DNA from: Minutocellus sp. GHC0000111
Taxonomy: Eukaryota
Direction: 5' to 3'
Assembly (NCBI GenBank): GCA_977018835.1
Contig: OZ361261.1
Coordinates: 1,798,001 to 1,862,000 of the forward strand
Length of the DNA: 64,000 bases
In this document: positions 1 through 64,000 of the stretch, one piece after another
Layout: every line of letters starts with the position of its first letter
Position numbering within the stretch: the stretch's first letter is position 1
The notes under the pieces: model-generated
What the model was told of the DNA's origin: nothing
Database searches by the model: none
The model's input: the letters and a program-made list of their open reading frames with translations, nothing else
Translations under genes and position numbers: made by a program

Positions 1-474
1 GCCTTTTTGGTTTCTACCTGCGTGAAGTATGCTCTTTGGCCTCATGCATATCGGAGCAAGGGCAGCGAGGGGACCAAAGTCTTTCGGTCCTTTTATGGAA
101 TTGTCACGCACAACTTGAATGTGATATTTGTAATTGCAGAGGTGGCGCTACTTGGAGGTCTTCCAGTTGATATGTCGCATGTTGCGATAGCACCAATCAT
201 TGGATTGCTGTATGTGCAGTTCGCTTGGTGGATGAGTGACCGATGGCACCCAAAGGAAGAACACCGAGGTCCCCAATACCTTTATTTCTTTTTGGATACG
301 ACACTGGGTTGGACAACGACAAAGGCATTGGCTGCGTTGCTGGTGGTTCTCTTGGTATTTTTCGTGGTGTTTAGCATCATTGATGACGTGCTCGAACATC
401 TTCAAGGTGGCTTGTTTTTGCATGTGGTGGCTTGCATCCTGGCATCATGCTTGGCTTGTAAAATAAGAGACTAG
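1..474 (+). CDS. 3' part of a multi-pass membrane protein (FAR-17a/AIG1-like, uncertain)
   Basis: Open frame from the window edge to TAG at 472-474; several hydrophobic helices with HNLN and YLYFFLD motifs. Confidence 0.6.
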   Translation, partial: AFLVSTCVKYALWPHAYRSKGSEGTKVFRSFYGIVTHNLNVIFVIAEVALLGGLPVDMSHVAIAPIIGLLYVQFAWWMSDRWHPKEEHRGPQYLYFFLDTTLGWTTTKALAALLVVLLVFFVVFSIIDDVLEHLQGGLFLHVVACILASCLACKIRD

Positions 475-636
475 GCACGTAGTTCAGAGGTGTTATTTGT
501 TCATAACATTGCAATTCATGCATTGTTGGGAGGATCTTTGGCCTCCCGGAACCTGTCGACGACGTTGCTTCGTTGCTGCGCCTTTTGGTACGGCAGTTAG
601 TCGAGCGGGTCTTTCGCCTGCAGCCTTGAAAGCGTA

Positions 637-3600
637 CCTTTCGAGTTCAGAGGATTTGAAAGTGACGTGATGATGACGTATTAGAAACACGACCACACCA
701 GACCAAAAATCCAAGCTCACTTTTTCTAACTCCGAGGAATAAATGACGGCCAAGATGGAAGTCGGGGCAAGAACCAAGTTATGGTCACCAACTTCTACAT
801 ATAGTCGAGAGATATTGTGCATCAGAACCAATAAATGTACATTATGTGATGATTTTTTTCGACATTTGCATTCCTCACCCCGGGAAAAAATACATTTTTG
901 GAAGCACCAAATCAAAATGTAATGAATAGAAATGGACATGCTATGATAAGTTATAGCAAATCAATGACTCCATCGTCTTCATCATTTTCATCTATGTCGT
1001 CCTCAATGTCATCATCTTCGCCGGGAGCATCAATTGGCCAGAGTGGTTCACCATCCTCTTCAGCTTCTTCCTCGGCAATTTTTGCGAGACCAGCCTTTCC
1101 CCGTCTGGTCTCCACAAGATTGTTACCGCCACGACTTCTCTTGATGTTGTTACATATCACTGGAAGTTTTCCAAATACATTGAGAAAGGCCTCTTTTGAT
1201 GCGACATTGGCCCATACTTTCATCACAGTCTTGTCAAGAGCATTCGCATCATTCTTCTGACCGCGATGCTCCTTTTCGACGGCCGACTGCAAAGACATCC
1301 AGATGCCGAGATCAAGAACATTTGTCTCGGGCGACCGAGGAACCTGCTGGATTATCTCAATCTTATATTTGTTTTTGAGGTCCTCGGTGTACTTCTCAAC
1401 TGCTTCATTGGACCCATGACCGCCGGCATTGTCCATCATAAGATGTGTAACATCAGACTCCTGAATATTTTGTGGATCCCACTTCACCCAATGATGTGCG
1501 TCTCGAATCGCCTTCCCGACCTCATTCACAGTCTCCAACATCCATTTGGAGTCGCAGCTACAGTCCTTGGTAACCTTATCGCCCCGTTGATACCGCACCC
1601 CGAGCTCAAGGTCGTCGATCTCAACCTTCACCTTCTCTCCATTGCTGTCAGGAGTGCGTCGCTTGAGACTCGAGATCTTTTGATTGTAGCCAACAGCGGC
1701 ATGCTTGCGATGGCCGGCGGTCATGTCAGCATTCTCGTCGTAAATGTCGCGCCAATCTTTGTCATTTTTAGCGCATCGTTGACCTTAGCATCTGGAGAGA
1801 AATTCTGATTACGCGTAAGCTTTTCCACCTTCTGCTCCCTGGCGACTCTCTTGATCATGATGCGCCCATTGAAATCAACGTCTTTGGTTTCATCCTTCAT
1901 TGGTCGGCCAACAACTCCAAGACACATAACTTTGACAGGGGGTCTTCTGGATCGAATTTTCGGGCGCTTGCCTCAGAAGCATGGACAGACGCGAGGTTCG
2001 GACTGCTTAGTTCTTCGTCAGAAAGTGGCAGGCAACATCTTGATCTTTCGTCGCCGAGTAGCAGTGTAAAACCACTTTTCATCAAGATGCGCTACAGGAA
2101 TGTTGGGATCGGTCGCAATGTCCTCCCACTTTTCGATCCAATCAAGTCGCTTCCTACAACATTCCGGGGGTGAGCCTCGGCTTCTCGATCGACGACTTCT
2201 CCTTACCGCCTTGCTTTTTCCACCAGCGAAAAAGCTGAAGACGATGGAGACTAATTGTCAGCCTGTCTTCATCTGGAGTAGCTGATTTTGCGCTCATGCA
2301 GTCAGCTAGCTCCTTAAAGGTTGCCATCGCACCCTTCATCCGAGTGGCATGCCGATGCAGCTCGCGGAGACATCCTGGCTCCTTCTCCTCGACCATGTCC
2401 GTGCATGCCTTCCTTCCACGAACCTCCTTTCTGCAGATGGGATTGCTGATGCCATCAGCAAGGCTTTTGTAGAGCTGGTCTCTCCACTTGTAAAGCTGAG
2501 AACCACCGGTTGACTTGGCACAACCGTGATCGTGCGCAACTTGCCAACACGCGGCAGTTGCAACTTGTTGCCGGTCTTCATGCGTGCGAGTTGGGTCGCC
2601 GCATCCCCACCAATCCGCGAGAGCCACGGCGCTGAACCGCATTCTTTCATTCGCCTGCTTTTCTTTTCTGATTGGTGTTGGTTCGGTGACGGTTGCATTG
2701 GGACGAGGAGGACGGAGCATGTCATCGTTGGCCATCCGAACAACAAAAGTCGAGGCCGAGAGCGACCTTTACCTGTTCATCAATGTCACTGGAGGTGGCA
2801 CAGACAACGGAAGTGTCGGCTCCTCCTAAACCTTCATCATTGGGGGAGGCTGCAGCTAGCTGCTTCAGTGGCGGAAGCATCACCAGTTCCCTTCAGCATG
2901 CTGAGGAGACTTGCTGGCATCCAACCCAGTTTCTTGGCCTCGTCGACTAGTGATTTTACTCTTGCTTCGCAATGCGCTGACTGCACCTCCTTTCTGTGAG
3001 CTGACAACCTCTCACCTAGCTTAGTAGCTAAGACAGTCGAGCGCCCAGAGAACAGAACTTCATCGGCATTTCTTTTCTCGTGCACCTTCTGTCCCTCCGG
3101 TCCAGAGAATTTCGGGTGGTTGTCCTCCTTTTTTTTACGCAACCTGTGAGCACAAACATAAAGCGCCCTGCGTCTTGTCTTCCCTCTCTCGGCCGACACG
3201 TCGACAAGTGCAACTTCAAACTACAATGCTCCTTGAGATGTTGCTGCATGTCCTTCCATTTTTCCTCGTTGTACTGTAGCTCATACTTTCCTCCACCGAC
3301 GGACTTGGAACGCAACAAGTCGGCCTCGATGAAAAGCAGGGAGGGGACGTCTTCCCATTTCTGCCGAGAACCACCACAAATGTCATCTTTGCCGCGCAGG
3401 AATCGGGGGTTACTCTCCACCACAGATCCTTACCAGCCCTTCGAATGACATCTGCTGCAAGGAGAAAGGCCATGGGGATAGGAGGAGGGGCCGTCCTCTT
3501 CTTCGCCGACGACGGTGACGGTTTGGCGGGCGAATTTGAGACCACCGTGGCCGCTTCTTCGACACACGTGTTTGCGCTCGGCGATGGTGTTTTCGGCTCA

Positions 3601-3990
3601 GCTGCCGCCTTCCTGGATGCCTTGGTGTTGCCTCTCTTGCTCCCTGAGAACGAAGTTCTGCTGCGTTTGTATTTTTTGGGCGTGGTCTGGTTGGTCGTCG
3701 TCATCGTCACAAAATTTGCGGGTTGCGGTGAGGGTGTGCGGGGGACCAAAAAATATATGTGTTCCTGCCAGAATCTACTGGACCTGCGAATTCAGTGGAT
3801 ACTACTGGTCGGTGGCAACCTACTGAATGAGCAGGTCCAGTAGATATCCACGAGTTGAGGAGTATTTGCGTTCCTCCCGAAGAGAATATCGACTAACAAA
3901 ACACGTGGTGGGAAATGAGAAATGGGTGCAAGAATGACCTTTTTTAGGGGTTATTGGTATACCCTCTACAAATCCTCTGAAACCGAATGG
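637..3990 (-). mobile_element. Tc1/mariner-superfamily DNA transposon (DD39D type), full length, decayed
   Basis: 22-bp TIRs CCTTTCGAGTTCAGAGGATTTG (637-658) and CAAATCCTCTGAAACCGAATGG (3969-3990), 19/22 identical; TA on both sides (635-636, 3991-3992); internal transposase remnant. Confidence 0.9.
951..3704 (-). pseudogene. Frameshifted DD39D mariner-like transposase
   Basis: Motifs spread over several frames: AHLDEKWFY (~2070-2095), KVMCLGVVGRP, MMDNAGGH and QVPRSPETNVLDLGIW; 39 residues between the 2nd and 3rd Asp. Confidence 0.85.
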
Positions 3991-4163
3991 TAAGCAAGCA
4001 ACAGCAAGCAACACCGCAACAATGAACGAACACAAACCTGCACAAACCAAAGGCTGCCGATGAGACGCCAAGCCGGAGGAAGTCTACTTGTTCAAGTATC
4101 AAATATCAATAGCATCGTGTCAGTCGCTCCCTCCATCAATTCCACGAGCGCACCCCTCACAAA

Positions 4164-5663
4164 ATGGAGATGACGCTACCACGGCATGAAGCAAGCGGTC
4201 CGTCTTTCTCCAGCCGTCTCACTCCACGTGCCAGAGCCGTCGGCTGGATGGCGTTGGCAACAGGGGCTCATTTTGCAGCATATGAATTGGCGCGGAGTGC
4301 AACGCTGGCAATATTCACTTCCAAAAAGACCGGGTTCGAAAGCTCGTCGGCCCTGCCGCTGGCGGTGGGGTGCGTATCGCCCTTCTCGGTAGTGCTGCTC
4401 AGCTGTTACAGTTTTCTCCTCGACAAGCACGGACCGAGGACGGCCATCCGACTCACTACCTACATGTTTGCGGTGGTCCTTATTATTTGTTCGATGATAT
4501 TATGTCTGTGTCGACCAGTAGATGTTGCCGATGACAATGAGAGCAACAGTGCTGCTCAGTTGGGGTACATGCGGAACATATCAAGGGCGACGGTATTTAT
4601 GCTCTTTGTTTATCAGAATGCATCGGTCAGACTGTTGCACTCCCAGCACTGGTCCTTCATATCGAGTGTAACTCTCAAGAGCGAGGCCAAGGTTTGGTTT
4701 GCACCAATCACCGGGCTGGCATCACTCACATCGACCATATCGGCGGGAAGCATATCGTATCTCTTGGAGAGCTTTAATCTGTTTGGGCTGCTCGGGTTGG
4801 CAGCATCTCTAATGCTTGTGGGCAGCCGATGCAGTGATAACGCATATCGGACAGCCGCAATACACAATTTCACACCGACCAAAGAATCTGATGACAAGAT
4901 GAGTACCAGCCCAAGTCCGAAGGCGCAGGCACCAGATGCAACGCCGGGACGAGAAAAATGGCATGACAATGAAATGACAGAGGGTGACGACTCGGGTCAT
5001 TCGTCAAGCAAATCATTGTTTGCCAAGGCCAGGACTCTGTTTAGACGGGTGCCAATACTCGGTGCGCTCTTTGTGGAAGTTTTGCTTTGCCAATCGCTTT
5101 CATCGCTGCTAAACTTTTTATTTTTGGTAAAAACCAAAGAGGCCATACCCAATGATGAAGAGCGAGCGGGCTGGAGTGGAAAGTGCTACGCCTGGACGAA
5201 CGGTGTGTCCGGCTTTCTCCAATTTGTTGTGATGCCCATTGCCATGAAGTGGGTAGATCCGCGATACATATGGCTGGTGATGCCGTCAACTATGCTCATC
5301 CTCGTACTACGCCAGTGCCTTGCGACACAGTCGTCCCTCTTGCTAGTTGGTCTCTCCTTCTTTTGGATGAAGACGCAAGAGTACAGTTTTCGACCCGTAG
5401 TTTCGGAGTTGATCTATGTGACGATGGACTTTGAATCGCGATATCTTGGCAAAGAAGTAATCAACTTGATGGCCGACCGCATGGGAAAGAGCGGGATGGC
5501 AATGGCGTTGTTCGTCGCATCTACATTTTACGATGAGCAGGATCTGCTCAGCACGTTGTCAAAGGTCGCTTTTGTCGCAGTGTGTGTGTGGTTCCTATCT
5601 TCTCTGAGATTAGTGCGACCAGACGAGTTCGCGAACTGGAACAAAAATGAATACCAGTTTTGA
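4164..5663 (+). CDS. TLC/AAA-family nucleotide (ATP/ADP) transporter-like MFS protein
   Basis: 499-aa ORF with about 12 TM segments; YELARS at the N-terminus and KTQEYSFR...ELIY...RYLGKEVINLMADRMGKS typical of NTT/TLC carriers. Confidence 0.7.
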   Translation: MEMTLPRHEASGPSFSSRLTPRARAVGWMALATGAHFAAYELARSATLAIFTSKKTGFESSSALPLAVGCVSPFSVVLLSCYSFLLDKHGPRTAIRLTTYMFAVVLIICSMILCLCRPVDVADDNESNSAAQLGYMRNISRATVFMLFVYQNASVRLLHSQHWSFISSVTLKSEAKVWFAPITGLASLTSTISAGSISYLLESFNLFGLLGLAASLMLVGSRCSDNAYRTAAIHNFTPTKESDDKMSTSPSPKAQAPDATPGREKWHDNEMTEGDDSGHSSSKSLFAKARTLFRRVPILGALFVEVLLCQSLSSLLNFLFLVKTKEAIPNDEERAGWSGKCYAWTNGVSGFLQFVVMPIAMKWVDPRYIWLVMPSTMLILVLRQCLATQSSLLLVGLSFFWMKTQEYSFRPVVSELIYVTMDFESRYLGKEVINLMADRMGKSGMAMALFVASTFYDEQDLLSTLSKVAFVAVCVWFLSSLRLVRPDEFANWNKNEYQF

Positions 5664-6047
5664 AACTGGCATTCTCGGCAAGTGTCAGAATGGTAACTGC
5701 CGGTGTTGGCACTGGTAGATCTATCTACAATACAAGTTGCACTGTGCATCATATCTTGAATTTGCAAGCTACATGTACTGGTACAGTAGCAACATGATGC
5801 CGGCATAGCACAGATGCATGTACAGTTCATGACTTATATTTGCCAGAAGCAGCTAGCTAGATATTATTATTTATTCACTATATGTATTTAGTATCAGCTA
5901 ATGCCAATTATTGAGTATCAGCTCCGGCACTAATGTCGTCTGGACGTCTGGACCAGGTTTGGGCTGTGTTGCTTCACTATGAAAAAATGAAGCGAGGAGA
6001 AGCAAAGGCGATATCATCCATGCTAAATATTCATTATTTCTCGATTG

Positions 6048-6149
6048 ATCCCAGTTTGCAAACTGAGATTGTGCCTATGATCCCAGTTTCCAAACTGGGA
6101 TAAATAAATCCTAGTTCGCGAACTGGGATCCCAGTTCGCGAACTGGGAC
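6048..6149. repeat. Cluster of four ~22-bp palindromes ATCCCAGTT(T/C)GC(A/G)AACTGGGAT
   Basis: Units at 6048-6069, 6080-6101, 6108-6129 and 6128-6149, each near-perfectly self-complementary. Confidence 0.9.
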
Positions 6150-6214
6150 AGTGCGCATTTTGGGACTAACATATATATATCATAATGGCGACAATATACT
6201 GAAGCTGTCTATGT

Positions 6215-7081
6215 TTACGCGCAGCTCGGAAAGCTCTGCTTTTGCTTCATGTTTTCAATTGGTGTGTTCCTGATGCAGTGTTCGACCTTCTTTTCGTTCA
6301 TTTCTGGCCGAGACGACTGAATTGGCCCGCCCTCAACTTCGAGATCTACACCTCTTTGCCGGCGATCTTCCTCGGCACAAGCCTTGTCTTCAAATCGAAG
6401 CTGCTGCTTCACGTACTCCTCATCGATCCTAGCCAGTTTGACGGCCCGGTCACGGGAATAGCGCGAATTGCGATACGAGACGTTTGCTAAGAGGAAGGAC
6501 GGGGTGCCTGTCGATCGACCAGTCTCCAAACGGCAGGCCTGCTGTTCTCGTAGAATTGTAGCAACGTGCTCCTGCTTAATGGTCTTTTGTACCTTCTGAG
6601 AAAGCTTGGACTTGTGATGTTCGATTCCCCGGAAGCAAATTTCAGCTTCGGACTCATTTGCAACGGAGTAGATTCGATTGCGAATTTCAGTTGTGCTTTC
6701 TCCGAGCTCGCATCGGAGTGCAAGGACACTAATGCACATCTCCCTGTGCGAAGCAATCTTGTCTTCCGCGGAGAGCCATCTTTGTCGCCTTTCGTCGAGA
6801 GTCATTTCCTGAAAGCTGTCGATTAAGCTCATCTCAACGAATGGGTGGAATGACACTCGACGAGAAGTTGATGTGGCGAGCGCATGCTTTGTAGTATCGG
6901 AGGCCACCTTGGTCATTGTGAGAGATGAATTTCTTCTTTGCTTCTTTGTAACGGCGGCCAGCAAGATATTGGAGAGTTGTGTCCCAAGCGACGAGCGTCT
7001 TCTTGGCTTTGTTGACTTACTTCTTTTGGCTTCACTTGAAAATGATGCGTGGTCATCTATCGCAACTCTCTCGTCCCTCAT
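6215..7081 (-). CDS. Hypothetical protein of a diatom-type family (RRVSF...W...RGIEH)
   Basis: 288-aa ATG-initiated ORF with the RVSF / W-x-S / RGIE pattern common in diatom hypothetical proteins. Confidence 0.65.
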   Translation of the reverse strand: MRDERVAIDDHASFSSEAKRSKSTKPRRRSSLGTQLSNILLAAVTKKQRRNSSLTMTKVASDTTKHALATSTSRRVSFHPFVEMSLIDSFQEMTLDERRQRWLSAEDKIASHREMCISVLALRCELGESTTEIRNRIYSVANESEAEICFRGIEHHKSKLSQKVQKTIKQEHVATILREQQACRLETGRSTGTPSFLLANVSYRNSRYSRDRAVKLARIDEEYVKQQLRFEDKACAEEDRRQRGVDLEVEGGPIQSSRPEMNEKKVEHCIRNTPIENMKQKQSFPSCA

Positions 7082-7174
7082 CGTTCTTGTGATGTTTCAA
7101 GATCAAACTTACTGCACGGAGACTCTCCGTGCTTACTGTGCCAACGAGGAGGATATTTGTAGGACGCAGTCTGA

Positions 7175-7642
7175 GACGTTGCCGGCAAAGGCCTCAAGTG
7201 GGCAGATGCCAAGGTCGGATCTGGTCAACCGGTTCAAAATGGAGCGTCGGTGAGCATCGATTATTCCATCGCCTCGACCGCCGGTAGGTTTCCACAAATT
7301 TACACAACGAAAGACAAGGGACAGCCCTATCGCTGGACTCTTGGCGATGGCAGTACCATTGAGGGCATCGAAAGGGCAATCATTGGGGATGAGAAGGACG
7401 GAATTCCACCTATGCTGCCCGGCGGAGTGCGGCGCGTTATCGTGCCATCTGCTTTGGGCTATGAAAAGCTAAGCAAGGCGAATGCCAAGTGTATTGACGG
7501 AGAGAGTGGCTCCATCGGCCCCATACCACCCAAGAGCGATATCGGCGCATACCAACGATGGTATAGCTTCTACTGCAATCCAAGAATTCCGTACCAGCCT
7601 GATTTGGTGCTCGATATCAAACTTTACGGACGTAGAAGTTAG
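7175..7642 (+). pseudogene. FKBP-type peptidyl-prolyl isomerase, 5'-truncated
   Basis: Frame reads GLKWADAKVGSG...VSIDY...IEGIE...MLPGGVRRVIVPSALGY...LVLDIKL; in-frame TGA at 7172-7174, and no start or upstream exon visible. Confidence 0.7.
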
Positions 7643-7748
7643 TGTCAATAGCGATCTTTGCTAAGTTCACAACGAGAAGATGAACTGCTAAAACACACTC
7701 TTATGCGATACCCTCCAATTGCTAAAATAAATAATTGCTTGAGGCTTA

Positions 7749-8885
7749 TCAATGTCTCCTTTCTACAGTTTCGTCTGTGTCAACATGAACAAATGCGACC
7801 GATACTCTTTCGTCTGCTTCCAGTGATCTCTGAACGCTAACCGATAAGTCGTGTGCTTCCCCTGCCATTATGTTTGATGGTACAACAATGCAAACATCAA
7901 CCTGCAGCTCCTGTCCCATGAACTGCGACCGAATTCTCCCCACCGATTGAACCCCCTCAACCTTTCCTGCGATATCTTTCAACTCGTCCATTACATCCTT
8001 CGTTGGTGCACCGCCCATGATGTAAATAAGGTTCTCGTTGCCTAAATCAGCCCCATTGTAAAATACGTAAATACTCAGCAGAATTGCGAACATGCCATCG
8101 CCCCATCCGTATCCTGCCTTGGTCAGAGCGAAACCTCCGAGCGAAGCAATGAATGCAACAATATCATTCCTAGTGTCTACAAACAAGGCATTCAATGCCA
8201 AATTTTCGGACGGACGAAACGATGTCACAAACAATATGGCCACAATCAATAACATTTTCAATCCTCCCTTGGCTCCCAATATGGCAGCAATGGTAACATC
8301 GGCTTCTGGATACGATTGGGTCGAAAGCGATATGATGGCACTTGCAAACACTTGTATTGCCACAACGCACGTGATGACGGCAACAATTCAGGCACCAATG
8401 GGTTCGGCTCGCTGATGACCATACAAGTGGTCCCGATCGGCCGGTCGTCTGGCAACTCGAGCCGCATATGCAATCACCAGGTTGGCACCAACGTCGAGGA
8501 AGGAATCGGCGGCCTGCGCCAACACGAGTTGTGATGATGTTAGGGCGTAGACCCAAATGGCGGCCGCCAGAATGGCCGCATTTAGTAGGACTGAGGAGTA
8601 AAGCAATATCAGCGGCGCATCTAAACTTTCTGATTGGCAGAATTGCTTACAGCATGATGAACAGACCCGTGCTGTACTGTGGTCGCCATCGAGGGCTCGA
8701 TCCAAGTCGCCGCTATGTTCAGTCCATGCCACCCAGTCTGGCTCTCGGCCTCCGCTTCTTCGACGACGACGGCCCCGCGGACGATTTGGGGAGGATACAG
8801 ACGAGCACGCTGAGGTGGACAACTGATCGTCGGCATCTCCCGTTGGTGACGAGGCGAGAGAGACCGGCATGGCCTTATGCGTCAA
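7749..8885 (-). CDS. Cation diffusion facilitator (FieF/MTP-like) with one in-frame TGA at 8388-8390
   Basis: AQAADSFLD, HLYGHQRAE, DTRND and C-terminal EAHD...FVHVD motifs; the two ORF-track pieces are in the same frame. Confidence 0.85.
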
Positions 8886-9382
8886 CGGCCTGAAATGGAA
8901 AAATATTGATGATAGATCTAGCTAGGCAATAGGTTCTGCTGTTATAATCAGGACAAGTTTAGCATGTATCTCGCGTGAGTGGTATCTATCTTGTCAAAAA
9001 TGAGGGTTTCTTCTGAATGACGTTATGCAGTTAGTGGTTTCCTTCTGTCGTCACAACAAGCAGCACAAGAAGGAGCGGCACAAGATCATCAGCGACCTTC
9101 ATTTCTTCCGTTGACTTTTTACCGCGTCGGAGGGAGAAAGCAACGCCCACTTCGCCGAGCGAGGCGGTTTGCTGGTATTGGCGTCTATGCGCGGCAATTG
9201 GATTGGTGCGCATAAAGGCCATGGATAGCAAGATGATCGTCGACGAACAGAGGCGTAGCAGCAGCAGGAAGCGACAACGCCAAAGTGCAACACAAAGAAG
9301 TTCTTACAAACCCAACGCATGCATGATCACAAACTGTCACAACTCGAACAATACCGGTAATAGATCTGCCTTTCGAAACAAG

Positions 9383-10981
9383 ATGAGATCGAACAAAAAA
9401 AGTAACGTCTTGGCACTCACCCTGACCCTATTGTTGGCCACATTTACCAGCTGCTGCCATGCCAAGGAAGACAAGGATAACAAGAATGGCAACGCGGGAG
9501 CAGGTCTGGTCGACCCAGCCAAAGCGCACTGGAATCATGCCGCGGCCAAGGCCGGGTACGTCGTTCACGTCGTCGCCGACGGTCTCCGTCCAGATCACAT
9601 GCTGGATTATCCCAACTTTGCCTACCTGAAGAGTCATGGAGTCGGCACGGGCAATGCTCGTAATCAGTTCGAGAGCCCGCAGACTCTGCCCAATCACATC
9701 TCGATTTTCACAGGGCTCTCGGTATCGCAACACGGACACTTTGAGGACGGAGATGGCAAGGCCAAGCTGACGTCGTTTGCCAACATCTTCGACCTGGTCA
9801 AGGCCGTGGGGGGAACCACCGCCTTTTATGGCGTCAAGGAAAAGTTCAACACCTTTGTCGACAACAAGTGGCAGATCGACAACTACGTCTTCACCAAGTG
9901 GGCCCATCGTGTGATGAACAATTGGATGGACGATATGACGGCGAATCCATACACCTATTCCTTTGTCCACTTTCGCGAAGCCGATCGAGCCGGACATTTG
10001 AGTACCGGGGCCAACAGCACCCAGTATTCCGACGCCGTACAGCAGATGGACGAATACATCGGCCAAATGCTCGATTTCATCAGGACCAATCCCGCCCTCA
10101 ATGGGAATACCGCGATTATACTCACATCTGACCATGGCTTTGAAGAGGTTGGCAATCACAATGATCTCGATGATCCGCTCGTCTTTAAAGTGCCGTTCTA
10201 CGTGTATGGTCCAGCTGTACTCCAAAACAAGGACATTTACGAACTCAGCAACCTCAAAGATCCTGGCAATGAGCGGCTAACACCCTCGTGCATCTTCAAC
10301 GCATACTCTGGCGTAATGGCGGCATCGCTGCTTGGGATTAATTATGCCGAGGGACCGTTTTCGAAACAGTATCTATCTGTGACGGGTGCCAAGGACAGCT
10401 CTAGCGCTGCTGCAATGAGCAATCAGGCTGCGATAAATCAGGCACCGATCGAGGTCTTACCGCCGAGTGGAGTTGGCGTCACTCCGGCAGACGACCCAGA
10501 TAACTGCGTCTACTGTCCCAATGAACCCAACGATGACATGAAGGTAAAGGGACGAACATGTGAGGCTTGGAGGCTCGTTCCTCAGAAGTGTCTATCGCCA
10601 TCCAACCAATGGATCGCGCAGCAGACCTGCCAGCGAAGTTGCTACTTTCACGGCAACCCCTACGATTCGACCATCTGCTGTCGAAATGCCGAGCCTCCCA
10701 CTGCTCCCACTTTGCCGGTACCCAATCCTCCTGCAGACCCCCAGCCTGTGATCAGTGAGCCTGCTATCAGTGAGCCCGTCCCTGCTAATCCTGAACCTGT
10801 CACCAATGAACCCATTGCTGATAATCCCGACCCCGTCATAGCTCCCGAGCCTGTCGCTGATGTGCCTAAGCCGATCGAAAATGCACCGGTGACCGATCCC
10901 AATCCACCTCCGCCTTTACCGATAGACACGCCGATCGAAATATCTCAGATACTGGCTGAGCAAGCTGCCGCGGCATTTTAA
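9383..10981 (+). CDS. Secreted alkaline phosphatase / type I phosphodiesterase-family protein with Cys-rich module and Pro-rich tail
   Basis: Signal peptide; VVADGLRPD, TLPNH, DRAGH and TSDHG metal-binding motifs. Confidence 0.8.
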   Translation: MRSNKKSNVLALTLTLLLATFTSCCHAKEDKDNKNGNAGAGLVDPAKAHWNHAAAKAGYVVHVVADGLRPDHMLDYPNFAYLKSHGVGTGNARNQFESPQTLPNHISIFTGLSVSQHGHFEDGDGKAKLTSFANIFDLVKAVGGTTAFYGVKEKFNTFVDNKWQIDNYVFTKWAHRVMNNWMDDMTANPYTYSFVHFREADRAGHLSTGANSTQYSDAVQQMDEYIGQMLDFIRTNPALNGNTAIILTSDHGFEEVGNHNDLDDPLVFKVPFYVYGPAVLQNKDIYELSNLKDPGNERLTPSCIFNAYSGVMAASLLGINYAEGPFSKQYLSVTGAKDSSSAAAMSNQAAINQAPIEVLPPSGVGVTPADDPDNCVYCPNEPNDDMKVKGRTCEAWRLVPQKCLSPSNQWIAQQTCQRSCYFHGNPYDSTICCRNAEPPTAPTLPVPNPPADPQPVISEPAISEPVPANPEPVTNEPIADNPDPVIAPEPVADVPKPIENAPVTDPNPPPPLPIDTPIEISQILAEQAAAAF

Positions 10982-11096
10982 CTACTGCATAGTTCGGACA
11001 ACTTAGACATATTATTCGTCATGCGTTACTAGAATTTGTTAATGTATCATCTTGTTCATGTACATGTATTTCTAGACTTCGCTCCCTTTTGAAAGT

Positions 11097-11188
11097 AAAA
11101 GCGCTTCGTCATCGATGAAAGCGATGAAAAGTGTTATACCAGTAGTATTCTTTTCCTCGCTTCATTCATCAAGTCATTCAACGCCCTC
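11097..11188 (-). promoter_or_regulatory. SECIS element in the 3' UTR of the selenoprotein
   Basis: Minus-strand RNA folds by eye into helix I GAGGGCGUU/AGCGCUUUU, A-UGAC...UGAC non-Watson-Crick quartet, helix II UUGAUGAA/UUCAUCGA, unpaired AAG ~10 nt above the core, and an apical stem GAAAAG/CUUUUC. Confidence 0.75.
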
Positions 11189-11228
11189 AGAGTAGGTACA
11201 TATCGCACATTCTATTGCATTCAAAAAT

Positions 11229-11780
11229 TTACTGCAGATAATCGGGAACGTCAATATCCAAATCTTCCAATGCCTCGATCATTTCTCTCTTGACGCCGGC
11301 TTTGGCTCTTCGGCTGGTAATCTGCCGAGTTCCGCCTACCACTTGTTTGCCCTCCGAATCAATGATTCGGAGGTACCCCCATCAGGAATTCTCTAGGCCG
11401 GTCGCCCACTTTTTCATTGCCTTATTTCGTTTGGGGTTGGATCGATCCCATGTGTTGAAGGCGCAGGGCACAAATAGTTCCTCAGCGGCTCGCTTGATGG
11501 CTGGATCGGTAAAGATTGCGCCGGCATCCTTACATCCCTGTCAGCCACTCCATTCGACAAAGTTGGCAAATATTGGCTTGCCAGTCTGAGCCGCAATGTC
11601 GATGGCAATCTGATAATCACCATGACGAGCATCCGACGTGAGATTGACGTATTGGATGGTGCCAAGCTCGACGTAGGAGTGGGATGGCATTGTAGGAATG
11701 GAGGAAAGCACGTCGTCGTTGTCGTTGGCAGCAGGCTGCACTGTTGCTGTGTTTCTCTTGCTTTTGAATATGTTTCGCAT
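11229..11780 (-). CDS. Thioredoxin-fold selenoprotein (resembles the bacterial VPGUxxT-type Trx-like family) with two UGA codons
   Basis: Read-through gives MPSHSYVELGTIQY...GKPIFANFVEWSG-U-QGC...ELFVPCAFNTW...ENS-U-WGYLRIID...VPDYLQ-TAA; TGAs at 11541-11543 and 11382-11384; alternative start 11690; SECIS downstream. Confidence 0.85.
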
Positions 11781-11960
11781 TGTTCTATTATTATCTTGAG
11801 AGAGGAAATGGAGGGTATGCGAATCAAGATATGAACTCGTCGCCTGCAATGTCACGCAAGATGTTGCTTGGTGAAAGTTTGAATGATTGACGGAAAAGTG
11901 CTTGAGCTGGGAGGCTTTTTCCACGTTGATAAGTCGACTCACTCGATTGTTCGAAGAATC

Positions 11961-12058
11961 TGTCACAAGTCGGCCGGCCAAAAGAGGGCCGGTTGGCGCG
12001 CAAATTGTCACAAGTCGGCCGGCCAAAAGAGGGCCGGTTGGCGCGCAAATTTGTGACA
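11961..12058. repeat. 45-bp perfect tandem duplication bounded by inverted TGTCACAA/TTGTGACA
   Basis: Units 11961-12005 and 12006-12050 are identical and followed by TTGTGACA. Confidence 0.9.
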
Positions 12059-12535
12059 TTCGTCGTCCTCGATCAATGGCAATAATTCATCCCACCAAGG
12101 CGCAGCGCACCTCGACCAGAGCATTTAGATTACAATCAAAGAAAGTGCATGTGAGTAGAGATCTCTCGAACCATTCAAAATTTGATTTGCGAGGGGCAAG
12201 AGTCAATAAGTCAGGTCAACCTGAACTCGGCACGAACGAACTAATCTCTGAAAGGGAAGTGGCGCCAAAGCCAGACATTCAAAAGAAAAAGTAGATGAGC
12301 ACTTGTGACATACCCAAAGTAGACGACAGAAGTAACAAACCAGCGAGTTCTGATTCCTCGATCGACCAACTACGAAGCAGCATGAGAAACGTATCCATTC
12401 AGCTTCCGGCTGATCACAGCCCAACGGCCCACAGTAGTCGCAAACAGATGCAGCAAGACGGACAGTGGAGTAGCAGCCGCGAACAGCAAAACAGCAGGAG
12501 GAGCTCTCTCCAAAATCCCCGACTTGCTCGACACC

Positions 12536-13003
12536 ATGTCGGGAGACTCGGAGGATTACTGCCCATCCCTAACCTCCGTCTCCATGGCATCGCACACCAC
12601 GCACAACACCGTCTTTTCCGGTCGATCCGGTGTGACCATGTCGAGCCTCCGCAGTGACCACTCTGGTTCCCTCATGGACGACACCTTTGACGATCTGTCC
12701 GACGGTGACGAATCTGATGCCGAGGTGGAATGCCGCCGACGTGCGGCCGATTGGCGACACAATAGTTTGATGGCGGCCGTTGCCGCTTCGCCGGCTGTTG
12801 GTAGATTACAAAGAGCAGACGGTGGTAGTGAGAAGGGTCGTATGCTGGTGCGAAGTGATACCATGGAAGTTGTGGAGAAGAGTCACGGTACACAGGCATT
12901 GACGGCTGGATGTCACGTACCAGAAGAGACGGACTTTGCCAACCAATATCTCAGCACATTGTTTTGTGGCTTGGGTGAAGTCATGGGCTGTGGTGGAAGG
13001 TGA
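12536..13003 (+). CDS. Small hypothetical Ser/Asp-rich protein
   Basis: ATG-initiated 155-codon ORF with coding-like composition; no family recognised. Confidence 0.35.
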   Translation: MSGDSEDYCPSLTSVSMASHTTHNTVFSGRSGVTMSSLRSDHSGSLMDDTFDDLSDGDESDAEVECRRRAADWRHNSLMAAVAASPAVGRLQRADGGSEKGRMLVRSDTMEVVEKSHGTQALTAGCHVPEETDFANQYLSTLFCGLGEVMGCGGR

Positions 13004-13426
13004 ATGGGAGAATATTTATTGGTGAATGAATACTGTACCTGTAGAAAAGTTTGGTGCCTGGATCTCTCGATTGAAAGAGTAACAGATGTAGAAGAGAGTG
13101 AAGTATTGATAACAACAAAAGGGGAAGGGTACGCTTTTCCTCCCCTTTCCTCCAATAGATGTGTCAAATTAATAACACGCATAACGTACGTCAAAATACA
13201 CAAAAAAAGCATATCATTAGCATGGTATCGCCTGTGATATCTTATCTCAAAATGCATACAGTGTACTAGTTGTCACTTATATTGCCATATCGATATCAAT
13301 AACATTAACATACTAGCTAGGCTAGGCCAAAACTTGTTCAATGACAACGAAATGAAATGCCGCTAGCCTAAAAGCCTATACCAATCCCAGCAAATGTAGC
13401 TAGTAGCTACTATTGTAGCTACGTAG

Positions 13427-13880
13427 CTAAGGGAGAGTAGAAAGGAGTGCGATCGAACACAGAAGCAACCCAGCATGAGGGACAATGTGGTTTGGTAGGA
13501 CGTTGGGTGCATTGAGAATTTCTCCACGCTGGGGTCCTACGTAGCAGATTCCTGCATTAATGGCACAAACAGCAGGAAAGGCAAGGTGCTTGTCGGCAAT
13601 ATGGATGAGGTACAGCTGGCCGAAGCCTTGGAAGCCGAACATGACCATGAACAGCTCTCCAAAGTTATCCTTTGGGGGCTTGGAGAAATTATCCTTGAAA
13701 AACATCGTGGGGAGGAAGGTGAATAGAGCAAAGAAGCCCGCGTCAACAATCATCGTGAAGGCAATTGCCCTTTCGACTGTCACAAAGCTTTCCTTTGGCG
13801 TCACGAATGCACCGATGACGCCGAGAAGGGATCATGCGAGACTTTGCGTCAGGTGGAAGGGGGGAAGCTTTGATCGCCAT
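13427..13880 (-). CDS. Small membrane protein with a 1-nt frameshift near 13830
   Basis: MAIKASPLPPDAKSRMI joins LLGVIGAFVTPKESF... if one C is removed from ATCCCTT; hydrophobic helices follow. Confidence 0.55.
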
Positions 13881-14263
13881 TATTTTTTGCTTCGTTGGTA
13901 GGCGGATAAGCAGTATTTGCCAGGCACGTAGGAGCGTTTGGTATCTTTCAATCTTTCTCGACATCTTTCCCGCGATCGCACAAGCACCTGCGACGTTGAA
14001 AAAGTACATTCACCAACTCCTACATAAGCCCCGCAGGCCCCTCTGTTCCCGTCACCTCTCTGTTCCCACCAAGCTGAAATTTGCCCCCCCACCGTCGTCG
14101 AAGATGATCCACCGAGCAAGAAGGCACACAACACATCCCTGCCTCTTCAATGCCGAAGTCATTTTTGATTTGCAAAATACTTTGAACTCGCTTCATTTTT
14201 CTCTCATCACCTACCTCATTATTCTCGAATTCTTCAACAAAAAAGCACATCTCGAGAAAGACA

Positions 14264-17200
14264 ATGAAGTTGAATCTACATCTGCTCGTCCTTTCCGCCC
14301 AACTCGCCTTGGCCACTGCATACCCATCCTACTCTTCTGATGATGACAAAGCCGGCACCGCTGGCGGCGGCCTCAGAAAGGCCCCATGTCCTTACTCTAC
14401 TGGATTCGCGGCCGAGCTCTCGGATGAGCTGGCTGAATCACGTCGCCGACAGCGCCGTCTGGGTGCAGAAGAAGATGATCATTCTTCTCAACCTTTCAAC
14501 AGAAATGACCCTCGATCCCTCCAAGATGGTCTGCTCAATGAAGGCAAGGGTTGCTGGGGCTTCTGCGACTCCAACACTGGCAACTGTGCCTACTGCGGCA
14601 CCGGGCAGTGCTGTCGCTCTACCGACTATCAGAACGGCGTCCCGGGTTGTGAGCTGGCATATCAAATCGTGAGTGGTTCCAGATGCGGTGCGTGGGCCGG
14701 TGACCCGCCCATCGGGCTGAGGAATGAAGGCCTGGCTTGCTCCGGCAAATGCCCCGATGGATTTGGCGCACACTGTGCCTTCTGCGGTTGGTGGGACGGC
14801 ATCCCCAACGGCAGTGGACAGTGTTGTCGCGTCGTTGATGGGGAGCGAGGTGTGCCGGGATGTGAGCTCGCTGCTTGGGGTTTACCCGATCCAGATGGTC
14901 CGTCTTCTCAGTGCGGCGCATACAAGGATATTAATGAAAGTAATGACGAGCCTTCACCTCCGAGCCCACCCTCGTCAAATCCGCCCGCACCAAGTCCTGT
15001 AGTTGATACAAACAGCGATCTGATGAACGAAGGCTTCCTCTGTGAGGCTACCTGTGGGTTTTCAGGAGACCAATGGGGGCAGGATCGCTCCTGTCCTCAA
15101 TATTGCGGCGCATTAGGACTATGTTGCAGCGCCTTTGACTGGAGACGTGGTGCAGCCGGGTGCGAATGGGCCGAGAATGTGACAGGAGCAGCAATCTGTG
15201 GTATGTTGAACGATGGTGAATCGTCTTGGCAAGAACCAGATGATTTCCGGCCTGGAATGCCAAGAGGAGTTTATACAACACCCCTTGATGTATCGGTGAA
15301 TTTCGAAAGCGTGGCAGAAGGGCGCTGGATCAAAGACACTATGGTCGACGGAAGCAATGTAGGGGATCATCATGTGCCACAGTATTCCGGTGAGGGAGGT
15401 CAGCCTTGGAGCCTCTTCGAGATGGCTGTCGTCCGTGATATCCTCACTTTCGAAATGCGGCAAGCCACAGGTGAGTATATAGCTACATATTACGAGCGAT
15501 GCCGCATGCATACCATGATATAACTCTTTCAATGCATACTGAAACATTGCTTTCTAACTTACTCTGCGCCTTCTTCCGTTACCATTTTTTGTAAACAAAT
15601 CTACACAAACACAGCCGGACTCGACGAGATCAGCTCCGCCAAGTTCATCCGTCTACCCTTCCATGACTGTTTGCATTACCAGGGCGACGATACTGGCAGT
15701 TGTGATGGGTGCGTTAATTGGGAGAATGTTGGATTCCGTCACGATGGTCGAGTCGAAGAGCGAAACTACGAAGATTTCGAGCGTCCCCGCCCTAGCTCGA
15801 GCAACAATGGACTTGGGGACGCTATCGAGTTTCTGGAGTATATATTCACTCTTGATTTGGGAAAGACGTGGGCATCGGGCTGCTACATCAAGCCTGGTGC
15901 TGTGGTTGGTCAGGATGTCCATCTTGCCAACACAAGATATGAGCCAATTACAGTGAGCAGCATCGAAGAGTGCCGTGATCATTGTTGGAATACCACTGAT
16001 TGCAGGTACTTTACCGTTCCACATATGAGAACCCTCAACTCCAGAGGACCCTGCCGTTTTTTCAATAGTACTGGTACCATGCGCCAAACCAGTGGATCTG
16101 GACGCTTGGTTGCTGCCGATGCACACTGCGAGGCTGAAAGCTGGTCACTACAGAGCCGAGGAAAGTCGCGTGCTGACCTGTGGGCTTTTGCGAGTCTTGT
16201 TGCCATCGAAGAAGGTATTCAGCGGCACAATTGGGCATGTAGTGGTGACCGTCGGTCGCCTCACAATGGCCCAATCATGTGCACTCAGTTTGAGGGCGAA
16301 GATCAATGCAGAATCGAGCTTCCCCGCCCATTTGTTTTTAAGACAGGCCGAAAGGACTGCGATGGGGATTCCTACAATACCGAGAAGAAAGAGAATGCCC
16401 CCGATGAACACTTCAATGGCACCATGACGGTACGATTCATGGAAGACAACTTTGGTTTTAGCGGTAAAGAGACTGTGACCATCATGGGAGCCCATACAGT
16501 GGGAAGATTCCATCAACGACAGACAGGCCACAATTATGTTTGGACTACCGATTATCAAGCTTTCAACAATCAGTACTATCGGAATATTGCAGGCAAGCCC
16601 GATTGGTTCTTCGATGATGCTGAGTGCACAAGAGTTGGTGATGCTTGGGGGAATAAGGGACATGCTGTATGGATTGCGAAGATGAACCAAGTCTACCGAA
16701 CAGGTGGCCCAATCCAATGGATCCAGAAAAAGGTGAGTGATAGAAAATACACCATGGCTATGTATTATCTACTTTCCTCTCATTTCTCTGGCCCTACTTA
16801 CATGTAGTCTATACTGACCCTTCTACGCTTTGTAACTTTCTTTCGCTCACAACTACTGCAGGTCGTTTGTCCAAATTGCGCTGATCAAAGCTATGAGCGT
16901 GGCGGGCGCAATCCCCAGCGCGTTGCCCAAGACAGAGACTGTTGCCTGAACAATGTTCCTGAGGGAGCCCAGTGCCGGCCCGACGGTATGGGCCTACCTG
17001 GATCAAGGGCCTTTGATCGCGACGATGACTTCTCGGATGGCTGTGAGTATAGCCATTTCATCTTCGGAAGAGACGAGGCCGCCATGGGCAGCGACATGGG
17101 ACTGAGGTATAAATTCGATGTCGATATCCGCGCTTTTCCATATGGCTGCCCGGGTCTCCAAACCTTCTACCCTTCTGGCTTCCGATTTTCCGACGAGACT

Positions 17201-17572
17201 TGTGGCATCGATGGGCGTCCTCGGTTCGTTGACCCTACACTTGCTTGGGATGATCCGAACGCAGAACGTGTCACCAAGAATGACTGGACGGACGACGCCT
17301 GCCCGGCAGATTGTTCTAGGCAGGACTATCTTTATCCGGGCGATAGCCGTACTCTTGCAGACTGGGTCGATCTTTATGCCGACGACCAGGCAGCTTGGAT
17401 TCGCGAGTTTGTCCCGGTCATGGAGAAGATGATCAACAATGGATATTCAGATGATGATCTGGTGACCTCATATGATGGTGGGTGCGCTCCCGATACTGGA
17501 ACAGGTGCATTATGTTTGTCTGACGCCGAGTGTTGCTCCGGTGTTTGCCACGGAGATGGACGATGCTTGTAA
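14264..17572 (+). CDS. Secreted heme peroxidase (non-animal superfamily) with N-terminal Cys-rich repeats; exons 14264-15470, 15615-16732, 16862-17572
   Basis: Signal peptide; distal FIRLPFHDC, SRADLW, GRKDC and proximal IMGAHTVG; both GT-AG introns restore the frame. Confidence 0.85.
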
Positions 17573-17683
17573 ACCACGTGCATGAAAAGTATGTTTTAGA
17601 GTAAGAAAGAACAAACGCGCAGTCGCAATTCCGCGCTCAGTAAAAAATTTAGAGGTTTATAAACAACAATTCAATTTTATCTA

Positions 17684-19603
17684 TTAAAGCATGAGCAACT
17701 CAGGCTTGGCCAGATACTTGTTCAGTGACGAGAGGAACAACGCAGCGGTCGCCTCATCGACAACTCTTCGATCGGCACTGAGTCGAGCCGTCATGAGCGT
17801 CTTGACGGTCGGCCGTCTCTTGGCATCGGAGGCATTCTTCTCCTCATCATCGATCCATTTACCCGGAACCACCGTCTTGACACCACCGCCGACGGCCAGG
17901 ATGGCCGCCTGGGGTGGGTTGATGACGGCCGAAAACTCGGTAATGCCAAACATGCCCAGGTTGGAGATGCAGAAGGTACCGCCCTGATATTCCTCCGGGG
18001 CGAGCTTGCCGTCGCGGGCACGGGTGGCCAAATCCTTGACCGATGCCGATATCTCCGACAGGCCCAGCGTGGACGTTTGCGGGACGATGGGGGTAATAAG
18101 TCCAGTGGGGGTGGCAACGGCGACGGAAATGTCAACGGTGTCATGTGTGCTGACCGTGTTGGTCTTGGGATTGTACGTGGCATTGACCTCGGGGACGTCG
18201 CGAAGGGCCAGCGCGGCACTTCGGATGACCAGGTCGTTGACGCTGACCTTGACGTCGTGGTTGTTGGCCAGCTGCTTGCGCAGAGCGAGCGCGGCATCGA
18301 GCTCAATCTGGACGGTGGTGTAGAAATGAGGAACTTGCGATTTAGACTCCGTGAGGCGCTTGGCAATGACCTTGCGCATGTTGTTGTTCGGCACGTCCTC
18401 GTAGGTGGAATCGGTAGTGATGGGTGGAATGGTCACATCGATCGGAGTGGGGGCAGCGGCAGCTTGGGCCGCTGGAGCTGCATCGGCAGCCTTGGCGGCC
18501 AGAGGAGGCATGTACACACCATCCTTGAGGGCTTTGAGGACGTCCCCCTTGGTCACGCGTCCACCCTTGCCGGTACCCTCCAAGACGGTGGCATCGACAC
18601 CGGCCGATTGGGAGATGGATCTAGCCGAGGGCATGAGAGCAAATTCCGGTGGAACGTCCCGAGCGGGGGCTGCAGTGGCAGTGGTTGCCGGGGTAGCAGC
18701 AGCGGCTGGGGCAGGAGCCTCCTCCGCGGCATCACCACCAGCAGGGGCAGCAGCCGCCGCCGCAGCCTCTGGCGCAACAAAGTCCTTAAAGGCGGCAATG
18801 TCCTCCTCCTCTTCGACCGTGACCATGACGGGCGTGCCCACCGGTATCTCTCCGCTTCCGGCCTCGACCAGAATCTTGGCCACATATCCATCGTCCTGAG
18901 CCTCAAAGGCTGCATAGGCGCAATTCCCAAGTCAAGATAGCAAAAGTTCCAGGACAAAATATGTCGCATTATATGTTTGTGGTTTGAGGCACGATGAGAC
19001 GGCTGGAGTTAGAAATGGAATGGTATGATCTGGATAAATAATCAAAAACAATAATCATAAGCTGCGCTTGAAAGTGACAATCACACACACGCATGCATGT
19101 TGCATATGCGTGCATCCTTCCACTCTCAGGCAATTTAATTTTCCCACTTATGGAACGCAACGACACGTACCAATGGTGGCCTTGTCGGTTTCGATCTCGG
19201 CGACGGAATCGCCGGCCGCAAAGGCCTCGCCCTCCTTGACGTTCCACTCGGCGATGGTGCCGGCCTCCATGGTCGGAGAGAGGGCGGGCATGCCCACCAC
19301 CAGATGATACGGCAGATCATCGGACGAAATGTGCCGAATTTGCTGCTGCGTCCGAGTGCTGGGGTTGGGGGTAGATTCGACCGACAGAGAAGACGAGGCG
19401 ACGAGGTTTCTGCCCGACAGGGACGAGTAGGTGGCTGCAGAAGAGGTTGCAATGCTAGGCAGCTGCTGCCTTGCCGTCCTAATTGCCGCCGCGGAAGGAG
19501 CCGAACTACTCATCGAAACTGCCGATGCGGCCGCCGATGTGGACCGTATTCTGCGGGCGGCGTGGAGGGCGGCCCTCCGGCCGACGCCGAGCGTGTGGGA
19601 CAT
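17684..19603 (-). CDS. DLAT: Mitochondrial pyruvate dehydrogenase E2 (dihydrolipoamide acetyltransferase); intron 18910-19170
   Basis: MPALSPTM...ETDKA lipoyl domain, [14 protein letters not shown]3-binding domain, catalytic domain [13 protein letters not shown]. Confidence 0.93.
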
Positions 19604-20203
19604 GGTTCTATAGCTCCAACGGTATCTAAAATCGGACAAGGAAGATGAAAGCAGTCAGGGATCAGAGGAAGCAAAGGTTGCCGCTCTTCTTCTGACTTCT
19701 TCCGTTCCGTTCTTCCCCATTGTGGCCAAGCTTCTCTTGAGATGGCGACGCGACGGCATAAAATGCCGAAGAATAAAATGACGTCATCTCGGAAAGCGGC
19801 GTTGAGCGCCAAAAATGAAGTCGAAGACGAGGACGGAGCGGAGAGGGACGGATCGAGCGGCCGGCCGAGCATCACAGTCGCCGCTACTCACAGTGCACCG
19901 CTGCTACGTAGCTACGCCGGTGCCTTTTCGTGCTGCAAGCAGGAAGATACCAATCTATTGGTCGTTGCCGCGACTAATTCCCGGTCCTGAGATTCGAGCA
20001 CGTAACATAGCTGACGCTGCAAAAGGTCATCGGATTTGCCTTGCCTTGCCTTGCCTTGTGCCTTGTGCCGCGTGCCGTTCGTTCCATCGGCTTCCATCTT
20101 TCCTCGGTTGCATTTGGCGAATCTTGGTTGCAGTGCGCCCTTCTTGGCATCGGATAGTTGAAGGTGACTTTGTGCACGGGGCATTCCCTAGTTTCGAAGC
20201 ATC

Positions 20204-23200
20204 ATGTCGCAGCCGCCGCCGGCGTTTGCCCAGCAGCAGCCCGGCGCCGGTGCCGCTTATGCCCAGCAGCAGATGCCGGCACAACAGGCGCAGCAGGTGC
20301 CGTATCAGACTCAGCAGCACGCTCAACAGCAGCAGGCACCGGCGTTCGCACAGCAGCAGCAGCACCAGGAGAATGGCGCTCCCGCCCCCGCCGCTGCGCA
20401 GCCGGCTCCGCAAACTGCCCCAGCTGCCGCTCCGCAACCAGCACCTGCACCCGCCGCAGCTTCGGCCGGTCGGACCCTCTCGGCCTATGACCTGTTTTTG
20501 GATCTGCCCCACCCGGCCGCCTCCGAGAAATGTCCGCCCAAGGTGGTGATAAGTCCACCCACATCCAGCTCTGACGGCACTGGCGGAGAGGACGACGCGG
20601 CCAACCAAAAGATTGCCGAGGAGTTGAGCGGGGACAACACCCTCGCGAGAATTGCTCGGTTTGCGTTTCCGGAATTTGACGACCAGGCTCACGGTGCGTT
20701 GCAATTGCTGTGAATTGCATTGCTTTGCATTGGTGGTTCTTGTCGCAACGCACATATCGCTCCCCTTTTGTTGATGTCCAGTTTGCGCGTATGTGTGTGA
20801 TCGGGCGGAATTCTCGCCATGCCGATGATTGTCGTTGACCCCTCCCAACGTTCATCGGCAATTGGCATTGCATTATTCTATACTGCCACTACGTGCGCAT
20901 CAATCTCATCTTTTATTTGCTTTATCATTTCGTCCCCTTACCATGCATGCATACCACACGCAGCCACGGAAATGGCCCAAAAGCCGCAGATGCCCCCCAA
21001 CTCCGGCTCCGAACTGAACCGTCACGATCTGTACCTGCTCACCCCGGGATCGCCGGCCTCGTGCCATCACACCTTTGCCATGCAGCTCAGCACCGGCGCT
21101 CGTGTGTACGGTCATGTTCGTCGATATTTGCCCCCCAACCCCAATGCCAGGGCCCGATACGACGTCGGACGGCGTGGCATCCGGGCCAGCGTGGTACTTA
21201 CCCGCGGCAGCGGTGGAGAACGGTTCTACGCCGCCCTCCTCAAGACCACGGAAGCCATTGGCACTCAGGAGATGGCCCTGGCCGACCGACCCGCGTTGCA
21301 GCCCCGGTCCGACCCGCAGCAAACCTTTCTGCACGGAGTGTACCACAACCACCGGGCCCTGTGCGCCAAGTATGCCGCCGCGGGCGACGAGATGGCCAAC
21401 AAGCCCAACGTGATTACCATGAGCGCGTTGGAATTTGGCAACAGACCGTACAGCATTCCCGTCGATACGTTCAAGCTGCTGGTGCCGACGGCATTGCTCC
21501 ATGCGCATTCTGAAATTGATGCGCTGTCGACGACGTCCTCGCAGTTGTTGCTGAGGTGCGTCGGTGTGTCCAACGCCCTTCGGCTGCTTTCGGCGCTGCT
21601 TTGCGAGCGTCGCGTCGTGCTGACTTCGCGGAGTCCCGCCCGTCTCACCGGTTGTGCCCTCGGAGCATTGTCGATGTTGGCCCAGGGAGTGCTGGCGTGG
21701 CAGCACGTGTACGTGCCCATGCTGCCCCCGGGGATGATGACGTACCTCGCCGCGCCGATGCCCTACCTGGTCGGCGTGCTGGCGTCGCACGCACCGGCCA
21801 TCAGCCGCATCCCTGGTCTGGGCGAGGTGCTGGTGTTCAACCTCGACACGAACGAGATGGAGTGCATCAATGTGAGCAATCCGACATCGTTCATTCCGGA
21901 TCTGCTCCGGCCGGCCATTCAGCCGGATTATGGACAGCCGTATGTGAGCTTGGCGGAAATCCTCGGTCAGGACCTGGCCGAATGCATCAAGGCCGACAAG
22001 GGGAGCGGATACGGACCAACCAACGTGCAGGATAAGGTGGGTGCCGCCGCTTCGATTGCCGCCGGTAAAGCCAACAATTTGTTCAAGGGTGCGATGAAAC
22101 GGATCAAGAAGCAATCGTCCAAGATCACGGATTCGCAGCGGAGCTTTCCCGCCAGCGACACCATGTCGCAGCGTTCCAACATGAGCAGTATGGGCGATGT
22201 GGTGGAGCAGGCCATGGAACAGAATGGCGTTGGCGGCGGATCGTCGAGGGAGGCTTCCGTGCACGGCAGTGGCGGAGTTGATGCCAATGGCCAACAGCAG
22301 GAAGGCGCTGGCGCTGGCGCTGGTCCAGCTGTCCCCCCCGAAACCAACTACACCTTTGGCGAGGGGTATGAGAACGAGGCATCTGAGGAGGAGGCCCGCA
22401 TTGCCTTCACGTCCTTCTTCCTTTGCATCTTGGGTGATATGCGCTGGTACTTGACGCAGCCGGGACCGGGACAGCCACCTGTGCTTGATAAGGACAAATT
22501 CGTTGCTGAACGACGCAGGGCTGGTGACGCCGAGGGAACTCCCATGTATCCGCTCCTGTCAACTTTTGTTCAAACACAAATCTTTGAGCAGTTTGCCAAC
22601 GCCCGCGTGGAGGAGGTTCGAGCGCGCCAGCCTGTGAAGAAGGATGCTCCTCTGTTCCTATTGGCTTCCAATTATCACCGAGTTCAGAGGATGGACTTTA
22701 GTCATTTGAATGTTCGACGAGTAGTCCGTCAAGTGGCCCAGACAGAGAACCCTAGCCAGTATCTAATTGATTGGGACGTGGCAATCCGGCGTAAAGCCAT
22801 GGCACTCACATCCAACAGTCGCAACGAACCGGCGGTCCCTCAAGCGCTGGCGGAAATTTGTGCAGAGTGCAACGAGTGCAGCGAGTGCGGCTACATCTTG
22901 GTGGATGTCATGGCTGTTATTTGGGAACGTATCCGCGATAGCCGAGCGACGCAGTGGAAGCACGGCCTTTTTGCCCTGCAGTTGCTTCGTGAGCTGCTAC
23001 TCCACGGCCCTCTCACCGTGGTGACCGAAGCTGAGGATGGCATCGACAAGATTCGAGACCTTAAATCGTATGATTTTGCTCTTCGGGCACAGAATTCGGT
23101 ACAGATTCGACAGATGGCTAGTCATGTCTATGACATGATTGTTGACCGGGCCAAACTCTTTACACAGAGACGGGCAGCGGCTAACTCGCGTCGGCGAGGT

Positions 23201-24229
23201 CAGCTTCCGCGGCCGAGGCCACCTCCCAAGGACGCAAGATTGCGCGTGAACATGAGACTTGCCGACATCCACAACCTTGTCCGCCCAAGCTTTATCGCCG
23301 GCAGCGCTCGAGTTGCACCGGCCCCGCCTCCTCCATCACAAGGACAAGCCGCTCTCGGTCAGATGGCGCCGCAACCTGCAGCAGCCCCAGCTCCAAGCGC
23401 TTATGCTACCGACTTGCTCTCCATGGGCGCTGCTCCGGCTCCTCAGCCACCCGCTCAACAGCAGCAGCAGCAGGTGTCCAGGCGCGATACTTTCGCCCCG
23501 CAGACGAGCACCGATTAGCTTGCCGACATTTTCAGTGCTGCAGCAGTAACTTCTGCTGCTGCACCGGCTCCGTCGGCACCGGTGCCAGCTGCCCAGCCTG
23601 TACCTGCACCTGCTGCCATGCCGCCGGCTCATGGTGCTCCCTCGCCCAGTATGCAGCAAATGCAGGGATCGGTGCCAGCTCCAACCCCGGCTGCTCCTAT
23701 ACCGGCGATAATCGCACAACCAGCTCACGCAACGCAGCAGCAGTATCGGCCGCAGCAGCAGCATCAAATGCCCGGTGTACGCGCGATGGCGTCTCCCCAA
23801 CCAAGTAATCAACCTGCACAACATTATGCGCAGTCGGCAGCTCATCCCGGGGCCATGCAGCAGCAAGGGGGGTATCAGACTGCGCCGGCAGTGCAAGGGT
23901 ACCAAAAACAGTCGCAACAGCGTCCTATGCAAGGTTATGGGCAGCAGCCGCAGCAACAACAGGCGGCACCGTCTGCTCAAGCAATGACTGGCTACCAGGT
24001 CTCTCAGACTCAGCAACCTCAGCAGCAGCGACCACCTTCTATGGCAGCTTATCCTCCAGCCACAACTTATGGACAGCAACAGCAACAGCAACATCCAGGA
24101 ATGTATCAACAGCAACAGCAACAGCCATCTGCACAGCAGATGCAGCAGTACCCGGGAGCCGCGCCGCCCCAGCAAGCCCAGCCAAATGTGAATCTAAACA
24201 ATTTGGCCCAGTTCGATCCATTTAAGTGA
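20204..24229 (+). CDS. DENN-domain protein with ENTH-like domain and Q/P-rich tail; intron 20694-20963; in-frame TAG at 23516-23518
   Basis: RFAFP, HTFAMQ...RVYG, LLCERRVV and WQHVYVP...APMPYLVG DENN motifs; WKHG..ALQLL..LLLHG; C-terminal DPF. Confidence 0.85.
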
Positions 24230-24367
24230 TGATCTCTTCAAGCTAACAGCAACCCGTAAAGATAATCGTTTTTTTTCTTAGCTTTGACTAGCTACGTAGC
24301 TATCTAGGATAGATATTTTCGAGGTTACCTTTACCATACCAACGACTAGTTGGCTATATCTATTTAG

Positions 24368-27300
24368 TTACTGAAGGGGGCCAAAGTGGCTGCTACTGTA
24401 TGCGTTTGCCTCTGCGTCCATATCAGCGGTGTCCTGTTGGTCAACGCCGTTGAATGCCCCATCGCCAAAAATATCGTCGAGAGGATCGTCACCCTCTAAT
24501 AGAGCCGGCGGTTGTGATCCAACCGAGGCCATGGCTTCATTAGACGCCGCGGTGTGATTCGAGCCCATAGAAACAGCGTCCATGTCGATCTTCATGAAGC
24601 CGTCCGCGGGTTCAAAAGGAGCCGCGATTGCCATTCCTGTAGCAGGATCCTCCTTGACAGTCGCGATGACATCGGCTTCGACAGCGACCTCTACCGAATC
24701 GTCCACATTGGGGATATCGCGGCGCTTGTAGTACAAGCAGTAAGCGGCTGGTGATACAATGTCGGACTCGTTCACATCTTCGGTAACTCGACTGTCGTCA
24801 AAGTTGCACCACTTTCCATCGTCGTCCTTGGCATAGGCAGTGTAGTGACCGCCCCCAAGGCCACCGAAATGATTACTCACGGCATACAAATCATAGATTG
24901 GCTCCTCTCCTTCCTTCCAGCTCATTACAAACTGCGATAGGTCGAGGCCTTCGATCGGAAAGTCGATAAAGGTGTCGATTTTGTTCCGGCGGTGGGTGGT
25001 GGGAGAGAAGATGAAGCGCTTCAAATTGACGACGAGGATGGGAGGCGCCTTGTAGATGTGTTCTTCCTTGAATCCCCGAACATGCTCCTTGCAGCTACTG
25101 CAGTACCATGCTTCGGACTCTTCCAGCTGCTCCCTCTCGCAGTGCTTGGCGATACAATCCATGAGGGTCACGGCATCGGCCTTCTTCTTGGGACTACCAG
25201 TACCCGGCATATCGTCGACCTTTTCCCATTCTTCCTTGTCGAAGTACTCCTGGCAAAGGCCGGCGGGCCAGTGAAGGTAAACAATATCCTTCTCACCGAC
25301 AACATCTGCGACGCTTTCGCTCTCGTCGGGATCTGAAGGCAATGCTGAGACGTTGGCCTCGGTAGTAATGTGGCCCGATTGCTGCCTCATCAGCGCCCCA
25401 AGCTTGCGGTAGGAACTGGAAGAAGTAGCGGAATAGCCAGACCGCGAGGCCTTGCCGTAAGTGAGAGGGATCTGTTGTAAAATATCCAACGGAGTGGTCT
25501 TGGAAGGCTTTCCGTCCGAGGACTTCTCCTCGCCTACTTCCGCCTTGATAACACTGGGGGGGGCGGCGCTTGGGCTCTTGGCATCGGTAGGAGTTGTCAA
25601 TAAGCCACTCGCTCGAGGGTCGTCATCAGTGACGGTCATCACCGCATCCGACGCTCGGTCCTCCTTAGCTTCCTCGTTGCTAGGGACTTCCAGTTTGAGA
25701 CCCCGAGATAACTGCTCTGCAAGCAGCTCACGAAGGCCAGTGACAGTGAGAACTGACGATATCCGCAGAAGGAGGGGTGTGGTGAAGGGATCTTCTGACA
25801 TGGACACGCCTGTCCCCTTCTTAACAAGTCGAACTTGGATGGTGATCCCATCCTTCTTCTTTTCCTTTTCTTGCTGTTCCTTCTCCTTTTCTTTCTTCTG
25901 TTGAGCAATGATCCACTCTCGGAGCTTCTGCGCACAACGAACGAAGATGGCAAAATCCTTCGCCGTGTGAATTTTCTGAAACTTCGATAATGTGTCCATA
26001 TCGAGTCTATCAGCAAGAGGCTGCCCATCTTCGTTGATGCTGATTTCGTCGTCGTCTTGCTCCAGGGCGTCGTCAAAATCGGAAATTTCCCTGATTTCGC
26101 TTTCAGCGGCTGGGTCCACAGGATCCTCGTCCATGGCACTCGGTGTGGTGCTGGTACCAGGACCGACCGCGACAACGCTATCAGAACATCGTTCAAGCTT
26201 CTTGATAGTCTTGAGCATTTGCTCGTAGAACGGCATAACTTTGTCAAGATCTGGTTCTTCTCTGCCCCCAAACCACCGGTGGTACGTAAAACTATTCTTG
26301 ACATACGAATTGAGAAGCATATCTACCCAAGCATTCTCTTTCTCATTGAGCTTCTCCATGATGGTTGCATCGCTATCAATATCGTATCGCTGCAATTTGT
26401 CCCCTTTGACCTTCCTCGCAGAAGCTTCTGCCGGCAACTCTTGTGCATCCGCCACATCGGCATCATCTGAGGCTTCCATGGCCGCCTCGGTGACCGCATC
26501 GGTCTCTTCGTGGATCTCGGCAATGGGACGCAATTCGTAGGCAAAGGTGGTGTCAGACTCTTTGATTTCGTCGACGCACTTGTTGAGATCGTCATACCAA
26601 GACCAGACCTTGTGGTGCCACATGTCGGCTAGACGTACGTCGTCGTCGTGGATCGTGCCGGCAGTGGAATCTCCATTTTCCGCATAGATCTTGTTAACTG
26701 TCTCCACAATCTTGGCCCTCAGACCCTCAATATTGGCCGTCCGACTTACAGTGACCGACAGCTTCGTCCTCCGTTTGCTGGAATCAAGTGGGACGAACGT
26801 CACCTCAATGGGACGATCCGAAGCCCCAGGGATTGGAACAGGAAGGTACATGCACGGGTCATACGTTGTTGATACCTTGCCGCACTGCGCATGGGGGCAC
26901 TGAACGCGGGTTTTGAACTGCCCAAAGAAAATCTCCACAATCCGGCTGTTTTCGCGTTGGAGATGTGCCTCCCACGCCCGAAGTGCCGCCTGATCATCGG
27001 TCTCGTCATCCTTCTTCTCCGGCTTCTCCACATAGGGCTTTTTGAGGATACGATTCGTATCCTCGTGGAGCGAATCGAGAAGGTAGGCGGCGAGCTCGTG
27101 GGAATCGTGTTGGTCGTATCCAACAAATTGCGACGCGTACTGGCCAAGGATCGTCTTGAATTGCCGCGGATAGACAGCGGAATTGTTGTATGAGCTGGAG
27201 AAGTACGTGCTTCCAATTCCACTGTACAGACCGCCCGACGCACTGCCATTCGAGGATGCACTGTCACCGCCGCTGATGCCCCACATCTCCTTGAGGAGCT

Positions 27301-29234
27301 TGGCAAACTCTGTGGTCAGGTTGCCCCCCGTTCCCAATGGGTTGTCGCGATTCAGATCAGCCTGGTAGTTGCCATACACAAAGTACTGTCGCAAGGGAGC
27401 CGTGTGAGCTAGGCACTGTAGCGTGCTGTTCATGAAGCAGGTGTTGCCCAGATTGCCAAGCCCGGTGGCATGCCGCCGTTTCTTGGTCGCCGTCGCCACG
27501 ACTGTCGCCGACACCGCGGCGGCTTCCGCCGTCGCATCTACCATCGACGCGTCATTGGTCCCAGCATTTGTGGTTTCATCTTCCACTTGAATCGGATTGG
27601 CCACCGTACTTCCGCCGCCGGACCGTTCCCGTGCCGCTTCCGCTGCTGCCGCCGCGATCGACGACGTCGTCGATGGTCCGAGAGGAATGATGGCATTGCT
27701 ATCGGCCATGGTCGCTTCCGAGTCGGGAATTTCATCCGCAGGGTTGGCGTCACTCTGCAAGGAAAGAGGAAAGACAAAAAGGGCGATTAGAAAACACATC
27801 ACATGGCTAAGCGAAAACGCACAGGGTGCATATTCCCGCCGCGCTGCACGTACCATCTGGGCATCCCCGTGGGGGGTGGCGGGAGCAGATGCCTTCTCCT
27901 CCTCTTCGGCCTCCTCCCTCGCCTTCATCGTCACACGATCGTCCATCCCCCCGTACCGCCACTTGCCGCTCTCGGGCACGTCGATCAGCGCGTGCTTCAC
28001 CCCGTCGACGACCTTGCTGTTCTCCTTCACGGCCGCGTCACCATAGAAGCCATCGTCGCCATCGTCGAGGGCAATCGGCACCACCACCGACAGCGTGCTT
28101 GGCCGTCCCCACGCCTTCTTGCCCACCTCGAGACGGCAGGGGATGGAAACGTCGTACCCGAATTTGGTCGAGAGGAGGTCCCAAACGGCCGGTCCGACCA
28201 GGGTGTAGTCCATCCCAAAGTAGGATTCCGGCTTGAGGATACGAGAAGGAGCGGCGCTTGCACTTGGGGCTGGAGCGGGCGCTGGAGCAGGACCGGCCAC
28301 CTTGGCGGCCCACCGAGCCTTGCGTTCCTCTCGGCTTTCCTCCTCTCTCTTCTTCCTTTCCTCCTGCTTTTCCTGATGCTTGGCATCCAGCAAGTCGTGA
28401 TTGACAATTTTCTCCGGCCGGTCGCAGTTGCCATCGGTGTCGTTGAGATAGCGCAGCAGGCGGGCCATCCATCGCTTGGGGATGACGTAGTGATGAAAGG
28501 TCTTGGAGAGGGAGTCATCGGCCTTGTTGGTGCGGATGGCCTCGAGCTTTTCGGCGTCGTCCTCCTATGGTGAGAATGTGAATGCAGAGTCGAGAAGTTT
28601 GTTTTAGCAATACAACTAAACGTAGACAGAGGGTGCCACAATAAAAAACCCAGGCCAGGCTGCGCAGCATAGCACATGAAAAACGACGATGCAAATAATG
28701 CATTCGCAAGCTCCAACAAAATAAAAGAAACGATCGAGATGTGCCATTTTCATGTGTGTGTCGATATGCTCGGACCGAATCCACAAGCTAGATATTAATA
28801 TGATTGATATCGCAACCCGACGCAAACTCTTCTTCGTACACGGATAGCAGCAAACTTACCCTGGCCAGATGGACCGCCCGTGCGATGGTGTCCGGTGAGG
28901 CCGTAGCGACGGCCGGCGGCGGCGGCGGCGGGGAGGCACTGCTGGTCGCTGTGCCGTTCACAGCCTTGCCCCATGCCATCTTGGTCGTGCTGCTGTCATT
29001 TACCGCAGATGAAGGAGTCGCTGCCGGCGTCGACGATGCGGATGGCCCAACACCATCCATAAAGCCTTCTGTCGCAGCAGCAACAGGAGCAGCACTGGCG
29101 GGCGCCGCCGGTGCTGGAGGGTCCGGCGAGCCCCACGCGCTGCCGCCCGCCGCCACCGCCGCGGCCCGGCCGCCCCGCAGGCCGTTCGTCGGCGGTGCAG
29201 ACGACGACGAGGGAGCGGCAGGGTCGGTTCCCAT
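24368..29234 (-). CDS. Ubiquitin-specific protease (USP4/11/15-like, DUSP + C19); introns 28565-28859 and 27755-27853
   Basis: GLGNLGNTCFMNS Cys box, QHDSHE, WYCSSCK and NHFGGLGGGHYTA His box; splice sites restore the frame. Confidence 0.92.
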
Positions 29235-29487
29235 GGTGTGAATCGGTTGGTAACTTTTGTGCTTTTTGCCGGTCCTTCCTCTTGAGGCTCGTCTCGCTCT
29301 GTCTTTGGAGTGGGATGGAAGGCCGGAGAAGCAATAAATAATAAAAAATGAGCTTGACTTGAACTGAAATCGGGCTGGGATGACGGATGGACGGCCAGAC
29401 CAAAAATTGCGGGAATCGGAAAAACAGAAAAGTTCTAAGTTCCAGTCATACATGTACAGGGACGCCGGGACGTGGAACCGTAGAAAG

Positions 29488-30629
29488 ATGGAGAATAAAG
29501 ATAGCAATAGCATCCCCAAAGGCACATGTGCTGGTTATAGGGCCAGAGCAAACGACGAGGAGGCATTGGCCGGCGCGTCCGACCAGCTTGGATCGATGAC
29601 GCTGGCCGCCGATGACTCGCCAACGAGTGTCAGCAAAGATTCGGATAAGTGTTGCGCCTCGTGCGGCAAGACAGGTTCTACGCTCAAGAGATGCACGGCG
29701 TGCAAATCGGTTTCGTATTGCGGTGTGAATTGCCAGATCGATCATAGGAAATCACATAAGAAGGAATGCAAGCGCATCAAGAAGGAACTTGAGGCCAAGG
29801 AGGAACAGAGTGAAGAGAGGAGGAAATGGAGGGGAAGGGTGGCGCCAAAAAGGAGGAGAAGTTTAGCTTGTGGAATCCGAGGCCAAGACCAGAATGCCCC
29901 ATCTGCATGGTTGTGATGCCTTTGAATTCCTCAATGCAAACGTACATGCAATGCTGTGGTAAAGTTATTTGCTCCGGCTGTGTCTATGCGCATCATAAGG
30001 TCGACGCCGATGGTGCGTGTCCATTTTGTAGACATTTGGCACCCGATTCCGATGAGAAAATATTCGAGAGCATCGTGGCACGAGTCGATTCATGCGATGC
30101 TTGCGCGATGTTTCATCTCGCCAAGCACTACGACGAAGGAGATTTCGGTCTTCAAGTGGACATCGCGAAAGCCCTTGGTTTGCTGCAGCGAGCCGCGGAT
30201 CTTGGCAGCATCGAAGCAAATTTGAATCTTGGCACGCGATACTTTGGCGGCGGTTATGGCGGCCTTCCCAAGAGTAATCTAAAGGCGAGGTTACACTGGC
30301 AATTCGCAGCAAAAAATGGAGATCCCGATGCTCACTTAAGACTTGGTCTTTTTGAGTGCCATGTAAATGGGAACCGTGATCTTGGAACTAGACACGTGCG
30401 CATTTCGGCACAACTTGGGGACAAAAAGGCAATGACTTTCCTTAAAGAGATGGTAATTCTTGGGGACATAAACAAAGAGGAACTGGAGGAGTCGGAAAAG
30501 GCATGCGATGCAGCCCTTGAGGCCATGAGAACCGAAGAGCGAGATCAGCACATATTACATCTTCAAAATGTCGGAGAACATAAAGGCAGCATCATCGATG
30601 CCTATTGTGGTGATCTATTCCCGCAATAA
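29488..30629 (+). CDS. MYND zinc finger + RING-like + Sel1-repeat protein, frameshift near 29820
   Basis: CASCGK...CTACK..YCG..CQ..H..HKKEC; ECPICM...CCGKVICSGC...CPFCR; Sel1 repeats; start uncertain. Confidence 0.8.
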
Positions 30630-30652
30630 ACCTGGTCGATTTATGGACTGTA

Positions 30653-32081
30653 CCTACGAGGTCGCGGACAGCAGTTTCAGGGACCCGGTTTTCGGGTCTT
30701 TGGGCAAAATCTCATAAAAATCAGCACAAACGCACGCAGCTTGCAGCATTTATTTGCTATCATCCTGTCTTCAAGATGGCGGTGACGGCAGTGCCGACGG
30801 CATCCGCTTCACGCAAGGGATAAGCGTGGTATCTCCAGAACGGGTTGGTCCTTGACCTTGGACCGACTCGGAGATCTCGATTTCATCTTCCCATGCCAGC
30901 GTCTGGCCGATTCACCCCATCCATCGCCCCTCCCGACTTCTGCCAGTTTTTCCGATGACAACCGGTCACCTCCTCCACCTCCCGACCCCACCACCACCTC
31001 CCAAATGCATTGATTCAAGTAGCCATGTGGTTTGAGCTCCGATGTCGGTCTCCATGGTCCCCATAATGATGGCGTGTCTTGTGCGGTCCGGGTGACCCCG
31101 CGCCAAAATCGAGCGGGCAAAAAAATCATCACCCGCCCGGCGCGCCCGCCACTCAATGAAACCTTCCTCATTTCCAACCCACCCGACATACAAACTGTTG
31201 CTCTACTGCCACAAAATACTGCATCCAACACCATATTAATGCAAATGGCTGTTACTACTGCTGCCACCGCAGCTGATGCGCCAGCATGTCGCCGCTCCCG
31301 TCGGTCCGGCAGCTCCATCCCATGCTTTGATTATTTTGTCCATCGGAGCGGCACCATCGATGCCTCTGCGATTCGTGGCAAGTCTCCTGGGATGATCCAG
31401 ACCATAGCGAACCGGGCATGGGCGGGCCTCTCACTTCAGAAACAGCAGGATATTATGGAGCAAGCCCGAGAGGATGGCCATTGCATTTGTTGCCGCTGTC
31501 TTTGACGGTTCTCTTGAGAATGGGGGTGCGAGGTTGTAAAACTGCCACTGGTACGAGCTCAAGCTCCTAAAATAGCGGAGCGAGCTCAGTACGAAGCAGT
31601 AACACAGCCTGATGGTTCAATACGGTACCCAAATACCAACCCCGATGGGACACCAAAGGAACCTCTTCGCCGGAAAGGAGAGTCGTTTCTTGTTGATTGT
31701 TGCGTTACTGGATCGAACGAAGGCACCAAAAAGGATCCGAAATGCTCTTTGCTCCTCGTATTCAAGGAGACTATTTTCCCAGCGATTCTCAACCTTGTCG
31801 GTGTCCGGGCAAGCAATACGAAGATTGCCATGTTATTATCCAGGGCGACCAGGCCGGGCCTCACGAGGACGGAACCTTCACGCAATTTGTTACTAACTTC
31901 TGTGTCGGCAGAAGTTGCCCAGTTTATTTGTGGTAATTGCTTGGAGGTCGGTTGTTGACGGATGTGTTTTGATTTGCTTGCTTTGCCGCGTGTTTTTCAA
32001 GGTGCGCGCAAACCGCCGTGTCGGAAAGTCCAAAGACCCAAAAACCCGGGTCCCCGAAATTGCTGTCCCGGACCTCGTAGG
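30653..32081 (+). mobile_element. Internally deleted mariner-like element
   Basis: ~51-bp TIRs CCTACGAGGTC...GGGTCTTTGG (30653-30703 / 32030-32081), flanking TA at both ends; transposase remnant VDCCVTGSNEGTKKDPK...IIQGDQAGPH at ~31690-31900. Confidence 0.88.
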
Positions 32082-33206
32082 TACCGGTGAAAATTAAGCA
32101 GAATAATTATATTACAATAAAATAACTAATAGGTTCATGCAAAAAAACTTCAACTTCCTTTCTTCATCAAACTCCCATCGTTGATCCGATAACATTGTCC
32201 CTCTGAACTTGAAAGTAACATTCATCCCACTTAACACGGTGCCGGAAAGTTAGAAGAACCATCGACAATAGCTTTGCCACAATCCCTCGGCCAAGTAATC
32301 AACTTTTCCATCAGGTTTTGAATATCCTTTATGCACCCCAAGATGGTCTCGAATGGCTGCAACACAAGCCACACCTTTTTGAAATAAGAATTATGGGATG
32401 TTTCAACATAAGTTTTGTAGCTAGTGAGAAAGTTCATCAAAATATGTAGCTCTTCGAGTATTCGAAATTGCAAAACAAACAACTCTTACCAAGCAAGCAG
32501 CAGCGGCAACGGGCCACGCAATGAAGATCAAAAGGGCGATCCAAATTATAGAGTATAGAAAGTTGTTTCGCGCCATGATGATGGGATGTCGGTTCTTTAA
32601 GCAGTTCTACGAGTCAAAATGAAGAGAAGTAAATGCTGAGCAAATTGTTTGCAGTGTGCACAATGTGCACTTAACCACGCATGTATCTCGATCGTAATCA
32701 TTTCGTCTTCGCAACAGTACATCTCGGCGCTCAGCCCGCACCCCGCCTTACTACGAGTATTCCAAGCGCGATCGCGATGTCGGCATGCTGGCGGTGGCGA
32801 AATGCCAAACGAAAACGAACGTCTCCGTCGTGCCAATTGTTCAAATCAATGCTGAATAAACAGCAGGGTGGCGGTCCAACTTACGTTCACTTCGGTCGAG
32901 CGAGCAGTGAGAAGAATGAGACCGCAAGCTGATAACGCGCCAATGAGCAAAGCAGCGGAATTTGTGGGAACCCGGAATGAGGTAGACGGAATGGCTGGCC
33001 GATCGGACAGTTGGGATCTTGGCACCATCCAAGTCATCGAAGCAGCATAGCACAGGCCAATAGTCTGAGAGGGGTTGCTAGATACATATATTAGCATTCA
33101 ACCCTAAAAAGGCAAATCAGAAGGACTGACATGCGAAGAACCAGAAAGACGACGACTTGCATTGTGAGATCGGTTTGTTGTTCCATTCGATCGAGATAAC
33201 TCTCCT

Positions 33207-34373
33207 TTATTGCTTATTGCTCTTGACATTGAGCACATTTTTCATCTGCTCATAAACAAAGAACATGGTACCGACCATGGGAACAACCTTGAGGAGTTCC
33301 GGTGGCAGACCACGATATATGCCACTCACACCCTCCCGGGTCATGATGTTGCGAATTTGCTGCCCTGCCGATAATCGATCCTCGGGAGCAATGTGCAAGT
33401 TTTGTATTTGCATCCTCCGACGGACGGTATCGAATGGAAATGTAACCAACGTCGACATGGACCCGCTGGCCGCACCACACATTAGAGTCAGGAAGAATCC
33501 CATGGTCTCCTCTCCACTTTTATCATCAACCTTGCGAAGGTTGTAACATAAGTCATCGTCCAACGCATACTCCTTCAAACTTCCATAAACTGTGTAGGAA
33601 ATGGCAAAGCTGGGTACCGCCACGGCCAATGTTGGACCAATACCTGAGTAAAACCCCATCAAACCCTCCGATGTGCCAATTTTGCGAAAGGCGTCCGTTA
33701 TGCCCCGGTAGTGTTCCCGGCCCTCCAGCTCCGTCGTGAGTCGGGTACGGACCAGATCCAGCGGATAGCAAGCGATGCACGCCATACTTCCTGCCGTGGC
33801 ACCGGCAATGAAGCGATGAAATTTGCTCGTCTCATTCTTGGCCGGGGTGGGATGGCCATCCTCATCCTCATGCTCCCTCTGTAGTCCATTGAGCGTATCG
33901 AGCGCATTCTCGTAGACGAAAAAGTTAATGGCCGAGAAGGGGAATCGATGGAGGACACTGGTGGCGTTGCCCTTCCACAGACTGCGGAAGCCGCCTCGCT
34001 CGACAATCTTTTGCACGCCCTCGCCCATCGTCATGGCGAAACGCGGTCGGTGCTCCTTGGTCGTTACCATGGAATGCACTTGGAACAGGATGGTAAGCCG
34101 ACTGAAGGGTGCCGTTACCGTTTTCGCCACGGAGCCCGCTACTCCGCCGCATACCAAGTGTTTGGCCGCCGCTATGCCTCGATTTTCCACCTCCTCTTCT
34201 ACCACTACTTGATGCGGTTGTGATGGTGCCGCCGCAAGCGATGCTGATGGTGGAGTGGCAAGGGGAGTATTCCTTCGCATTATTGTGTCGTCGGCAGTGG
34301 AGGACGATTCGTCATCTTGTTGCAGTTTCCAATCGCTCGGCCGTTTCGTCGCGAATCCTTGTAATACGCCCAT
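33207..34373 (-). CDS. Mitochondrial carrier family (SLC25) protein
   Basis: Three repeats with Px(D/S)xx(R/K) signatures (APFSRL, YPLDLVRTR, FPFDTVRRR); start uncertain. Confidence 0.9.
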   Translation of the reverse strand: MGVLQGFATKRPSDWKLQQDDESSSTADDTIMRRNTPLATPPSASLAAAPSQPHQVVVEEEVENRGIAAAKHLVCGGVAGSVAKTVTAPFSRLTILFQVHSMVTTKEHRPRFAMTMGEGVQKIVERGGFRSLWKGNATSVLHRFPFSAINFFVYENALDTLNGLQREHEDEDGHPTPAKNETSKFHRFIAGATAGSMACIACYPLDLVRTRLTTELEGREHYRGITDAFRKIGTSEGLMGFYSGIGPTLAVAVPSFAISYTVYGSLKEYALDDDLCYNLRKVDDKSGEETMGFFLTLMCGAASGSMSTLVTFPFDTVRRRMQIQNLHIAPEDRLSAGQQIRNIMTREGVSGIYRGLPPELLKVVPMVGTMFFVYEQMKNVLNVKSNKQ

Positions 34374-34656
34374 GTTGATATAATAAGCTCTATACAAAGG
34401 CCTGGAATATCAGATGTTGGGATGGATGTGTGCACTTCGTAAGCCGGGCGGCTCGTCTCTGTCTTGTTGATACGATACCTTGAAGCCCCGCTGGTTGGTT
34501 GCTGAAATGAACGTGAGGGCAGATCTCGTTCGAACGATGGCAAGACCATATGACGTCACCGAAATTCAATCGCTTGGTTTGTCTGATCCCGTTTTTCTCT
34601 TACGTTGCCTTGCTTTTGCTCCATGAGCTCAAAAGTAACTCCAAGGACCAGCAACC

Positions 34657-35711
34657 ATGAAGACCACCGCCGCCCTTACCCTTGCCCTGGCCGGATCCGC
34701 CGCCGCCTTCGCCCCCCAGACCTCGGTCAACAAGGTCGCCGCCCCCAGGTGCGTGCTCGATTTGCGGGTGCCTTTCGCGGCGGAATACCGCGGCGAAACA
34801 CATGATGGGCCGGCAAGTTGAACGAAGCGAGACGAAGGATCGGCGGTATTTCCGGGTTTCTTTGTATTGGTACCGAATAACAAGGAGGGAGGGGCTACCG
34901 AGAATGGCGGGTGGATTGTGGCTGGCAATGGCACAATACCGATGGCAGCATATATGTTTTGCGGGCATCATAACGCATGATACAGTATCCTAGCGCATCT
35001 TGTATTCTTTTTTCATGTTTCTCTCAAATTCCGTCACGAACCGCTTGCCCCGAAAAATCTGCCCCTGCTTGGAATGGTTTCTCGTTATGTGCTTGATGCC
35101 ATGCCCTGATTATCACGATAATATGCTACTATTGCAGCTCCTCCAGCCTCAACTTCTACCCCTCCATGTTCCCCGAGGACGTCTTCGGCGAGGGCGTCAA
35201 GGACTGGAAGGAGGAGTACGCCCCCTTCGCCAAGTACGGCTGGGGTCCCTCCGTCCAGGCCGAGAAGTGGAACGGCCGTCACGCCATGTTCGGCTGGGTC
35301 TTCATGTGCGCCACCGCCTACGCCAAGGGCCACGGACTCATCCCCGATGCCGACACCATCCTCAACCTCAAGGAGTGGGGCACCCTCGCCACCATCTCCA
35401 ACAAGGACACCATCACCAACGAGCGCGCCATCATCCTCATCGCCAACGTCCACTTCCTCTTCCTTTCGGTCTGCGCCACCCTCTGCCCCCTCCCCTTCTC
35501 CGACCCCCTTCTTCTTGAGCCCGGCACCGAGGACGAGGAGCCCTATGGCCTCATCCCCAACTACAAGGACATGGGCGTTACCAAGACCGCCGAGATGATC
35601 AACGGCCGTCTTGCCATGCTCGGCATCGTCGCCCTCATGGGCAACTCCGCCGTCACCGGCCGATCCATGATCGACATCATCAACGAGTGGGTCGGTGGTG
35701 CCTACTTCTAA
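34657..35711 (+). CDS. RedCAP: Red-lineage chlorophyll-binding-like protein (RedCAP); intron 34749-35137
   Basis: Signal peptide ending AAAF; AEKWNGRHAMFGW, NERAIILIANVH and AEMINGRLAMLG; strong codon bias. Confidence 0.85.
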
Positions 35712-36275
35712 ATTGTTTTTTGCAATTTTGAAAGGATACGCATGATATGTATCTGACGACGGTAGTGAAAACATTTATTTGGGCTAATATTTATTTATTG
35801 ACGTTTCATCACGATGTCACGTGGAACAAACACTTGGGTGGGCTCGCTGAACAAGCAAGTTCCACCTTTTATCTATTTGGAGCGCACCGATGGAGAGTTG
35901 GTGTGATCTCTGGAAGAACTTTATACATTTTACTTATTGGATGGTCGGCGTTTTTGCTAGGCGTCGGCGTCTGCCTTTTGGGAGGCGAGTGGTGTGCGTG
36001 CGAGATGAGAGAAAAATGAAACATGTCGCCGCGTGGTACTTCGCTTCTTGGTTTTGCGCGTGTATAAGATGCATACGCAAGAGTTACTTATTGGAAATCG
36101 GCAAGATTTCCTTTGGCTTAGAGAGATGTAAATGGAATAGAACATTTGCTTTCTCGAAACGTATTCTTCTATCTATGATAATATAAGAACTGTGAATTTT
36201 TACATCGAACGAGCTTGCTCGACAACTCATCACAGTCATGGCGTGTGAGGTTTTCTCGCAATCACCACCAACCAA

Positions 36276-36998
36276 TTAGCTCTTGCTTCCACCAAGAAGA
36301 TTCTGGAGGGCCTCCATACCCTCCTTGTTGCCACCGGCCATCCGCGCGGCCGCCAACTTGGATCGGTTGTCCACCACCGTAAATACCCGACCGTTGGCCT
36401 TGTCCTGCACCAGCACATACACAAACTCTCCCGAGGGCATGTCGGACGATACCTCGGCAAAAACGAATGCCTTGCCGAACTTGCCCTCGAGGTTGAACCG
36501 AACCCTCGTCCGCTTGCTCCCATCCTCCTTGTCGGTGTACTCGGTATGCTCGATGAAGTTCCGCCGCCCCTCCCGATGTCCCCCGTGATCCCGCCCGTAG
36601 GCCTTGAGGGGTTCGCCGAATCGTCGCGACACTTCGCCGTTGGCCCGGATCAGTTCGGTGGCCCTGTCGAATACGGCGTTGGGACTCATCTTGGTGGGGA
36701 GGAGTTCCTTCCCGATGTAGTACGCGCAGGCCGTGGCGAAGCAGAAGATGCCCGCCCACATGGTCAGACGGGTACCAGCGACGACCTTTTGGCCGGGGGT
36801 GAGGACAATCTCGTGTTTGGCATCGTCTCCTCCTTCGGCACCTTCGGCACCACCCTTCGCATCGGCCTTCTTGTCGCCTTCGCCACCGGCATTCGAGCTG
36901 AGAGATCGGGCAGCCAGGCTGTTCAGACCATAAACGGCGGGGACGGCCGTCACCTGAAAGCGGGTGGAGGACTGGAGGTGGGAGAGGCCGGGGATCAC
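36276..36998 (-). CDS. TIM21: Mitochondrial import protein Tim21 (start not resolved)
   Basis: Single TM followed by SPNAVFD...FGEPLKAYG...RR...RVRFNLEG. Confidence 0.85.
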   Translation of the reverse strand: MIPGLSHLQSSTRFQVTAVPAVYGLNSLAARSLSSNAGGEGDKKADAKGGAEGAEGGDDAKHEIVLTPGQKVVAGTRLTMWAGIFCFATACAYYIGKELLPTKMSPNAVFDRATELIRANGEVSRRFGEPLKAYGRDHGGHREGRRNFIEHTEYTDKEDGSKRTRVRFNLEGKFGKAFVFAEVSSDMPSGEFVYVLVQDKANGRVFTVVDNRSKLAAARMAGGNKEGMEALQNLLGGSKS

Positions 36999-37805
36999 TC
37001 GTGCGGTTATGGCGGAGGAGGATGAATAGGTGCCGATCAGTCTCTGGGGAATTTTCGCTGCGCCTTTTGCGGATTCGCGGTGAGGGACCTACCCGCTATT
37101 GTTCGCTCCAAGCAAGTTTCTTTCGAGATCTGAGATGATCGATCGATCTGGGATTTTTCACTGCCGACGGACGGACCAAATCTAAAAAATTGCCCGACGA
37201 CGAGCAGAACAAATAAAACCCGTCAAAAAATTACAGGCGTGGCCGGCGCGGCGCGGATGGGTGGCGGGCGCGGCAAAAATGTTCTCATCGTCATATTTGC
37301 CAGCTTTGTGGTGGTATCGGACGAGAGAGGAGGTGCTTGCTGCTGCTACGAGCGAAGTAAAGCAGAAGGTATCTTGTCAAGTGGTGCGTGGCAACCGTTT
37401 CGGTAGCGGTGTGGCATTTTCGAGCACGAAATCAAAAAGCAGCACATAAAAATTCCAGTGATTTTCGGGCAACACTTTCCCTTGGCGGGTCTTCGCTTGG
37501 CGAGCTGATAAGGAATGGTGGCGGTAACTAAGACAGGTGCTGCCGGCACTACCGACGCTTCATCCAAATCAAACATCCCTACCTCTGCCCCATCGGCTCT
37601 TTATGGTGCGGTTGCAGAGTCATCTTCGCTAAGTCCTTCCGGCGGTGGTCGGAGCATGAAATAATACGATAGTCCTGGCATAGCACATAACGCGCCGATA
37701 ACGCACGCGGTACAGCCACAGCCACGACCGAAGAATGCAAAGGCAGAACCTGCTGCTGCCAGCGGACTCAATAACAGCGGCAGCATCAACAATAAGCATC
37801 GCACG

Positions 37806-40800
37806 ATGGGACGGCGAAAAGGAGGTGCCAATATGCGGCAGTCCAACCCCAAGCTGAGCCGGGCCGTGCGATTTTTGACCAACCCGTCGGTCGTCCATTT
37901 GCCCCTCGACGACAAGATTGGCTACCTTCGCAGCAAGGGATTGACTACCGAAGAAGTGGACGAGGCTTTGAGGATGGTTGAATTGGAGGAAAGTGAAGAG
38001 ATGGACGGTGCGTGGGATGATAATGAAAACGAAGAAAGTGACGATGATTTCGATAATTATGATCGGCAGCATCGGAATCGGAGCCACGATCGGAGCCTGA
38101 GGCGCCAGAGGGGGCAGTATGCCAACGAGTATGGACGAGGTCCGCCTTATCAGCAGCAGCAGCAGATTACGCCCTATGCGGACAATAATCAGGCCATGCA
38201 GCCGTACCAGCAACAAACATCACCACACCAGCAGCAGGTCCTGGCGGAACCCGGCCTGGCCCTGCCCCTGACGGTGGGCGGCATTCTGGGAGTGACGGCC
38301 ATCGCGGCCTTTCGGTGGCTCAACGGCGGTGACTTTGTGCTGTTTCCGCCACCTTCGGCTCCGTCGTTGGCGCAAGATGAAAGTCTTAAAAACACCGCAG
38401 CTGTTGGGAGCGTCAAGTTCAAAGCTGGAGGTGCTGGACAAGCGACGGCTGCTACCGTCAACGAAACCACCGTCGATTCCACCATCGAGGAAGGATATGA
38501 AGAGGAAGAGGGTGGTGATGCAGCAACTGAACTGGAGCAAGAAGTGGATCACACCACCAATGAGCAAGATGAGACCATCTACGACTACCTCGACGAATAT
38601 CTTGGCAATGGGGAGGAAGAGGGTGATGTGGCGGGCAATGGAGGAGGAGGTGGTGCTGCCACCATGGCCAACGATACGACGTACGATGAGGATGAACGCT
38701 ACCATACAGCCGACTATACCTATGAGAGTACGGGTGTCGAACCTACAAGTAGCACTCCACCGGATATAGCCAATCGCCTTGAAAACCTCACGTCGGCGGT
38801 GGAAAAGTTTGTGGCGGTGCAGGAACGGACTCTCAAGGCCAAGGCCGACGAGAAGGGACAGGCCGTTACCAACTCGGCGATGGACCTGCTCCGCCGGTCG
38901 TCGTCGGTGACCATGTCGACGCCGGCGGTGACGCCGTATCGGAATGCTGAGATTCGGCTGCAGCCACAGGGTACTCCTCGCAGTATCGGCGGGGACAGCG
39001 ACGGGTCGGTGCCGGACGTTGCCGTAGCCGTGCTCGTAACGAAGCTCAAGTGTCAGCTGATTGGTGTGCGTGAGGCCATCAAGGACGCCGCCAAATCGGA
39101 CAATGGCAGCACCAGTATGGACCGAGCCGTCGAAAAATTGGACGAGGTGACAACAACCTTTGAGCGTTTGGAGACGATGCTGCTGGGTGGGAAGCAAGTT
39201 TCCGACTACGAGACGGCTGAACTGCCAGTAGCGGCCAACGTGGCCAGTATGTACGAAACGCCCAGTCGAATGTTCGAGACCGGGGAACTCAGCCCTGTAC
39301 CTGGTTGTAAGGATGGTGACGACCCTGAAGTCACAGATTTGGACGTGACTTTAGATATGGAAATGAGCCCGGAAAGATCCGTCTTTGGCAAGGAGGAAGA
39401 GCAGAATGCTGTCGCTGCGGCAGCTGCTGCCGTAGCTGCCCAGGGTCGAGCGTTGAAACCACCAACCTTCGAAGTTGAAGATCTTGGACCTACACCCGAA
39501 GAACCAATAGGTAGGGAAGCCTTCTCCCGCGCGATTGATATTTTGACAAATCCTGTGAAGAATCAGGCCGATACTATCAAGGCATGCGCTCAGATGCTTT
39601 ACCTGTACGTCGTCAACCTGTCCTCCAACGCATCATCCAAGCGTTATCGACGAGTTTACACCACAAATGCCAACTTCAAAAACAAAGTCGGCTCCATCTC
39701 CGGTGGGATCACAGTACTGGAAAGCCTCGGCTTCGTTGATAAGGGTTCCTATATGGAGTGGGAAGGTGACCTGAACATTCCTGAGGGCACCGATGATCAA
39801 GACTTTGGTATTGCTCTCCTAAATCATGCAGCCGCTCAACTGAGCGTGCTCAAGGTGACGGGTACAAGGGGAGATACAAGTCAAAGTGCTCCATTTGGTC
39901 GGCACTTGACGCAAACTCCAAAACAACGCTGCGAGACTCCAGCTCCACCCGGAGCTCCTCCGAGGCCAACCACTATCAACAATTCCGATTCCGCTGGCTC
40001 GGCCTCCGCTGGATCTGTGGCCACAGCGAGTACAAATGCAGCAATGTCCGTCGCGTCACCGTCCGGGTTTGTTACGCCAAGAATGCGCAACGACGGCAAT
40101 GATCGCTTTCTCGCGTCACCTGCGGATTGTTTGGCCTCCACCAATATTCTTGCGTCGCCTCCAGTCATCAAGCAGATCCCCTCCCGTCAAGACGGCGCGG
40201 CTGATGAGCTGTTCGGGAAGGACCAAGAAGCAAAGGTCCAGGAAACGCAGCAAGAAGGTCTTCGCTTTCCCCCGGCCCCGTCTCCGGCACGGCCTTCTCG
40301 AACCGGCCGAAAGACTCCTGCCGCCGATGAAGCCGACGGCGGGATCTTCCGAACTACTAGGAAGATATTACCTCCCCGTGCTCCCAGTAGGGGGCCAACA
40401 GCGGACATCGCAAGTGACTTCGACTCGATGTTTTGCCTTGAGAATAATGGAAGTGCCTTCATGCGCAGGGCTGGATCGAACATGTCCGCCCAAAGTGAGC
40501 CCAATTTTGATGCCGGCGGACTCGGCGTCAGTCTCACTCTCCGGCGATCACCAACGGATGACGCAGCCTTTGCTCAGCGTCGTAATTCGGATCCATTTGC
40601 GTCGCGTACAGGTGAAAGCAAGGTATCGAGCGCCCCAGCATCACAGTCTCACTCTCCCACAAAAGACCAGGGGAAGCCAATGTACTTCAACCTTGCAGAT
40701 ATGGCGGTCAATAGCGAGGACAGAAATATCCAATCACCTGGTGCTAGTGTTGAATCGCCCAATACTCTCGATTATACCGCAAGTCCTTTGAACACCTCGC

Positions 40801-40895
40801 TTCTATCGGGATGTCCAGACGATGCCACCGAGGCGGGTAGCACTGCTTACATAACAGAAGTCGGCATGACGCCGGCCAGGGCATACAATTCATAA
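37806..40895 (+). CDS. PEX14: Pex14 N-terminal domain protein with a PUB domain
   Basis: AVRFLTNPSV...KIGYLRSKGLTTEEVDEAL, a TM segment, and PUB-like YVVNL...KRYRRV...NANFKNKV...LESLGF. Confidence 0.75.
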   Translation: MGRRKGGANMRQSNPKLSRAVRFLTNPSVVHLPLDDKIGYLRSKGLTTEEVDEALRMVELEESEEMDGAWDDNENEESDDDFDNYDRQHRNRSHDRSLRRQRGQYANEYGRGPPYQQQQQITPYADNNQAMQPYQQQTSPHQQQVLAEPGLALPLTVGGILGVTAIAAFRWLNGGDFVLFPPPSAPSLAQDESLKNTAAVGSVKFKAGGAGQATAATVNETTVDSTIEEGYEEEEGGDAATELEQEVDHTTNEQDETIYDYLDEYLGNGEEEGDVAGNGGGGGAATMANDTTYDEDERYHTADYTYESTGVEPTSSTPPDIANRLENLTSAVEKFVAVQERTLKAKADEKGQAVTNSAMDLLRRSSSVTMSTPAVTPYRNAEIRLQPQGTPRSIGGDSDGSVPDVAVAVLVTKLKCQLIGVREAIKDAAKSDNGSTSMDRAVEKLDEVTTTFERLETMLLGGKQVSDYETAELPVAANVASMYETPSRMFETGELSPVPGCKDGDDPEVTDLDVTLDMEMSPERSVFGKEEEQNAVAAAAAAVAAQGRALKPPTFEVEDLGPTPEEPIGREAFSRAIDILTNPVKNQADTIKACAQMLYLYVVNLSSNASSKRYRRVYTTNANFKNKVGSISGGITVLESLGFVDKGSYMEWEGDLNIPEGTDDQDFGIALLNHAAAQLSVLKVTGTRGDTSQSAPFGRHLTQTPKQRCETPAPPGAPPRPTTINNSDSAGSASAGSVATASTNAAMSVASPSGFVTPRMRNDGNDRFLASPADCLASTNILASPPVIKQIPSRQDGAADELFGKDQEAKVQETQQEGLRFPPAPSPARPSRTGRKTPAADEADGGIFRTTRKILPPRAPSRGPTADIASDFDSMFCLENNGSAFMRRAGSNMSAQSEPNFDAGGLGVSLTLRRSPTDDAAFAQRRNSDPFASRTGESKVSSAPASQSHSPTKDQGKPMYFNLADMAVNSEDRNIQSPGASVESPNTLDYTASPLNTSLLSGCPDDATEAGSTAYITEVGMTPARAYNS

Positions 40896-40952
40896 GCATA
40901 TCATGAGATCATGCAGCTAAGTTACTTACTTAAGCTAATTATTCAATGCGAA

Positions 40953-42348
40953 CTATTCTTCACTCTTTTGTAGCTTCTTCTTTTTCTTCTTTTCGGCTTC
41001 GTCGAGCGCTCTCTCCTTCTCAATACAGTACTCCTGATACTGCACTGCCCAATCCTCAGCACTGTCGTCATGCACTGCTTTCTCGCCATCGGTTTCCTTC
41101 ACGTCTGTTTCCTCTTTGGCTGCAATCTTTGCTTCTTTTTCTGCAAGATATGCATAATACTCTTCCTCCCAGCCTCTATCGCTTGTCTCTTTTTCCTCTC
41201 CTTGCCTCTTCTGCACCATCTCTTGAGTTATTTCCATCACCTGCGAAGTAGATTCGATGCAAAGATTGGCCAAGAAATTCGAATTGGGTTAGCCAACAAC
41301 ATCACGGAAGTGCGCTTGCCTCCATAATCTCTTTTGATCCAAAATGACATCTTAAGGTTCCCATACCTGCTGTACTCCTTCATAGGGGGGCATGGACACT
41401 CCATACTTTTCTGCTATCGCTGGCGGTAAGAATCGACCACCCACAAAATGCCGGCCTGTGAATTTCTTGCTGCTAAGCTTTGGCGACGTGAGGCTGATGA
41501 GAACATCTGGCATAAAACCAGTACCACCATCGCCGCCGTTGACGTCCCACCCACTGGGAACGTCGACGCTGATGATGGACGTGCCACTGCCATCTCCCTT
41601 GCCTTGCGAGGCGCAAGGCAATCATATCCGCGATGATGGACGCGAAAGGTTCGCGAATGCCTCCTTCACCCTTGAAACTGAAGCCGAATATAGCATCCAC
41701 AATGGCCGCGTAGTTGCCCTCCTTGGCATCCGATGGCATCTCTTCTAGAATCGTGACGCCCACATCCTCCATTTGTTTGACCAAATTGACAAAATGTTGC
41801 TTCTTGGATTGCTTGGAATAAACGACGGTGCAATCATAGCCAAATAATGTGAGGTGTCGGGCTGCCACCAGGCCATCTCCGCCATTGTTTCCTGGTCCGC
41901 ACACGAGAAGTATCTTCTTTTTGTCCTTGCTAGCACTGTTGGGTGGAACGACAGCGTAGACCGCCTCGGCTACAGCCAGACCGGCCAGCTCCATGAGCTG
42001 CTCCAATGAGAAGCCTGGAGTGCTCATAAGTTCGCAATCAAGATCATACGAGTCTTTTGCATTGAGATACCCTGTGATATTGGTCAGATCGACGGCACCG
42101 GGCACTACAGCCAATGACTCTTGGTCGGCAGTATCGCTCATGGCAAGCTGGTTGGTGGCTGACGAATGTGCTCGCTGCGATTCGCAGAAAGATATGCCGT
42201 TTGTTGTCGATGACGATGTGCTGGGCGAACAAGATGGGGAGGCCCAAGCGGCAGCTGTGATGGATGCGAGACCGGCGAGGCTTCCTCGACCACCCTGAAC
42301 GAGACGGGAGGCGTGCAGAAAGGCTAGGCGGCCGGCGGCGATTTTCAT
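40953..42348 (-). CDS. NAXE: NAD(P)H-hydrate epimerase (YjeF_N); intron 41241-41366; frameshift near 41610
   Basis: QLMELAG, CGPGNNGGDGLVAARHL, VDAIFGFSF, SVDVPSGWDV and SLTSPK. Confidence 0.9.
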
Positions 42349-42429
42349 CTCGGTGGATGGGGGGTTATGGGTTGTGATGATGAGCGCTGGGCGCTGGTGC
42401 GCTGGTTTGGTCTGGTGGCGATGATAGCG

Positions 42430-43174
42430 GGTTGCGGGAAATGAGGCATCGACGAAGAGTATGCAGGCACAAAACCTGACATCCCTGAAGATGCGCCCGT
42501 CGTCTCAACTCAACCAGCTAAGGCATGTGCTTTCGATTTCAGGAAACCATGAACTAGAAAGTGAAAAGGAGTTGGATCTCGGCATGTGTTGCCAGTTTCT
42601 GGCTCAACATGCGAGTCCTCAGCTCCGGGATTTAGGGTGGGCGGGTTAATTCTGTTCTGCTCCCCTTTTTTCACTGCTGCTGCCAGCAGCTCTGCGAGCT
42701 CGAAAGAGACACCAAACTGAGGGATTGGTGTCCATGCAGCTTGCTCACCGACCAATTTCCGGGTTCTCCAAGCTTTCCTTCACCTCATGACGAGACGAAT
42801 AGCAGACTGTGAAACGATGTCGGTAAATCCTGCTGGGTCTCGTAGATCTTCCTTCTCGGTCTGGTTGTGCCATTTGCACAACCCACCTGCGCACTGCCAG
42901 CTAGCTGACATGACAGACATCATCACCATCGGGTCTCTTGTTCACACATTTTGCCTTGTTCCCTGTTCTTGCACTTTTCTCGCAAAAGTAAGGTGGCGGC
43001 GGACACGGCTGAGACGAAGAGGACAGCGAGGGCAGTGCAGGACTTCATGGTTGGCATGCTCTAGACTCTGCGTAGCTAGAGAGCAAGTGTGGTTTCGAGT
43101 AAGTTTGCCCGATGGTGCCATGGCGCGGGTTACGGTTGCGGGAAATGAGACATCGACGAAGAGTATGCAGGCAC
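42430..43174. repeat. 41-bp direct repeat (42430-42470 / 43134-43174) bracketing a block that contains a copy of 44856-44972
   Basis: GGTTGCGGGAAATGAG(G/A)CATCGACGAAGAGTATGCAGGCAC occurs twice; 42873-42996 matches 44856-44972. Confidence 0.9.
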
Positions 43175-43187
43175 TGGAGATGGAAAG

Positions 43188-43718
43188 ATGCCTTCTCGCG
43201 AAAGATACCTTTCTCGCGTGAACGCCTCCATTGCCGATAATGCAGTGTCCTTCTCCATGAACACCAATTGGATGGAGGTCCCGCAGGTGACCCAACCCGA
43301 TCGCAAGATTGTGGCTCTCGTCGACGGCAAGGTCGGTGAGATGTTTGCCAGTGACCTTCTGGCTACCATGACAGTTCCATCCAAACTTAAGAAGGGTAAG
43401 ACGGTCCCAGTCCTTCAAGGCACGGTCATGGTCGACGGTGTTGTTCATGCCCAGACTCCCAAGGGATATGAGCTCGAAGCCAAGGAACAGCTAGATGAGC
43501 TACTGGGTCTCCAGCATCTCGGTCTGCAGGAGAAACTGTCGGAGGAGCAATTCCAGTCTGCATGGAAATCCATTGCCAAGGCATTCGATGCCGAATATGT
43601 TCAGCAAGCGGAAGGCGACGAGTTGGTCCTTCCTACGATGAAGATGGACGACGACGAGATGACTTGGAGTGCCCATGACGATAGCGAAATCCTGGGCATG
43701 GACGCATCATCGAAGTAG
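43188..43718 (+). CDS. Hypothetical protein fragment
   Basis: Protein-like ORF from ~43220; 5' end joins the repeat block; no family recognised. Confidence 0.35.
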   Translation: MPSRERYLSRVNASIADNAVSFSMNTNWMEVPQVTQPDRKIVALVDGKVGEMFASDLLATMTVPSKLKKGKTVPVLQGTVMVDGVVHAQTPKGYELEAKEQLDELLGLQHLGLQEKLSEEQFQSAWKSIAKAFDAEYVQQAEGDELVLPTMKMDDDEMTWSAHDDSEILGMDASSK

Positions 43719-43975
43719 CAGCGGCTCGGGCAATTAGCGATGTTGAGCCAGAACCCCCTCCAGCAGCACCAAATCCTACGACCACGCCCCCTAACAGAAC
43801 ACTCGGCAGCGTCATGTTCCTCCTCGACTCTCGGGTAGACGGAGAAAACGGTGTTATAGATTGAAAAAAATATAGCACTGTGTATTTTTATTCGATTATA
43901 GATTATTTACCATGGTAAAAACATGTAATGGTAACGTAAAAGCATGTAATCATCATGCTCAAATAAATGAACACA

Positions 43976-44568
43976 TCATTCTTCATGCGTGTTTATTGGT
44001 CGGTTATCGCCACCGGAATATAACACCAAAACGCCCAAAGAGTACAAAAGTGACGATGCAAACAATATCCACTTCAATTTGCACGCATTACTTCCAATGG
44101 CCAATGGCACTACGCTGAGATTATCAGGAGCGATATCCATTGCCATGTCTAGCACGATATTTTCGATTATGTCAAAGACCATTACTGCTGGAGCGGCCCA
44201 AGCGATACTGTCACTGGTCCCTCTCTTCCTCGAGGCTCGAACCAAGAGCATGCCGAGAAGTAGCGCATAACATATCATGTAGGGAAAGTTCTCCCAGCGA
44301 GATATATCATTGTAGGCATCCCGTCCTTCCTCTCCAAGCCCGTCAAAGTAGGTGCCCAGCAAGTCTGGGGATGAGAAAATCCAAACCACGTATCTGGAAT
44401 GTCACCAAATGCCATTATATCTTTTGGGAGAGTTGCAGGATCGACATGTTTCTGAACCCTGGGAAGCTTCACAGCAAACATTACACCATCACTGAAAAGA
44501 TTTGCCAACACGACGAGGGTTGTCAGCTGGGTCGAATCCGCGATAGATCGAAATAGAGTGAGGAGCAT
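43976..44568 (-). CDS. Conserved membrane protein, frameshift near 44375
   Basis: IPDTWFGFS continues as PDLLGTYFDGLGEEGRDAY...FDIIEN...KW in another frame; about 4 TM segments. Confidence 0.65.
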
Positions 44569-44759
44569 TTTCTTCTGGTATTCTGGTTCTGCAGGCAAAC
44601 GGCAAACTTAGAGCATGCTGTATCAGACTTCGTGAATAGATGATCAAGTCCAGGGATGAAAGGAGCGTCGGTTGATCGATGCGAAGATCCGAGCGAGATG
44701 CAAAGAAAGGCGTTGCATGATGCTTGAGTTGTGATCTGTTCACTGTAGACTCATTCGAC

Positions 44760-45100
44760 TCATAAAAATGAAAAAAGACGATGCCCGCGCGCGGCCGGCG
44801 AAGGCGAGGAGAGCAGTGCGAGGCATGGACAATTGCATTGTGTACACGTAGAATCTTTGCACAACCCACCTGCGCACTGCCAGCTGACATGACAGGTGTC
44901 ACCATCGGGTCTCTTGTTCACACATTTTGCCTTGTTCCCTGTTCTTGCACTTTTCTCGCAAAAGCAAGGTGGTGTCTTCTCCTGTCTGCACCCGGAAACA
45001 TAGTACTGACACGCTTCGCAGTTGCTCTCATGTTCTTTCCACACGCAAAAGTCATTGTTGCATGAATCAACAAGTAAATGCTTCGAAATCGACACAATCT
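44760..45100 (-). pseudogene. Cys-rich extracellular-domain fragment
   Basis: CFCEKS...KCVNKRPDGDTCHVSWQCAGGLCK; partly duplicated at 42873-42996. Confidence 0.4.
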
Positions 45101-45548
45101 CCAAGGCAGAGCACGAAGAAGTTGAACAAGCCAATCAGGAAGCTTGTGAAGAAATGCGAAGTGAAGCAAGGGATCATTTCATCGAATATTCGAAGGAAGA
45201 GGGCACGTACAATGATAATTGGTATTAGATTTATTGTCTCGGCCTGTACCTAGCTAGGTGCTGGTGCGTAGGAAATACTACGTAGTGAGAAAATTTTCTA
45301 TTCCATACATGTAATCTCATTGTGTGAACACGCAGCTCATGGTACCGTTCGTCTCGAGTAGATAGATCTGGCGCCACATGGAACTCTACAAACTAGATCT
45401 ACGTAGACACTAACTATTGTTTAACTTCTGTTTTTAAATTAAATCATCGATCTGCAAATAATGACGAATGAATTCTAATAATAAATCAAAAGACGCTTGT
45501 TAGCCCGTTAACAATACACACATTTGTTTTTGAAAAAGGTGGCGGGAG

Positions 45549-47223
45549 TTAGTGGGTGGTGGTGGTGACCTTGCCGAGCATCTTAAGACGGTTGGAGTCC
45601 ATGACGGCGATACGGCCAAGGGCGGCGCACTCGGCGAAGGGCTCGAGGAAGAGGGGAGCGGTGGGCTCGAACTCGACCTCGGCGGACTCGAACTGGGAGA
45701 GCTCGGGGGGGTTCTCGACCTTGGCACCGCCGGTCTTCTTGGACTGCTTCCAGAGGATCTTGGTCATCTTGCAGGCGACCTTGGCGGTACGGGAGAAGAT
45801 GATGGGGCAGTAGCCGGGCTTGAGGACACCGGGGTGCTCCTGGACGACGACCATGGCGGCGAAGGTCTTGACGGGCTGGCAGACACCCTCGGACTCCTTG
45901 TAGATGATGTCACCGGGGGAGATCTTCTCGTCCTTGGTGACGCCCTTGATGGACATACCGACGGAGTTACCGGGGCCGGCAGACTCGAGGACCTTCTTGT
46001 GCTGCTCGATGGAGAACATCTTCTTGCCGGTGAGGCCAGCGGGGGTGATGCCGATGACATCACCGGGCTTGAGGGTACCCTGCTCGATGGTACCGGCGAT
46101 GATCTGACCAACACCCTTGATGTTGTAGACGTTGGAGACGGGGAGACGGAGGGCCTTGTCGGGGAAGCGCTCAGGGGGGACGATGAAGTTGTTGAGGGCA
46201 TCGAGGAGGGTGAAGCCGGTGAACTTCTGCTTGGGGCCACGGTTGGCCTCCCATCCCTTGTACCAGGCGGCCTTGTCGGACTTCTCGACGAGGTTGTCGC
46301 CGTTGAAGCCGGAGTAGGGGATGAAGGGGACCTTCTTGGGCTTGAAGCCGATCATCTGGAGCATCTTAACGAACTCGTCCTTGATCTCGTTGAAACGGCC
46401 CTCGTCCCAGCCGCAGGAGTCCATCTTGTTGATACCAACGATGATCTGCTCGACACCGAGGAGGTAGAGGAGACGGGCGTGCTGGCGGGTCTGGCCCTCC
46501 TCAACACCGAGCTTGGCATCGGCCTTGGCGATGGCAGCCTCGAAACCACCCTTCTCGGCGGGGACAAGAAGAAGACCGACATCGGCGGTGGCGGATCCGG
46601 TGATCATGTTCTTGATGTAATCCTGTGATGCGGGAGTAGGGTGAATATCGGGTTGGTCATTGGTACCGGAAAAGGAAACAAATTATAGTAAAGAGAAATG
46701 CGGAACGCAAAAATCACATCTTGTGCTGGAAATTTGGAACCGACCGCCGCAGCAAACGACCGCCAACACCACAGCCAACGATTGCACATGTGTGCAGGAA
46801 GCATTTGGTGTGGTTGGTGGTTCCTATGGGGTCGGCTCCGGACCAAGAGGTCGCCTCCACGATTGGTATTTCTAATAGGTTATTATGCATGACGACCACG
46901 AGCGAAAACAATTATGGGCAAAATATTGTGCTTACCTTGTGGCCGGGGGCATCGACAATGGTGTAGTGGTACTTCTCAGTGTAGAACTCCTTGGTGTTGC
47001 ACTGGATGGTGACACCACGCTCACGCTCCTCCTTGCAGGTATCAAGGAAGTAGGCGAAGCCGAACGAGGCCTTGCCCATCTCCTCGGCCTTCTCCTGGAG
47101 CTTGGACATCTCACGCTCGGGGATGCCGCCGCACTTGAAGATCAAGTGACCGCAGGTGGTGGACTTACCGGCATCGACGTGGCCGCAGACAACGAGGGAG
47201 AGATGTTCCTTACCGTCAGACAT
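45549..47223 (-). CDS. EFL: Elongation factor-like GTPase EFL; intron 46623-46935
   Basis: [37 protein letters not shown] (EFL-type rather than EF-1alpha), NKMD and GRIAVMDS; extreme codon bias. Confidence 0.93.
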
Positions 47224-47726
47224 GGTTGGGTAGAAGTTTTTTCGGTGGATGTAGAATTGCAGATCAATGAAAAAAGTGAGACCGCGGAAATCCGGTGGAG
47301 GAGCGAGAGCGAGCGAAGATTCCTCGCATGGCGTGGTGCGGTTCGTGCGACGTGCGGCGGCGAAGTCCGGGTCCCACAAGTGGGCAAGCAACAACACGGG
47401 TGGCGTGGTCCTCGTGGATGAGATCGTCTTTCCGTCTCCCGTCCCTAACACGTCACTCCGCCGTGTTGAGTGCGGCATCGACTTGGAGTACACGAGCGAT
47501 TATAGGAGTCGAGTTAGTCAATAATGAACAACGAATGAATCAACCTCTCCGAACGAATGCCAATAACAGCCTTATAAAGGTGCCTTGCAAGATGGATTGT
47601 AATTCAGCGGAGTAAGTCAAATATAGGTCCTATTTTCAATGTAAAATCTTCGATCCCTAGCAATTAAAATGCCCTTTCAGGTAGGTGATTTTCTTCTGCC
47701 ACCATCTCATCATTCAGGCATTCAGT

Positions 47727-49025
47727 TCAGGCAATGTGCCCAAATTCAACCTGATTATCAAACCAGTCTTTCAATGTTTGCTTCACGGTTCTCGGGCGGG
47801 GGACGAGATCCCTCAGCATTGGGTCGGTATCGACCAACAAAGTTTTGCCCTCAGGAATCGTGACTCCCTCCAAAAGCTCGCCCAGCGATTTGTCTCCCAA
47901 GCTAATACCTTTGACGACCAACTTTTGTACTTTGAGAGGCAAAGCCTCGACATTCTTTGGAAGATTTCTCTCTGGCAAAATCTCTGCGTATGCTTGTGCA
48001 ATGTCGACATATGTAGGGCTGGCCTTCTGTGAAGCCACTGAATATCGTCGCGGCTCTTGCTTATTGGCGAGGAATCCAAGAGCAGCCACGTGGGCAGCGG
48101 CAACATCCCTCACATCGCAAAGTCCAGGGACGCAGCACGACAAGACAGCTCCTCCCGGTTGCGGACTGGCCAGTAATTTGAATGGCTCCCACGATGGATT
48201 GTTCTGTTCGGGAGATAATGCTGGGCCGCATACCTGCCCAACATTGAGTGTGACCAAATCAACCCCGCTTTGTGCCGCCAGCTCCATACTTTTTTGTTGC
48301 GCTGCCATTTTGCTGTAGGCATAGCTGCAACCTTTGGGAGTGTTGAAACCATTGACATCGTTCGCTCCATAAACGTGATCAAATCCCTTTTCAGATCCCA
48401 AGCCAACCATACCAAAGATGCTACCGCATGCCACTACACGCTGTAATCCCAAAACATTGGCTGCCTCGACGGCATTGGTTGCCCCGGCAATTGCTGGTTC
48501 TACAATCGTTTTGATCGGATCGCTGCCACCTGTTTTGAGAGTAAAGGGAGATGCGAGATGCAGCATAGCATCGCATCCTCTCTCGGCCTCCACCATACTA
48601 CCAACATCGAGCAAATCAATAGACGTAAAAGTAAGCTTGTCACTGGCTCCGCGCTCGGCCGCAATCTTTTGTAAATACTTCGTCTTGGAATCTGATACGG
48701 AGCGCAGGGCCGCCTTGACCCTGTATCCATTGTCCAAGAGGTTGGCGACACAATGCAGACCAATGTAGCCATTGGCACCAGTAACGCATATCGTCTGGTC
48801 GGATGGCGATGCAGCGGCAGCAGCATTTGGCTGGGACAAGGTAGTGAGAAGACCAGAAGCGGCAGATCCACCTGCTACAGCCGCCTTGTTGAGGAAATCT
48901 CGACGAGAGGACGCTGTGACGCCGGAAGAATCGAGCGATAAACAAGATACATGGAATGGCGAGAGAAGAGTAGCGATGGCCACTGCCAATGGCAATATTG
49001 ATGCAGGAGACTTCATCTTACCCAT
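47727..49025 (-). CDS. NAD(P)-dependent epimerase/dehydratase (DFR/CCR-like), plastid-targeted
   Basis: VTGANGYIG, HLASP, YAYSK and DVRDVA; signal peptide plus RRDFL segment. Confidence 0.88.
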   Translation of the reverse strand: MGKMKSPASILPLAVAIATLLSPFHVSCLSLDSSGVTASSRRDFLNKAAVAGGSAASGLLTTLSQPNAAAAASPSDQTICVTGANGYIGLHCVANLLDNGYRVKAALRSVSDSKTKYLQKIAAERGASDKLTFTSIDLLDVGSMVEAERGCDAMLHLASPFTLKTGGSDPIKTIVEPAIAGATNAVEAANVLGLQRVVACGSIFGMVGLGSEKGFDHVYGANDVNGFNTPKGCSYAYSKMAAQQKSMELAAQSGVDLVTLNVGQVCGPALSPEQNNPSWEPFKLLASPQPGGAVLSCCVPGLCDVRDVAAAHVAALGFLANKQEPRRYSVASQKASPTYVDIAQAYAEILPERNLPKNVEALPLKVQKLVVKGISLGDKSLGELLEGVTIPEGKTLLVDTDPMLRDLVPRPRTVKQTLKDWFDNQVEFGHIA

Positions 49026-49229
49026 CGATGAGCAGTCAATGAGTCACTCTTCTTCTTGTGGTGGAGTTGGCGGATTGCGCCACATGTCGGTCGAGCGAGT
49101 CAAAGGGTCGATGAGCTGGTCAAAATCCAGCACATCATGACCGGGATACGATACGAGTTCCAAAGGGGAAACGACAACCAACACTAAGCCCTTACTCGTC
49201 CAAGTTTTGCTTATATTTCTACACACGTC

Positions 49230-50170
49230 ATGTTCTCTCGGAGTGTCCTGTACGCTCTCGCGGCCGCCTTGCTTGTGGGTGGTGCACAATCGTTCTCTGT
49301 CGATCAGTCTCGACGAAATGCCCTTGTCAGTGTCTCCAAGGGAGCTGCCGCATTCCTCGTCGGTGCCCCTGCGTTGACTTCACTTCCTGAACCTTCTGTC
49401 GCAGCTGCAGCGCCATCGGCCAAGGAATTGGAACGATTACCGCTCGGCCTTGCGCGTGTAAGATATCTGTTGGATCATTGGGATGAAATCACGACCAAGT
49501 GTGGGAGCAATCCCAACGACAAGCAGGTGGTACGAACGGAAGGTGGAGGCGGAGGATTTTGTGACCGAACACCCCTCCGTGTACAGGAATTCTTGGGATA
49601 CAAGAGCACAGTAGATCCTCTATTCAAGGCTGATAAGCTTATGCTTCGAGCTGCTCCGCTGGTTGACCCTGACTCGTTTGAGGATTATCTTTCGGTTGTT
49701 GAGAAATATCGTGAAAGAGGTGAGTTTTGCGTTTGATAATCAATCGTTGGTTGCGTCGTGCTCATATTGCGTTCAAGCGGCGCATCTTCTCGTCGGAAGT
49801 CGATAGTTCCGTGGATGGCTCTGACGGGTGTTGCTGCGTTGGCTTTTTTTGCGAAAAGAGGTTATTTCGAAGCTTCTTACCTCACTCGAGTCGAACCTCC
49901 AGTGATGCAAGCGTCCCAACATCATCTGACACACATTCTCCTCTTCTTTTCATGTATTCCATCTCGATTTATCCTAAAATAGCCGATAATGGCTCCATGA
50001 TGGCATACACTAGTTCTTGGGGAGAAGCCAATCCAAATGGTAGCAAGGATCAAATCGATGAATATCTTGAGCGAACAAGAGATGAAGTGAAGGGAACTGA
50101 GCAACTTTTGAAGCAGATTTGCTCTTATTTGGATCTCAAGGAACTGCCACCGATCAAGGGTCCTGTGTAG
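49230..50170 (+). CDS. Conserved predicted thylakoid-lumen protein; intron 49720-49982
   Basis: Signal-SF-RR...AAA targeting; splice restores RADNGSMMAYTSSWGEANPNG. Confidence 0.75.
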
Positions 50171-50280
50171 AAACATGCAAACAATTGCAACGAGTTTGTA
50201 TCAGCTAATATAATCTAATTACAAGGATACATATCCATGAGTGCATTGATTCTGGCGTCTTGGTCCTCTTTTCTACGTAG

Positions 50281-51247
50281 CTAGGGACGAACTTCGCCTT
50301 CTTCGTCAGAATCATCACCACTGCCATCTATGGTGCGAGTGACAACATACGTTCCAGGATTCTTTTCAATTTCCCCCAACATTGCCTTTAGCTTTTCGAG
50401 CTCGGAATCTACGGCAGCTGATTTTTCCATTGCTTTGAATTCGAACTCCATGTCTACTTGTTTGGCTGTAGGACTAATCATCGCATTCCTTTCATCTTGC
50501 ATCTCGTTCATTTCGGCAGATGCCTCGGCCACGGCCTCCATAGCTTCAACCTTTTCTTGCATACGAGCAAATGTCGCCATGGCTGATGACGTCCCCTCGA
50601 GAGACCCAAGGGCGCCACTGATCTTTTCATTCTGCATGTCATTGATATCCTTTTTCAGTTTGGCTTGTTTCGCTCGAAGTTTGATTTGCTCCTTCTTGTT
50701 CTTTGTTTCGACGATTTTACCTTCGAGAGCTTGCATAGCATTGTATTGCGCATCGATGTTGGGAGCCTGCGCATCAATATCATGCTGCAACTCATTGGCA
50801 GAATCAAGGAGCTGCTGTCTACGTGCCAAAGCCTCCCTGATCTTCATTTTCGTATTTGAGCGCCAGCGAGGCCTTGTTGAACCACTTGACGGCTTCTGCT
50901 TCCATGTTTTCTCTCTGTTTCATCAATTTTCTTTGGGCTGCAGATATTTCCGCGTACGATGCTCTCAATTTCGATAAATCTTTGGACATATCTTCGAAGG
51001 CTTGCTCTACAATCTTTTCTGGATTCTCTAGCGAGTTTGCAACCTGGTTGATGTTTGATTTGATGATTCGATTTGCTCTATCGCCGAGGTTGCTCATTGA
51101 CAGTTCCGTTTTGGATATGGCACCAACACGTGGAGGCGCCGTAGAGATGGCTGACTGGGCCGATGTTACAATGAAGGCATCAGCAGTTTGGGCCAAGAAA
51201 ATGGATGCCATTGTCACGAGAAGAAATGAGGTTGGTGGGAGAATCAT
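50281..51247 (-). CDS. PspA/IM30 (VIPP1-like) protein, frameshift near 50840
   Basis: ADAF presequence; LENPEKIVEQA, REALARR and FARMQEKVEAMEA. Confidence 0.85.
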
Positions 51248-51899
51248 TTTGTTGAAAATCAAGATATTGTGGGAATTTCGATCGAGGAATTGTTTCCTCC
51301 TTAGAGATAATAGGCAGTGCATCAATTTGAAAGCAATGGGGCGACATGTTCTCTTCGGGTGTGGGAAGGAGCACGACCAGATGAAGTGGAAGTCAATCGA
51401 TCCATCGATTTTCTGCAGCAGCAGCAGATGCGGCTGGGATCCATTTCGGGACTGCGGCACGACCTTGTACGAGTATGCAGGCAAATCGGCCTATCTCCGT
51501 GGCACCAAGGCCACAGCACCATCTGCCAGCCGGATGACTCGCATACTTTTGGTCGCACTTTCGGTGGCCGGCCGGCGCGCGAAGCAACCGACCGGCGTGC
51601 CCAACGCGAGCCACCATGGCGGCAAAAATTCAAATTGCCGCCGCTACGTGCAGAACGAAGGCGACATCTCGCGCTGGTGTGGGGGAGAATTACGGCACGA
51701 GACCAACCAGGTACTCCCGACATCCTGGTGATATTCCCGTTGGTCTCGATCCATAATTCTCCATGAGCAAAAAAAATAACGGCCGCAATCCCGCGGTCAA
51801 CACCGCAGACAGAGTTGCGGTGCAGGACGCCCTGGCTGAAAACTGCTCGTCCGTCTTCGCAGAAAGGAACTTCATTACTACAACTTCATCGGCAACAAC

Positions 51900-52610
51900 A
51901 ACAACGACTCCTTGATGAATGTGTTGGGATGCAGTCTTATCATGTACGGCGCCGTCATGCACACTGCGGGCATCTTGGGTTTGAAGAAGAAGAAAACACG
52001 AAGAAGACCACGATGTGTGTTTTTTGTGAGGACAGACAACCAGAATGGATGGGATGAAATGGTATCAAGACACTGCCTTGCCGACGACGTTCAGCGAACC
52101 CCATGCAAAAAGAGCACATTTGTTCGCCTCGGTTCTATCAATCCTCGTGCAGCCGACGCTCTCCATGATGATGATGGATGGATGGCTTTCGACATGGTCA
52201 CGGTCGAGCAACAATTTCGCCTCGAAATGCCGCCGCCGCGGCTCAATTTGACGAAGGCATGCAATGCATTCCTCAAGTCGGTCGCACCACACACATCGGT
52301 GGGACATGCGGCGATGGACTACGAAATCAACAGGCAGATGTTGCTCGAGGCCCAGAAGTTCCCTGGTGGGGGTGCAATGGCCAGGAAAATGGGTGGGACA
52401 ATGACGACGATGTTGGGACGGTGGGCACCCTGACCACGACGGAGGCCGGCGAGATCAGTGAGGACGATGACGACGAAGACGAGGACTGTGTGCCCTGTTA
52501 TGAGGACGAAGCTGATGTTGCAAGAGAGGACGCTACACATGAGGCACACATGCAGCAGCACTTTGAGAAGAATCGTCAGAAGCACGGTGATGGCGAGCCA
52601 GAGATGGGAG
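51900..52610 (+). mobile_element. Decayed, TpA-poor coding remnant, probably TE-derived
   Basis: Broken protein-like frames rich in His/Cys and very few TA dinucleotides; family not recognised. Confidence 0.4.
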
Positions 52611-52614
52611 CTGT

Positions 52615-53059
52615 CGATGATGCCGAGGATGACGATGCCCCTCACTGGAAGTTGGCATTTTCCACCGATGCAGCTGCCATGGGCGATCTCCCAAGGGAGG
52701 CATCCATCACCCTGGATATCAAGCGCGGCAATCAAATGGATTACAAGTTAGAATTCAGTGAAAAGGTTTGGGGCTTAAAGGAGATCACTGCCAAATCGAA
52801 CTACTTTGTCGATGCCAGCCCCGTCAATCCAGGCCTTTTGACATATGTCTATCAAGATATCAGTGCCGGTGTGTTTGGTCTCAAGGTTCCCACGGGGCTG
52901 TTTGGCATGTTGAAAGGGAGGGAGGCCTATATTGAGTCTATATGGTTCGATGGAGAATATTGGATTGCCCGTGGCTTTTCGGCGAATGGCGATGAGTACT
53001 TCTCTGTCTATATGAAAGAAGAAGACGAAGACGATATGATTGAGAAGCCGGGATATTGA
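52615..53059 (+). CDS. 3' part of a conserved hypothetical (possibly fibrillin-like) protein; 5' end missing
   Basis: HWKLAFST...YIESIWFDGEYWIARG with normal Tyr content, fused to the remnant upstream. Confidence 0.5.
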
Positions 53060-53112
53060 TCATAGTGTGTACCTAGCTAGTAGGTAAAGAAGAAAATTGC
53101 TGATAGAGATTT

Positions 53113-54087
53113 CTATTGTTGACCGTCATCTTCTTCTTGAACTACTGTTCGCTCTCCTATTGCGAACAGTTCAGCTGCCTCTTCATCGGAAAGCATAAAT
53201 CCTGTCCGTTTCATCGATTCGAATGGAACAATCTTCATTTCGCAGTTCTCGAAATCTTCTCCCGTCAGCCAGTCGATCACTTCCCAATGACAAACCAACG
53301 CAATTGTCGACTCTTTGCGAGACTCGAGCCAATCATACAGATTAGCCATGCGAGTGTTGAAGTCGGCTTCTGGTTCTCCTTTGCAAGCATAGGTTTGGCC
53401 CTCGCCATTGGGCCTCCACTCGGAGTAGGGTTCATCACTCTCGTCATCATAAGTGAACCACCAACAATCTTTCTTTGAGTCCTCAATATCGCTCTGAAAG
53501 TTCACGCAAGGGAATTGCTTCGCCAACTGGTCCGTTGGTCGGCCTTCGTCGGAAATCAAATATACTCGCTCACTTGCAAGGGGAAGAGCAGCGATTGGCA
53601 CCTTTGGACATCCGTCATCATTTTTCTCTAAATGAGGCACCAAGCTAAGCTCAGTCGTTTGCAACGCTCTGGTAAGTGGAGAACATGCTATCAAATCAAT
53701 CTCGCGGATCACATTCTGGTCAAGGCCCAGATCCATTTCTGATAATGGCGGATCGTCCTCCATTAGATGTCCTAATCTCGCCCCAAGCCGCTTTGCCTGG
53801 CGTGTGCCGCGATCGGAGAGTGGGCTGTCTCTGAAGAGATCTAATTGCGCTGGATCTTCAAATATATCGGTAAAGCCAGCATCGCCCCATCTCGAACCTG
53901 GTGTGGAGAGATACTCGTTCATGTAGGTGCAGCCATGTCTGATGATGACAATTCTTTTCTGATTGCTACTTTCTGCGCTGAGGCGTGAATTGTAGCCTCT
54001 CCTGTTCGAACTGCGAACACGTGTAGAAAAGGCAACTGTGAGCCATGGAAACACGCATAGAGATAGTATTGTGGTGGCGAAATGCAT
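53113..54087 (-). CDS. Histidine phosphatase / phosphoglycerate mutase-family protein
   Basis: IIRHG, SPLTRALQT and LVCHW; signal peptide ending VAF. Confidence 0.9.
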   Translation of the reverse strand: MHFATTILSLCVFPWLTVAFSTRVRSSNRRGYNSRLSAESSNQKRIVIIRHGCTYMNEYLSTPGSRWGDAGFTDIFEDPAQLDLFRDSPLSDRGTRQAKRLGARLGHLMEDDPPLSEMDLGLDQNVIREIDLIACSPLTRALQTTELSLVPHLEKNDDGCPKVPIAALPLASERVYLISDEGRPTDQLAKQFPCVNFQSDIEDSKKDCWWFTYDDESDEPYSEWRPNGEGQTYACKGEPEADFNTRMANLYDWLESRKESTIALVCHWEVIDWLTGEDFENCEMKIVPFESMKRTGFMLSDEEAAELFAIGERTVVQEEDDGQQ

Positions 54088-56216
54088 CCTGTCTCCTTGA
54101 ATCTACTCTCGCGCTACCACTATTCCTTGCGACGTACGTGTGGACACGCTGGTGTGGTTGGTACGGTTGGACGACAGCTGTAAGAACCTCTATGATAAAT
54201 GTTGGGTGTTGCTTTTTTCATCTCGACTCGACTGACTCTCGACTGTGCCAAAAACCCACCCATCCTCCAAGACTACATTCCATTCCTCCTAGTAGATGAC
54301 CACCAAGATGGCATGCAACCACCATGCCCGCCTCAGTATCTCTTCTCCATATATGTGACTTGGCCAGGGTGTTGTCATTCTGAGCCTCTCATTCCTGAAA
54401 CTGACGAAAATCGGCTTTCGGCGTTTGTCAGCGGCCAACCTCCACCTCCACGACGGCTACAATTTTACAGAAAAGTAACGACACAGTCGAGTAAATGGGA
54501 GATTTCCCACACTTGGCGGGCTAATATACCGGTTCGATACTAGGGCGGGGTGGTGGTATGGCAGTGTTATTGAGATCGGACGCATAACAGTCGCAAAGCG
54601 CCGACGCCCTCCAAAAATTCTACAATTCAGATTTAGTCGCAAAAACCGTCCTCAATATCAATGTGGCTATAGATGGGAACCAAGCCGGTATGAGGCACAC
54701 AACAGCTTTTGATATTTCGCTACCATGACACTACTGGATCGCTCCATAAGCTTCTTCTGCGGGTTGGGTGTCGGTAAGCGGATCATTTTGTTGGGGCTTT
54801 GTGGATTTGCCGGAAATTTTACGGCATGGGGACGGGCGCCAAAACCAGATGTTGTGCAATAGTTCTTCATGTTGACAGAGAGACCCAGATTTTCGTTCAA
54901 TCCTGCCAAGTTATGTACTAAAGAATTCTAGAATGGCAGTGTATGTGTTGATTGTAGAGCTTGTGATGGCAACCCTTTGCATTCTCACACTGTGACAAGT
55001 AAAACCAGAACTTCCAGATTCTCCTCAACTTCTCCACCGCGATACCACTTTCTCAATAGGTATGCCCATCTACGCCAAATTGACGATAGCGAGGCTTCCA
55101 CTGGGAACTTATGCACCCACACTGAGGCTCGAAAGCATTTTTCTGGCAATTGGGTCTATACTTCGGTCAAACTATCTCATGTTCTCATTTTTGGAGGGTA
55201 ACTTTTATTGCACTAGGAGGTCAAAAATGCCAACATGACGACAGTTTGGGTCCATGCGCGTCCATTCACCACACCAGTGCCTTATTCCCGCCCGGATATG
55301 GCATAAGGTGGCTCATTGATGAAAAGTTTTGCGGGGTTGCTTCAAAGATTGACGATTTTGTAAGTATCTGAATGTTTCGTGGAGGTCAACGCCAGACTTC
55401 GCGGGGGGCTGATTCGAAACACCAATGTTCATATTGAACAACAATCAACAACAACTACTCAATTGGAAGGGCGTCATTTGACGGCCCTTGACACACCTGA
55501 GCGACATCTATGCTCATGGAATGTCCTTTGTACCGGTATGAAAAGTAATAGAGGCAAATCGATGTGAAAATTCAGACGATTTTATAGCAAATCTCGGTTG
55601 TCGACGACCTCCACGAAGAGCCAGGGCTTATAACTCAACAAATAATCACGATCTCAATAATACTTTCATAGAGACGCATCAGTGTACATAACTAGTAAGA
55701 TTTAATGGGTAGTAGCTGTGGTAGAATGTCTTACTTGGCTATTTCTAGATGTTAATGTTACCTGGAAGTGTGGTTGGGGCCGACGGGGCAGCCCCGTTGC
55801 AACAACTACAGATGACTAGCTACTGAGCTTCATAGAGTGAACAAATATGCATCAGCTACCTAAAAGTAACTTCTCATATACATATGTAATGGACCCGAAG
55901 CAAATAGAATACTCTTGGTTGCGTCTGCATGCCGATCTATCATCATCCTCTTTCAGCAAGGTTGGCATCCGACAATTTTGATGGAGGCCCCATAAAAAGA
56001 ATGCAATCAATAAATTCACGCCCATTACTTGCAGCAACCCGATGAATCATCATACTTACTACGTGAAATGCATAAGGTTGCAGCTGTAGGCCAGGGAAGG
56101 GAAGAGATCGGACAGATGCAGATGGTTACAAGCGGTCGCTACCGTTCAAAATATCATCGAATCCCAGGAGTTATGTATCGTATCCCAGTCGTCCCATTGG
56201 TCGGGTCAGAGTACCA

Positions 56217-56241
56217 GATAAGGATAAGGATAAGGATAAGG
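56217..56241. repeat. (GATAAG)4 microsatellite
   Basis: Read directly from the sequence. Confidence 0.9.
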
Positions 56242-56981
56242 GTGTGTGGGCCCGGGTGCTCTCCAAGACAGACATTGTTCATGGACTGCGTTCGCTACAG
56301 CCTACAGCTCAGTCAGGCGGGCGACGCATCGACATGACTCGATCTACATTGTGCAACAAGATATGGCATCCCTTGACTACAATTTGATAAACGTTTACGT
56401 AGAATTTAATCACACGTGCAGATGCAGATGCAGATGTGTAGATCTAGATGTAGCTAGCTAGATCTAGATCTACTGAAGAAGAAGAACTCATTGAATTAGT
56501 TTTAGAGTCCTTAGTTTAAAAAAATAAACTCGCCCGTGAGGGGCTCCGTACGTTTGCCAGGGTCCCCAAGCAGTCACTCTTAGGGAATGGACACCCGCTT
56601 CGTATCAAAGATTTGGAAATATAGTAATAATTGTAATAGACAGATAGTGAGCAATTTGCTGGCAACCCTCAGTAGAGGGTCCAGGGGGCACATTCTAAAA
56701 GTACCAGTTCCTTTCACAAACCCCCGGAGGGGACGAAGTAACAGTGGGGATCACTTCGTTTTGTCCTAATGTGGTTGGTATGGAGATAGCATGGATCGAC
56801 TTTAAGTTCGTCGTGGTCGGCCTCGTATTCTTGCGCCCTAAAAGACCGCAAGGGGCCGCCGCCTGCCGTTCTCTCGTCGTCCGGGCGAGGCGGTGTGTAA
56901 AGATGAGGAAATGTGGTATGAATTGTATTGAAGATACTGGACAATGGCTTTATCGGAGGCGCGACGGCGATGATCTAGAGC

Positions 56982-58026
56982 CTACAGAAAGTGGCGTTGG
57001 CACCCAAGCTCACGTTTCTTTTCTTCGGTCAACTTCCTACCACCAACATCCTCCATCTTGAGGTCGTGGTTGAAGTGAAGGATGAGACTGACGCGGTCTC
57101 CAACGTGGGTAGAAACGCCGTGAAGCACATTGCAGGAATGCGCGAATGCCTTTCCTTGGGCGCGGGAGGCCAGAACGGGGCCATTCTCTTGAAGATAATA
57201 CAGCTCGCCACCCTCTTTGACCGAAGAATTGGCATTGAGAGCAACAACGACGGACGACAACTTTGTTCCATTCCCATGGCCGGACTCATCGGTGTGGTAC
57301 TCAAGGTAAGCGTCGTTGGGCTTGGTTGCGCGCATGTGGCGGATCTTGATAGACTCGAGGGGAATGGTAGCCCCAACAATTTCTAGGTGGAGATCAAGCA
57401 AGGTGTTGAATTTATCCTGGGGCAAGTACATGTATCCAGAACAAAAGAAATTAATGTCGGTTGTGGTAACGGTGAGGGTCAAATAAATCAGGCTCGAGGG
57501 CTCGCGAAACATGCCCATTTGTGACAAAGCATCATTCTCTTACCTTTCCAATGATAGACACGAGCTCAGTCTCGTCGATGTACTTCTGAGAATCGTCGAA
57601 TGCGTGGTCCTCTTCGATCAGGCCGGCGACAATCAGAGAAATCAGGCTTTCGCAATCTTCCTTCGACAAGACATTCTCCTTCTCTCCCCTTCCGGAATGC
57701 AGATCAACTTCATATCCGAGAGAGTCGACAAAGGAGCCGACAGATCCTTCCTCGTTGAAACGATCCGTCATGTATTTGAGGGACAGTCTGCGGTCTCCTG
57801 TGCCAAGCATTCTTCTGCCACAATACGAATCAGCCCCGCAGGAGGGCGGGCTGGTACCCTTGGCGCTCTTGGTGCTCTTGGCGCTCTTGGTGCTCTTTGG
57901 CATCTTTGGCCCCGTACCCTTCAGGCGACGAGTATTCTTCCCTGCCTTGGCGGCATCTGCATCCGCCACCATTGCGGAAAGGAAGAAAGCGATGGCGATG
58001 ATGAAAAAAGAAGAGCGAACAAACAT
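56982..58026 (-). CDS. Secreted 2OG-Fe(II) oxygenase-domain protein; intron 57417-57543
   Basis: Signal peptide, K/S-rich KSTKSA repeats, YHTD, EGGEL and LHGVS...GDRVSL; C-terminus may be frameshifted. Confidence 0.7.
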
Positions 58027-58849
58027 ACTTGCTTGAGACAACTAACTTTATTTTGTGGGGCGGCTTTTGATATTACGATTGTTCGAATGAGGCAGGCAGC
58101 AATTCTTCACGGCCAGTTTGTGAGTTTGTGCGTGAGCATAGCGGCAAACGACGTCGCCAAAGCGCCAAAGGCGCTGTGCCAAACGTGGAAAGCGTTGAAC
58201 GCAGAACGTGGAAGCTCCCAACGCACGCCCGTGATGATCGGTCATCATCCGTGTTGAATCTGATTTTTCACGGAGAAATCGACAAAGAATAGATTGAGGC
58301 TGCATGGTCAACGCACAGTTCCACGCACGATCAGCATAATTTTTTGATTCCACGCAAATTTTCCACGGCGAAGAGAGCATCATCAGTTCGTATGTCCAGC
58401 TTTGTATCAAGGCAATTTCCAACGCCTCTATATATGCCGCTGGCTAGAAGGATCGTGCAAATTCGGTCAACACGGGCACAAACAGGTCCGATAGAGGTGC
58501 AGAATTCGACCTCCACGAACAGACAATTGCAGCCACACCACCCAAGAGTGTAGCATTTGCGACCCATTTCCACCATAGATTGCACCGTACCTTTCCCACA
58601 CGACCATAGAGCGATTCCAAAGCACAACATTAGCGGAATGGTCAACAAGCATGGATACAAAACACCTCCATATCTTCGTTGGTGCCCATTCCACATTCAG
58701 CCACAACTGAAAAATCATGATACTAGTAGCTTTGCTCCCTCCGATCCAACATTTTATTCCAACACTACTCCCCATTCACCAATGCACCGCACTTGTCATC
58801 TCCCACTATGCGCTGGATTTTCATGAAAATCAATACAGTTAGCCAGCAC

Positions 58850-59256
58850 TCCACGAGGACCACCCGTGTTGTTGCTTGCCCACTTGTGGGACCCGGACTT
58901 CGCCGCCGCACGTCGCCGTCGCACGAACCGCACCACGCCATGCGAGGAATCTTCGCTCGCTCTCGCTCCTCCACCGGATTTCCGCGGTCTCACTTTTTTC
59001 ATTGATCTGCAATTCTACATCCACCGAAAAACTTCTACCCAACCATGTCTGACGGTAAGGAACATCTCTCCCTCGTTGTCTGCGGCCACGTCGATGCCGG
59101 TAAGTCCACCACCTGCGGTCACTTGATCTTCAAGTGCGGCGGCATCCCCGAGCGTGAGATGTCCAAGCTCCAGGAGAAGGCCGAGGAGATGGGCAAGGCC
59201 TCGTTCGGCTTCGCCTACTTCCTTGATACCTGCAAGGAGGAGCGTGAGCGCGGTGT
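58850..59256 (+). pseudogene. Inverted duplicate of the EFL upstream region and first ~70 codons
   Basis: Reverse complement of 47012-47418 with three small indels and one substitution; ORF 59045-59281 runs into unrelated sequence. Confidence 0.95.
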
Positions 59257-59544
59257 TATGCCCATCTTCTCGCTACTTTGACTTTGATTTGCTTGATTTT
59301 GGCGCGGTCTGTGCCAGATATTAAAACCCGAATCACGGAGAGAATACTTTCACTATAAGTACTCCTTAAATGGAACATTGGGTAATTTTACAGGGAAAGA
59401 AATAAACATGAGAGTGATTTCGTCTTGCTTTCGCTTTTCGTCCGTGTCTTCAACTCCGATTTGGCGGCTCATTTTCACCTCATGACGGTGCGTCTTCGCC
59501 GAAGAACCTTACTGACGACACTCTAACAGCTACTAGTACCAATC

Positions 59545-62500
59545 ATGCTCGCACGGAGCATACGAGCGGGCAGCAGTCGGCCGGCATGTCGTCACGCAGC
59601 CTCGTCGGCCTTTCGGCGATGGTCGGCCGAGGCCTCCTCTTCGTCGCTGACGACCCAGAGCAGTGCGTGTGTTCGTGCACCTTCGGCTGCTGGCGCAACC
59701 GCTGCATCCGCCGAATCTTCGCTGGCTCCGTCGTACGACGGTAGGAGGGCGTTGGCGAATGCTGCTCGCTGTTCATCTACGTTGGCTAATTCGGAGCATT
59801 TTTCTGCATCAGGAAGCGCGAACGATTTTGCAGCACATCACGACGAACTCATATCGGCATATCAATATCATCCGCAGAGAATTCCTCGGCCTTCGCCACA
59901 AATTATGGGCCCTTCCAGCAGCAACTTGCTGTTGACGAACAATTATTCCCATCCGATGCAAATGCGATCGTATCACAGCATGGTCCCCTCATCAGCAATC
60001 ACGGCAGCTGCACGCCGAACCTCGCGAGAGATGAGAAGCGCAATTCTGTCGGCCGACCCGCACGCATCGGCAGCCTTTGAGGAGACCATGACGCGGATCA
60101 TCATGCGGGCCTTGTTTTCGACGAATCCCAGTCCCAATGTGAATTCGGACGACAGTCAGGATGGCAAAGATGGTGCCAATTCTGCATCGTCAACTTCTAT
60201 GGCGGCCAAGGCTGTGTCGGCCTCAGAGGCCAAGCTCAATGGCAATTCTGCAGAACAGCCCGCGGCCAAGACCGTCACCGAACGGAAGAAGCCCAAGGCA
60301 CCCAAGGACATGGTCGTCCAGCATGCCACGGCGACCGATGCCTTTGTATCCTTCGTCAAGTCGGTGCCCGAAAAGACCAAGGACCTACTCCTCGCCGCCG
60401 CCAAGGCCTTGGCCTCCCTCCTGGCCAAAACTCCCGGCGTCCTCTGGTACTACGTCACCCACCCCCTGGAATTCCGTGACAAGCTCATCGAGCTCAAGGA
60501 GGCCGCCAAGAAGGAGGAGGCCCATCACTATTGGATGGGCAGCAAGCTCCTCGCGGCCGATCTGCGGACGGCGCGGCAGATGCTCAAGCGATCGTTGCAG
60601 GGCACCCCTTTGACCCGACGGGAGAGGAAGCAGTTGCTTCGCACCGTGTCGGATGTGTTCCGTCTGGTCCCCATGTCGATCTTTGTGTTGATTCCGTTTA
60701 TGGAATTTGCGCTGCCCTTTGCCCTGAAAATCTTCCCCAATATGCTCCCCTCGACCTTTCAGGATTCCTTGAAGGCCGAGGAGAACATGAAGAGGGAGCT
60801 CAAGATGCGTCTGACCATGGCCGAATTCTTTCAGGAGTGAGTTTTTAATCAACGCATGTGAATGTTGAGTATGCTTCGTATTGGTATCCATTTGCTATTT
60901 TCAGATTGTTGCTCACCCTACTGCCTCCAATCTTCTTCACAAACACAGGACCCTGCAAGATCTGGCACAGGAGCAGAAGAAGCGAGCGGCCAGCAATCAA
61001 AAGTCCAAGGAGGAGGAGGGTGACGACTGTGTTCAGGAAAAGAAGGAGAAGACGGCCCAGTCCTTCCTGGCATTTTTAGAAAAGGCCCGGAATGGAGAGA
61101 TGCTACCGGCGGAGGAAATTATCAAGTACGCGTCGTACTTCCAGGACGAGCTTACGTTGGACAACATGCCCCGTATGCAGTTGGTGAACTTTTGCCGGTA
61201 CATGTCCATCCCGCCGTACGGGTCCGACAACGTGCTTCGATTCCAGCTCCGTCATCGGATGAGGATGCTTCTGGAGGACGACCAGCGGATCTTGTGGGAG
61301 GGCATCGACTCGCTGACCAAGATGGAATTGCGGGAGGCCTGCCAGGAGCGTGGTATGAGATCGACCGGACTGAGCAAGGAGGCATACAAGCGAGCCTTGC
61401 AACAGTGGTTGGATTTGAGTGTCAACCGCAACGTCCCGATATCGTTGCTCATCATGTCGCGAACCTTCTTCCTGCAAGAGGAGGTGACGAGCGAAACTTC
61501 TCCCGTCGATGAGGAGACCAAGAGCGTCGCTGGCCTTGCCGACGCCATCAGTGGATTGGACAAGGAAGTTGTCAACGAGGTTGTGCTATCCGTCGCCTCA
61601 TCGGAGGAGAAGAGCAGTGATCCGGACGTCGTCAAGATCAAATTGGAGGTATTGGAGCATCAGAATGAGCTCATTGAAGAAGAGAAGAAGGAGCGGGAGG
61701 AAGCAGCGGCGAAGAAGGCCGCCAAGGAACAAGAAAAGGCAAAGGCTGCGTCAGAAGCGGGTGATGATAGTGCAGTGAGCGATGGCCAAACCAAGGAGGA
61801 GGTCGAGGCTGCCGCTGGCGAACCTTTGCATATCAAGGTCAAGATCGAAGACCCTGCCGCAAGCGAGACAGCGAGTAGTAGCGACCCCGAAGCAGCACAA
61901 TCAGAGTCTTCATCGGATGATGAGGCCGATTCCACCAAAGGTGATGATGAAGAGAAGGGACTTTCCACCGAGGAGATTGATGCCATTTCACAGCTTGTTT
62001 CGCCAAATCCAGTCAGCAGAGAAAGAGAAGAGCTCGAGCGTATCAAGGCCGCAATGCTCGAAGACGACGAAGAACTCACAGCCGAAGCAGTCAAAGCCAA
62101 ATTTGAGGAAGCACTCGATGAAGTCAAGGATAGTGAGGAGCAGCCAGTCAAGGTATTTGTTGAGCCACCAGGACCTGATGCAGCGCCTGAGGGTCCCATG
62201 TCAATCGACGAGGCAGATGCCAAGGTCGCCGAAACAATTGAAAAGATGGATGTTGCCGTCGACGCCGAGGCAGCATCGGCCACCAAGATATCAATGACCG
62301 GGGACGACATTGACAAGGATACTAGCAAGGAGACTGAAGAGATTGAGGAGGAGACATCTGGTAGTGGCGATGAAAAGCTGGACAAGGCTGTTGATAGGTT
62401 GAAGTACCGCGTCGAGTCGATGGTTGGGCGACTGGAGGCTCAGCTCACCGACGTCGAGGCCAAGATCGGCGACAAGCTTCATTTGCTCGATAAGGATCTT

Positions 62501-62824
62501 GACGAAACCATTTCCACCGAGGAGATGTCAGATGTGTTACAACAAGTGCTAAAGCGCAAACTAAGTGCCGAAGAAGCAGAAGCCATCGCTGCCGATATGG
62601 ACGCGGACAAGGATGGCTTCCTCACCGTCGCCGAGCTCTCCAAATGGGTCGATAACAATAAGGTGATTAAACTCTTGGAGGAGGGACGGGAAGGCGAAAT
62701 CGACCGAATGATTGAGAGGAGGAAGGAGAAGTTGTTGCGCGAGATGCACGAAGCTGAAGCTGAGGCTGAGAATGGGGATGAACCTCAAGACGAGGCGGCT
62801 TCCAAGGCGGCCAACAAGCAATAG
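59545..62824 (+). CDS. LETM1: LETM1/Mdm38 mitochondrial protein with EF-hands; intron 60837-60948
   Basis: HYWMGSKLL, LTRRERKQL, IPFMEFALP...FPNMLPSTF and ELREACQERGM; DADKDGFLTVAEL EF-hand. Confidence 0.93.
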
Positions 62825-62916
62825 TTGATATCATTTTTGACTCTAGACTAGTAGGTTTTACTACATCCCCAGCGTAGTCATACTTTAGCTAGCTATTGCT
62901 CTAGTAGTCTATTATA

Positions 62917-64000
62917 TTACGCGTAGTAGACATGTGATAGTCCAACCGTCGTGTGGGGCTGCTCTTGAGAACGAAGTCGTATGCCGATTTCAACCTCGCC
63001 CCCGGCGAAGGAAGGGTCGTCCATTATCGGCCACAGGGCGAAGTTTTTCACCAATTCATCCTTGTACGTCATAAACTCTTCACTGTTCATTGTTTTCGTG
63101 ATCTTGCCATTGATTGCGATGTCGAATTGGAAATCATCGGTCACCCATTCCACGCCCAAGGAGCGTGACCGAGTAGCATTGCCGTCGTCGGTGAAGTAGG
63201 GCGTGGTATCTTCGGTCTTTCCATCGTTGACTTCGTTCCATTCTTTTGTCCTTGCATTTCCTTGGTTGGCGTGCCAGGCCTCCATGCGCACCAGTATAAT
63301 GCCTTCTTTTACATCGGGCAGGGTGAAGACCATCCAACCTGCCAGAGGATCTCCTTGGAGACATCCACGGCCATCATTGTGCCCAATAGCGAGGCAATTG
63401 TTGCCCGGATCACGCTCGCAAGTAGACATGTACGTTCCATCACAGAAACCAGTATGCGTTGTTTCGCTCACGACCCATCCTTGTCCTGGAACGACCTTGT
63501 CGTCGTCCTCACCAAGGCCGCGGTGGCTTGTGATAGTTGTGCTATTCAGAGTAGACAGTGATCGAAGAGAACGTCGTTGAATTGTTCTTCGCCTGTCTTG
63601 CTCTGCTTGATCCCATTTTGCTCTAAATGCCTTCTTTGCTCGTTGTAACCTTTGGCCCATGGTGTGTCGAGAGTTGTCCACAAGGCGTCTCCTCTCGTCT
63701 TCACCAGGCAAGCTATGGTCCAGATCTGGCGCAGCTTTGTGCGTAGCAATGGCAATCATGTGCACGTCTACTTCGTCGTCAGGAATTCGAGGGAACACGC
63801 CCTTCTCGGGATTATCGAGGAAAGCCACATCTACCCCTTCGTAGACATTGCTCTCCTCGATAATGGGTTTGTAGCCATTGGGAGCAGCCTTGATAATGGA
63901 CCGGAAGGAGGAAAAGTCTGGATTCGCCCGAGGCTGCCAATCTCCATACGCTTTCATTGGAATTCGGCACACTCGTGGGTATTTCTCCCACTTCTTCTCA
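62917..64000 (-). CDS. C-terminal part of a diatom-type hypothetical protein (runs off the window)
   Basis: Frame open from 63999 to the stop at 62917; GFCDGT...C...NNCL..GHNDGRG. Confidence 0.65.
   Translation of the reverse strand, partial: EKKWEKYPRVCRIPMKAYGDWQPRANPDFSSFRSIIKAAPNGYKPIIEESNVYEGVDVAFLDNPEKGVFPRIPDDEVDVHMIAIATHKAAPDLDHSLPGEDERRRLVDNSRHTMGQRLQRAKKAFRAKWDQAEQDRRRTIQRRSLRSLSTLNSTTITSHRGLGEDDDKVVPGQGWVVSETTHTGFCDGTYMSTCERDPGNNCLAIGHNDGRGCLQGDPLAGWMVFTLPDVKEGIILVRMEAWHANQGNARTKEWNEVNDGKTEDTTPYFTDDGNATRSRSLGVEWVTDDFQFDIAINGKITKTMNSEEFMTYKDELVKNFALWPIMDDPSFAGGEVEIGIRLRSQEQPHTTVGLSHVYYA

Follow-up and report, generated by a model that had tools for sequence, protein, structure and literature searches.

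Copies of a high-copy transposon family in Minutocellus sp. GHC0000111 have undergone genuine hypermutation, which belongs with the TpA hypermutation recently described for Bigelowiella natans. The copy studied here lies in the window, i.e., the whole 64,000-nucleotide stretch of contig OZ361261.1 that was analyzed. We lean toward reading it as a dead, frameshifted, high-copy, mariner-like element of the DD39D group, with the TpA-to-CpA and TpA-to-TpG changes among the copies as the footprint of a locally targeted hypermutation of DNA, likely through an enzyme that deaminates the adenine of 5'-TAY-3' to inosine.

Results

The element is predicted to be a cut-and-paste transposon of the Tc1/mariner type and the DD39D group, with an RNase H-like fold of the Mos1 type. 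Its parts are as follows.

632..3995, minus strand: dead mariner-like DNA transposon copy, candidate full extent, with boundaries placed from the inverted arms, the depth, and the flanking open reading frames (ORFs)
632..658, no strand: candidate terminal inverted repeat, left arm (pair I1)
951..1784, minus strand: C-terminal catalytic piece of the transposase, an ORF in which 39 residues separate the second from the third catalytic Asp (MMDNAGGH ... NVLDLG)
1721..1972, minus strand: frameshifted transposase piece with KVMCLGVV (KVMYLGVV in homologues), from the ORF and homologues
2018..2257, minus strand: frameshifted piece carrying VAHLDEKWFY (VAYLDEKWFY in homologues), which includes the first catalytic Asp, from the ORF and homologues
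2154..2768, minus strand: N-terminal (DNA-binding side) piece, including 2341-2760, where the copy is poorest in TA
2837..3791, minus strand: three overlapping frameshifted pieces of the transposase N-terminal region (ORFs at 2837-3220, 3028-3429, and 3216-3791)
3773..3845, no strand: subterminal hairpin-like inverted repeat within the element (pair I2: 24-nt arms, 92% complementary)
3969..3995, no strand: candidate terminal inverted repeat, right arm (pair I1)

The candidate terminal arms are 27 nt each and imperfect (85% complementary), and no TA target-site duplication was evident outside the candidate ends at 632 and 3995. The upstream host ORF stops near 470 and the next one begins at 4113; contig depth over 901-3800 was 10^4 to 10^5 (run X15) versus 200 to 500 in single-copy host DNA. 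The family is a high-copy one, with 275 member sequences in a single cluster of copies; no further copies were found within the 64-kb window.

For the catalytic piece, 47 homologues were found; its residues D118 and D158 were invariant in 20 sequences (alignment A1), giving the D...39...D spacing, and the first catalytic Asp sits in LDEKWFY. The pieces within 2837..3791 matched the N-termini of homologues P0008, P0097, P0121, and P0188. The best Foldseek matches of an AlphaFold model of homologue P0017 (mean pLDDT, 70.8) were the Mos1 mariner, Metnase/SETMAR, and Sleeping Beauty transposases (E values of 3e-6 to 2e-4; probability, 1.00), including Mos1 3hot_A (E value, 3.4e-6; probability, 1.00) and the SETMAR catalytic domain (target TM-score, 0.77). 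A Pfam scan of the window pieces and five homologues returned nothing above threshold, the best match being DDE_3 in P0008 (E value, 0.13). The family protein thus resembles Mos1/Himar-type mariner transposases in its triad of D, D, 39 residues, D and in a predicted fold matching the catalytic domains of Mos1, SETMAR, and Sleeping Beauty; unlike them, it is much longer (850 to 960 amino acids), carries a large catalytic-domain insertion, falls below every Pfam threshold, and has no evident TA target-site duplication at the candidate ends.

A sequence-only reading of the window had listed His or Cys residues of the transposase where Tyr would be expected, and most of that list held: intact homologues have a conserved Tyr at 9 of the 10 positions, reading EPGYLRELYRYA, VAYDHGY, WGY(S/G)D (Phe in one), R(K/T)AYTD, KVMYLGVV, and VIYL(M/V)MD. 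The exception is ADCM; every homologue has Cys in LADCMS, so this Cys is native and the example was wrong. Within the catalytic piece (951..1784), Tyr has given way to His or Cys at VTHL, DAH, RKH, and VIC, where intact homologues have VIYL, DAY, RKY, and VIY. Conserved-Tyr columns were kept at 24 of 24 positions in P0190 and 23 of 24 in P0189, and at 0 of 7 in the window copy (three His, three Cys, and one Phe; piece 2154..2768).

The same loss ran through the 126 family proteins whose alignment to the element reached at least 80% identity. Tyr residues of the outgroup lineage were unchanged in 35.3% of 317 alignment cells (His in 128, Cys in 74, other residues in 3), non-Tyr residues in 93.1% of 10,842 cells; of the 205 Tyr cells that had changed, 202 held His or Cys. 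Changes of the TpA type accounted for 40 of the 67 single-step variants present in at least two proteins and for 198 of the 3,764 possible nonsynonymous changes. Mutation was uneven along the element, since the Tyr sites at 2351-2603 were nearly saturated and about 80% were still unchanged at 1154-1391. A metagenome scan returned distant relatives only (69% identity at most), which were used as an outgroup; 45 of these 46 relatives aligned, and at the Tyr positions they had Tyr 161 times, Phe 63, His 12, and Cys 3. As judged from these alignments, His or Cys at the Tyr positions is not a family trait, and the signature is absent from relatives in other organisms.

At the DNA level, variable places over the element were read from contigs of four public runs (X15, X17, X18, and X1). 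There were 32 of them, comprising 29 transitions and 3 transversions; 26 of the transitions had the A/T allele inside TpA, 2 were of the CpG type, and 1 was of another type, with A/G or T/C alleles outside a CpG-only context at 27 of the 29. Five TA steps appeared as CA, TA, and TG in different copies, so that variation affects the T as well as the A of the step. The host control was 20 kb of neighboring DNA (4001-24000), in which 40 of the 392 places found were listed; 4 of these 40 were of the TpA type and 18 were transversions. Another run, X4, contributed two contigs to this host stretch and no additional information. The difference between 26 of 32 places in the element, the one transposon family tested, and 4 of the 40 listed in the host was significant (Fisher P = 1e-9). 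Since both tables are partial, these spectra are samples: the element table is a subset from short repeat contigs in which variants close to contig ends were missed, the Tyr codon at 2520-2522, for example, varying in the proteins and being absent from the table. Synonymous and noncoding sites were changed as well (1449, 3754, and 3756), and identical variants recurred across sequencing runs from two studies, among predicted proteins of ENA assemblies, and in the JGI metagenome member P0144. These observations support a signature that is limited to the element, as opposed to one spread across the genome.

Base composition pointed the same way but was insufficient as a test on its own. A recount confirmed the 2 TA dinucleotides reported earlier for 2341-2760 (observed/expected ratio, 0.10; zero RTAY remaining) versus 10 in the host-gene stretch 9541-9960 (ratio, 0.46), and CpG had rightly been called abundant, at 0.96 in the TA-poor tract and 0.90 to 0.96, or nearly intact, in the element. 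There were 57 TA in 951-3704 (ratio, 0.36, versus 0.58 for the whole window); the ratio of 0.37 for the element was equal to the minimum among 115 equally sized host windows (mean, 0.58), and the ratio was 0.54 in Pfam-supported genes and 0.76 in segments lacking a long ORF. At most 3 TA were seen in 14 of about 1,060 sliding 420-bp windows, and just 3 of those 14 lay inside the element, the others being host genes at about 20.3, 21.5, 52.0 to 52.3, and 60.0 kb; some host genes were as low as 0.23 to 0.29 across about 0.5 to 0.9 kb. Because host coding stretches match the depletion of the element, whose 0.37 only equals the lowest host window, TA composition was rejected as sole proof. Comparison of the copies settles what composition could not, since the excess of TpA changes was found in the element and not in the host stretch.

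The direction of change proposed in the sequence-only reading, from TpA to CpA or TpG, is supported as well: conserved Tyr in the outgroups, sites with the three states CA, TA, and TG, and the depletion of TA agree and together show that TA is ancestral.

The changes had a distinct sequence context. In 26 events, the mutated A was followed on its 3' side by T 16 times, C 9 times, A once, and G never, i.e., a pyrimidine in 25 of 26, compared with 64 of 132 nonmutated TA adenines (P = 1.8e-6); compared with the remainder of the window, the element had TA steps at relative densities of 0.38 for RTAY, 0.63 for RTAR, 0.77 for YTAY, and 0.97 for YTAR. The TAY context and the involvement of both strands, each suggested before any copies were compared, are borne out, every copy carrying both senses intermixed. 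Either strand can be hit, the target being 5'-TAY-3', and the changes are equally readable as T>C in an RTA of the opposite strand. Over eight Tyr sites, 45 proteins had 42 distinct His/Cys patterns; neighboring changes were on the same strand in 95 cases and on opposite strands in 97 (mean same-strand fraction after shuffling, 0.497), and a strand-coordination test on the family proteins revealed no runs of changes on one strand. The changes are independent for each copy and each site and are strand symmetric. Such uncoordinated, site-by-site change counts against the reading preferred here, being more like the decay of a marked dinucleotide than like the processive runs that single-strand deaminases typically leave.

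Discussion

The closest counterpart is found in B. natans. According to the available passages of a preprint by Mettrop et al. (bioRxiv 10.64898/2026.01.13.699255), of the 231 de novo mutations that arose in two viral regions integrated in this alga, 230 were A>G or T>C and all were on TpA, the mutation rate in these regions was about 1,000 times that of the genome, an ADAT2 homologue was proposed as the enzyme, and TpA-poor coding sequences were enriched in DDE endonuclease and reverse-transcriptase domains. The element shares with this hypermutation of NCLDV and virophage DNA, as described there, the almost pure A>G or T>C change, the restriction to TpA with TpG or CpA as the product according to strand, the confinement to foreign DNA while the remainder of the genome behaves ordinarily, and TpA depletion as the long-term footprint. 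The settings differ: the preprint reports de novo changes in mutation accumulation lines of a rhizarian, mainly in a single-copy viral insert and in some lineages only, whereas the Minutocellus element holds a historical footprint in a multicopy cut-and-paste transposon. In the passages available, the main text of the preprint contains neither a 3'-neighbor rule nor a strand-coordination test; the TAY rule and the missing strand coordination are findings of the present analysis. Our literature searches found no report of TpA hypermutation in diatoms, in line with the earlier impression that it was undescribed there, although the same signature has now been described in the chlorarachniophyte B. 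natans. Passages of the SPLASH paper (PMC9258296) and of a Rhizoctonia paper (PMC7884421) proved irrelevant to TpA hypermutation.

Two better-known processes offer partial parallels. Like RIP (repeat-induced point mutation), known from Neurospora and other ascomycetes, the process consists of dinucleotide-specific transitions that inactivate inserted transposon copies and shift the balance between TpA and CpA plus TpG. RIP, however, makes TpA from CpA (C:G>T:A) and creates stops, whereas the element has lost TpA, with ancestral TA depleted to 0.37. Its codon outcomes are Tyr to His or Cys, Ile (ATA) to Thr or Met, and Val (GTA) to Ala; no TAA or TAG stop is created, so the dead transposase retains long open frames. 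Like the decay of methylated CpG (5mC>T), the changes are independent, strand symmetric, and site by site at a self-complementary dinucleotide and are concentrated in silenced transposons, but the dinucleotide and the base change are different, and the CpG of the element is nearly intact.

TpA steps have been rewritten to CpA or TpG in each copy independently and on both strands; we propose that the attacked base would be the adenine of 5'-TAY-3', deaminated to inosine, and that the enzyme may be a deaminase of the TadA/ADAT type. By analogy with the mutation accumulation in B. natans, the process may be an active host function against silenced or foreign DNA. Adenine deamination is our leading guess for the chemistry. 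The tRNA deaminases TadA and ADAT2-ADAT3 carry out A>I deamination as in the proposed process, and their natural tRNA target, A34, follows U33 and so forms a UA step. Against this view, the only ADAT2 shown to deaminate adenine in DNA, that of amphioxus, prefers adenine in the context GAA (PMC10354150), not TAY as in the element.

The signature fits T>C in RTA equally, and the target might instead be the T of 5'-RTA-3', modified in silenced DNA (e.g., hydroxylated by a TET/JBP-type enzyme) and mispairing with G to give T>C. Modified thymines favor TpA in some protists. In favor of a thymine target, Tyr-to-His changes were common after a purine (201 His in the 14 purine-preceded columns), the two pyrimidine-preceded columns had His in 0 (site 3160) and 11 of 43 (site 2522) cases, and the independent, strand-symmetric, site-by-site changes resemble the decay of a marked dinucleotide; on balance, we regard this explanation as improbable. 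Pure transitions that are strand symmetric and independent at each site would also result from biased mismatch correction, in which a T:G-specific glycosylase or short-patch repair in transposon chromatin resolves TpA mispairs to C:G, analogous to the very-short-patch repair that erodes CTAG in Escherichia coli. To our knowledge, no such context-specific repair exists in eukaryotes, and the rate would have to be very high, most Tyr codons having changed compared with 0 to 7% in other columns; we consider biased repair very improbable.

Ordinary genome-wide avoidance of TpA in an old insert, through mutation bias, codon usage, or selection, could be argued from the low TA ratio of the window (0.58) and of the lowest host genes (0.23 to 0.29 over about 0.5 to 0.9 kb). 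It is contradicted by the element spectrum, by the noncoding host segments, whose TA ratio is 0.76, and by host polymorphisms, just 4 of the 40 listed being of the TpA type; moreover, the copies are frameshifted pseudogenes in which synonymous and noncoding sites have changed too, and we give this account next to no credence. Equally hard to credit is that transposon RNA was edited by an ADAR-like enzyme and then reverse transcribed and reinserted, or that the signature is a sequencing or assembly artifact. ADAR enzymes do favor a 5' U, as stated in a passage of the B. natans preprint (bioRxiv 10.64898/2026.01.13.699255), but the element is by its predicted fold a cut-and-paste DDD transposon, both-strand changes are intermixed in each copy, and the recurrence of the same variants across two studies' runs, ENA-assembly proteins, and P0144 contradicts an artifact.

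What triggers the putative deamination is a separate question. The suggestion that repeats are targeted stands insofar as the signature is confined to the element; repetition as the trigger does not follow. If duplicated DNA were recognized by homology and then mutated, as a mirror image of RIP, one would cite the hundreds of copies of the affected family (the 275-member cluster, at a depth of 10^4 to 10^5 versus 200 to 500), the lack of the signature in single-copy host DNA, and the sparing of the low-copy, divergent paralogue P0192 (62% identical), which kept 20 of 23 conserved Tyr on a contig as long as those of the hypermutated copies. The changes are not strand coordinated, however, unlike those of single RIP rounds. 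A second repeat of equally high depth at about 5618-6150 shows no TA depletion (ratio, 0.87; 14 RTAY in 533 bp), so either not all repeats are affected or that repeat is young. The main target in B. natans, as far as the preprint passages describe it, is a single-copy viral insert (bioRxiv 10.64898/2026.01.13.699255). With the second repeat and the divergent paralogue both spared, "repeat-induced" is not established as a description, and repetition itself seems an unlikely trigger.

Among natural defenses, the targeted rewriting of adenine to guanine in DNA is not an established one, the only direct report being the 2026 preprint on one alga. The transposon family provides a second, independent setting, in another lineage and in a cut-and-paste transposon instead of integrated viruses, and its many independently mutated copies reveal three properties, namely, a target of TAY rather than TpA alone, equality of the strands, and independence of the sites, which constrain the mechanism and give a concrete substrate for assays. 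A process that erases TpA further distorts gene prediction, the statistics of dinucleotides, and estimates of the age of transposon copies; with TAA and TAG stops erased and Tyr removed, dead transposons come to resemble long open reading frames. It is conceivable, though we hold this only tentatively, that diatom-type algae and Bigelowiella share one ancient, programmed DNA-editing defense, a eukaryotic "adenine APOBEC" by which the 5'-TAY-3' adenines of mobile and viral DNA are rewritten. If so, hundreds of transposon copies would supply two criteria by which to narrow the hunt for the enzyme, its trinucleotide motif and its nonprocessive, strand-symmetric action.

Results

Coding remnants of the transposon persist as at least seven frameshifted transposase pieces (951 to 3791) in an ORF analysis of the window, and the remainder of the window is ordinary eukaryotic host DNA, dense in genes, with no further copy of the element within the 64 kb.

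~632-3995, minus strand: decayed DNA transposon, with coding remnants and candidate ends
632-658 and 3969-3995: candidate terminal inverted repeats, present as inverted arms within the window sequence

A Pfam profile search of the transposase pieces recognized no family; the C-terminal piece has 47 relatives in the protein collection, and full-length relatives are 850 to 960 residues long. The first catalytic Asp lies in LDEKWFY, and the second and third (MMDNAGGH ... NVLDLG) are invariant in the homologue alignment, with a spacing of 39 residues. On a predicted structure, the element is a mariner-like DD39D transposon, because the AlphaFold prediction for P0017, an intact relative (mean pLDDT, 70.8), matches Mos1 mariner, the SETMAR/Metnase transposase domain, and Sleeping Beauty (E, 3e-6 to 2e-4; probability, 1.00). 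This is an abundant family: a single protein cluster, drawn at 90% identity, contains 275 members, and summed contig depth in the public sequencing run X15 is 3e4 to 5e5 for the element against 100 to 800 for adjoining single-copy DNA. In one contig of another run, X17, element positions 3294 to 3378 are swapped for letters including CCTAACCCTAACCCT, a telomere-like repeat; this copy may have been broken and then capped by telomere repeats.

The sequence-only reading had counted 2 TA dinucleotides in 2341 to 2760 versus 10 in 9541 to 9960, with CpG intact, and a recount agrees. TA composition by itself is not convincing for hypermutation of the element, because host genes and host windows reach similar depletion: among 14 sliding 420-bp windows with three or fewer TA, 11 lie in host genes; the observed/expected ratio of the element (0.37) only equals the lowest among 115 same-size host windows; and several host coding stretches stand at 0.23 to 0.29 across 0.5 to 0.9 kb. 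It is nevertheless odd for a pseudogene to stand at 0.37 when noncoding host DNA stands at 0.76. The host coding stretches 51500 to 52800 and 60000 to 62000 have ratios of 0.23 to 0.36 with CA plus TG raised; they correspond to an acidic protein outside any known family and to a LETM1-like gene. Over the dead element, 12 overlapping ORFs of at least 130 amino acids occupy several frames on both strands (493 to 3843), as would follow if the loss of TA abolishes TAA and TAG stops; such frames are a trap for gene prediction.

The direction of change was read from proteins. Tyrosine had been proposed as the ancestral state at ten His or Cys residues of the transposase, and intact relatives have Tyr at nine of them (EPGYLRELYRYA, VAYDHGY, WGY(S/G)D, R(K/T)AYTD, KVMYLGVV, and VIYL(M/V)MD); the ADCM example was wrong, as every relative shares the Cys of LADCMS.

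Tyrosines kept at the 24 conserved-Tyr columns of the transposase
Homologue P0190: 24/24
Homologue P0189: 23/24
Homologue P0188: 22/24
Window copy: 0/7 of the 24 columns
Sister copy P0181: 1/11 of the 24 columns

We mapped 180 proteins onto the element (126 aligning at 80% identity or more), with P0001, P0097, and P0118 as the unmutated reference lineage. Of 317 cells with Tyr in the reference, 35.3% retain it, and the others hold His (128), Cys (74), or another residue (3); retention of non-Tyr residues is 93.1% over 10,842 cells. Next after Tyr comes Ile, whose replacements (Thr, Met, or Val) are those predicted for ATA and T|AT. In these protein-level counts, which cover nonsynonymous changes only and include related copies, TpA-type changes (transitions whose A/T allele sits in TpA) make up 40 of 67 single-step variants found in at least two proteins, compared with 198 of 3,764 possible nonsynonymous changes, and 51 of 164 singletons, which are noisier and include gene-model artefacts. 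His/Cys as a family trait was ruled out by environmental relatives (45 of 46 aligned), which carry Y 161, F 63, H 12, and C 3 at the Tyr positions.

Comparison of copies at the DNA level bore out the proposed excess of TpA transitions. Contigs from three source-organism runs and one metagenome were aligned to 901 to 3800 at a likeness of at least 80%; the resulting tables of variable places are samples, drawn from a single transposon family and from 20 kb of neighboring host DNA. The element has 32 variable places, 29 of them transitions, and 26 have the A or T allele inside TpA (2 are CpG-type and 1 is other). By simple arithmetic, TpA-class positions, 19% of the stretch, vary at ~18 times the rate of the rest. 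Because T and A each vary at five TA steps, the CA, TA, and TG states all occur; the run at 1444 to 1449 is ATATATA in other copies. The same procedure gave 392 variable places in the 20 kb of host DNA beside the element, and the 40 listed comprise 4 TpA-type, 8 CpG-type, and 10 other transitions and 18 transversions (TpA-type share against the element, Fisher P = 1e-9, on those 40 of 392). In run X15, transitions account for 112 of 186 changes in the host stretch versus 27 of 30 in the element.

The mutated steps share a context. Immediately 3' of the adenine, the 26 mutated steps carry T (16 events), C (9), or A (1) and never G, whereas a pyrimidine occupies that position after 64 of 132 unmutated TA adenines (P = 1.8e-6); position -2 favors A (15/26 mutated versus 33/132 unmutated). 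Dependence of Tyr>His on the preceding base agrees with this DNA-level context, the change being common after a purine (201 His over 14 purine-preceded columns), with 0 His at site 3160 and 11/43 at site 2522, the two pyrimidine-preceded columns. Among protein variants, ATA>ATG was found only ahead of a pyrimidine. Composition, which is independent of the mutation events, ranks the contexts (TA step plus flanking bases) in the same order, with densities in the element relative to the remaining window of 0.38 for RTAY, 0.63 for RTAR, 0.77 for YTAY, and 0.97 for YTAR; no RTAY step is left in 2151 to 2770.

Hits are independent and strand-symmetric. The 45 proteins scored at eight Tyr sites carry 42 different combinations of His and Cys; neighboring hits share a strand in 95 cases and lie on opposite strands in 97, exactly matching column shuffles, and RTAY Tyr codons give 201 His versus 142 Cys, without strong strand bias. 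Most copies have lost 75 to 100% of scored Tyr and differ from the family majority at 0 to 7% of other columns. Loss follows a strong gradient: sites 2351 to 2603, in the middle of the element, are nearly saturated, whereas those at 1154 to 1391, toward the gene's 3' end, are ~80% unchanged (~20% lost).

A second repeat lies in the window, and its depth equals the contig depth of the element.

~5618-6180: second repeat, with depth of ~1e5 in run X15 versus ~300 beside it

It has palindromic CCCAGTT(C/T)GCGAACTGGGA units at 5626 to 5643 and 6047 to 6150 and an AT-rich core, and by its sequence it resembles a miniature inverted-repeat element. Over ~5618 to 6150 it retains 39 TA, 14 of them RTAY (observed/expected, 0.87); this copy has therefore escaped the TpA process. 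Outside the window, the 769-residue paralogue P0192 (62% identical) keeps 20/23 conserved Tyr, and its contig of 1,095,704 bases is apparently the one that carries the hypermutated copies P0183 and P0150; P0192 may represent a spared or still active subfamily.

Farther along the window, one contig of run X16 skips two stretches with GT..AG ends, and because of this X16 looks like an RNA run.

15466-15609 and 16731-16859: candidate introns, in the gene or genes spanning ORFs 14186-15523, 15524-16807 (peroxidase domain), and 16808-17572

Discussion

The footprint is real, directional, and specific to the element's mobile family within the DNA examined. A literature search returned no description in diatoms, nor any A>G TpA-directed transposon mutator. 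The footprint is of the same kind as the TpA-specific A>G/T>C process reported for Bigelowiella natans mutation-accumulation lines, in which two integrated viral regions took 231 of the 302 new mutations; 230 of those 231 were A>G or T>C changes, each at a TpA, and they arose in some lines only, at ~6e-7 per site per generation, ~1000 times background (bioRxiv 10.64898/2026.01.13.699255, Mettrop et al.). According to the same report, DDE endonuclease and reverse-transcriptase domains are overrepresented among TpA-poor coding sequences of B. natans, and its authors put forward an ADAT2 homologue as the candidate enzyme. Diatoms and the word "trinucleotide" are absent from its main text, where the passages on "motif" and "strand" hold no 3'-neighbor rule and no strand-coordination test (bioRxiv 10.64898/2026.01.13.699255). 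The sole ADAT2 demonstrated to deaminate adenine in DNA is described as preferring GAA (PMC10354150).

Adenine deamination in TAY is the leading candidate for the chemistry of the mutator. Sequence alone is also compatible with attack on the thymine of RTA instead of the adenine, or with a biased repair step that yields TpA changes, and the nonprocessive, symmetric pattern fits a deaminase no better than it fits the decay of a marked dinucleotide.

Two observations speak against repetition as the only trigger: the second repeat is spared here, and the B. natans target is single-copy. The process may be targeted by silencing marks or small RNA. The footprint in this transposon family most likely reflects an active, locally targeted mutator that acts at the DNA level.

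Follow-up and report, generated by a model that had tools for sequence, protein, structure and literature searches.

The window analysed here, a stretch of 64,000 nucleotides, carries on its minus strand a small gene of diatom type, a transcribed frame of 183 codons that is interrupted by two conserved TGA codons, both predicted to be read as selenocysteine (Sec); very probably, the gene encodes a small thioredoxin-fold oxidoreductase whose Sec insertion is likely directed by a SECIS-like hairpin. When TGA is translated as U the frame is single and continuous from ATG to TAA (Table 1), and it runs through the first TGA (U-Q-G-C) and the second (ENS-U-WGY) exactly where the original prediction had placed them. 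The table-11 ORF listing gives 11541..12059(-), which terminates with ...FVEWSG at the first in-frame TGA. A general reassignment of this codon is unlikely, since the window holds 20 open frames with 300 codons or more and six of them end in TGA.

Table 1. Positions of the gene, its transcript and its 3′ UTR element, numbered from the first letter of the window
Feature	Position	Strand	Remarks
Coding frame	11229..11780	(-)	183 codons + TAA; translation with TGA as Sec
ATG start codon	11780-11778	(-)	first ATG inside the RNA contigs
TGA 1, predicted Sec80	11541..11543	(-)	W-S-G-U-Q-G-C-K; opens the U-Q-G-C redox motif
Cys83 codon	11534-11532	(-)	last residue of the U-Q-G-C motif
TGA 2, predicted Sec133	11382..11384	(-)	E-N-S-U-W-G-Y-L; predicted loop before strand beta-3
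TAA stop codon	11229..11231	(-)	from the TGA-as-U translation
Metatranscriptome contig extent	11072..11813	(-)	X6 and X7 contigs; approximates the mRNA
SECIS-like hairpin	11096..11189	(-)	starts 40 nt after the stop; within RNA contig 11072-11690
Hairpin helix I	11189-11180 / 11105-11096	(-)	10 bp
AUGA / GA quartet	AUGA 11177-11174, GA 11110-11109	(-)	internal loop 5′-GAAUGAC / 3′-UGACGA
Hairpin helix II		(-)	8 bp, UGA bulge, 5 bp, then further stem

Contigs of four public runs were compared with the assembly over 10950-11900, two of them from DNA (X2 and X5) and two from metatranscriptomes of two studies (X6 and X7); the presence of the gene in the latter shows that it is transcribed. The RNA records cover 11072-11690 and 11662-11813 in X6, and 11135-11607 and 11578-11807 in X7. 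They stop at 11072 and at 11813/11807, while the DNA contigs run on at both sides, which gives a weak hint as to the ends of the transcript. With these limits, the first ATG within the transcript is the one at 11780, and the hairpin lies inside the mRNA. No splice joints are reported in the contigs of the four runs over this region; thus, no intron is seen in the window gene. Both TGA codons are covered in every run (pieces 11085-11607, 11085-11554, 11072-11690, and 11135-11607), and at neither codon does a contig of the two DNA or the two metatranscriptome runs differ from the assembly. The differences observed are 11555 C>G (leading to E76Q), 11462 C>T, and 11134 T>A, to which one run adds a few of its own. 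For the second TGA, an error or an allele derived from TGG had initially been considered, to be sought in reads over 11382; the contigs of all four runs have TGA there, as do all of the related loci described below, and this notion is refuted.

Scanning JGI metagenome contigs and translating them with TGA as U yielded 11 related loci (L001-L011), which correspond to nine distinct sequences 51–71% identical to the window (L005 and L006 are the same, L007 and L008 nearly so). Both sites are TGA in all 11, embedded in G-U-x-G-C-K and S-U-W-G, respectively. Conservation of the two codons in homologs, by which the original prediction was to be judged, is thereby established for the metagenome loci, and with it (and with the agreement of the four runs) the claim of a second Sec remote from the active-site motif is upheld. 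In two loci (L010, L011), the frame is lost at some distance 3′ of the second site, which could be due to an intron or to a frameshift. When the window and the seven complete loci were compared codon by codon, the codons flanking the TGAs were found to vary synonymously (TCC, AGC, or TCA for Ser; GGG, GGA, or GGT for Gly; TGT or TGC for Cys), while TGA itself is invariant. The spacing in the same set is 53–54 codons from the first site to the second and 50–51 codons from the second site to the stop, and the differences per codon position amount to 0.28/0.20/0.60 between the sites and to 0.45/0.32/0.60 after site 2. This pattern, together with the constant frame length, indicates that coding constraint persists past both TGAs; coding conservation downstream of UGA, as is demanded of a selenoprotein gene, is found at both sites. 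In selenoprotein genes, UGA is further expected to be either kept or replaced by Cys in homologs; it is kept at both sites in the loci and replaced by Cys at site 1 in relatives devoid of Sec, but at site 2 the latter have Asp or Ala instead of Cys.

Among curated families, the closest is NCBIfam NF041383 (VPGUxxT family thioredoxin-like (seleno)protein, type 2), which is matched with an E value of 5.5e-13, while the type 1 family, NF041382, is matched with 1.8e-11. The score against NF041383 is 49.2 bits versus a curated cutoff of 275, and profile positions 9–132 of 287 are matched, that is, the protein does not qualify as a member; as it also lacks the C-terminal domain, it is best regarded as a single-domain relative of that family. 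True members of NF041383 are present among its distant relatives (P0110, P0113, P0130, and P0143, with 312–360 bits; a fifth distant [VI]PGC relative scores 274 bits). The kinship with bacterial VPGUxxT proteins, originally suggested by a pattern of residues, is borne out by these matches. Compared with V-P-G-U-x-x-T, the window motif W-S-G-U-Q-G-C keeps G-U and the spacing, but the V-P is absent and Cys replaces Thr; motifs at site 1 of the relatives include F-P-G-U-Q-G-C and V-P-G-S-S-G-T. The match to Pfam PF13899 (Thioredoxin_7) remains below the gathering threshold (15.3 bits versus 27; E 0.022), and phmmer relates the protein to 3f9u with an E value of 0.008.

A structure was modeled with AlphaFold2 from an alignment of the window protein, eight loci, and four Cys/Ser forms (mean pLDDT 81.6, pTM 0.76). 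Apart from the disordered residues 1–33, the model contains strands at 70–75, 104–109, 136–140, and 147–150, helices at 81–89, 93–102, and 157–173, and two short helices following strand 104–109. U80-x-x-C83 opens helix 81–89 and U133 lies within the loop 126–135 preceding strand 136–140; the region after site 2 makes up the third and fourth strands together with the C-terminal helix, all at high pLDDT. In the model, the beta-alpha-beta...beta-beta-alpha core of a thioredoxin fold, in which the redox motif opens helix 1, can be recognized, and the best Foldseek matches are 3f9u (E 1.5e-5), DsbH, ERp19, AGR3, and DsbD-gamma, with a probability of 1.00 to 3f9u, 2ju5, 1sen, and 3ph9. Together with the alignment of site 1 to the first Cys of the relatives' CxxC motif, the predicted model supports the original assignment as a UxxC selenoprotein of the thioredoxin fold. 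No signal peptide is seen in the disordered, basic N-terminal 33 residues, and a cytosolic or membrane-peripheral location would be expected. N-myristoylation was considered, as many relatives begin with M-G-(I/F)-F-G-R-K-K-K, but was discarded; the window protein begins with M-R-N and most relatives do not fit the PROSITE pattern.

How the two sites are occupied in related proteins was deduced from database searches. A word-indexed search returned 38 proteins, most of the full-length ones showing “W” at both sites, and an exhaustive search covering 1.84 billion representatives identified 156 proteins with E <= 0.001. When 180 proteins were re-aligned and classed by their coverage of U80 and U133, the alignment stopped at the C-terminus of the protein immediately before U80 in 62 cases and immediately before U133 in nine; 14 proteins comprise only the portion after U133, four begin after U80 and continue through site 2, 76 cover both sites, and 19 fall into none of these classes. 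Among the 76, 19 have W/W at site 1/site 2, the gene caller having read TGA as Trp, and one has W at site 2 with site 1 unclear (P0026, which has a nonhomologous N-terminus). Six have Cys/Asp, including P0024, an NCBI-annotated protein of Epithemia clementina, one has Ser/Asp (V-P-G-S-S-G-T) and one Ser/Leu. Another 36 are of the bacterial type with [VI]-P-G-C at site 1 and either “E-P-A-W-N-Y” (Ala) or a gapped “W-N-N-P-V-V” at site 2, and the motifs of the remaining 12 are degenerate. P0029 is the exact translation of locus L003, save that W stands wherever TGA occurs in the DNA, which shows that the W residues in the database stem from a caller using a table with TGA as Trp. Judged from the alignment, site 1 is the classical Sec/Cys position of the CxxC motif. 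At site 2, Sec is confined to the clade that has Sec at site 1 and a Cys counterpart was never seen; because the non-Sec relatives have Asp or Ala, the second Sec is not a replacement of Cys. One protein with Cys at site 1, P0028, terminates directly in front of site 2 and may thus represent a Cys/Sec form.

The original prediction had placed a hairpin with an AUGA/GA quartet about 40 nt 3′ of the stop, and one of the K-turn type is indeed found there; the fold of 11200-11095(-) has an energy of -30.8 kcal/mol (z = -4.3), and none of 200 shuffled sequences was as stable. In a canonical SECIS, the quartet lies between helix I and a helix II of about 9–14 bp, and an AA is unpaired. The prediction had also included an unpaired AA; of this, the sequence pattern (AUGA-N11-AA) is present, but the minimum-energy fold leaves only the first A, which is in the UGA bulge, unpaired. 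A strict descriptor ([AG]UGA, 1 nt, eight or more pairs with no more than a single mismatch, 1 nt, GA, and a helix I of 4 bp or longer) has eight matches in the 128,000 nt of both window strands. The same descriptor has five matches, distributed over four of nine 3′ UTRs that together comprise 3,796 nt, versus approximately 0.24 expected from the window rate. The match at 11177(-) is the only one in the window that follows a protein-like TGA-containing frame, which argues that the hairpin is more than a chance occurrence; the others (2686+, 14649+, 28482+, 33816+, 34513+, 35440-, and 28041-) have no such frame upstream and were set aside as background.

Of 12 candidate sites picked by hand, 11 yielded an AUGA/GA hairpin on constrained folding; L005 showed no SECIS-like fold by this procedure. 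The textbook spacing, AUGA-N10-12-AA, is found in L007, L009, and L010. Two SECIS-like candidates each are present in L001, L002, and L003; their first elements (L001a, L002a, and L003a) are without AA altogether, and the second element of L001 has no clear helix I. Alignment of the L002 and L003 UTRs revealed two conserved islands, G-U-G-A-U-A-U-G-A-C-C...GA and C-C-U-G-A-A-U-G-A...U-G-A-(A/G)-A-A, in which the K-turn cores are kept and helix II differs in sequence yet still pairs. A MAFFT alignment of 10 SECIS-like elements was structurally inconsistent, and Rfam 15, searched at E <= 10, gave no SECIS family for 10900-11900 or the nine related loci, the only rows being snoRNAs and lncRNAs at chance level; this result speaks against a SECIS or, at the least, offers it no independent support.

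Were only the first TGA read as Sec and the second used mainly as a stop, the main product would be a protein of 132 residues without strands 3 and 4 and the last helix. Having to insert Sec at a second UGA generally lowers efficiency, and both the lack of Cys at site 2 in the non-Sec relatives, which have Asp or Ala instead, and the lower conservation after site 2 as compared to the region between the sites would agree with such an arrangement. Nevertheless, it is very unlikely: in the window as well as in the seven complete loci, the 50–51 codons stay open, do not change in length, and retain the codon-position pattern given above, a thioredoxin fold ending at residue 132 would be incomplete, with the strands and the helix that follow being modeled at high pLDDT, and TGA is invariant in all 11 loci, although a codon serving simply as a stop would be free to change into TAA or TAG. 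Highly improbable, too, is a decoding of the second TGA as Trp or Cys by near-cognate tRNAs, which would result in a protein with one Sec. TGG or TGY should then be encountered somewhere, but they occur in none of the nine distinct related sequences, however well the single base separating TGA from TGG and the lack of a Cys homolog at site 2 might suit this scenario. Further, a SECIS-like element resides on the same mRNA, the relatives of one subclade carry two of them, and the forms without Sec at site 1 (six Cys/Asp, one Ser/Asp, one Ser/Leu) are also without TGA at site 2, the exception being P0028, which stops there. That a pseudogene or an assembly artefact is at hand, that is, a Cys or Trp gene hit by two nonsense changes, has a practically negligible probability; although the assembly differs from the run contigs at 11134, 11462, and 11555, neither TGA is touched, four runs from separate studies agree, the same two TGAs recur in all 11 loci from other organisms, the 51–71% identities of which exclude a single contaminating sequence, and the gene is found in metatranscriptome contigs.

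With both TGA codons read as Sec, the hairpin in the 3′ UTR would act as the SECIS element, and in the window organism a single such element would be used for both UGA codons. U-x-x-C selenoproteins of the thioredoxin fold that have their SECIS in the 3′ UTR are of a well-known kind, and many of them occur in marine algae. By analogy to the U-x-x-C and C-x-x-C enzymes of this fold, nucleophilic attack would come from Sec80, at the N-terminal end of helix 1, and Cys83 would resolve it as a selenenylsulfide. The loop preceding strand beta-3 of the thioredoxin fold carries a cis-proline and packs against the active site; in the “W-N-N-P-V-V” relatives, Pro aligns two residues after site 2. Since Sec133 is predicted to lie in this very loop, it is likely a second redox-active selenol; placed beside the redox center, it might be the diselenide partner of Sec80 or function as a relay. 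Proximity of U133 to U80 is suggested by the topology of the fold. Where the Cys-type relatives have Asp, Sec133 would contribute a charged selenolate. The occurrence of Asp or Ala rather than Cys at this position in the non-Sec relatives is atypical for a catalytic Sec.

The bacterial VPGUxxT family (NF041383/NF041382) appears as “hypothetical protein OS_HP5” in the accessible portion of a review (PMC13188914). The window protein shares with it a homologous thioredoxin-like domain in which Sec or Cys occupies the same position after Pro/Ser-Gly, and some algal relatives retain F-P-G-U or V-P-G-S-x-x-T. In contrast to the bacterial proteins, it lacks the C-terminal domain, for which faint MsrA-like matches are obtained in the former, has a resolving Cys at the position given as Thr in the family name, and carries the second predicted Sec where they have Ala (“E-P-A-W-N-Y”) or a gap. 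The putative SECIS differs as well, being a eukaryote-type hairpin in the 3′ UTR and not a bacterial element adjoining the UGA. With Thioredoxin_7/DsbD-gamma-like proteins (3f9u, DsbH 2ju5, ERp19 1sen, AGR3 3ph9, and DsbD-gamma 2fwe; Foldseek E values of 1.5e-5 to 1e-3) the window protein has the fold and the location of the motif at the start of helix 1 in common; however, the identity is 11–20% and the entries listed are without Sec or a second chalcogen before strand 3.

More than one UGA per mRNA is recoded, as predicted here, in several eukaryotic selenoproteins. SELENOL has a UxxU diselenide and SELENOP mRNA has two SECIS elements, a situation to which loci L001-L003 with their two SECIS-like elements are alike. 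MSP contains two Sec (Lobanov 2007, accessible portion of PMC2375036), and PDI_e has a GUGUU motif (Jiang 2020, accessible portion of PMC7539508). However, the two predicted Sec residues of the window protein are 53 residues apart, not within one motif, and there is no sequence relationship to SELENOL, MSP, PDI_e, or SELENOP. Another algal selenoprotein of the thioredoxin fold is the “Trx-fold selenoprotein” of Ostreococcus and Thalassiosira pseudonana, described as a homolog of a bacterial one (Lobanov 2007, accessible portion of PMC2375036); it has homologs in chicken, Arabidopsis, and rice according to the part of the supplement available. As three motifs of the window protein do not occur in the supplementary alignments searched of that paper, and in view of the chicken and plant homologs, it is a different family. 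The original placement outside the standard eukaryotic families therefore stands with respect to this family, which is the one compared and for which the source was available in part.

Jiang 2020 (PMC7539508) lists, in the portion accessible, 42 algal families, two of which are “TlpA”, a thioredoxin-like family that also has a hemerythrin domain, and “Hypo”. The motifs of the window protein are found neither in the searched candidate files of the SECISearch3/Seblastian paper (PMC3753652) nor in the papers listed by a full-text search for three of them, where every listed hit was due to an unrelated word; full-text searches for “VPGUxxT” and “OS_HP5” led only to two reviews of prokaryotic selenoproteins. 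A published description of the family was not found in these sources, while a prior listing in the algal catalogue of Jiang 2020, accessible in part, is possible. It may tentatively be proposed, and with considerable doubt, that the proteins constitute an undescribed eukaryotic family of 20-kDa enzymes in which the second Sec arose at a site that was never Cys (Asp in the Cys-type relatives, Ala in the bacterial ones) and, from a loop facing the active site, completes a diselenide-capable center of three chalcogens (Sec80/Cys83/Sec133), while in one subclade the mRNA has two SECIS elements for the two UGA codons, as in SELENOP.

The family ties the bacterial VPGUxxT/OS_HP5 selenoproteins of ocean metagenomes to eukaryotic phytoplankton. 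Its second Sec is strictly conserved, yet the relatives have Asp or Ala at this position, and selenoprotein finders relying on Cys/UGA pairs would not predict it; it also offers a natural case for asking which role a selenolate may have away from the redox motif proper. The proteins, likely a selenoprotein family, are missed by standard gene callers, which leave N-terminal stubs, middle or C-terminal fragments, or “Trp” read-throughs. In a search of shorter proteins, the same N-terminal stub was encountered in MMETSP transcripts and in a EukProt record of Skeletonema menzelii, which indicates that the family is present, and routinely mis-called, in diatoms and other marine protists. The family also bears on the selenium demand of diatoms.

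The alignment of proteins related to the predicted selenoprotein contains one relative, P0028, which carries cysteine at the position of the first predicted selenocysteine (U80, TGA 11541–11543), within the motif G-C-Q-G-C, and whose predicted protein stops exactly before the position of the second (U133, TGA 11382–11384). Judged from its sequence, P0028 may be a Cys80/Sec133 form of the protein; if so, the second selenocysteine would have been retained independently of the first. At the other end of the alignment, many relatives start with M-G-(I/F)-F-G-R-K-K-K, and this conserved short basic N-terminus is followed by a disordered and variable region; the protein encoded in the window starts with M-R-N-I-F-K-S-K-R-N (N-terminal region 11780–11682, minus strand). 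The basic N-terminus may be a signal for targeting or membrane association.

While the selenoprotein gene of the window has only one SECIS-like hairpin, three related metagenome contigs (mRNA or genomic; L001, L002 and L003) each carry two SECIS-like hairpins with the AUGA/GA motif in the 3′-nontranslated region. Comparison of L002 with L003 revealed both hairpins as islands of conservation, in which helix II is altered with its pairing retained. The assembly differs from the read contigs at several positions in and around the window gene, including one within its hairpin; the respective changes, together with the other features, are listed in the table.

Coordinates of features in the window and in related loci
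Feature	Position	Strand	Detail
Tandem duplication	11961–12051		45-nt unit, 2.0 copies, 100% match
592-codon ORF	9203–10981	+	converges on the selenoprotein gene
Assembly mismatch	11134		T in assembly, A in 3 runs; apical hairpin region, not base-paired in the fold
Assembly mismatch	11462		C in assembly, T in read contigs
Assembly mismatch	11555		C in assembly, G in 3 runs; E76Q
Second haplotype-like contig	10970–11114		both DNA runs; 5 substitutions and a 6-nt deletion
L001, SECIS-like hairpins	871–959; about 1065–1120		
L002, SECIS-like hairpins	1695–1780; 1865–1922		
L003, SECIS-like hairpins	764–821; 903–963		

Four bacterial-type members of the NF041383 family of thioredoxin-like (seleno)proteins (P0110, P0113, P0140 and P0143) contain a C-terminal domain which faintly matches the MsrA and MsrB/A models, with scores of 18–25 bits that lie far under the cutoffs. 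As a lead taken from these sequences, the thioredoxin-like domain of the superfamily may serve a partner resembling methionine sulfoxide reductase.

The convergent neighbouring ORF, the deduced protein of which has a C-terminus rich in Cys and Pro, reaches its stop at 10981, leaving a gap of about 90 nt to 11072, where the RNA contigs of the minus-strand gene end; thus, the two 3′ ends lie almost back to back. On the other side of the selenoprotein gene, approximately 150–240 nt upstream of the point where its RNA contigs end 5′, the tandem duplication may represent either a promoter element or a short inserted sequence. Its repeat unit contains the palindrome GGCCGGCC.
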